Below, one piece after another: positions 1-64,000 of a stretch of DNA of 64,000 nt. Each line of letters opens with the position of its first letter. The stretch's first letter is position 1. This DNA is from Eledone cirrhosa (lineage: Eukaryota). A model generated the notes under the pieces. It did not search any database and had not been told where the DNA came from. It saw only the letters and a list, made by a program, of their open reading frames with translations. Made by a program: the position numbers and the translations under genes. The stretch is taken from the NCBI GenBank assembly GCA_964016885.1, contig OZ024744.1, positions 97,340,001-97,404,000 on the forward strand. Direction: 5' to 3'.

Positions 1-273
1 TAGAACATGTTTATATAAAAGCACCTACGTACGTTTCGCCCGAAAAGGGCTTCTCAAAGACATACAAATCTAGAGAGTGTTCAGTACAGAACCCAGAAGG
101 GGTTTTAAGATGATAATCAACCATGTCTGTTTGAATCAAAAATGAACTTTGATGTGATTATCATCTTAAAACCCAATCTGGGTTCTGTACTGAACACTCT
201 CTAGATTTGTATGCCCTTGAGAAGTCCTTTTCGGGCGAAACTTACGTAGGTGCTTATTATATAAACATGTTCT
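1..273. repeat. Fold-back inverted repeat (arms ~1-119 / ~155-273), Penelope pLTR-type cassette with a hammerhead-like motif in each arm
   Basis: Arms are near reverse complements. Minus arm reads TTGAGAA-gccc-ttttc-gggc-GAAAC-gtac-GTA. Related copies at ~60911-61055 and ~63115-63200. Confidence 0.75.
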
Positions 274-729
274 AACAGTCTATATTCTCCTTTGTAATCC
301 TTTCATTTGTAACCGCTCTGCTTATATTCTCGCCCACTAAATATTAACGCTTCCGATATTTAACCCTGTAGGCACAAGTATTGAGCACAAATGCACCAGC
401 TTTTGGCAACTAACTATATGTATCGCTTATCCCTTTAAACCTCTACTCTCTCACAATACTAAACTATTCTATATAGATAGATAGATTAGATAGATTTCTT
501 TATTTGCCACAAGGGCGCACAAGAAAAGGGAACAATACAAAGACATGCCGGGGATTTTACAATCATACGTGTAAAAAATATAAAACAAACAATTACAACA
601 ATCGAAATCCCCAATAGGGGGGAAGCACGACAAATGGGTTGTTTAATACCCCGTCGATAGAACAACCCTCAGCTCCAGGAGCGTGTTGTTCAAGTGCTCC
701 TTTCTTCCTTTTGCTCTCTTCTTTAACCT

Positions 730-3700
730 ACAGGCTTATAAAAAGAGAAGGCCCAATCACTCGAGCCATTTTCGCTTCATTCGCCCACCTTTACTGGGGT
801 GCAGTGCCACTCTCTGCACTCTGATTCTCCTTCTAAAGTGATACTTAAAGAAGGGAATCAATTGTTGTCCGGAAAGAAAGGCATCTGTCCTCAGTCCTCT
901 CAATCTCGTCCACCATATAACTTCTTTCACCATAGCCACTGTACAGAGGAAAACCGCCCCTCTTTCGTTTTTGAAAGAGGCTGGCGGTTTGATCCTTACT
1001 ATGGAATCGGCAGTCAACTGGATTTGTCCCATACGCGACAACAGTTGTTCTGCGTAGTTCCACAGGTCGCTTACGCCCGGGCAGTGTACAGTTGCGTGCA
1101 GGACTGTTTCAATGTCCTGCGCACATCTTGGACACGTCCTCTTGGAAGGATTCCTGCCGGGCATCCGTGCCTGTAGATCTTGTCACGAACCGGTAGAGCT
1201 CCTCGGTAGCACTGCCAGGCCAGGGACCTCTGGAAGTTGTCAATAGGTCCCAGGCGGAAAGTCCTACCAAACAGACTGGTGAGCTCATCGTCTTCGACGC
1301 CCAGAGTCTATCTGAGCACGTCGTCGCCCTTGTAACGTACAATACCTCTATAGAATGTCGAAGTGGAGTCTCCACTGATTGCTGTGCCCGCTTGCCAGAG
1401 GACTGTGAGCGCCTGAGCGCATTCAATGTGCCAGGCGCCCATCGTTTTCGGTCTTTTCTTGACCCAGGACTGCAGCTCCGTCAGCGAGACGAGCTGTGGG
1501 AAAGCCTGTCTCACAAACGGTGCCCACACTGGTTGGAGGTCGGTGAGGAATACCTGGAGATGCCGCAGCCTCAGCGCATGTTTGCGCATCACCCGCCACG
1601 GCATTCCCAGCCCTCCGTTGGAAGGGTGCTGACAGCAGACGGATCTCCTCACCAGCGGAGCCTGCTTCTTCCACAGAAACTGGAAGAGCATGCGTTCCAT
1701 CTTGGCGAGGTGTTCACGAGGACAAGGCACGACAGTCGAGCGGTAGTAGATGACGGACGCTATGAAAGTGTTCGTCACCTCCGCTCGACCTTTCAAGGAT
1801 AGTTTGCACTCTGCCCACTTCTGGGGAGTGTAAACACCTTGGCCGTGACCTCGTTCCAGTTTTTCTCCACCTGGAGGTCTGGACCGAACCAGACCCCGAG
1901 CAATTTCACCGGTCCCTGCGTCCAGCGTTCAACGACGCTGTCGGACGTCATCGGTTTGCCTCTCCACGTACCGAGTTGCAAACCGACAGACTTGTCCGGG
2001 TTTAGTTTTGCTCCCGTCAGCGTTTTGTATTCTTTCAGTAAGTTGCCGATCTCCCCGATTTCCGAGGTTTTCGACACCATTGCTGTAACGTCGTCGGCAT
2101 AAGCCGACGCCGATTTGCGCAGTCTCGGTTCTAGTGGGATGCCCTGCAACAGCTCCAATTTCCGCAGTAGTGGCTCTAGAGTCAATACATACAGAATGGG
2201 GGAGAGAGGGCACCTCTGTCGAATGGAACGTGTGATTGCGAACGGCTCCGATAGGTAGCCGTTCACCTTGACCTTGGTGTGCATCGCCTCGATCCAGCCT
2301 TTGAAAACGGGACCGAAACCGGCCGCCTTGAGAACCGCTTCCAAGTATCGATGGTCGACCCGATCGAATGCCTTAGACTGATCCAAATTGATCAGCGCCC
2401 CACCGAAGCCGGGTTTACTACCCACCCTCTCTATGATGTATCGCATGAGGTGGGGGTTGTCGTGTATGGACTTGGTCGGGATTGCACACGTTTGCGCTTT
2501 CCCTACCAGGTTCTCGACGACAAGCGCCAACCTCGTCGATAGCACCTTGGCCAAAATCTTTAACTCTGTGTTGAGCAGAGTTATGGGCCTGAAGTTGTTA
2601 ATTTCGTCCCCCTTGTTCTCGTCTTCCCTGATCAGCGTTTCTACGCCCTTGCCTGCAGAACTGGGAATTCTCCCGTTCTGCTGCCAATTGCAGTAGACGG
2701 CTTCGAGGACACCTGAGAACAAGTCCGGCATGCCTATGTAAAACTCGTAGGGTAGACCATCTAGACCGGGTGACTTGCGTTTCCCGCAGCGGCTCAGAGC
2801 GTCCCGTATCTCAGTGTCCGTGATTGGTCTTTCGCAGAACTCGGCGTCCGTGTTCGAGAAACGCGGCAGGCCGTCGAGGTATGAACTAAAGTCCATTGCC
2901 CCGTTCGGCTCACCGTCTTTCTGCTCAAACAGTCGCGCTAAGTACTGCTGAAAGGCCGCGCACATTTGCTTGGAGTCAAGTAGCACGCGTCCGTTTTGGT
3001 CTTTCAAAGACCGAATCGTGGACTTGTTGCCACTTTTTGCCTCCGCCACTCGGGCCCAGCTGACAGCTCTTCGCTCCTTCGTTTGCTAGAGCACGTGTTT
3101 TGCTTCTGACCACGCAGCCTTCGTGTTTCGCATCGAAGAACTCGTCCAGTACCGTTCTTGACGCTAACACTCTAACCGCGTTTCCACTACTAAGTGCCTC
3201 CTCTACCTTGGCTACTAGTTCTCTTTCTATTCTGTTTTTCTTTAAGGCTAACTCTCTGCTATACCCTATCGATTCTATTCTAATTGCTTTCTTGAGAGAG
3301 TCCCACCATCTAATGTTGACGATGGCTCCCGTTAATTGTTGCTTGACTAGTCTACTTCTCCGTTCACTGTAAGCTTTACGTGCCGGCAACGACACGTTCA
3401 GCTTCCAGTATCTGGGTCCCTGTCTATGTATTCTATCACGGTTGACTAAGCAGACGACTAATTTGTGATCTGAATAGGCAACCATGTGCATTCGTGGACA
3501 GCTTAACATCTCATTGTCCCTTTCTCTAATGAAGAACCTATCTAAATACGATCTAGATGTTCCGCTGCGGTTTGCCCACGTCCACTGTGGTGCAGTCGGG
3601 AAATCCAGTCGATACCTATCGGCCAGTTGCAATTGGCCGATTAAAGTTTTGAGGCTGTTGCACCCCTCCCCCTCTACTGGGACATGCTCCCACATAGTCC

Positions 3701-4149
3701 CATCGTGCATCTAGGATACCATTCCAGTCCCCCAGTAAGGAGCGAGACGTTCCCAGAAAAGACTCTAGACGCTTAAAGAAGTCTGGCCGTGATTGCGATT
3801 GCCCAGTCGGGGCATAAACGGCCACCAGTCTGAAGGCTCCACCTCCAATACTGTTCACGTCTAGGACTACCAGTCTACCCTCCGGGTCCACGTGTACTTG
3901 CTGTACTTCGACGTCCAGGTTCTTCCGAAACATGACAGCCACTCCACCTCCACCTCCTGGCTGACAGAGAGATGCGTAGATCTCAAAGTCGTCGAAGATA
4001 TGGGTTAGTTGCTGTCTGTTGTGGATCCTGGACTCGGTGATGGCTATCACATCCATACTGTGTAACCTAAGGTCGTTTAAAAGTTGGCCCTTTTTCCAGG
4101 GCATCCCTAGGCCACGCACATTCAGGCTTCCAACTCGTAAACTAGCCAT
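730..4149 (-). pseudogene. Tx1 copy 1 ORF2 (APE endonuclease + reverse transcriptase + zinc finger), broken by frameshifts
   Basis: Consecutive minus-strand ORFs 3616-4149, 2976-3710, 1793-3049, 1308-1796 and 757-1164 tile APE, RT and CPRC..H..HC domains. Confidence 0.93.
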
Positions 4150-4191
4150 GTTGGTGAAGAAGAGTTAGAGAAAAAGGACGGAAAGGTGCAC

Positions 4192-6217
4192 TTACCTTTT
4201 CGTTTCCTGGAGATCGGGTTGTTCAATCTCCATTTGGGTGCTGGATGGGGTGTTGGGTGGAGTGGCGAAACATTTTAACAGGACGCGGTTGATGGGTTTC
4301 TGGCAGGGATTGCCCACGTCCTGTGAAAATTTATTTTTTAGGTATCTATAGGTCTTCATAGAAACCCTTATAAGTTTAAGGTGTGGAGACGATTCTGCTT
4401 TGACGAGAGTTTTGCCCTCCGTCTCCACCTTGGGGTTTTGGAAGATGACCTCCATCAAACTCTTGTTGTTTGTGTTGATGTATGCGTATTGTTGTTTGTG
4501 TTTTTGTTGTGTTGTTTTAGTTTGTTGTTCGTCCGGGAGTTTTCTTTTTATGGTGGGTGCTTGTGTTTGGGGTGGTGTTGGTGTTGGTTTTGCTGGTAGG
4601 AGGATGTTTTACTGCGGTGTTGTTTGTGTTGTTGTTTGTGTCTGTGGTTGCGTGTTGGAGTTTTCGGGGTTTTGTGGTGTCTCTTTTTTTTGTTTTTTAG
4701 ATTTCCGAGGCTCTCCCTCTTCACTTAAAGAAGGCGAAGCAGCCTCATCTGTCGATGAATAATCATTGTCAGGAGTGTGGGGTAGGGGTATGTTGTGTGG
4801 TGGTGGTGTATCGGTGTGTGTGTTTGTGGTAGGGTTTGATGGAGTGGGATGGGGTGGGGCTGTGTTCTTCAGGGGTGTTGTCTGTGTTTTTTCTGTTGTT
4901 GGTTGAGTGGCTGTTTGTTTTGGTGTGTTTGCTTGTTTCGTGAGTTGTTGTTGTTGTGGTGGTGGTTGTTTTGGTGTTGATGTTGGTAACAATCTTTTCT
5001 TTTGTATTGTTTTGGTTAAGCGTGTTTGTAAAGGGCAGGAGGCCTTTATGTGTATGGTGCTATTGCAACGAAAGCAATGTGGTTTTCGTCCCTCAACTGC
5101 AAATTTTATGTGGCTGTTGTTGTCCACCAACACTTTTTCTGGTACTTTGGAGATTCTTTCCGGGCTCATTTGCACCAGAATCTCCAAATTTGTACCAAAC
5201 CAGGTGTGTCTGGTTGACTTTTTGCTGGAGAGAATAGTGTCTTTTCTCTCCTCTAAAAATCCTGCCAATATCCACCAAATATTAATATTTGGTGGTATGT
5301 TTGAAACTCTAATTTGTTGTGTCCTGGGAAGGTATGTATGGAAAAAGGTGTATTTTTGTGACAGTATTGGCGTCACTGAATATCTTTGTGCAAGGGCCTC
5401 GCTTTTGAGGAGTAGCGAAATACTCCCGTACTGTTTGGCCCTCTGCATAAAGTCAATGTCTGGCAATATCTTTATTAAGGTTGCCTCAATTTCCCCTTGA
5501 CTGAGGAATGTTGGTCGTTTTGTTACATTTGAAAAAGTTCTGAAGGTAACTGTCCTTCGAAATGTTTCCAGACGAATTTCTGGTGGTGAGTTTATCTGAA
5601 ATCCCCCGTTTTCACCGAAAGTGATAAACTCCTTTGCTTCAGAGAGCATCTGTTTCGCATTGGAGATATCGAGATCCTTGAATTCTTGTGTCTTGATGAC
5701 TGTTTGCGCAAAAGTTTTTTTGGTGTTGTTGTTGTTGTTGTGGTGGTTGTTGGGTTTTCCGTTTGTAGTTGTGTCAATGGTTTTATTTTCTGTTGTTTTT
5801 TCCGTCTGTTGTACTATGTGTGGCTCGATCTTGTTTTTATTTTTGTTGTTCATATTGGTTTCCATGGTGACGCCAATACATGCGGAGTTAGAAGTAACGT
5901 TATTATTATTTGTGACTGTTTCTGTATAAGTTATTTTGTTGTTGTTGTTGCTGTTGCTGTTGTTGTTGTTGTTGTTGTCGGGTTTTCCGTTTGTAGTTGT
6001 GTTAATTGTTTTTTCTGTTGATTTTAGTGTGTGTTGTATACTGTGTGGTTTACTGTGCGATTCAATTTTGTTTGTGTTGTCTACTTCACTTTCGTTACAT
6101 AAAACTTTGTTGTTAACTACCTCGATTCAGGCAAAATTTTTAGCAACGTTAAAGTCTATTTCTTCTTTTCTTTTTCCTTCTTCAACGCTCGTTCGCGTTC
6201 TTTGTACGTTTGCCATT
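4192..6217 (-). pseudogene. Tx1 copy 1 ORF1 (Gag-like, zinc knuckle CFRCNSTIHIKASC), disrupted
   Basis: ORFs 4609-5865 and 4192-4458. CX2CX4HX4C motif and Thr/Asn/Pro-rich linkers. Homologous to ORF1 of copies 2 and 3. Confidence 0.85.
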
Positions 6218-6442
6218 GCTGATGGCAAAATGTTAAACATTTTTAAACAGTTTTCAAATTAATTTCAAATAAAATTTTCGCCCCTTTGGGAGCGAAAAAA
6301 TGAGATTGCCACCCAGCTGTCAATTCAGCCTGGGAGTTAATCTACAAAACAATGTGTTTTTTTAAACAAGAATTTCTGTTTTTTGTAAAAAAATTGACAA
6401 AAACTTACCAGCAAAATTGTGTGCGTCCAGCTACCAAGAGAA

Positions 6443-6512
<70 letters not shown>
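6443..6512. repeat. (GATA)n microsatellite between Tx1 copies 1 and 2
   Basis: Direct reading. Confidence 0.98.
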
Positions 6513-6751
6513 TTCTTTATTAGCCACAGGGGCACAAAAGAAGGGGACAAATACAAAGGGGGAAGTTTACATACAATAAAAACGTGTAAAATGTTATCAC
6601 AAATGGAATTTAAAAAGTTAGTCGATTTTCCCCAATAGAGGGAGACAGTTTATATGGGTAACACATACCCCCGAAAAAAAATGTGCAACCCTCATCTCCA
6701 GGAGTTACGAAGAGTTTGTACTCCTTTCCTCTCCTCCTCCTTTTCCTCAAC

Positions 6752-9700
6752 CTACAGGCTGATATAGAGAGAAGGTCCATTCACTCGGGCCATTCTCGCC
6801 ACTTTCACCCACCTTTCATAAAACTTGCTGGGGTACAGCACCTCTCTCTCCATCCTGATTCTTCTTCCAAAGTGGTATTTGAAAAAAAGAATCAGTTGTT
6901 GGCCGGAGAGAAAGGTGTCTGACCTCAGCCCTTTCAACCTTGTCCACCATACAACCTCTTTCGCCATAGCTATCACACAAAGGAAAACCGCCTCTCCTTC
7001 GTTTTTGAAGGAGGGTGGCGGTTTGATCATGACAATGGACTCGGTGGTCAACTGGATTGGTCCCACCCGCGACAATAGTCGTTCTACATAGCCCCACAGG
7101 TCAGTGACGCCCGGGCAGTGTATGAATGCGTGCGCGACGGTTTCTTCGTCTCGCACGCACCTCGGACAGATCTTTTTTGCAGGGTCCCTGCCCGGGCGCC
7201 CATGTCTGTAGAGCTTGTCTCGAACTGGTAGAGCTCCTCGGTAGCACTGCCAGGCCAGGGACTTTTGGAAGTTGTCCATCGGTCCCGGGCGGAAGGTCCT
7301 ACCGAACAGACTGGCCAGTTCATCTTCCTCTACGCCTAGAGTTTCACCGAGCGCGTCGTTGCACTTGCTGCGGACCAACCCTCTATAGAATGACGAAGTG
7401 GAGTCTCCACTGATCGCCGGGTCCGCCTGCCAGAGGACTGTGAGCGCCTGAGCACATTCGATGTGCCAGTCGCCCATTTTCCTCGGTCTTTGCTTGACCC
7501 AGGACTGCAGCTCGGTCAGCGAGACGGTTGTCCGGTGAGGAATACGCAGAGATGCCGCAGCCTGAGCGCGTGTTTGCGCATCGTCAACCACGGCATCCCC
7601 AGCCCTCCGTTAGAAGAGTGTTGGCAGCAGATGGATCTTCTCACCAAAGGAGCCCGCCTCTTCCAAAGGAATCGGAAGAGCGCGCGCTCCATTTTGGCGA
7701 GCGTTTTGGCTGGACAAGGCACGACGGTCAAGCGGTAGTAGATGACGGACGCTATAAAAGTGTTCGCCACCTCCGCTCGACCTTTCAAGGATAGTTTGCA
7801 CTCGGCCCACTTCTGGGTGAGTGCAAACACCTTGGCCGTCACTTCGTTCCAGTTCTTCTCCACCTGGAGGTCCGGACCAAACCAGACCCCGAGCAGCTTT
7901 ACCGGTCCTTCCGTCCAGCGTCCGACGACGCCATCGGAAGGCATCGGTTTGCCTCTCCACGATCCGAGTTGCAAACCGATGGACTTGTCCCGGTTCAGCT
8001 TCGCTCCTGTGAACCTTTCGTATTCCTTCAGTAAGGTGCCGACTTCCTCGATTTGCGAGACGCTCGACACCATTACTGTCACGTCGTCGGCGTAGGCCGA
8101 CGCCGCTTTCCGCAGTCCCGGTTCCAGAGGGATGCCCTGCAATAACTCCATCTTCCGCAGTAGTGGCTCGAGAGTCAGTACGTACAGAAGGGAGGAGAGA
8201 GGGCATCCCCGTCGAATGGATCGCGTAATATGGAACGGCTCTGAGAGGTAGCCGTTCACCTTGACCCTTGAGCAGATGTTGCTGTTGTGCATTGCAGCAA
8301 TCCAGCCCCTGAACACGGGTCCGAAGCCTGCCGCCTCGAGCACCGCATCAAGGTAACGATGGTCAACCCTATCGAAAGCCTTAGACTGATCCAAGTTAAT
8401 CAGGGCCCCCACCGAAGCCGGGTTTACACCCTACCCTCTCTATGATGTATCGCATGAGGTGGAGGTTGTCGTGTATGGACCTGGTCGGGATTGCGCATGT
8501 CTGCGCTTCTCCCACCAGGTTCTCGACGATAAGCGCCAGCCTCTTTGCCAACACCTTGGCCAAAATCTGTAACTCTGTGTTTAGCAGAGTTATGGGCCGG
8601 AAGTTGCCTATGTTATCCCCCTTATTCTCGTCCTTCCTGATCAGTGTGACCACGCCCCCCGGTTACGGAACTGGGAATTCTCCCGTTCTGTTGCCAGTTG
8701 CAGTAGACCGCTTCCAGGAGACCGGAGAATAAGTCCGGCATTGCTACGTAAAATTCGTAGGGTAGACCGTCGAGACCTGGAGATTTGCGTTTGCCGCATT
8801 GGCTCAGTGCGTCCCCTATCTCAGCGGCTGAAATCGGCTTTTCACAGAACTTTGCCTCGCTGTCCGAGAGTCGCGGCAGGCCGTCGAGGTATTGACCGAA
8901 ATCCATAACCTCTCCCGGCGCGCCGCCCCTCCCGAACAGTTGAGCAAGTGCCACTGAAAAGCCGCACACATCTGCTTCGGCTCACGTATCACGCGTCCGT
9001 TTTGGTCCTTCAAAAACCGAATCGTGGACTTGTTCCCACTTTTTGCCTCCGTCACTCGGGCCCAGTTAACAGCTTTGGCTCCCTCGTTTCCCAGAGCATA
9101 TTTTGCTTCTGACAACGCAGCCCTCGTGCTTTGCGTCGAAGAACTGGTCCAAGGCCGTTCTCGTTGCTAGCACGCTGGCTACGTTGCCACTTCTAATTGC
9201 CTCTTCTACTTTATCTACCAGTTCCTTCTCGGTTCTATTTCTATCTAACGCTAATTCTTTACTAAAAACTATCGAATCTAATCTAACTGCCCTCTTGAGA
9301 GAGTACCACCATCTGTTGTTGGCAATGGCTCCTGTCAAGTGCTGTTTAACTAAAGTGCTAATCCGTCTACTGTAGGCTTTGCTTGTCGGTAACGACAAGT
9401 TCAGCTTCCAGTAGCCAGGTCCTTGTCTATGGGTTCTATCAAGGTTGGCTATGCAGGTCACTAGTTTGTGATCTGAATAGGCAACCATGAACATTTGTGG
9501 ACAGCTTAACATGTCCCTATCCTTATTTCTAACTAGAACCCTATCTAGGTACGATCTAGATGTTCCGCTACGATTAGTCCACGTCCACAGTGGCGCAGTC
9601 GGAAAATCTAGTCGATATCTATCGGCCAGGTCAAATCGGTCGATTAACTGTTTGAGGCTGTTACACCCCCCTTTATCGGGACATGCTCCCACATAGTCCC

Positions 9701-10148
9701 AACGTGCATCTAGGATTCCATTCCAGTCCCCCACTAAAAGCAAGGAGCGGGACGTTCCCAGAAAAGTCTCTAGACGTTTGAAGAAGTCTGGCCGCGGTGT
9801 CCCGGATGGGGCATATGCGGCCACCAGCCTGAAGGCTCCACCTTCACTACCGTCAACGTCTAGGACCACCAGTCGACCCTCCGGGTCCAGACGTACCGTC
9901 TGTGTTACGAGGCCCAGGTGTTTCCGCAGCAAAACGGCAACTCCGCCCCCACCCCCCGGTTGACAGAGAGATGCGTAGATCTCAAAGTCATCGAAGATGG
10001 GGGCCAGCTGTCACTCGCTGTGGATCCTGGACACGCAAATGGCTACCACATCCATACTGTGCGACCTGAGGTCGTTTAAGAGTTTGCCCTGTTTCTAGGG
10101 CATCGCCAGGCCGCGTACGTTCACACATCCAACTCTTATATTGGCCAT
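6752..10148 (-). pseudogene. Tx1 copy 2 ORF2 (APE-RT-zinc finger), frameshifted
   Basis: ORFs 9066-9932, 8816-9115, 8622-8969, 8396-8653, 7516-8412 and 6752-7591 carry APE and RT motifs. Confidence 0.93.
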
Positions 10149-10181
10149 GTTGGTGCTGAAAAGTTAAAAGAGGAAAAGTGA

Positions 10182-12101
10182 TCACTCACCCTTCGTCTCC
10201 TGGGGACCAGGCCGCACGATTTCCATGAAGGTGTTGGAGGGGTTGTCTGGGTGGGTGGTGGTTTCCGGCGGGGTGGGGACGGAAATGTTTGGTGGGGTGG
10301 GGTCTGGTGGGATAGGGGTGTCTGGGGTGGGGAGACATTTGAGAAGGACGCGGTTGAGTGGTTTCACGCAGGAATTCCCCACATCCTTCTCAAATATTTC
10401 TTTTACGGACCTATAAGTTTGTATAGGGACCCTAATCAGTTTTAGGTTCAGTTTTTTGCTATTTTTAATAGAGTGGATGAAAGTTTTCCCTTCGGTTTTC
10501 ACCGAAGGGTCGTTCGTGATGGTCTCCATTAGTGTTTTGTTTTCAGTGTTTATGTAAGTGTAAGTGTAATTTTCTTGTGTTGTGTTTGTATTTGTCTGTA
10601 GTTCTTGTGTGTGCTTTCGTTTTGTTGTAGGTATTTTGTTTTCAGGAGGTGGGGGTTTTGTTTGTGATGTTTTTGTTGTTTGTGTTGGTGGTTTTATGTT
10701 TGTGGTAGTGTTTGCTGGTTTTTTGCTTTTGTGATGTCTTTTCTTTCTTTTTGAGCGATGGGGTTCTCCCTCGTCTTCACTGGGTGATGGCGAGATAGCC
10801 TCATCTGTTGTATCGTCTGTGTGATTGGGGAGGGGTATGTCTTGGGAGCTGTTGTGTCTGTATGTGATTTTGCAGTTGTTTTAGGTGGAGTGGGGTTGGG
10901 TGGAACTGTGTTTGTTGTGGTTATTTTGGTGTGTTGGTGTTGTTGTTGTTGTGGTGGTGTTGGTGGTTGTGTTGTTTTGATGGGTGTCGGCAGAAGAGCC
11001 TTTTTTTGATTCATTAATTTAGGACAGGAAGCCCTCAGGTAACCCCTGCTAAAGCAGTGGTAACATGAAGGCCGCCTACCCTGAACCGAAAAGTTTATGT
11101 AGGTGAGTCCGTCCAGGAGTACACGTTGTGGGATCATAGCTATTCGCTCTGGGCTCATTTGCACCAGAACTTCAATGCTAGTCCCATTGAATACATCTCT
11201 GGGAGACTTTCCTACTGACAGTATTCTGTCTTCATCAAAATTGATAAAGCCACACAGTATTCACCATATGTTCACCTTTGGTGTGACACTCGTCATTTTG
11301 ATCTTTTGTGTCCTTTTTCCCATGTATGTAGGGAAAAAGGTGTACAGGTTGGATACAATTTGCGACACAGAGTAATTTTGGGCCGTCAATTGATCCTTCA
11401 TGAGTACCGAAATACTCCCAAAAAGTTTGCTTCTTTGAATGAATGCAATATCATTCATTGAATTTTTGAAAACCAGTTCAATTTCTTTCTGTGACAATTG
11501 GACTGGTTTTCGGGTAGAATTGGAAACTGTCCTAAAAACTATCATTTGTAGAGCTGTTTCCTTGCGAATTTCTACCGGAGAATTGATGCTGAAAGCACCA
11601 TTTTTTTCGAAAGTGACATATCTCCTAGCATCCTTTAAAAGTTGTTCAGCATTTGTAATGTCGAGATATATCAGTTCCTCCTTTTTTTTTAACTGTCTGT
11701 GCAAAGGAAATTTTTGGTTTCTTTGTGGAATTATCCGTGTTGGTGGTGTTGTCATTATTGTTGTTATTCTTGTTGTCACCGATGTTGATATTATTCGTAT
11801 TTTCCTTGGTGTTGTTGTTGTCTTTGATGCTGGTGTTATTGGTGTTGTCTTTATTTTTTTCTTTGTTGTTGTTATCATTGTTGTTTTTATCATCATTATT
11901 GGTGTTGCTGTTATTTTTGTTGTCATTGAACTGTTTGGTGTCATTTGTGTTGTTTGGATATGAATTTGTTTTTGCATTTTCATTTCGTCTTTCCATCTCT
12001 ATAGTGTCTATTGAGAAGGAAGGGGAAGAATACGATGTTGACTGCGAGCTTTGTAGTCTTACCGCCTCTCCACCACCATTATCGTTGGACGCAGCGTTCA
12101 T
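10182..12101 (-). pseudogene. Tx1 copy 2 ORF1, frameshifted
   Basis: ORFs 11646-12101, 11261-11983, 10694-11164 (CYHCFSRGYLRASC) and 10182-10529. Confidence 0.85.
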
Positions 12102-12317
12102 AACGTAATCAAACTTTTACAATATTTTTTCAAGATTCGATGGAGAAAAAATTTTTCAAACGGATATTTCGCCCCTGTAGGGGCGAAAATGAGTTGACCC
12201 ACCACCTGAAGGTCCAAATGGGGGGTCAAGTTACATAATAATATAAAATTTAACAAAAAACTCACGTTTTTTTCTTACATAAATTAACGGAAACTTCTCC
12301 GCGAAGTGACACACGTC

Positions 12318-12325
12318 TGATAGAG

Positions 12326-12421
<96 letters not shown>
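12318..12421. repeat. (GATA)n microsatellite
   Basis: Direct reading. Confidence 0.98.
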
Positions 12422-12422
<1 letters not shown>

Positions 12423-13041
12423 TGTATTATAATTTCGTATTTCTAAAGAAACACAGTATGTTTGTAGATAAACATTTAGAAAGCCATCGCTATGCAAAAA
12501 ACACCGGGTCTAACGTCCTCTGGTGGTGTCCAGCAGAAGCAAGGAGGACAACCGTCGTTGAATTTCGAACTTAACTGGTCTTCATCAGGGTGATCCCTCC
12601 CACACTTGCGACTGCTGGACTTGAAAACACTCGAGTATATATAGTTTTCTCGTCTGTGTAAATGAGGTGGTTAATCTCATTTGCATATGAAGCTGTATAA
12701 GTTGGCTCAACTTATAATAGTAAAGAATTAGGATTTAGCTTCAGGCATAACTTGATATAGATATATATTTTAATTTCGTTCATATGCAAATGAGATTAAA
12801 CACCTCATTTACACAGACGAGAAAAGTATATATTCTTGACTGTTTTCAAGTCCAGCAGTCGCAAGAGTGGGAGGAATTGTACTGACGAGGACCAGTTAAG
12901 TTCGATGGCGTTAGTCCCGGTGTTTTCTTTTGCATAGCGACGGCTTTCTAAATGTTTATCTATAAACAAACCGTGTTTCTTTAGCAGTAAGAAATTATAA
13001 TACATATCTGTATACAGATATGCCTGAAGCTAAATCCTAAT
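12419..13041. repeat. Inverted-repeat cassette (~12419-12690 / ~12779-13008) with degenerate hammerhead cores
   Basis: Arms are reverse-complementary. CTGACGA-ggac..gttc at ~12882 (+) and CTGATGA-agac..gttc-GAAA at ~12563-12588 (-). Confidence 0.7.
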
Positions 13042-13115
13042 GATATATATATGTGTATATGTTTTTTCAAATTCCAACCCGCCCATCCCCTCAATCTATC
13101 TTATTTCTCATTCTT

Positions 13116-13151
13116 TCTTCTGATGAAGGACTAGCGTCCGAAACGTTAAGA
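13116..13151 (+). ncRNA. Minimal type-I hammerhead ribozyme (PLE type)
   Basis: tctt-CTGATGA-a-ggac-tagc-gtcc-GAAAC-GTT-aaga. Second copy with CTGAAGA at ~62946-62981 in the same ~180-bp repeat. Confidence 0.8.
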
Positions 13152-13255
13152 CCCTCTTCCTGCTGTGTCAAGCGTTAACCTAATATATCCCTTCCATATA
13201 CTGTACAGATTGTGTTGTTATTTCTGTTTCCCTTTTACACACACACACACACACG

Positions 13256-13297
<42 letters not shown>

Positions 13298-13423
13298 GTA
13301 ATAATAATAAAGTTGAAGACTAAAATCCAAAGAGGGCTCGATAAGGATAAATATATATCAAATATATAGGAACCGTAGAGCAAATATTTATTAAAATAAC
13401 AGATTAAAGTGTTATTTTAATAA

Positions 13424-29302: not shown

Positions 29303-29829
29303 TGATTTAAATACCTTAGTCTTTGTGAGAGGTGGTCCCTGCTAGGTTTAAATGCTCATGACACCATCAGTAATTAAGGATCCATTTAGTATGTGTAAAC
29401 ACGTTGTTTTGTTTTTTGTTTTTGTTTTTTTTTAGGGGCAGGGTGGGGTGCAGATGGCAGGTGGGTGGGTATGGGTTGCTTTTGAAGAAGAATTAATGGC
29501 TGTGTCAGAAACCTTGAAAACATTGTTGTGTATGCATATGTTATACGGTGATTAGGTTGTACACAGAAGACGCATGAGGCGAAAGCTTAAAGAGGAGTTT
29601 CATCTGCAATTGTGTATATGCTGTCAGACGTCAAAGAAGAGACGAAAAAATTGGTTGGAGTAGAAATAAGAATTAAATGAACCTCCGTCAGTTTCGACGA
29701 TAATTAACGTGCATGTGGCTGAACATACTACAGATGCGTGTATTTTTGGCGTAATTTCTCAGGGGGATTTGACGCGACGCAGTGTGTGAAGGGTTCACCA
29801 TTTGAATTAAAGCTATAACAATCCATTCG

Positions 29830-29970
29830 ATGGGCTTCCAAACAGTTTCCGTCTACCCAATTTCACTCACAAAGCATTGGTCGAACCGAGGTTGTGGTAA
29901 ATGACATTTTTCTAAGAAGCCAAGCAAGAGGATCGAACTCTTGACCTAATGGTTGCTTGATAAGCCTCAT
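29830..29970 (-). mobile_element. Degenerate SINE of a second family
   Basis: Minus B box GAGTTCGATCC and 3' ..GTGAGTGAAATTGGGTAGACGGAAACTG, recalled as similar to abundant octopus SINEs. Confidence 0.5.
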
Positions 29971-30104
29971 TATCCTGCCCCGTATCTAGCCGGTGAGAAT
30001 TTTAAGTCAATCTTCAACAAAGGACAACAGACAAGAGGAGAAGAAGAGGATCTTTTTGGTATTTGTGTTGACATTAACTAGAACAAAATTTTGATTTTTT
30101 TTGT

Positions 30105-30700
30105 TTGAACATCAAAACAGTTGAGAACTTTAAGTATCTTGGTGCATGGATGCACAGCTCACGCAAGGACTTTGAAGTTAGAAAAGCATTAGCGTGGTCG
30201 GCATGCCACAAGCTACTGAAGGTATGGCAGTCCGACCTAAACCGCAAAATCAAGGAACGCCTCTTCCTAGCAACTGTTGAGTGCATCCTGCTTTACGGCA
30301 GTGAACCGTGGACTATTGACAAAGTGTTGTGCAAGAGACTTGACGGATGTTACACGAGGATATTGAGAATGGCTCTCAACATTTCTTGGAAACAGAAGCT
30401 GACAAATAAGGAACTATACAGATCACTACCACCAGTCTCAAAAAGAGATGCCTGCCGAAGAATGAAACTGGCTGGGTACTGCATCCGTCATCTAGAAGAG
30501 ACAGCAACTCAACTTGAGTTCTGGAAACCGGCGGTCGGATAAAGGAGTGTGGGAAGACAGACCGTCTCATTCATTGCTGAGATACCCTGCTGAGAGATGC
30601 CAACATTGATAACATCGACGAACTGAGAAATGTCATGCTCGACCGGGACGATTGAAGAAAGTGTGCTGAATCTTTGCGAGTGTAAACTCGGCCGAAGAAG
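30105..30700 (+). mobile_element. 3' fragment of an RTE-type LINE
   Basis: VENFKYLG..LLYGSEPWT..LDGCYTRILRMALNISW post-RT region. Confidence 0.85.
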
Positions 30701-30779
30701 AAGATTGAACATGGCTTAATGTTTATGTAACTATTTGTAACGGTTTTCAAAAGTTAAATAACTTCAAATATTTTAGCAA

Positions 30780-31146
30780 ATAAATACCGGGGATCGCACC
30801 GGTCGCATTCGAAACCTGAGGCGTACTTGGATCCCGTATTGCCGAGCTCCTATGCAAGATTGTCTGAGGAAGCAGCCCCGTGGGGTGGGGTGGCTGCTGC
30901 AGAGGGTGCCGCTGACCATAGTCTGCGGGAATGTTTTTGCGGTCTTGTCTGCAGGGCACAACCTCCATCAAAAGGTGCAAACTCCAATTGTCACTACTTC
31001 CGTCTCACCCGCTCTCCTCATCTCTCACTATTCTGAGCAAATGGGGGGCCCACGCTCTGGCCGCCCCGCGTCCAGCGCGGGCAGAATAGAGAAGGCGTTT
31101 CCCATGGGGGAGGGGAAGACGTGTTGGAAGAGCCATTGTTCTTGAT
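30780..31146 (-). mobile_element. Second degenerate CRE-like 3' fragment
   Basis: Minus translation QEQWLFQHV..GNAFSIL, similar to 19030-19100. Confidence 0.45.
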
Positions 31147-32422
31147 CATTTTCAAAATTATTTGAAAACTATAAACAGTGTCTTTCATTAAAAATATGGT
31201 AACGAAATGTTTTTAAATGTTTATAGTTATCTAAAAACCTTCCATCATGATTTTATGTAAGAATCGTTGTTCAATTAAAACTCCTCCGCTCTCCAAAAAG
31301 GTGTCATCTTGAACACCTGTTTAAAGTTGATATCTTTTTTTGTTGTTTTTTTTTTTTTGTCGTCATAAATCACAATATTTGCTAAAAACAAACATTCTTC
31401 ATTTTTATAAGTATCATTGTCAGATATTATATATTTCTTTTTTAATATAATTTTTCTATATTGATAATTTAAAATGGAAAACGAAGGGAATCGCAAGTGC
31501 TCTAGAGTCACAGAAGAATGGGAGAGAGAAGGGAAGGGAGATGGCCTCTAGGCCTAGGACGCTGTGGTGTTGGGGGTTGTGCCCTGCAGTCTAGACCCCA
31601 AACGCATTCCCGCAGACAATGGTCGGTAGGGTTAACTAACTGTTGTGGGACTACTTCTACCAACCTCGTCCCATGGACTGAGTGCTCTACTACTACGGAT
31701 ATAACCCTTCCAGTGTTCTACTATTATAAATATATATATATATATATAAACAAACATAAATTATCGAGATTAGCATTTCGGCCCACGAAATAACGAAAAA
31801 CAACCTCCGAGATGTGCGGCAAGTGCTCAATGGTTCAGATGAACCAGAGCTATAACAAACGTTAAAGGCCAAACACACTGAGACGATGGTTAAACAACCA
31901 TTCGCATAGCCCAAAAAACGATCAAGTAATTCGGGTATTGAAAATTTACCCGGACCCCTGGAAGGTTGGTAAAATCCAATATATGGGTTTCTGCGGCTCC
32001 TAAATCAAGTACCGTCCGCTTACATAAATAATGTCAGGCTTCTGGTAAGATGATTGAACAAGGAAGCCACTTTCTCAACAGGTTTTAGTTCAATGTTAAT
32101 ACAAGGACTGACTATTGCTGACCCCACGTGGGGATCGGCAAGGGAGGCAACCCCTATATCAGGCGAATGAATTCAGTTGTGTATATTTTTGCAAGAATGC
32201 AAAAACATCACAAATCGAATAGAGTTCTCAACAGAAGGGTTAAAATCAACATAAGCTATTCATCAGTCAATAGAATCAACTAAAAAATCAAGAAAATTAA
32301 CTGGTCAATAGCTAGAGTCTGGAGATAAATACAAACATAAATTATCGAGATTCGCATTTCGGCCCACGAAATAACGAAAAACAACCTCCGAGATGTGCGG
32401 CAAGTGCTCAATGGTTATATAT

Positions 32423-32763
<341 letters not shown>

Positions 32764-32772
32764 TATATATTT

Positions 32773-32862
<90 letters not shown>

Positions 32863-33044
32863 TCAGAGCAAACATCACGGACGCTCTATCTCAAAATTAT
32901 TTTTGAAAAAGCATTGGAAATGCGCAACCGGTAAAACTTAAAACCAAAACTGAATACTAACCAATACAATTACTAATTCTCACTTATTCCTAATTAAACT
33001 ATTTTTCACTGTGAACAATTTGTCAGCATTTTCTATTCCGTTTA

Positions 33045-33102
<58 letters not shown>

Positions 33103-33105
<3 letters not shown>

Positions 33106-34201
33106 AGTATATGTTGGTTGTTTACCGACACCTCAGTATGCAGGATGGAGCACTCGACGAAGTGCGCAGGTTGGTTTGGTTACTCCGGAGTAATGTAAAA
33201 TAAAATAATTAAGTCAAATATTTAAAATATTTAAAATTTGGCTTCGTTTATTAAAGGTGTACTGCTATATATATTTCGGTGACAGCCATCCTTGGCTGTG
33301 ACCTCTTCAGGCAGTCCGAATTGGTGTGGTAGAGACAGGTACACATGTTGTTGAAATGTTTAACTCCGTCAATACTCCAATATGTCCAGTTCCTGGTTGG
33401 GTTGTTATTTCTCTGAGGAACTGGAATCATATGAATTCGAACAAACGAATTTCGGCGTCAAAGGACACTCTCTCCTCCCATTGGTCAGTTGTGAGAACAT
33501 TCCTCAGTCAAAAGTCTATAGAAATGTTTCTGAGGCAAGGCAATCTGTTGTGGTTGTTTTTGTTAAGTACAGCTGACCTCCTCCCTTATGTTGGTGTTAG
33601 GGGGGTCAGTAGTCAGGTCAGCTTTAGTTCGGCTGCTGCTATGTTTAGAAGAATTTGTGTGGGGGGGTTGGCATCTATCCTGCCACCATTTCCCGTGGTG
33701 GTGGGGGGCGGAGGTGCCAATCAGATGAAGAAATAAGATAAAGTAAAATGGAGAAATAAAAGAATATAAGGTAATAAAATGAAGAAAATAAAAAAATAAT
33801 AAAAAATAAATAAACAAAAAAATAATAAAATAATAAAAAGAATAAGATAATAAAATAATAAAATAAAATGCGTGTTTTATAACCAATCTCAAAGTTTGAA
33901 AGATTTGGAAGATATTGACCGAAGTAGAAAGGCTGTGTGTCAGAATTGAGTAGTGCAAAGGATCACAATCTTTACACTATCATGGTGTGGTGCGTTTTAA
34001 GAGCAAATGAGACAAGGGTGGAGTGTAAAACACCAGAACCCGAGTGTTAAAATCCGGAAATGCAGAGGACTACAGTTCCTATTTAATATTTGACTTAATT
34101 ATTTTATTTTACATTACTCCGGAGTAACCAAACCAACCTGCGCACTTCGTTGAGTGCTCCATCCTGCATACTGAGGTGTCGGTAAACAACCAACATATAC
34201 T

Positions 34202-34205
<4 letters not shown>
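33103..34205 (-). mobile_element. PLE-terminus element with inverted arms (33103-33224 / 34081-34205)
   Basis: Reverse-complementary arms in (TA)n with an internal hammerhead. Confidence 0.75.
33261..33315 (-). ncRNA. Type-I hammerhead ribozyme
   Basis: actgc-CTGAAGA-ggtcacagcca-agga-tggctgtcacc-GAAAT-atat-ATA-gcagt. Confidence 0.85.
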
Positions 34206-34255
<50 letters not shown>

Positions 34256-34432
34256 AAATATAAATACACCATTACCAACGTTTCTGGATCCCAGACAATA
34301 ATAATATACGTCCAGAAACCTTTGGTAATGGAGTAGTTGTGTTGTTCACTTTCTAATTAAATAGCTCTGTTCTATACATAGAGCACTCTTTTTTCCCTTG
34401 CTTTTTCTTCGGAATTACCTAACATCTCTCTC

Positions 34433-34648
<216 letters not shown>

Positions 34649-34749
34649 TGTTAGGTAATTCCGAAGAAAAAGCAAGGGAAAAAAGAGTGCTCTATGTATA
34701 GAACAGAGCTATTTAATTAGATATACATATATATATATATGTATGTATG

Positions 34750-34897
<148 letters not shown>

Positions 34898-34904
34898 GAA
34901 AGTA

Positions 34905-34937
<33 letters not shown>

Positions 34938-34974
34938 GAAAGATTTGAATGGATACAGTTTAGTTGAAAGGAAT

Positions 34975-35092
34975 TTATTGACACGTGTTTCTATAACAGT
35001 TACATAACCTAAAACAGCTATCTACAAACTTTTTAGTTATGCAGACATTCAATATTTCAATGTTATTATTTACTGTCATTTCATCAGAATAA
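34975..35092 (-). ncRNA. Hammerhead ribozyme with extended stem II
   Basis: ttatt-CTGATGA-[~90 nt, atgacagt..actgttat]-GAAAC-acgt-GTC-aataa. Confidence 0.65.
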
Positions 35093-35305
35093 TATTACTG
35101 AGGACCTATTTAGTTTTTATAGAGAATAATATATAATAAAGTTAAATAAAAGTCAAATGATTAAAATTTAGCTTCGTTTATTACTGCTATATATATTTCT
35201 GCTATATATATATATATATATATATACTTCGTCGAGTGCTCCAGCCTGCATACTGAGGTGTTGGTATACAACCAACATAAACTCAAAATCTATATATATA
35301 TATAT

Positions 35306-35383
<78 letters not shown>

Positions 35384-35915
35384 GTAGGAGGTGAGTTTTA
35401 TTGTAGTACAATAAAGAAATACGCCCGAAACGCATGCAATAGGCATTTCAATAAGAAATTAGAATGGATGAATAAGAAAAAACTACAAGAAAGGAAAATC
35501 GAATATTCTCAAAAATACCCAGATGACATCGACAATATCCGTATGACTGATGTAAAACTACCGGAAGAATTTAGCAATGACCACACAGTAAATATCTATG
35601 GGAACACTTTAATCAGTGAACAAGAACAACAAATCCTGCAGCTACCATCAAAATTTGCCATCTACAAAAAGATTAACCCTATTGAGTGCATAACGGAGCT
35701 GGAAAAGTGTTTCACAAAAATACGTTGGAATGCAAAAGTAAACAACAACAACAACAATAATAACGGTAGTAGTAATATAAACAATAACTCTGAGTATAGA
35801 AATAACAGCTATAATAGCCACAACAATAACAATAGCAGGAGAGTGAGAAATAGAAATAATGGTAACAATACTAACGATAGACAGAACAACAACAACAACC
35901 ACAATAATAATAATA

Positions 35916-36100
35916 ATTGTTTCTACTTTAGGCACAAGGCCAGCAATTACCCAGTGCATTACTGGTACTTTATTTTATCGACCCCGTAAGGATGAAAGGC
36001 AAAGTCAACCTCGGCGGGATTTGAACTCAGATCGTAAAGGGACGTAACTATGCTGGAAAGCATGGCGTCCGACCCTCTACCGATACTGCCAATCCACCGC
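35916..36100 (-). mobile_element. tRNA-derived SINE inside the Penelope poly-Asn linker
   Basis: A/B boxes and core as in 27817-28000. Confidence 0.85.
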
Positions 36101-36304
36101 AGAAACATTAACTACAGACACAGCAGCAGCGACCACAGTAGTAATAACGGTAACAATAAAAACAACAACAACCACAGTGGTAATAATGGAAATAATACAT
36201 GTAGCAACATTAATGATAGACACAACAAAAACAAGAAACATAATAAAAGTAACAACCACAATGGTAGAAATAACAGTAACAACAACAATAACGGTGAAGT
36301 AAAC

Positions 36305-36535
36305 AACAATCACAGCAACAATACATCTAGCAATCATAACAACAATACATCTAACAATCACAGCAACAATACATCAAGCAATCATAACAACAATACATCT
36401 AACAATCACAGCAACAATACATCTAGCAATCATAACAATAATACATCTAACAATCACAGCAACAATACATCTAGCAATCATAACAACAATACATCTAACA
36501 ATCACAGCAACAATACATCTAGCAATCATAACAAT
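36305..36535 (+). repeat. 48-bp tandem repeat x~5 (encodes NNHSNNTSSNHNNNTS)
   Basis: Direct reading and translation. Confidence 0.9.
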
Positions 36536-36541
36536 AATAAT

Positions 36542-39500
36542 GATTTCATTTATTAGCCACAAGGGCCGACATGTAGGGGACAATACAAAGACAGGGACAG
36601 TGGGGGTTTACAATAAGGTCGAGTAAAATTGCACAATGGCAAGACTAATTTAACAATGAAAATATAAAAATATAAAATAAACTATGCATAAATATAACAA
36701 AATAAATTCCCCGATAGGGGGTGGACGACCCTGGGGTGCTTCAGGTATCCCACCAATCCTGAACCACCCTGCGCTTCTAGGGCACCCAGGAGAGCACCCC
36801 TCTCCTCAAGTTAGCTAGCCTATAGGCGCATGGTCAGAGTAGGCCCATTCACACGAGCCATTCTCGCCATATTCACCCACCTTTTAGCAAATGTACTGGG
36901 GGGCAGCACTTCTCTCTCCACCCTCACCTTCTTTTCCAGGTGAAAGTTGAAGAAGTTGATGAGGGATTGGCCGAAGAGAAAAGTGTCTGTCTTTAGTCCT
37001 TTCAACCTGGTCCACCATATAATCTCTTTCGCAACTGCCACCAGACAGAGAAAAATTTCCTGCTCTTCCTGACCTAAGGAAGGTGGCGGCTCGATCTTCA
37101 CTATGGACTCGGCCGACGGCCGGATTCGTTCCACACGCGACAGTAGCTGTTCGACATAACTCCACAAGTCAGTAATGCACGGACATTGGACAAGTGCGTG
37201 CAGAACGGTTTCGTCGTTCTGTGCGCATCTTGGGCAGGTCCGTCTGACAACACTTCCGTGCCTGTAGAGTTTATCCCGAACTGGCAGTGCCCCCCGGTAG
37301 CACTGCCAAGCGAGGGATTTCTGGAAATTGTCCATCGTCCCCGGCTCAAAAGTCCTCCGGTACAGACTGGTCAGTTCGACTTCGTCGAGGCCCAAAGCTT
37401 CTCCGAGTGCGTCATCGCACTTGCCCACCACTAATCCTCTATAAAACTCGAGAGTGGAAGTTCCACTGATCGCATTGCCCGCTTGGTAGAGAGCAGTGAG
37501 TGCCTGGCAACATTCCAGGTGCCAGTCACCCAGTCTCGGTCTCTTCTTGACCCAGGATTGCAGCTCAGTCAAAGAAATGAGCTGCGGAAAGGCCCGTCTG
37601 ATAAACGGCGACCACACCTGTTCACCATTGAGGCGGAATATCTGGAGATGTCGCTGCCTCAACGCATGTCTGCGCATCATTAGCCACGGCATGTCCAGCC
37701 CTCCGCGTAGAGGGTGCTGGCAGCAGATGGACCGTCTCACCAACGGAACTTGTCCCCTCCACAAGAATTTGAAGAGGAGCCGTTCCAACTTGACGAGGCG
37801 CGGACGGGGGTAAGGCACGACGGTTAGGCGGTAGTAGATGACGGACGCGATGTACGCATTCGCCACCTCCGCGCGACCTTTCAGTGATAGCTTCCTCCCA
37901 GCCCATTTTTGGGTGAGACTGACTACTCTGCTCGTTACCTCGTCCCAATTCTTTTCCACCTTATAGGTCTGGTCCGAACCAAACCCCAAGCAACTTTACC
38001 GGTCCGTCCGTCCAGCGCCCCACGGCGCTGTTGGACGGCATGGGCTTGCCTCTCCAGGTTCTGAGCTGCAAGCCCACCGACTTTTCCGGGTTAAGTTTGG
38101 CTCCTGTCAACCTTTCATATTCCTTCAGTAAGATGCCGACCACCTCGATTTCTGAGGTGTTCGACACCATCACGGTGATGTCGTCCGCATAAGCCGACAC
38201 CGCCTTTCCACGTCCCGGTTCGAGCGGGATGCCCTGCAACAGCTCCAGCTTCCGCAGTAAAGGCTCGAGAGTCAATACGTACAGAAGGGAAGAGAGAGGG
38301 CACCCTTGACGGACCGGTCGGGAGAGCCGAAATGGTTCCGAGAGGTGGCCATTAACCTTGACCACGAGCGTGTGCCGCTGTGCATTGCAACGATCCAGCT
38401 TCTAAAGACGGGGCCGAAGCCAGCTGCTTTGAGGACAAACTCCAGATACCGATGGTCGACCCTATCGAATGCTTTCGATTGATCTAAATTGATCAGTGCC
38501 CCACCGAAGCCAGGTTTACACCCTACCCTCTCTATGATGTATCGCATGAGGTGGAGATTGTCGTGTATGGACCTGGCTGGGATTGCGCAAGTTTGCGCCT
38601 CCCCAACCAAATCCTCGACGACAAGCGCCAATCTCTTTGCTAACACCTTGGCCAAAATCTTAAACCCTGTGTTGAGCAGAGTTATGGGCCTGAAGTTGTC
38701 TAATGTATCCCTCTTGTTCTCATCTTTCCTTATCAGCGTCACCACTCCCCTGCTCACAAAACTGGGAATACTCCCATTCTGCTGCCAGTTGCAGTAGAGT
38801 GCTTCGAGGAATTCGGAGAACAAGTCTGGCATATTTATGTAAAGCTCGTAGGGCAGGCCATCCAAACCGGGTGACTTGCGCCTCATGCAGCCGACAAGGG
38901 CGTCCTGAATTTCGGCTGAAGTAATCGGCCTTTCGCAGCGCTCAGCGTCGACCGTCGAGATGCGCGGCAAGCCGTCAAGGTAGGGACTGAAATCCGCTAT
39001 TCTCTCTGACTCGCCACTCTCCCTGAACAACCGAGCAAAGTGCTGGCGAAAGGCCTCACACATCCGCTTGGAATCGCTTATCTCGTGTCCGTCTCGGTCC
39101 GCCAAAGACCGAATTGTGGTTTTATTACCACGCTGCGCCTCCACCACGCGGGCCCATCGAACAGCTTTAGTTCCCTCGTTTCTCAGCGCACGCGCCTTAG
39201 CTCTGACAATGCAACCTTCGTGTTTGGCATTGAAGAAATGGTCTAATGCCATTCTCGCCGCTAGCACGTCAGTTGCGATGCCACTACAAATAGCCTCGTC
39301 TAACTTATCTACCAGCTCCCCCTCCTTTCTATTTTTCTCTAACGCTAGTTCTTTGCTAAACTCTATCGAAGTTACTCTAATCTCTCTTTTGAGAGCCCCC
39401 CACCATCTGTTGTTGATGATCGCCCTGTCAACTTTTGCTTAACTAAATTGTTGACTCGGTCCCTGTAAGCCTTACGTGCCGGAAATGACATGTTCAGCTT

Positions 39501-42500
39501 CCAGGAACCCGGTTCCAACCTACGCGTTTTATTTAGGTCGACCGTACAGATCACAAATTTGTGATCTGAATAGGCGACCGTTTTAAAAAGTGGACAGCCC
39601 ACACTATTTCTATCTATTTTCCTAATGAAGATCCTGTCTATATACGATCTAGATGACCCCATTCGGTTGGTCCATGTCAATACTGGCACATTGGGGAAAT
39701 CTAGTCGATACCTGTCAGACAGTCAGAACTGGCTGAGTAGGTGCTTGAGGCTTTTGCACCCCCCGCTCCTATCGGCTACTCCCACACAATCCCAGCGTGC
39801 GTCTAAGATGCCATTCCAGTCCCCCGCTAACAGTAAAGGGCGAGACGTACCCATAAAGGTCTCCAGGCGCTTAAAGAAGTCAGGTCGTCCGGCCCCTGTA
39901 GGGGCGTAGACGGCCAGCAGTCTAAAGGCACCACCTTCGCTACTGCTCACATTCAAGACCACCAACTTACCGACCGGGTCCCGGAAGATCGACCTTACCT
40001 CGAGATCCAGTCCTTTCCTAAACAGCACTGCCACCCCACCCCCCATTCCCGGCCTGCTAACAGATGCGAAGATCGTCGAAAATGGGGGCTAGTGCGCGCG
40101 TGTCGGAAATTCTGGTCTCGCTTACGGCAATCACATCCATTTCCAGCGACCGGAGGTCTTTGAGCAGGCGACCCTGCTTCCAGGGTGACCCCAGGCCGCG
40201 AACATTTAAACTTCCTACTCTTAATATGGCCATATTGGTCAGCTAAGAGAGAGAGAGAGAGGGAAGGTTTACTTACCTCCCGGGTCTTGTGAAGGTCGGG
40301 TGGTTCAACCTCCATGGTTGGTGGGGTTTCTTTTGGGAACCCCTTTAAAAGTCTTGATGTGGGTTTCACATTCGGGGTTCCCACGTCTTGAGGAAAGCTC
40401 TCTCGAATTTCTTTAAAGGAATTGAGTGACATTCGGACCAGAAGCAAATCTTCTGGCACGCAAAATGTGCTCATTTCAAAAATCTCCCCCTCTGTTTGAA
40501 TGTCCTCGCTTCGCGCTAAGAGGGCCATCAGTTTATCGTTTGCCCTTCTGACAAGCACGAAGTTTTTAACTTTTTGTTGGTGTGGTTTTATTTGTTTTCG
40601 GTTTGGTGAAGGTGGTGGCGATGGTTTTGGTGGTGTTGTTTCGGGTATGTCTATGTTTGTTGCAGGTGTGGTGTCTGCAATTTCAGGTATTTGTGTGTTT
40701 ATTTGTACTTGTGTTTGTTTAGGTTGTTTGCGTTTCGGGGATTGTGGAGGTGGTTTCGATGTAGCTGTTGGTGATGATGTTATTGGGGAAGTGTCTGCGT
40801 TAGTGGTGTCTGTATTTTTTGTTGTGTGTGTTTTCGTGTTTTGCTGGGGCTTTTTTTTGTGAGTTTTCTCTGTTTTTTTTGCACTTTTGGGTTTTCCTTC
40901 ATCTTCGCTACTGGAAGACAAAGGGGCTGTGTCTGTGAGTGTCTCTGTGTCTGTGTGTGCGTTTATTGTTTTGTCTATGTGTATAATTGGGGGGGGGGGG
41001 TAGGGGGAGTGGGAGAGCTTTCCTCGTTTTCTCCTTGGATTGGTTTTGGTGTTGGTGGTGATCCGGCTGCTTTTGATGTTGGTGTCCGTGTTTTTGTTGA
41101 TGTTGTTTTTGGTGGTGGTGGTGGTGGTGCAGCTTTCCGTGCTGACACTGGCGTTGGCAACAAAGGAGGTTTGCGACCCCCTGCATTTTTGCGCTGAGGG
41201 CAGAAGGCTTGAAGATGCGTTGCTTCCCCGCAGACGAAGCAGCGTAGCCTTCTTCCATCAATCATTAGTTGGATTGTTGTCCCATCCTGCAAGCGGGCAA
41301 AATCCGGGATGTTATTCATATCCTCCGGTTTCATTTGGAGAAGAATCTCCAAATCCATTCCGGACCAGTCCTCTCTCTCTGTCCTTTTGATGTCTAGGAG
41401 GGCAGTGTCTGTCCCCTCCTCGATTACGCATCCCAGCAGCCACCATATGTTCATTCCTGGTGGAATGCTGGGAATGCGTACCTTCACTGTCCTTTTACCC
41501 ATATAGGACGGATGCATGATAATGCGTTCCGTTCTGCAGGGGTCACCGAGTGCTTAATAGCGAGAGCCTCGGTTTTGAACAGTACCGAGATGGTACCGAA
41601 CTGTTTGGCTCTTGCTTTATACTCTATGTCACTTCCGATGCACTCCAAAGCAGCCTCTACCTCTGCTTGGCTCGCAAGTTCCACTTTTCGTGTCTGCACC
41701 GAAATACATCGAAAGAGCACCGTCCTCCTTTGCATGGCCGCTATTGCCTCGTCCGAGATGGTCAGGTTTGCCCAGGATTTCTCCCGTTTAATTAGCCTCC
41801 ACGCTTTGGCCAACTGTTCTTCTTTATCGCTAATATCAATATCAATTCAATAAGCGCTTTGTTTTTGCTGCTGCTGCAGCAAATGTGGTGTTTCTGATGC
41901 TCTTGTTGTTGGTGTTGTCATTCTTGCTGTTGCCACCGCCATCCTTGTTTACATTGAAGCTGTCGGTGTTATTGTCGTTGTTGTTGTGGTGGTGGTGGTG
42001 GTGGTGGCGGTGGTGGTGATGTCGTTTTCAGATGATACTGCTGCTATGGCAGAAGGTTGTGATGGTAGCTTTTTAGTTTTGCCTTCACATTCAGTAGAGT
42101 GGATGACAGGCATGACTGTAGCCGTCGTAGTCATGGTGAAATCTGCAGTGGCTGCCTTTAAACCTTTGACCTGAACGTTGTTTACCGTTTCAAGGTCGAA
42201 AATTTCCATAATTTTCTTTTGGTGGGGAAGCGATTTTTTTCGAAATTTTTAAAAATAAATCTGAATATTCGGGCTTAAAGCCCGAATATTGAGAGGTATC
42301 CCTCTCTTTAAATCAAGATGTGTACCTTAAGTTTCGTTAACGAGAAGAAAATACAAAAAAAATGACACTTTAAAACAGCTTAAAGTTACGAACCTTTTCC
42401 CCCGCAGGCTTGTCTGTCTTCACACACCTGTGATCCCACTACATCTTTTATGCACCCATACTTTGCATTTGGGACATAAAATGGAGTTTCTACCTACTCC

Positions 42501-42588
42501 TTTCCTACACACTGAGCATGGCCATTTCCCGGATGGGACCGGTGCCCTATTTTCCTTCCTACAAACTAGAACTTTAGTCTTAAACAGG
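36542..42588 (-). mobile_element. L1/Tx1-clade retrotransposon, copy 3 (frameshifted), possible 13-bp TSD taacaataataat
   Basis: ORF1 40277-42209 (CFVCGEATHLQAFC) and ORF2 36820-40233 (MAILRVGSLNVRGL, RT, zinc finger). TSD candidates 36529-36541 / 42589-42601 are low complexity. Confidence 0.93.
42426..42581 (-). mobile_element. Internal fragment of an RTE-type LINE ORF (Cys-rich finger) at the 5' end of Tx1 copy 3
   Basis: Translates KTKVLVCRKENRAPVPSGKWPCSVCRKGVGRNSILCPKCKVWVHKRCSGITG. Confidence 0.75.
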
Positions 42589-45545
42589 TAACAATAATAA
42601 TAATGCTAATGATAGGAACAACAACAACCATAATAACAATAATAACAATAATAGCAACACACACAACTATGACGATAGATATAATGACAACCCCTTAGAG
42701 AAACTATTCTTCAACCCAGCTGACAAGACATATAAGATGGGTAATATCTATCCTACGAGGTTACCCTTTAATAAAAGAGTTTGCATACCACAACAAATAG
42801 ATGACGAGACAGAGGCACAGTTCACCATAGCTAGAAATAAGATTAGACAAATAGTAGACAGGTATACTAAGAGACAGAGCAGACCAGAGGCACAACAACT
42901 TGGGAGGAAACCTGTAGAAGGCTTGGTTAGCCTCAAGCAGCGCACAAGGGATGGTGAGGTAGTATGTCTACCCACGGATAAGTCTGGTAGGATGTCAATA
43001 GATAGCGTGCCGAACTACATCAAGGCTATGCAACCCCACATCACCAACACGAGCGAAATTGCACAGCAAACACATGATGGGAGAGAGAAAATCCTCAACG
43101 CTCACATGATGATGTGGATCGACATCCTAAAGCCAAGCAGACGCACTGCCAACAACTTCCAGGCGTCTAACAATGGCATACCACCCTTGTATGGGCTCCG
43201 CAAAAACCACAAGACAGTCGACGACCCGACAACAGGACCACCAACGGAGCAAATATAGCTAGCAACTACAGGATCTCCTACTTCCTCTCAATGGTTATAC
43301 GCCCCATAATGAAGATGTCCCCAGATGTATGTGACAGTACAGAGGACCTCCTCAGCAGAATTAGTGAGTGCAACAAAAACAGGAACCTATCCAACTGCAT
43401 AATAAGCAGCACGGATGTGGTATAACTGTACCCATCCATTAACATTGATTTTGCTGTGGAAACATGTGTGGAGATGATCATTGAGAGTGAGGTGGAGTTC
43501 TGCGTGAGGTGGGCCTCCTACTTAGACTTACCTACGACACTGACTACCTAGACAGCCATGACCTTAGACGTTTCTGCCCCAGTAGACCCATAAGAGGTAG
43601 ACCCCCCACCATAACCTCAATGGCTAAAATTCTCCCATGGGAAGGTGGATTTGGGGGACCAAAGCTATACGGACCCCCCAAAACAATGATCAGGTAAGAA
43701 AAATGGTCGCACATGCAATAGGGGCTAGTATCAAAACTACCCTAAAGGGCCACATATTCAAGTTCAACGAGAAGATCTACACCCAAAATGAGGGAGCAGC
43801 CATTGGCGTCAGCATAGCTGGTGACGTTGCCAACCTTTTTATGGTATGGTGGGAAAGGACACTTAAAGATCTCCTTAATGAAAGCTCCATAGACCCCATC
43901 ATGTACTCTCGTTACGTAGACGATATCAATATAGTTATAAGAACATCCCCACTAGAGAGCACTAACAAGTTTGATTTAGAACGTAGCACAATGGAAAGCA
44001 TCCAACAGATAGCTAATTCCATACACCAGAGTATAACTGTAACTATCGACTACCCTTCCAAACACCTTAACAATAGACTACCTGTATTAGACACGGAACT
44101 CTGGATTAACACTATAGATGAGAGAGCCCAAATTCTCCACTCACACTATGCTAAACCCATGGCCTCCAAATACCTGATACTCAAAAACTCAGCAATGTCC
44201 AGTAGTGCTAAGTTTAATATTCCAATCGCAGATTTGGTACGAGTGATGAAGAATGTGTCCCGCATGTGCGACCCAACAGAAATGGAAAGACACATCCAAC
44301 ACTTCATCAACCGCATGCAGTTCTCTGGCTACAACCAAAGAGACAGAGTCAGAGTATACGAAGGAGCCATGGAAAAGTATAAGACCCTCATAGAACTGGA
44401 CATGAACGGAATTTTCCCATTATACAGGAGAAAATCATGGAATAGCTTAGATAGGGCTAGACATAAGATAGGGAAAGTCACCTCATGGTACGACAACTAG
44501 AGATACCAGAGTGTCATGTTTGTGGACGCTACCCCTGGAGGGAAATTAGCTAACCAGTGTAGAAAGGCCCTGAGAAAGACCCACTTAAAGATTAAGGTGG
44601 TAGAAAAGCCAGGAACCACCATAAAATCCCTGATCAGCAAAACCTACCCTTTTAAGAAAACCCACTGTACTAATAGGAAATGTATCATATGTAAGGTAAA
44701 CCCCCGGATAAACTGTAAAACTAGAAACGTAGTCTATAGCATAAGATGTACAGAGGGTACTTGCAGAAACATGACAACAACATACATAGGCGAGACAGCT
44801 CGTAGCATAGGTGAAAGGATAGACCAACACTGGGGGGAACTAAAAGGACGAAAAAACGGGTCAGTACTATACGAACATGCCAGACAACAACACGACGGTA
44901 ACATAGACAACATAGAAATTAGAATAATATCTAAACATAGAAATGACCCAACAGATAGGCAAATCAGAGAGGCCAGTGAAATAGAACTTAGAAGGCCAAG
45001 GCTAAACAGAAAGAATGAATGGAATAACAACAACACCCAAACAAACAACACTGACCTAAGAGAAGTATAAATAAATAAATAGATAAATAAATAAATAAAT
45101 ACATACACAAGCACAATAACAACAAACACATATAAACACACACTAGTAAAGATAGAATACATTAACCAATACACAGTCACCCAATCACGAACACACATCA
45201 AACAAAACACTATTCACACACGCAAACGCATGCGCAAAGAAGACAAAATAAAATAAACAAATAAATAAATATATAAACAGACTAAATAAAGATGGCGTAG
45301 AAAATACAATGTAACGGGAGGAAACAATAGCACCACTGACGATGTTGCAGATGTGCAACGAAAGAACTTTGATAAACTATATATATGTGTTTGTGTCTAT
45401 ATTGTATCTGTATTATTTTTGACCGTTGGTCAGTCATGGCAACATTGAGGACCGAATAAATTAGATTACCGATATAAAAGACACAGAAGCGAAAAGCGAA
45501 AACCAACCAAACAGTGAGTGTGTTCTGTTATTAATTCTGGCAATA

Positions 45546-46049
45546 TTACACAAATATTACCAGTAATTTATTATATTATATTACCAGTAAGATAAATAGC
45601 TCAATGTAATAACATCAGTTGTTCTACAGAGCAGTTATATAGAATTCACAGGAATCAAAGTTATGTTCAAACCATTTATTAGCTTACAATTGTTTCATCC
45701 AAACTGAGGCTTGGGGTCTTCGGAGCATTTTTCAATGTTTGTTTACATACATGACCTCCTTTCCAACGCAAGAGACATACAGATACATAAGTATATATTG
45801 ATGTACAGTGGGGTGACATATATTATATTATTTCTGAATGGCAATTTAAATCCAAAAATTAAAATCATATTAAAACAGAATCAAAGCAAAATTAAAATTA
45901 AAATACAACATCGGCAGTTAACGTAGATAATGCCATAGGATAGTTTGTTAGTCAGTTGTAGTAGTTATTGTATGCTTTAGTGACACCTCGGTTTGGATGA
46001 AACAATTGTAAGCTAATAAATGGTTTGAACATAACTTTTATTCCTGTGA

Positions 46050-46110
<61 letters not shown>

Positions 46111-46560
46111 TTAAGTATACTATTTATGGTTATGCAAATACAAAAACCTTTTGTAGTTATATATATTTTTATAAACCCTAAATAGTGGTAGGCAGTAATA
46201 TATTACTACCTTATTACCAGTAAGTTAAATAGCTCAATGTAATAACATCAGATGATTTACAGAGCAGTTATATGAATTATAAGAATCAAAGAACTGTTCA
46301 AAACATTTTTATGCTTACAACTGTTTCCTCCAAACCGAGGTTTGGATTCTTCGGAGCAATTTATTATTGAATGAACACTTATATGACCTCCTTTTCACCC
46401 AAGAGACATACAGTTACATATGCAAATATTGTGGGTCAACATTCATTACAGCATTTAGTGTGGCAGTACACATATAGAGATTACATTCATATTAAAAGAT
46501 ACAATCAAAAATACAGGTTAAAATACAACATGAAATTAAGCGGTTATAGAGTGCAATGGT
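45546..46560 (-). mobile_element. Two related PLE termini with CCGAAGA hammerhead variants (45682-45726, 46311-46358); the first has an inverted arm at 45986-46056
   Basis: gct-CCGAAGA-stem II-GAAAC-aatt/agtt-GTA-agc. Confidence 0.7.
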
Positions 46561-48165
46561 TATACGTGTGGCAAGCACGTGCGTCTTGTTTATATAGCAT
46601 GGCAGAGAATTACGTGTAATAGAAGCACTTAAGCAGGTAATCAAGAGTGTTAAAGGGGTTGATCTGGTAATGAATTCTTTATATGATTGTTATAGCCTGT
46701 GCGTGGAGAAATAATATAAGTATTAAAAATAATATAAGCATTAAAAATATTGGAAATGCGTAGCGAAGCGATGATATGGATTTCATGCACTGCGACATTT
46801 TCATAGTCCGGGTAGCGTATTTTTCAGATTATATGCCCCTCACATAATCCACGATATTGGGCGTTTGACAATCCAGTTAGAGAATCGTAGTCTGATGTTC
46901 TTTAGCTCAATACAGGAGGTTGTTACGTTGCGAGAATCGACATTGAAATATTACCCGGAAGCGTATGTGTGGCTAAGGGGAGTTTATGCATGAGGGGAGG
47001 TAACTCAGTGGTTTCTATTACTAACTATTAAATTGTGTCTCAAAATAGTCCCTAACTTATATGGTTATGTGCAGTTTCTAAATATTTAAAGTGTTTTAAC
47101 TATAATGTAGTCTATTAAGCTGTGCTGAAGGTGTTCCTATTATGGTGATTATCCTCCATCATAGAGTGTCACAAATGAATATTATACACGACGAGCGAGA
47201 TTTCTAAATTAATGATCACTGTGATTGTAGTCTACTCATAGAACCAAGCAAGGTGATTGCAGAATCACTTCAACACACAATGATGCAATGATCCCTGGTA
47301 AGTTCCGGGTCAGTGCATGCTATATTGGATGTCGAAAGATAATGATCACCAGGGCCGACCAGAGGTCAATCCACACTCCTCAGGTCTCCAATCTGACCAT
47401 CAAATCATACATATATGTACAATCCATACGCCACTTGCAATACATTCACTGCACTCAGCATACCGGTCGTACAGCTCATCAACGTTACTGGATTAATTAG
47501 TCTTCCATTTATCCAACGATGGCACTTCCTCCGCATAGCACCAACAAAACAATCAATTCAATGCTTAAATTTTACATTAACTATAAAGTGGTGTGGTGCA
47601 GTTCAATCAACTGGATGTAGTCACACCTAAAGTAGAAGTACAAAGGGGTATTCCTACTGTGAAGGGTTCTAGAGGGATGTCCCGATTAGTGTTATATTAG
47701 ATCAATGAACTTTGTCTTATTTACTCGTTTTATTTACAATCCTTTAAAATGTATAATGGTATTAGAATGAAATAGTATGGTAGAATATTAAATGTTAAGT
47801 GTTAATTGAACAAGTACTTTCATGCTTTCGCAATCTTCAGGTTCATATTCTATGGTTACAGTCAAGTTTGCAATTTTCAACTCACTCGATATGCAAATTA
47901 GGCTGCTCAGCCGTTAATATGCAAAAGGAAAGTATATACTTTCAGACGTTCAATCATCTGACAGAAAGGTATTCGATGCTGGCGATAGCTAATAAGCTTG
48001 AAACTAGTAAATCTTTCCTGTGTCAGTGTTGAACAAAAAGGCGACGATGGTTGCCTGAACACCGTACAGCGTAATTCGGGCTGTTTGTTTGTTTACAAAC
48101 AAACCGAACATTATAATTAATGTTCGGTAAACCCATACGTACATATATATATATGTGTGCATGTA

Positions 48166-48203
<38 letters not shown>

Positions 48204-48216
48204 CATTTTATATATG

Positions 48217-48248
<32 letters not shown>

Positions 48249-48261
48249 CATATATATATAC

Positions 48262-48370
<109 letters not shown>

Positions 48371-48477
48371 TATACATACTACTGTACGTCTGTATATATG
48401 TATGTACGTATACATACTTACATTCAAGTATCAGCCGTACTAAGAGTGAGAAATGAAATTTCGTTTCATTCTTTTCC

Positions 48478-48506
<29 letters not shown>

Positions 48507-48514
<8 letters not shown>

Positions 48515-50498
48515 TAAAAAAATAATGAATAAAACAATGAAACAGTTCCTTATATTAAACAAAAAAAGTTCATTATTTAACGATCGTTTCTGGGATATAT
48601 ATGTGTTAGAATTGGCATGTATATTTAACAGATCTATGTACAAAATTATACAAAATTATACAAACTATCAGAATTAAATATACATACCAACTCATATATA
48701 TGCCGTCTTCAGAAATAATGAAATATATTTATTGATAATAACAACAATTCAAAATTACAGGTCTGTTTGGGAACAGAGTTCAAATTGACCAATGGAAACA
48801 CAAAAAGTTTATACAGTTAGGTGTGTGTATATATGTAAGTAACTTCGTTCACAGATATGCATAAAAATATATGTTCACATGCATACGCATGCCGAAAAGA
48901 TGTATGTAAATACAAAAATTCAGGGCTAATGTCTCTGTATGTTTATAATCTACAGATAAAATACATATACGCATATAAACATATAAATATAAAAATAAAT
49001 ATATACACATTCATATACTCACACATATACATACATTCACACACACACGCGCATATACGCATAAACATACACACAACCACTAACATACATACACACACAC
49101 ACTCCCACACACATATATGTGTATATATTATTATCATAAGCATATGGACATTAATGCGCGCACATAAACACTGCCACACATATTTAGATCCAGATACAGA
49201 AAGTAGGTGGGGGGGGGGGGGGAAGAGGTCAGTATTTACTGGTGTCAGCAAACTGCCTATTTATAAATGTATCTATAAATTTAGAAATAAAACCTATAAA
49301 AATAATAAACAACATAGAAACCGTAATAGACGAGTTACTTGGTATAATGCTCCATTTAATTTACAAATTAAGGATAATATTGCTAAAAAAAATTGTTATA
49401 TCCTAGAGAAAAACTTCCCGCCAAACCACAAATACCATCAAATCTTAAATAGGTCTACAGTTAAATTCTCATACTCAACAACCAATAACATAAAACAAAA
49501 TATAAGTGCCTATAATGCATATAAATGTAAGAATACCATAAGTATACCACCAATACATCAAACTAACCATAATATCTCCTCAAATACAGAATTAACGAAA
49601 GGTTGTAACTGTAGAAACAAAGCAAACTGCCCATTAAAAGGAAATTGTCTTGTTAACAACATAGTGTATAAATGTAATGTTAAAACTAAAGATTCTTTTT
49701 GCTCATATATAGGAGCTACTTCTAACAATTTTAAGGTAAGGTTTAATACCCACAAACATAGTTTTAAAAATGCCGCACTGGCTAATACAACATCTCTAGC
49801 AGAAAAAATCAATAGTTATAAAAATAAGAATATAGAATATGATATGACCTGGAGTGTGCTCAAAAGAGCCACCCCTTATCAAAATAATAGAAATGAATGT
49901 AGATTATGTTCCCAAGAACTATTTGAAATAATGAAATCTAAGGATATCCTATTAAATAAACGACAGGAATTAATTATATCGTGTAATCATAAACTAAGAA
50001 AAACATTTAAATATTATAAACCTAATTAATAACATTATTTTAGATATTAATATATAATTTAATTTAAATGTTAGATAACCTATAAATTTAATTTAATTAA
50101 AATTCTACTACAGATGAGATTATAAAATATTGTGTAATCATAAATTGTGAAAAACTTTTAAATATTACTAATATATACTTTGTAAATTAATTTATAGATT
50201 AATTTTAATTTATTTAACCTTTTATTAAAATTCCTTTACAGATAAAATATAACAAAATATCGTGTATTCAATGACAGAGAAATAGTTTTTAATATTATAG
50301 ACCTAATTAATGTACAATTTAGAAATATATTTATAATTTGGTTTTAATTTGGTTAACCTAAAAATTTAATTTAATTGGCTTAAAATTAAAATCCTAATAC
50401 AGATGGATTGCAGAGTGTCATGTAATCATAGACTGAGATAGGTTTTTAGATGTATACCTAGTTAATATATTCTTTGCAATTTTTGAAAAAATATGTAT

Positions 50499-50532
<34 letters not shown>

Positions 50533-51192
50533 ATGAATATATATGTGTGTATATATTAATTTTAATTTTTGTTTACCTATAATTATATTCTACTATAGAT
50601 AAAATACAATATCTGTTTTAATTATTATAAACCTAATTAACATATACTATAGAAATTAATATATAATTTTTAATTTAGTTAACATATAATTTATATTCTA
50701 CTACCGATGTAATACTTTATTTGGTTTTTTTCCCTATTACTAAATTCATTTCCTAATATTGATACCATAACGTTAATAATTTTAATTTAGTTATACTATA
50801 ATTAATACTCTACTACTATTTAACTTCAAAATTCCGCTTCAAATATTATAAACCTAAGTAGTATACACGTTAGAAATCAATATATTAACTATCTTTAATT
50901 TAGTTAACCTATAATTAATAGTCTACTTATATTAAAATGCATAATTTTGCCTTCTTTCTTACATTTCCTAATACTGAAACTACTATGTAAACACATATTA
51001 TGATCTAAATGCAGATTAATATTCTATGTTTCTTGAGACCTATATTTACTATAATCCCCCCCCCTATTATTATTTGTATTTGTAAGCGTGGATGTATGTA
51101 TGTATATGTAGGTAGGTATTTATGTTTGGGTGTTTGTATGTGAGTATAAAAATACATATGTGCGCATGTAAATAAGGGTGTATGATTGTATG

Positions 51193-51249
<57 letters not shown>

Positions 51250-51359
51250 CTATGTATTTATGTGGGTATATGTGTATATATATATGTATGCGCATGTATA
51301 CGTCTATGTGTATATGTGTGTATGTGTATATATGTACGTATATGTGCATGTATATGTGA

Positions 51360-51426
<67 letters not shown>

Positions 51427-51475
51427 GTTGATGTGTGTATGTGTATATATATGTGTGTGTATGTATATGTATGTA

Positions 51476-51567
<92 letters not shown>

Positions 51568-51980
51568 CATATTTGTCTGACTGGGTGTATTAATTAATTA
51601 ATTTATTTATTTCTTTTATTTTTTTATTTCTTTATTTTTATATATATGTATGTATATGTATATATATATATATATGTATATATATGTGTGTGTGTTATGT
51701 ATATGTATGTATGTATGTATGTGTATGTATATATGTGTGTGTGTGTGTATGTGTGTATATATTTATATGTGTATATATATATCTATTTATATGTGTATGT
51801 ATATCCCTTTATTTATGTATGTCTGAGTTGTGTGAGCGTGTGGTTGTGTTTGTATGTGTATACGCATACATGGATGTGTATGTATGTGTATATATGCATA
51901 TATGTATGTGTGTATGTGTGTGTGTATATATGTATGTCTATGTATGAGTATATATATGTATGTATGTATGTATATGTGTG

Positions 51981-52019
<39 letters not shown>

Positions 52020-52076
52020 TATATACGTGTGTGTATATATATATATATCTTTGTATATGTGTATGTGTACATGTGT

Positions 52077-52128
<52 letters not shown>

Positions 52129-52134
52129 GTATAT

Positions 52135-52168
<34 letters not shown>

Positions 52169-52279
52169 ATATGTGTGGGTATGTATGTGTATATGTGTAT
52201 ATACATGAGTGTATTTATGTATGTGTGTATAGATATATATATATATATATATATGTGTGTTGTGAATGTATGTATATAT

Positions 52280-52319
<40 letters not shown>

Positions 52320-52465
52320 ATATATGTATATGTCTATGTATTTATATGTGTATATGTATGTGTCTCTATATGTATGCGCGTGTGTGTATGTGTATGTGTA
52401 TATATATGGTGTGTGTATGTATATGTATGTGTATGTATGTGTTTATGTATATGTGTATGTATATG

Positions 52466-52504
<39 letters not shown>

Positions 52505-52530
52505 ATCGATGTATATTTTATATTTTACTT

Positions 52531-52617
<87 letters not shown>

Positions 52618-53675
52618 ATTGTAAATATACTCCAAGTATTTGTCGAGTGCTTTTATATCAGTTATAAATATTTACTAGTTGTAACCCAACAATTTTAAAT
52701 ATAACTTTACATATATATATATATATATATTTTCTTAATATTTTTCTTTTTTATTTTTATTTTTATTTCTAAATTTATAGATACATTTATAAATAGGCAG
52801 TTTGCTGACACCAGTAAATACTGACCTCTTCCCCCCCCCCCCACCTACTTTCTGTATCTGGATCTAAATATGTGTGGCAGTGTTTATGTGCGCGCATTAA
52901 TGTCCATATGCTTATGATAATAATATATACACATATATGTGTGTGGGAGTGTGTGTGTGTATGTATGTTAGTGGTTGTGTGTATGTTTATGCGTATATGC
53001 GCGTGTGTGTGTGAATGTATGTATATGTGTGAGTATATGAATGTGTATATATTTATTTTTATATTTATATGTTTATGTGCGTATATGTATTTTATCTGTA
53101 GATTATAAACATACAGAGACATTAGCCCTGAATTTTTGTATTTACATACATCTTTTCGGCATGCGTATGCATGTGAACATATATTTTTATGCATATCTGT
53201 GAACGAAGTTACTTACATATATACACACACCTAACTGTATAAACTTTTTGTGTTTCCATTGGTCAATTTGAACTCTGTTCCCAAACAGACCTGTAATTTT
53301 GAATTGTTGTTATTATCAATAAATATATTTCATTATTTCTGAAGACGGCATATATATCAGTTGGTATGTATATTTAATTCTGATAGTTTGTATAATTTTG
53401 TATAATTTTGTACATAGATCTGTTAAATATACATGCCAATTCTAACACATATATATCCCAGAAACGATCGTTAAATAATGAACTTTTTTTGTTTAATATA
53501 AGGAAGTGTTTCATTGTTTTATTCATTATTTTTTTAATATTTTATCTTGACTCTGTATTCCGTTTATCTTTCACCGAAAGTGATTTTTCATTGCATCTCT
53601 TCTTTCCATGATATCCGGATTACATTGAGTTCTTCATACGGATTGGACACTACCGTAAACTCTTGGTAGATTTAT

Positions 53676-53679
<4 letters not shown>
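48507..53679 (+). mobile_element. 5'-truncated Penelope-like element with ~785-bp inverted arms (48507-49292 / 52761-53544), a GIY-YIG remnant (49293-50029) and a microsatellite-rich 3' region
   Basis: VTWYNAPFN..NIVYKC..SYIGAT..CRLCSQE. Arms nearly identical. Hammerheads at 48569-48722 (-) and 53329-53482 (+). Confidence 0.88.
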
Positions 53680-53706
<27 letters not shown>

Positions 53707-53938
53707 GTGTGCGTATGTGTGTGCATAAAGCCGCACACGCATACGCATACAATATATATATTGTATGCGTATGTGTGTGCGCCTTTATTTCCAAAAAACT
53801 CAGGCATACCTGCTAAAATCTGCACATATCGTTGAATAGGAACATACACATATATATACATACTTATATATATATGTATACATATATATACTTGTATATA
53901 TATATATACATATATGTATGTATACATATATATACTAG

Positions 53939-54021
<83 letters not shown>

Positions 54022-54831
54022 TGAGTTTCAGAAGATCCCGTTAAAGGTGAAAGCAGCGATTCTTTGCTTAAACTTTAATCTGTTATTTTAATAAATATTT
54101 GCTCTACGGTTCTTATATATTTTATATATATTTATCCTTATCGAGCCCTCTTTGGATTTTAGTCTTCAAATTTATTTTGAAACTTTTTCATTATTTACTA
54201 AACCTTGTTTATATTTGTTCTGGCTCGTTAATTTATTAACCCGCCATTGAACCACACTGGCACTTGGTTGGACAATACATGCGTACCTTGGCGCCTTGTG
54301 CGTGAAGGGACGTATTTCATATTACTACTACCTCCATAAACGTTGAGAACAAACCGGGTCATTCCGACTGCTGCTGGCAACAGCGGTGGCTAGTTTGACC
54401 TACCTCCTTTTGCCTCTATCTTTACTACGGCCCTTGATAAACCTGTTCTACATCATCCACTCTCATCCCAGGAACAGTCTTTGATAGCGCTAGTTTGTGA
54501 TTTAAATTCAGGAATTTTATATTCTTTGAATGAAAAGAACCTTCTGACGAGAATCTCTCTTTGCAACGAAGGCCGTATGGTCTCCGTTTTATTTTTGGGA
54601 TTCGAAACCGATCGGTAAAGGTAACTATAGTGGGTAAAGTCAATTTTTTAAAATTTATTTTGAAACTTTTTCATTATTTACTAAACCTTGTTTATATATA
54701 TATATATATAGTTATGTAATAAACAACATAAGGCAATTATTCCATTTACCAGTGGTTTCTTAAAAGCCAAAAATGTTGCTTTCAATCATCAGAATGAAAA
54801 AATCCTGGTCTGTTTATTGAATTTGGATTTA

Positions 54832-54884
<53 letters not shown>

Positions 54885-55025
54885 ATAGGAGAAAGTATGA
54901 CCCCGACGGCAGAACTCAAGCCGTTTCGACGGCTATTTCTGGACTAAAGTCTTTAGTCCAGAAATACCCGTCGAAACACACATATACAAGTATATATATA
55001 TGTATATATGTATGTATGTATATAA

Positions 55026-55060
<35 letters not shown>

Positions 55061-55299
55061 AAATGTAATCTGCTGTGAAGGGTCTACTTATATATATATA
55101 TATATATATATATATAAGTAGACCCCTTCGTTATATATATATATATATAACGAAGGAGTTGTGGTAAGGAACGAGATGGACCATAACGCACCAGAGTACT
55201 CAATACTTAGGGTAGTAGAGTGGGTAATAGGAGAAAGTATGACCCCGACGGCAGAGCTCATGCCGTTTCGACTGCTATTTCTGGACTAAAGTCTTTAGT

Positions 55300-55605
55300 C
55301 ACTGAGTGCAATGGCAACTCTGGATGTCGGTGAGCATGTCCAGCTAACCTCAGTCTCCTCTGTGTCACTTTTGAGCTGACTTTTGGGATGCTCCCATACA
55401 GCTCTGAGTTTTTTCATCCTCAGTGTATACTGATTAATGTTCAGAGCCATCCTCAGCATTCTCGTGTAGCACCCATCCACCATCTGAGTGAGTTTCTTGG
55501 TCAGTGTGCAAGTCTCAGACCCGTACAACAGCACAGACTCCACTACAGCAATGAAGAGGCGGATTTTCAGGTCTTTACGAAGGTCCGACTTCCACACCGA
55601 TCTCA
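55300..55605 (-). mobile_element. RTE-type LINE fragment
   Basis: VWKSDL..VESVLLYGSET..VDGCYTRMLRMALNI. Confidence 0.8.
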
Positions 55606-55621
55606 TTATATATATATATAT

Positions 55622-55741
55622 GATGGCAGTCAACATCACCTGGCACGGTCGCCAAAAAGTTGCCGCTGATCGTGACCGTAGGCGAGTACTTACCGCTCAA
55701 TGCGCCAAAGGACGCGGAAGAATCTAAGACTAAGACTAAGA
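55622..55741 (+). mobile_element. Extreme 3' end of an RTE-type LINE with a (CTAAGA)n tail
   Basis: [20 protein letters not shown] followed by ctaagactaagactaag. Confidence 0.5.
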
Positions 55742-55754
55742 TATACATATACAA

Positions 55755-55833
<79 letters not shown>

Positions 55834-55852
55834 TATACATATACATATACAA

Positions 55853-55897
<45 letters not shown>

Positions 55898-55900
55898 CAA

Positions 55901-55936
<36 letters not shown>

Positions 55937-55937
55937 T

Positions 55938-56017
<80 letters not shown>

Positions 56018-56020
56018 CAA

Positions 56021-56131
<111 letters not shown>

Positions 56132-56146
56132 CATATACATATACAA

Positions 56147-56194
<48 letters not shown>

Positions 56195-56203
56195 TTGTAT
56201 ATG

Positions 56204-56251
<48 letters not shown>

Positions 56252-56300
56252 CACACATATATATATATATTCACACACACACATATATACATATACAGAA

Positions 56301-56373
<73 letters not shown>

Positions 56374-56462
56374 TATATACTTATACATAAACACATATAG
56401 GGTCTGTGGTTTTTCTCACATCTCAGATGTGAGAAAAACCACAGACCCTCCATCTCAACTCA

Positions 56463-56500
56463 CCTTTTGAAAAGCAGAAGAACTGCGAAACCGGTAAAGG
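56463..56500 (+). ncRNA. Minimal hammerhead, U3-A8 core variant
   Basis: cctt-TTGAAAA-gcag-aagaa-ctgc-GAAAC-cg-GTA-aagg. Identical copies at 58638-58675 (-) and 59075-59112 (+). Confidence 0.8.
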
Positions 56501-56657
56501 AACCAAATAAATATATATATATTTTAAAAAAAAAAATAAAACTCCAGTTGCATTTTCGATTTCATCTCTTTTTCTTTATACTTCCACTCGTGTAGGACAC
56601 CTCGGTTATTTTTCATTTTGTAAAAAAAACCTCACTTTCTAATATATATATACATAA

Positions 56658-56688
<31 letters not shown>

Positions 56689-56689
56689 C

Positions 56690-56884
56690 GTTATTCCGGG
56701 TTGAATCGGAGGTAACCACAGTAAGTAAGGTACTCAATACATTGCAGAGTATAAAAGTTTTAATATAGATGAGATTCTACAGGACTAGAACTGTTTCGTT
56801 CTTTAGAAAACATCAGGAATCTCCTGAGATTCCTGATGATTTCTAAAGAATGAAACAGTTCTAGTCCTGTAGAATCTCATCTAT
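56690..56884. repeat. Fold-back cassette with a hammerhead at 56826-56878 (+)
   Basis: gagattc-CTGATGA-tttctaaagaat-GAAACAG-ttctagtc-CTGTA-gaatctc. Confidence 0.8.
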
Positions 56885-56891
56885 CTATCTA

Positions 56892-56963
<72 letters not shown>

Positions 56964-57263
56964 AATATATAAGTAGACCATTCACAGCAGATTACATTTG
57001 AATGCGTTAGATGTAAAAGAACTCACACAAAGTGTAATTATTATAGTAATTTAGTGACATGAAAATATAGATTAGCACATAGGTATCGATTTTGATGCCC
57101 TTATCGATATGTTCGTCCTCATATACAAGTACGTTTATGTCACTAGATTACTATAATAATTTATCAGGACATACATATTGATTTTGATGTCCGCATCAAT
57201 ATCTGTGCGCTGAAATACATTTTAATGTCACTAGTTTAATAGCGCACCTAAATATGTATATAT

Positions 57264-57340
<77 letters not shown>

Positions 57341-57351
57341 TATATACATAC

Positions 57352-57432
<81 letters not shown>

Positions 57433-57453
57433 GTATGTGCGTTCGTGTGCTTA

Positions 57454-57498
<45 letters not shown>

Positions 57499-57578
57499 GT
57501 GTGTGTGTATAAGCATAAATTTATGAAGGAGGATCAAAAGCACTTATCAACATATATATATGTGTGTGTGTGTGTGTT

Positions 57579-57658
<80 letters not shown>

Positions 57659-58518
57659 CAGAAGTTTATGAAGGAGAATCGAAGACACTTATCAACATAT
57701 ATATATATATATATATATAATGTATAATAAACAATACAATATAATTACCTCATTACCAGAGGTTTCCCGAATAAGACGAATACAAGAAACATCCGCATTC
57801 GTTCGTCAGACAAGGCAATTTAAAACATAGTGAAATATTTGAAAAATCTCCTCAAGAAAGGCAAAAGTTTAACGGGCAAAAAAATATATAAATAAAAGTA
57901 ATGCAAGAGATATATAAAAATAAAATAAGGAAATATAGTAAGGGTATGTGTATAAATGTGTGTATATGCACCTACAAATGTACATATGCGTGTATGTACA
58001 AATGCATGTGAATAGTGAAAAAAATGTGTGCGTAAGTACATACATGAGGGCAAGCATATCAGTGTATGTGTGACCACAAATACGTATATAATATATGTTG
58101 AAAAAAGAAATTGTAAGATAATAGAGTTAACGTACATACAGACTCAGGGACTAAGGATTGAAATATATACACATACAAGTATGAAAGCATGCGTATAAAC
58201 ACACACACACACACACACGATGATAGCCATTGAATGGTTATGACCTCATCAGGCAGTTAGTCAATTCTTAGATATGCCGGCTCTGTGTTTATGGTGTTGA
58301 TGGTATCAGAGCCTTATATGTATAAAACTAACAAATAGTTATCGCTCTACATGGTTGAATACAATAAATGTAATCTGAGTTTTTCGAATATTAATAATAA
58401 AATTCGACTCGTTTGCAAACAGCCCCTTTTTAAGACATGTCAGTAGAATGAGCCCCTCATTCTTGCTCTTGTGTTGGCAGATTACATTTATTATATATAT
58501 ATATATATTATATATATA

Positions 58519-58564
<46 letters not shown>

Positions 58565-58568
<4 letters not shown>

Positions 58569-59243
58569 AAAAAGGGATGAAATCGAAAATGCAACTAAAG
58601 TCTTATTTTTTTTAAAAATATATATATTTATTTGGTTCCTTTACCGGTTTCGCAGTTCTTCTGCTTTTCAAAAGGTGAGTTGAGATGGAGGGTCTGTGGT
58701 TTTTCTCACATCTGGTTGGTCTCTAAATGTTACTTGTTTTATATGGAAAAAGTGGCTCGAAACTTGTTCACGTGACAGCCAAATTTCATTTATAACCAAC
58801 CAAAAAAAAGCCTTCGTGAGCCTCATTTTTTCAAGTAAAAAGAAATTCAAACACTCATATATGAAAAAACAACCTGTGACAACCCCCCCCCCCCTCTCTT
58901 ATTTGAAGAACTATTGTAACGCGAACTGGCGCGAAATTTATTATAATTATTGACAAACCAATCAAATTACTTCTCGAAAAACCTGGTTTTCGAGCCACTT
59001 TTTCCATATAAAACAAGTAACATTTAGAGACCAACCAGATGTGAGAAAAACCACAGACCCTCCATCTCAACTCACCTTTTGAAAAGCAGAAGAACTGCGA
59101 AACCGGTAAAGGAACCAAATAAATATATATATTTTTTTAAAAAATAAGACTTCAGTTGCATTTTCGATTTCATCCCTTTTTCTTTATACTTCCACTCGTG
59201 TAGGACACCTCGGTTATTTTTCATTTTGTAAAAAAAACCTCAC

Positions 59244-59250
<7 letters not shown>
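58565..59250 (+). mobile_element. PLE-terminus inverted cassette (arms ~58565-58762 / ~58990-59186 plus tail)
   Basis: Reverse-complementary arms. Same family as 56399-56642. Confidence 0.8.
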
Positions 59251-59284
<34 letters not shown>

Positions 59285-60875
59285 AAGAAATTAAAAGATG
59301 GTTAAAAATGTTCCATGTATTTTATTATACGTATTTCAAAAGCAAATATCATCCTGGGACGATATTTGCGTTCTCATCAGATAAAATAGGGAGACATGAT
59401 ATGAAGCTTAAAAAAACACTTGTGAGCAAGCTAGTGTCTAAACAACATATGATAAATAAATTTAAAAGGATATAGGAGAGTGGAAAAAAGGGAAGGAAGG
59501 GGAAAAAAGGAAGGAAGAGGAAGAAAGGAAAACAGGAAAATAGAAGGAAAGGATAACGGAGGAAGAGTATAAGAAGGAGGAAGGAGAGAGAAAGAGAAAG
59601 GAGAGAAAGAGAGAGAGATAAACATTTAAACTTAAAAACGCCGTCTCCACAGAGAAATAACTGAAATAACCGTTGTAAATTTATAAATAAACATAAAAAT
59701 TTAAAAATTTAAAATTAATGAGGTTTATGAATGATGATGTTTATGATTACAGATATAGAAATTAAGTATACTATTTATTTAGGGTTTATATATTTAGGGT
59801 TTATATAGTGAAGGATTTATTAAGATGTGCGAAAAGTTTATTTAAATGTATTATTAAGATAAAATAACGTTAAATAAGATAAGGTGAATGAAAATAAAAT
59901 TAAATCATTTATAAGCTTAGAAGACGATATAGGGTCCTAGCTTGTTTCAATATATTGTAATAGAAAAAGTAATTATTTAAGTTAAGACAAGCACAGGAAG
60001 AGAGAAAAAAGAAAAGTACGAGGAAGGAAAAATTACGTCAAAATTTGTTTACAAAATTCACCTAATGCTAATATTAATAGATTTGAAGTAAAAAATTGGG
60101 AAATATAGCGGCCTAAAAAAGTAATGTTGAGAAGAAATGATATAAAGATGAACTATTTAAAAGAAATTTGTATCCCCAAGAAGATAAAGAATTTGCTATA
60201 GTGAATTAAAAAGTTAAAGAATAAAAAAATTAGAGGACCAAAAACGTCATAGTATGAGTGAACTTTGTAGAATGTACTGAAATATGCGAGAAAAAAAGGG
60301 TATCTTTGTAAAAAAGATATATATATGTGTGAGAAAAAGTTTTTAATCTTAGTTATGGAGTAAGATATTAGCTGTATACTTCGTGAATTCAGTTTTTCCC
60401 GGAATAGGTATGTCTTTAAGTGAGGTTGTGATGCTGTAGTAGTCCATGTTATAGAAGTAGAGACCATCAATAGTATCCGATAGAAGAGTTAGCGCTCAAA
60501 AAATCAAGGAGCAGGTTAATGTAGGAGGTGAGTTTTATTGTAGCACAATAAAGCAATGCAAATATCGGAGAAGTAGCACTCAACAGTTTATTGGACTAGA
60601 GTATATATAAGAAGAAATTAAAAGATGGTTAAAAAGGTTCCATGTATTTTATTATACGCATTTCAAAATCAAATATCACACTGGGACGATATTTGCGTTC
60701 TCATCAGATAAAATAGGGAGACATGATATGAAGCTTAAAAAAAACACTTGTGAGCAAGGTAGTGTCTAATCAACATATGATAAATAAATTTATCTTATAC
60801 ATACTCCAGTCCAATAACTGTTGAGTGCTACTTATCCGATATTTGCATTGCTTTATTGTGCTACAATAAAGCTCA

Positions 60876-60913
<38 letters not shown>

Positions 60914-61244
60914 AAGGAGTATATACCGTTAAAACATGTTTATATGGGTCACGTATTGATAATTGTTTTGTTTTCTATACCCTTGAGAAGCCCTTTTTGG
61001 ACGAAACATAGGTGCATTTTTATATAAACATGTTTTTAACGTATATACTCCTTTGTGTATATATATATATTATTCAAAATATTAACAAATGAAGATATTC
61101 ACATAATCAAAATATATGCTTTATTATATATATTTCGAAGGTACTGTGTTGTTCTTTTTCCAGTACGTCCTCGTCAGATAAAATATATGATTTAATATAT
61201 GACATACCACTACGGTCTTGATATTTCAATTCCAGTATTGGCAG

Positions 61245-61366
<122 letters not shown>

Positions 61367-61811
61367 TGTGTGTGTTTGTGTGTGTGTTTGTGTGTGTGTG
61401 TGTTTGTGTGTGTGTGTAATCTGCCAACACAAGAGTATATATATATATATATATACATCTGTGTGTGTGTATTTTAAGTGTGTTAAGTATTTCCGTAGAA
61501 AAGGTAAAGGAAAGAAGAGTGCTCTGTGTATAGTACAGAGCTATTTAATTATGTAATAAACAAAATAGTATAATTATTACATTACACAAGGTTTCGCGAA
61601 GTTAGACGAATCTAATAAAGGCAACAAAGATATTCCATCTGATGAACAAACTCAGACATTTTTGTTAGAATCGTCTAACTTCGCGAAACCTTGTGTAATG
61701 GAATAATTACATTGTGTTGTTTATTACATATATATATAGTAATATTAAAAAGCTCCGTTAAGGGTGAAAGCACCGATTCTTTGCTTAAACTTTAATCTGC
61801 TATTTTAATAA

Positions 61812-61857
<46 letters not shown>

Positions 61858-62082
61858 ATACGTACATACATATATGTATACAGACGTACAGTAGCATGCA
61901 TATATATATATAAACATATATGTATGTGTACCTGTATGTATATATGTATATATATATATATATATATGCATGCTACTGTACGTCTGTATACATATATGTA
62001 TGTACGTATACACACATACTTACATTTAAGTAAGTGCCGTAATAAGAGTGAGAAATGAAATTTCGTTTTCATTTTATTTCAA

Positions 62083-62167
<85 letters not shown>

Positions 62168-63670
62168 GTATATATGTATATATGTATATATATGGTGGCT
62201 GCCAACTCGTTTTCGAGTACGGCCACTACTTTATATCCATGTAGGAAAACCCCTACCAATGCGCTGAATGAGTGTGACTTTTTAGTCCAGCCAGCGACTT
62301 GAAAACTCTGGTACAAACACTACACTTGTGACAATTATTGACACATAGTGCTGGGCCCATGGTACTATGTGACGACAAGTGCAGAGAGATCTCCAGATAT
62401 AAAGCAATGCCTGTGCCGTGAAGCTTTTATAGTGAGCAAAGGCACTGCACAAAGCTAGTCCCACTCTCTTAACCAAGATGATATTTACCAAAAAGAAGAA
62501 CAAGTCAACATCATTGGATACCATCAGGGTTTCAGGTGTTATATCAGAGTTTTCCTTCTCCTAGAATTCTGCCTTGACAAAGGCTAAGAGGTCATCTCTC
62601 CCGGTGATTTTGGATGGCCATTGACTCTTAAGAGCTCCTTTGCCCTTTGACAGGTTTTGTTTTTAGTCCTGCAGGATGTCCAAAGTCACCCTCCTCACCA
62701 AGAAACCTTTCTGGGGTTGCCAGTTTAGTCGCCAACCATGGGACAGGTTGTACTGGGATACATGTTACCAGTAGCACCAACTGGTGACCTGACATACACA
62801 CACATGTATATATATTTATATACACACACACATATGTATATGCAAGAGATGTCAACATTAATGGACCTATTATTTTTATCTAAAGACATTTTTTTTCCAA
62901 TTCCATCCCGCCCGTCCCCTTAATCTATTTCATTTCTGATTCTTTCTTCTGAAGAAGGACTAGCATCCGAAACGTTAAGACCCTCTTGCTGCTATATCAA
63001 GTGTTAACCTAATATACACCTTCCATATACTGTACCGATTGTGTTGTTATTTGTGTTTACCTTTTACATTTATATATATATATGCGTGGAGAAATAAATA
63101 TAGGAGAACAAACCGTTAAAACATGTTTATTTAAAATAGCACCTACGTACGTTTCGCCCGAATGGGCTTCTCAAGGGCATAAATAACTAAAAAGTGTTCC
63201 TTACATGACTCGGAATGGGTTTTTAGAGATAAGTTCACGCCAGAGTTCATTCTTCGTAAAAAAAAACATATATTGATTTTGCAGTAGGTCAAGGGAGATA
63301 ACTCTGGCCGGTGTTAGGGCAGTCTTTTCCGGACGAATTTTGTATCCGTTACCAGTATGTGGTTACTACCTTACCATTGTCGATACGCACAGGGTCAAGT
63401 ATGCAACGTTAGTTTCGAGACGTTTGTTTTCACAGAACTTATGTTTACCGAATTCGCTGACCAGACCCCTTCTTCCTCCCGTTAGACCTGTGCGAAATTC
63501 CTTCCTTGCTCACATTTCAATCAGTTTTGATGGTCTTTATTCTCTCGTTCACGATTTCACCGAATTTATATTCATAGAAATCTGGGACTTGTCTCTTTCT
63601 TCATCACTTTCTGTTGCTTAAACCATTTTGTTTGTTTACCCTAGCGTCCCCTTTATTTACGTGTCCCAAC

Positions 63671-63715
<45 letters not shown>

Positions 63716-63874
63716 CGATTCCAGGATGCGTTATGTCCTTGAGCAAGACACTTTATTTCACGTTGCTCCTTCTACTTGGAGTTGCGTCCGATAGATAGTA
63801 CAAGCAACTGGAAAGACCAACGGAAACATTGTTTCCTCGGTCCAATTTGACGAAAGTCGATCGATCCTATATAT

Positions 63875-64000
63875 CTCTAGGGCAGGTAAAATTCCCGAGA
63901 TCCATAGACGAGTTCTCTCCAGCGGACTCTGTCCCTCATTATCGCTGCCATGTCCTGCGTCTCCAACAGACCAGTGTCTGTCCTTAGGGCATCAACATAT
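63875..64000 (-). mobile_element. 3' end of an RTE-type LINE running off the window
   Basis: Minus translation YVDALRTDTGLLETQDMAAIMRDRVRWRELV, comparable to 30580-30660. Confidence 0.6.

Follow-up and report, generated by a model that had tools for sequence, protein, structure and literature searches.

In the Arabidopsis Ty1/Copia element EVD, splicing has been experimentally shown to yield a subgenomic RNA (shGAG) that encodes the structural protein, and U1 in addition stops premature termination of the full-length RNA (PMC5580714). The spliced human L1 RNAs SpORF2 and SpIREs use 5' UTR donors and lose the 5' UTR or ORF1 (PMC2896524, PMC5860796); the SpIRE products are called dead ends (PMC5860796). 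Kibi, Koshi and crocodilian Tx1 elements target the microsatellites (TC)n, (TTC)n and (TTCC)n/(TTTC)n (PMC4494074). A literature search, mostly at the level of listings and covering few subscription articles or Repbase reports, returned no report of a donor at the ORF1 end of Tx1-group LINEs.

The window, i.e. the whole 64,000-nt stretch of Eledone cirrhosa DNA analyzed here, contains three LINE copies:

495..6443, minus strand: LINE copy 1 (L1/Tx1 group), decayed, ends approximate, flanked by (TCTA)n
6500..12325, minus strand: LINE copy 2, decayed, ends approximate, head-to-tail with copy 1 across a (TCTA)n tract
36535..42300, minus strand: LINE copy 3, of a more diverged subfamily, 5' end uncertain

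The domain order of ORF2, together with ORF1 and the 3' end, identifies them as LINEs of the L1/Tx1 group. ORF2 fragments of the window copies matched the Pfam families Exo_endo_phos (APE endonuclease, N-terminal), RVT_1 and zf-RVT (C-terminal), and an intact relative (L084) has human L1 ORF2p, the closest solved ORF2p, as its top match (E-value 6e-74). ORF1 is separate from ORF2; in the window copies it yielded no Pfam family match, but it is homologous to ORF1 of L084 (E-value 3e-8), and a CCHC knuckle (C-x2-C-x4-H-x4-C) was read in the translations. AATAAA is present at the 3' ends. The Tx1 label itself is provisional and draws on the architecture, the microsatellite target and an earlier note made from the letters of the window, the tree being one without named Tx1 references.

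That note reported a splice-donor-like GTRAGT at the ORF1 end of all three copies, and its coordinates and letters are exact (4195, 10189 and 40276, minus strand; a slash marks the putative splice boundary):

4190..4195, minus strand: copy 1 ORF1-end donor AAAAG/GTAAGT, phase 2, ORF1 stop TAA inside the donor
10184..10189, minus strand: copy 2 ORF1-end donor AAGG/GTGAGT, phase 1 (phase 2 in relatives with a +1 allele)
40271..40276, minus strand: copy 3 ORF1-end donor GAG/GTAAGT, phase 0

The ORF1s that carry these donors are as diverged as had been claimed, with 46-50% identity between copies 1 and 2 and 34-42% between copies 1 and 3. The two strands together (128 kb) contain GTRAGT 69 times, which corresponds to a chance of ~0.7% per locus at no more than 13 positions from the stop; the three copies are homologous and hence do not represent three independent draws. 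Among the 40 rows listed of 69 for the relatives of copy 1, the donor exhibits one rare variant (at 4190) and the spacer 4157-4188 is variable at 20 of 32 positions. Diverged subfamilies retain the donor in loose-end consensuses (X6, 14 records; X17, 33 reads; X18, 31 reads). A second lineage, 46-47% identical to the window copies in the RT and forming one clade with them (SH-aLRT 100, quick tree), carries AAG/GTAAGT one base past the ORF1 stop and 13 nt upstream of the ORF2 ATG in 119/119 stretches (95 overlapping loci, 8 distinct variants); in L196, from another host contig, the donor follows a TAG stop by 3 nt. Outside the clade, GTRAGT was found at 2 of 44 ORF1/ORF2 junctions, which is the chance level (~1.9 expected). 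The donor is gone from three of four decayed G002 copies. The ORF1-end GTRAGT is a conserved, constrained motif of one L1/Tx1-group clade. Loss of GTRAGT in related families was one half of what the earlier note had regarded as speaking against its proposal, and the second lineage retains the hexamer; this retention, the near-invariance of the donor in relatives and the variability of the spacer support the selection on a U1-type site that the note had inferred.

The excision of a local intron of 34-39 nt, fusing ORF1 and ORF2 in frame, fared differently. The layouts described for it are exact: in copy 1, TT at 4158-4157 replaces AG, ATG is at 4149 and removal of 39 nt would be in frame; in copy 2 the 34-nt stretch closes with CAG at 10156 and is off the frame by one base. 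Copy 3, with TAG ending at 40243 (34 nt from the donor), is already GT-AG and in frame, and the +1 allele would restore the frame of copy 2. However, the lack of AG in copy 1 is not the private mutation that the earlier note had envisaged; it is family-wide, the very result named there as adverse. The A>T changes at copy 1, all of them listed, fall at 1, 4, 1 and 1 places per run, none of which is 4158, the reads of its relatives reveal no indels at 4150-4160, and the prevailing allele at the TT site is TC (X17, 234/410 reads; X18, 250/339). For the phase of copy 2 the outcome is mixed: an in-frame (+1) allele does exist in relatives (X6, 149.9/208.1 depth; X16, 10/21 reads; X1, 47.3/27956; X4, 0/8.35), but the out-of-frame state is not simply private. 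The branch-like YTAAC is indeed seen in two of the three window copies, but the instance in copy 1 is private, its relatives reading CCAAC (position 4167, 11981/12076 of X1 depth). In both copies that bear it, a mere 8 nt separate the A from the 3' end of the putative intron; a branch point is typically located ~18-40 nt upstream of the AG. The donor phase is unequal (2; 1 or 2; 0), and in the second lineage the ORF1 stop is followed by a spacer of 13 nt, which leaves no room for an intron. There were zero joints of any kind at copy 1 in four DNA runs and no joint skipping 10156-10189 among the 15 rows listed of 158, which counts against the excision, as such a product is expected to retrotranspose. 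All three copies possess the GT donor, but AG and branch point fail, and the local stretch as a spliceosomal intron is largely refuted; in-frame fusion of ORF1 and ORF2 by this route is highly improbable. A 54-nt in-frame intron extending to the next AG (4143-4142) was also rejected, with this AG lost in 159/392 X17 reads and the corresponding codon of copy 2 being AAT.

In both lineages the RNA of the ORF1/ORF2 junction is predicted to be complementary to the far end of ORF2, and it may form a long-range duplex in cells, with the following arms in the window:

4145..4207, minus strand: copy 1 predicted 5' arm (ORF1 end, donor, pyrimidine spacer, ORF2 ATG at 4149-4147)
673..736, minus strand: copy 1 predicted 3' arm, including the ORF2 stop TAG/G (730-728), a candidate distal acceptor
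10144..10201, minus strand: copy 2 predicted 5' arm; local CAG ends at 10156, ORF2 ATG at 10148-10146
6697..6760, minus strand: copy 2 predicted 3' arm, including the ORF2 stop TAG/G (6754-6752)
40229..40288, minus strand: copy 3 predicted 5' arm; local TAG ends at 40243, ORF2 ATG at 40233-40231
36765..36828, minus strand: copy 3 predicted 3' arm, including the ORF2 stop TAG/G (36822-36820)

The pairing of the junction with the ORF2 end is the best of ~700 windows in all three copies (z -5.7, -6.8 and -3.8), and all seven second-lineage subfamilies show it with z between -2.9 and -5.2; in 13 elements from outside, the best partner is in no case close to the ORF2 stop. In the predicted duplex, TT at 4158-4157 of copy 1 pairs with AA at the far end of ORF2, and the local TAG of copy 3 falls within a TTAGCT/AGCTAA helix. 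The partner is located after or before the ORF2 stop, according to lineage, and the donor hexamer is identical. Several observations count against the duplex: of 45 pairs, just 1 is altered in both arms, and breaks affect 4; the copy 1 arm pairs more strongly with the partner from copy 2 than with its own; and synonymous change in the 3' arm of the second lineage is not lowered (4/19 codons vs 17% background).

This complementarity raises the question of whether the donor motif is a mere by-product of the ORF1 stop codon and of a duplex that couples ORF2 translation to ORF1 termination. In both lineages the predicted duplex spans the ORF1 end, the donor and the AUG; in the second lineage, pairing extends over donor positions -1 to +5, and 4196-4212 is likewise free of variants among the 40 rows listed of 69. 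We nonetheless regard this explanation as unlikely: the 3' arms are non-homologous between the lineages and the hexamer is still kept, the window copies pair in different registers, 9 of 10 elements have +2 U in a G-U wobble, +6 U is invariant in the second lineage even though 6 of its 7 subfamilies leave it unpaired, and the donor sequence stays intact despite a shift relative to the stop (L115, L196).

An ORF2-only mRNA would arise if a 5' UTR donor joined the local AG before the ORF2 ATG, the ORF1-end donor being regulatory, for which human SpORF2 offers a precedent (PMC2896524). Copies 2 and 3 have the local AG behind a pyrimidine tract, and copies 1 and 2 have suitable 5' UTR sites:

6404..6409, minus strand: copy 1 5' UTR donor-like GTAAGT
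12260..12265, minus strand: copy 2 5' UTR donor-like GTGAGT

Yet the copy 1 family is without AG, the second lineage has neither pyrimidine tract nor acceptor at this place, and the duplex already explains the tract, which makes this origin of an ORF2 mRNA improbable.

LINEs need far more ORF1p than ORF2p, and in the known L1 cases the excess of ORF1p is ascribed to inefficient translation of ORF2. Our leading reading, to which we assign a probability of roughly 0.45, is that the ORF1-end motif is a U1 site spliced in part to a distal acceptor, giving an ORF1-only mRNA, with the duplex guarding the full-length RNA. The sequences show that the donor is conserved, that no local acceptor is usable and that junction and ORF2 end are complementary; U1 binding, splicing, a duplex in cells and a switch are inferred. 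U1 snRNP would bind GTRAGT at the ORF1 end, and in a fraction of transcripts the donor would be joined to an acceptor at or beyond the ORF2 end, ~3.5 kb away, so that the entire ORF2 (~3.45 kb) would be excised and an mRNA with ORF1 only would remain; in the full-length RNA the predicted duplex would mask both the donor and the ORF2 AUG. A whole-ORF2 intron could be maintained, since ORF2p is encoded by the unspliced RNA only and by cis preference copies its own RNA. With the donor a few bases from the ORF1 stop, the spliced RNA would also escape nonsense-mediated decay under the 50-nt rule.

A distant partner for the donor, which the earlier note had mentioned as an aside, finds support in candidate acceptors at the ORF2 stop and in the 3' UTR: YAG/G at the ORF2 stop in 3/3 window copies, and, in the 3' UTR of the second lineage, TAG together with a pyrimidine tract in 7/7 plus 3/3 copies. 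On the other hand, the window TAG/G is largely accounted for by the stop codon and the duplex, its pyrimidine tract being coding; the candidates lie at different places in the two lineages, none being common to both; the stop-codon AG of the second lineage is lost in 12/71 stretches and 3/3 G002 copies; the tails of the predicted spliced products are unequal (28, 1 and 2 residues); and donor-like sites are not depleted within ORF2. No DNA loose ends with 3' UTR sequence were found at the copy 1 donor among the 24 rows listed of 112, and neither the 119 second-lineage stretches nor the distances between 40 listed ORF1 ends revealed an ORF2-less copy. A profile search with the ORF1 C-terminus for spliced products gave nothing among 721 and 7412 candidates, and a search for longer endonuclease-bearing proteins returned one match, an ordinary ORF2. 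Two of the 150 best protein matches (P0106 and P0042) have a long N-terminal extension; both were rejected as spliced products, P0106 because it is a tick gene model labelled hypothetical and hence not RNA evidence, and P0042 because its N-terminus looks unrelated. The occurrence of three different stop codons at +3 to +5 past the ORF2 stop was dropped as evidence, since a T-purine-purine triplet is a stop in 3/4 cases and purines predominate in the arm. The 34-49 nt donor-to-CTAG cassette of the second lineage was rejected as an intron, its invariant end being complementary, by eye, to an invariant 3' UTR stretch. Rfam returned 0 matches, and viral scans returned 0 and 3 distant loci, the latter three without a tblastn match to the clade endonuclease and therefore set aside.

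Ranking close behind the leading reading, if somewhat unlikely in its own right, is docking of U1 on the donor without splicing, which might block premature polyadenylation, aid transcription or retain genomic RNA in the nucleus, much as U1 prevents premature termination in EVD (PMC5580714). It is consistent with the 5' UTR donor-like sites, which copies 1 and 2 have in common with most second-lineage subfamilies, with a further donor-like site 14 nt past the ORF2 stop in 71/71 stretches and 3/3 G002 copies, located upstream of an internal AATAAA in 7/7, and with the want of an acceptor common to both lineages. However, ORF2 contains almost no poly(A) signals to protect (A[AT]TAAA is 0 in 9/10 elements), and acceptor-like sites are present downstream in both lineages.

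Splicing to a distal acceptor can be extended to a retrovirus-like switch, which we put forward tentatively: U1 sites would end each frame, ORF2 would be a facultative intron whose removal gives the ORF1-only mRNA, and a duplex of 3.5-kb range, from ORF2 start to end, would choose between splicing and genomic RNA and gate ORF2 translation. If true, a LINE clade would use the spliceosome for its own expression, like plant Copia elements. The donor and the predicted long-range duplex have been kept over roughly one substitution per RT site.

Like Kibi, Koshi and crocodilian Tx1 (PMC4494074), copies 1 and 2 are inserted in a microsatellite, but theirs is (TCTA)n. With human L1 the window clade shares the L1 group, splice sites in the LINE RNA and a 5' UTR donor; unlike in human L1, the conserved donor is at the ORF1 stop and would excise ORF2 (PMC2896524, PMC5860796). 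EVD belongs to the LTR elements, and its intron is short and situated close to the protease, with a coupled poly(A) site (PMC5580714). The elements studied here are instead two-ORF LINEs, in which the putative intron is all of ORF2 (~3.45 kb) and is accompanied by a predicted long-range duplex. Like EVD with its shGAG (PMC5580714), the window clade has a conserved U1-type donor where the structural gene ends.

Three decayed LINE copies of the L1/Tx1 group are present in the window, all on the minus strand, in host DNA that appears microsatellite-rich and animal-like. The junction letters and coordinates reported for copies 1 and 2 in the earlier note were exact on re-reading; in copy 3 the donor (GTRAGT hexamer at the end of ORF1) is followed by a 34-nt GT-AG stretch, in frame. 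The features considered are:

495..6443, minus strand, LINE copy 1, donor at 4195
6500..12325, minus strand, LINE copy 2, donor at 10189
36535..42300, minus strand, LINE copy 3, donor at 40276
20280-21317 (plus), 24629-26650 (minus), 42584-45067 (plus) and 30078-30539 (plus), Penelope-type-like fragments and an RTE-like C-terminus, recognized by eye (weak RT hits, GIY-YIG-like ends)
48506-49312 / 52744-53545, long inverted repeat, 807 nt at 98.8%
19288-19798 / 21589-22119, long inverted repeat, about 520 nt at 90%

The inverted repeats may represent terminal repeats of mobile elements. Copies 1 and 2 follow each other in head-to-tail order within (TCTA)n (6444-6500 and about 12326-12400), as expected for microsatellite targeting. 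ORF1 of copy 3 (39998-40276, minus strand) is followed by a spacer without a stop and continues for ~90 codons within ORF2, in a different frame; after distal splicing it would reach a stop 2 codons on.

The earlier note considered splicing of the 34-39 nt between the donor and the ORF2 ATG, with TT in place of AG in copy 1, and asked whether this TT is a private mutation. Four DNA runs were aligned to the copy 1 junction (80% likeness, differences counted from 1%). An AG at 4158-4157 requires an A>T change at 4158, which is absent from the complete lists of A>T places in all four runs (1, 4, 1 and 1 per run), and the complete 9-row indel table contains no indel at 4150-4160. The common family allele at the acceptor place is TC (X17, 234/410 reads; X18, 250/339; in the other runs X1, 1848/18649 depth, and X6, 0/723). 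Thus, the missing acceptor is a family trait and not a private mutation of copy 1; the branch-like YTAAC of this copy is private, with 11981 of 12076 X1 depth differing at 4167. As to the phase of copy 2, for which the note raised the same question, both phases exist in the family, since a one-base insertion giving the phase of copy 1 occurs in some reads and not in others: it was found in X6 (149.9/208.1), X16 (10/21) and X1 (47.3/27956, possibly biased by short contigs), but not in X4 (0/8.35). No joint was detected on copy 1 in the four DNA runs, and none skipping the 34 nt of copy 2 is among the 15 of 158 joints listed.

A second lineage of related LINEs was identified by a scan of genome contigs, in host-derived CAXXMW records (G001) carrying arrays of an intact relative, with RT 46-47% identical to that of the window copies. 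A quick tree groups this lineage, the window copies and the related protein P0056 together (SH-aLRT 100). Its ORF1 is homologous to the window ORF1, with no significant match between the lineages in the C-terminal parts. The donor lies one base after the ORF1 stop and 13 nt before the ORF2 ATG in 119/119 stretches; these come from 95 overlapping loci, represent 8 variants and belong to subfamilies sharing 81-94% identity. Of four decayed copies on another host contig (G002), one retains the donor, 3 nt past its TAG stop, and three have lost it. Comparison of 45 other junctions, some of them duplicates or second hits, left 44 outside the clade (L187 belongs to it), of which 2 exhibit GTRAGT within 80 nt, versus about 1.9 expected. 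Judging from this placement and the chance level outside, the donor is clade-specific, independent of ORF1 coding and, in the second lineage, unable to start a local intron; with the acceptor absent throughout the copy 1 family and a gap of only 13 nt here, the mini-intron is largely refuted. The proposed selection on a U1-type site fared better: in the copy 1 family, variants are listed at 20 of the 32 positions of the spacer but the hexamer shows a single rare one among the 40 of 69 variant rows listed, and diverged subfamilies as well as the second lineage retain it, which by sequence conservation marks GTRAGT as a constrained motif.

Both contig sets (G001 and G002:C16) are host-derived contigs within bacterial MAGs. 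The intact LINEs of G001 form head-to-tail arrays with 6.4-6.9 kb spacing and no visible target repeat, and their subfamilies carry different 5' UTRs. The tick gene model P0106, in which a Tx1-like ORF1 is joined with the endonuclease, is probably an artefact of gene prediction.

For all three window copies, the junction segment, which runs from the end of ORF1 through the ORF2 ATG, has its best predicted partner among ~700 windows around the ORF2 stop of the copy itself (-46.9, -56.2 and -50.7 kcal/mol for copies 1-3; 1, 0 and 0 of 1000 shuffled sequences did as well). The TT of copy 1 pairs with AA, the local TAG of copy 3 belongs to a helix that only this copy has, and ACATG/CTGT to ATATG/CTAT in copy 3 is a compensatory change; the own partner exceeds the cross partner in 2/3 copies. 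Second-lineage junctions instead pair with the final 60 nt of ORF2, which rank first or second among the windows in 7/7 subfamilies (z -2.9 to -5.2); among 45 pairs, 34 are invariant, 6 changed on one side and still paired, 1 changed on both sides and 4 include breaks. Outside elements had their best partner near the ORF2 stop in 0/13 cases. Against the duplex, its arm in the second lineage displays no lowered synonymous variation. A role in the duplex best accounts for the pyrimidine tract and the local AGs, but not for the donor, since the partners of the two lineages are non-homologous, yet face an identical hexamer whose +2 position forms a G-U wobble.

The suggestion that the donor may pair with a distant partner finds some support: candidate distal acceptors exist, but are confounded or lineage-specific. 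The donor and the YAG|G that ends ORF2 are 3438-3468 nt apart in the three window copies, and splicing between them would give ORF1p with 28, 1 or 2 extra residues; the stop codon and the duplex confound this candidate. Second-lineage elements have lost the ORF2-stop AG in 12/71 stretches. They retain a pyrimidine tract with TAG ~230 nt into the 3' UTR (7/7, plus 3/3 in G002), an additional donor 14 nt past the ORF2 stop (71/71; G002, 3/3) and an internal AATAAA (7/7). Further donor-like sites are found in 5' UTRs.

In the intact member L084 (7391-7640), related G001 loci, L187, L196 and L197, this second donor is an invariant GTRAGTA, either 14 nt past the ORF2 stop or overlapping it; with the pyrimidine-TAG ~230 nt later and the internal AATAAA, it may delimit a retained 3' UTR intron. 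Invariant complementary 3' UTR stretches of L084 (about 7415-7430 and 7975-7990, ~550 nt apart) suggest a second long-range helix, and the end of ORF2 carries a hairpin whose loop is TTAG, TTCG or similar.

We tentatively prefer, at a probability of roughly 0.45, a mechanism whose sequence steps are observed and whose RNA steps (U1 binding, splicing, duplex shielding) we infer: U1 would bind the donor, part of the transcripts would be spliced to a distal acceptor, giving an ORF1-only mRNA, and the duplex, forming after transcription of the end of ORF2, would hide the donor and AUG in genomic RNA. No ORF2-less copy was seen among the 24 of 112 loose ends listed for copy 1, the 119 second-lineage stretches or the spacing of 40 listed ORF1 ends, and ORF2 shows no depletion of donor-like sites. 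U1 docking without splicing is nearly as good an explanation as distal splicing, at a somewhat lower probability.

Our literature search found no report of such a site in these LINEs, and the parts consulted of the Tx1 paper (PMC4494074) do not mention it, nor do those of the octopus repeat paper (PMC13282606), where 'splic' and 'intron' occur 0 times. As far as the sections consulted describe them, splicing of human L1 (PMC2896524; PMC5860796) differs from the proposed splicing from an ORF1-end donor. The latter would work like Copia shGAG splicing (PMC5580714), although the LINE clade is not a member of the Copia family.
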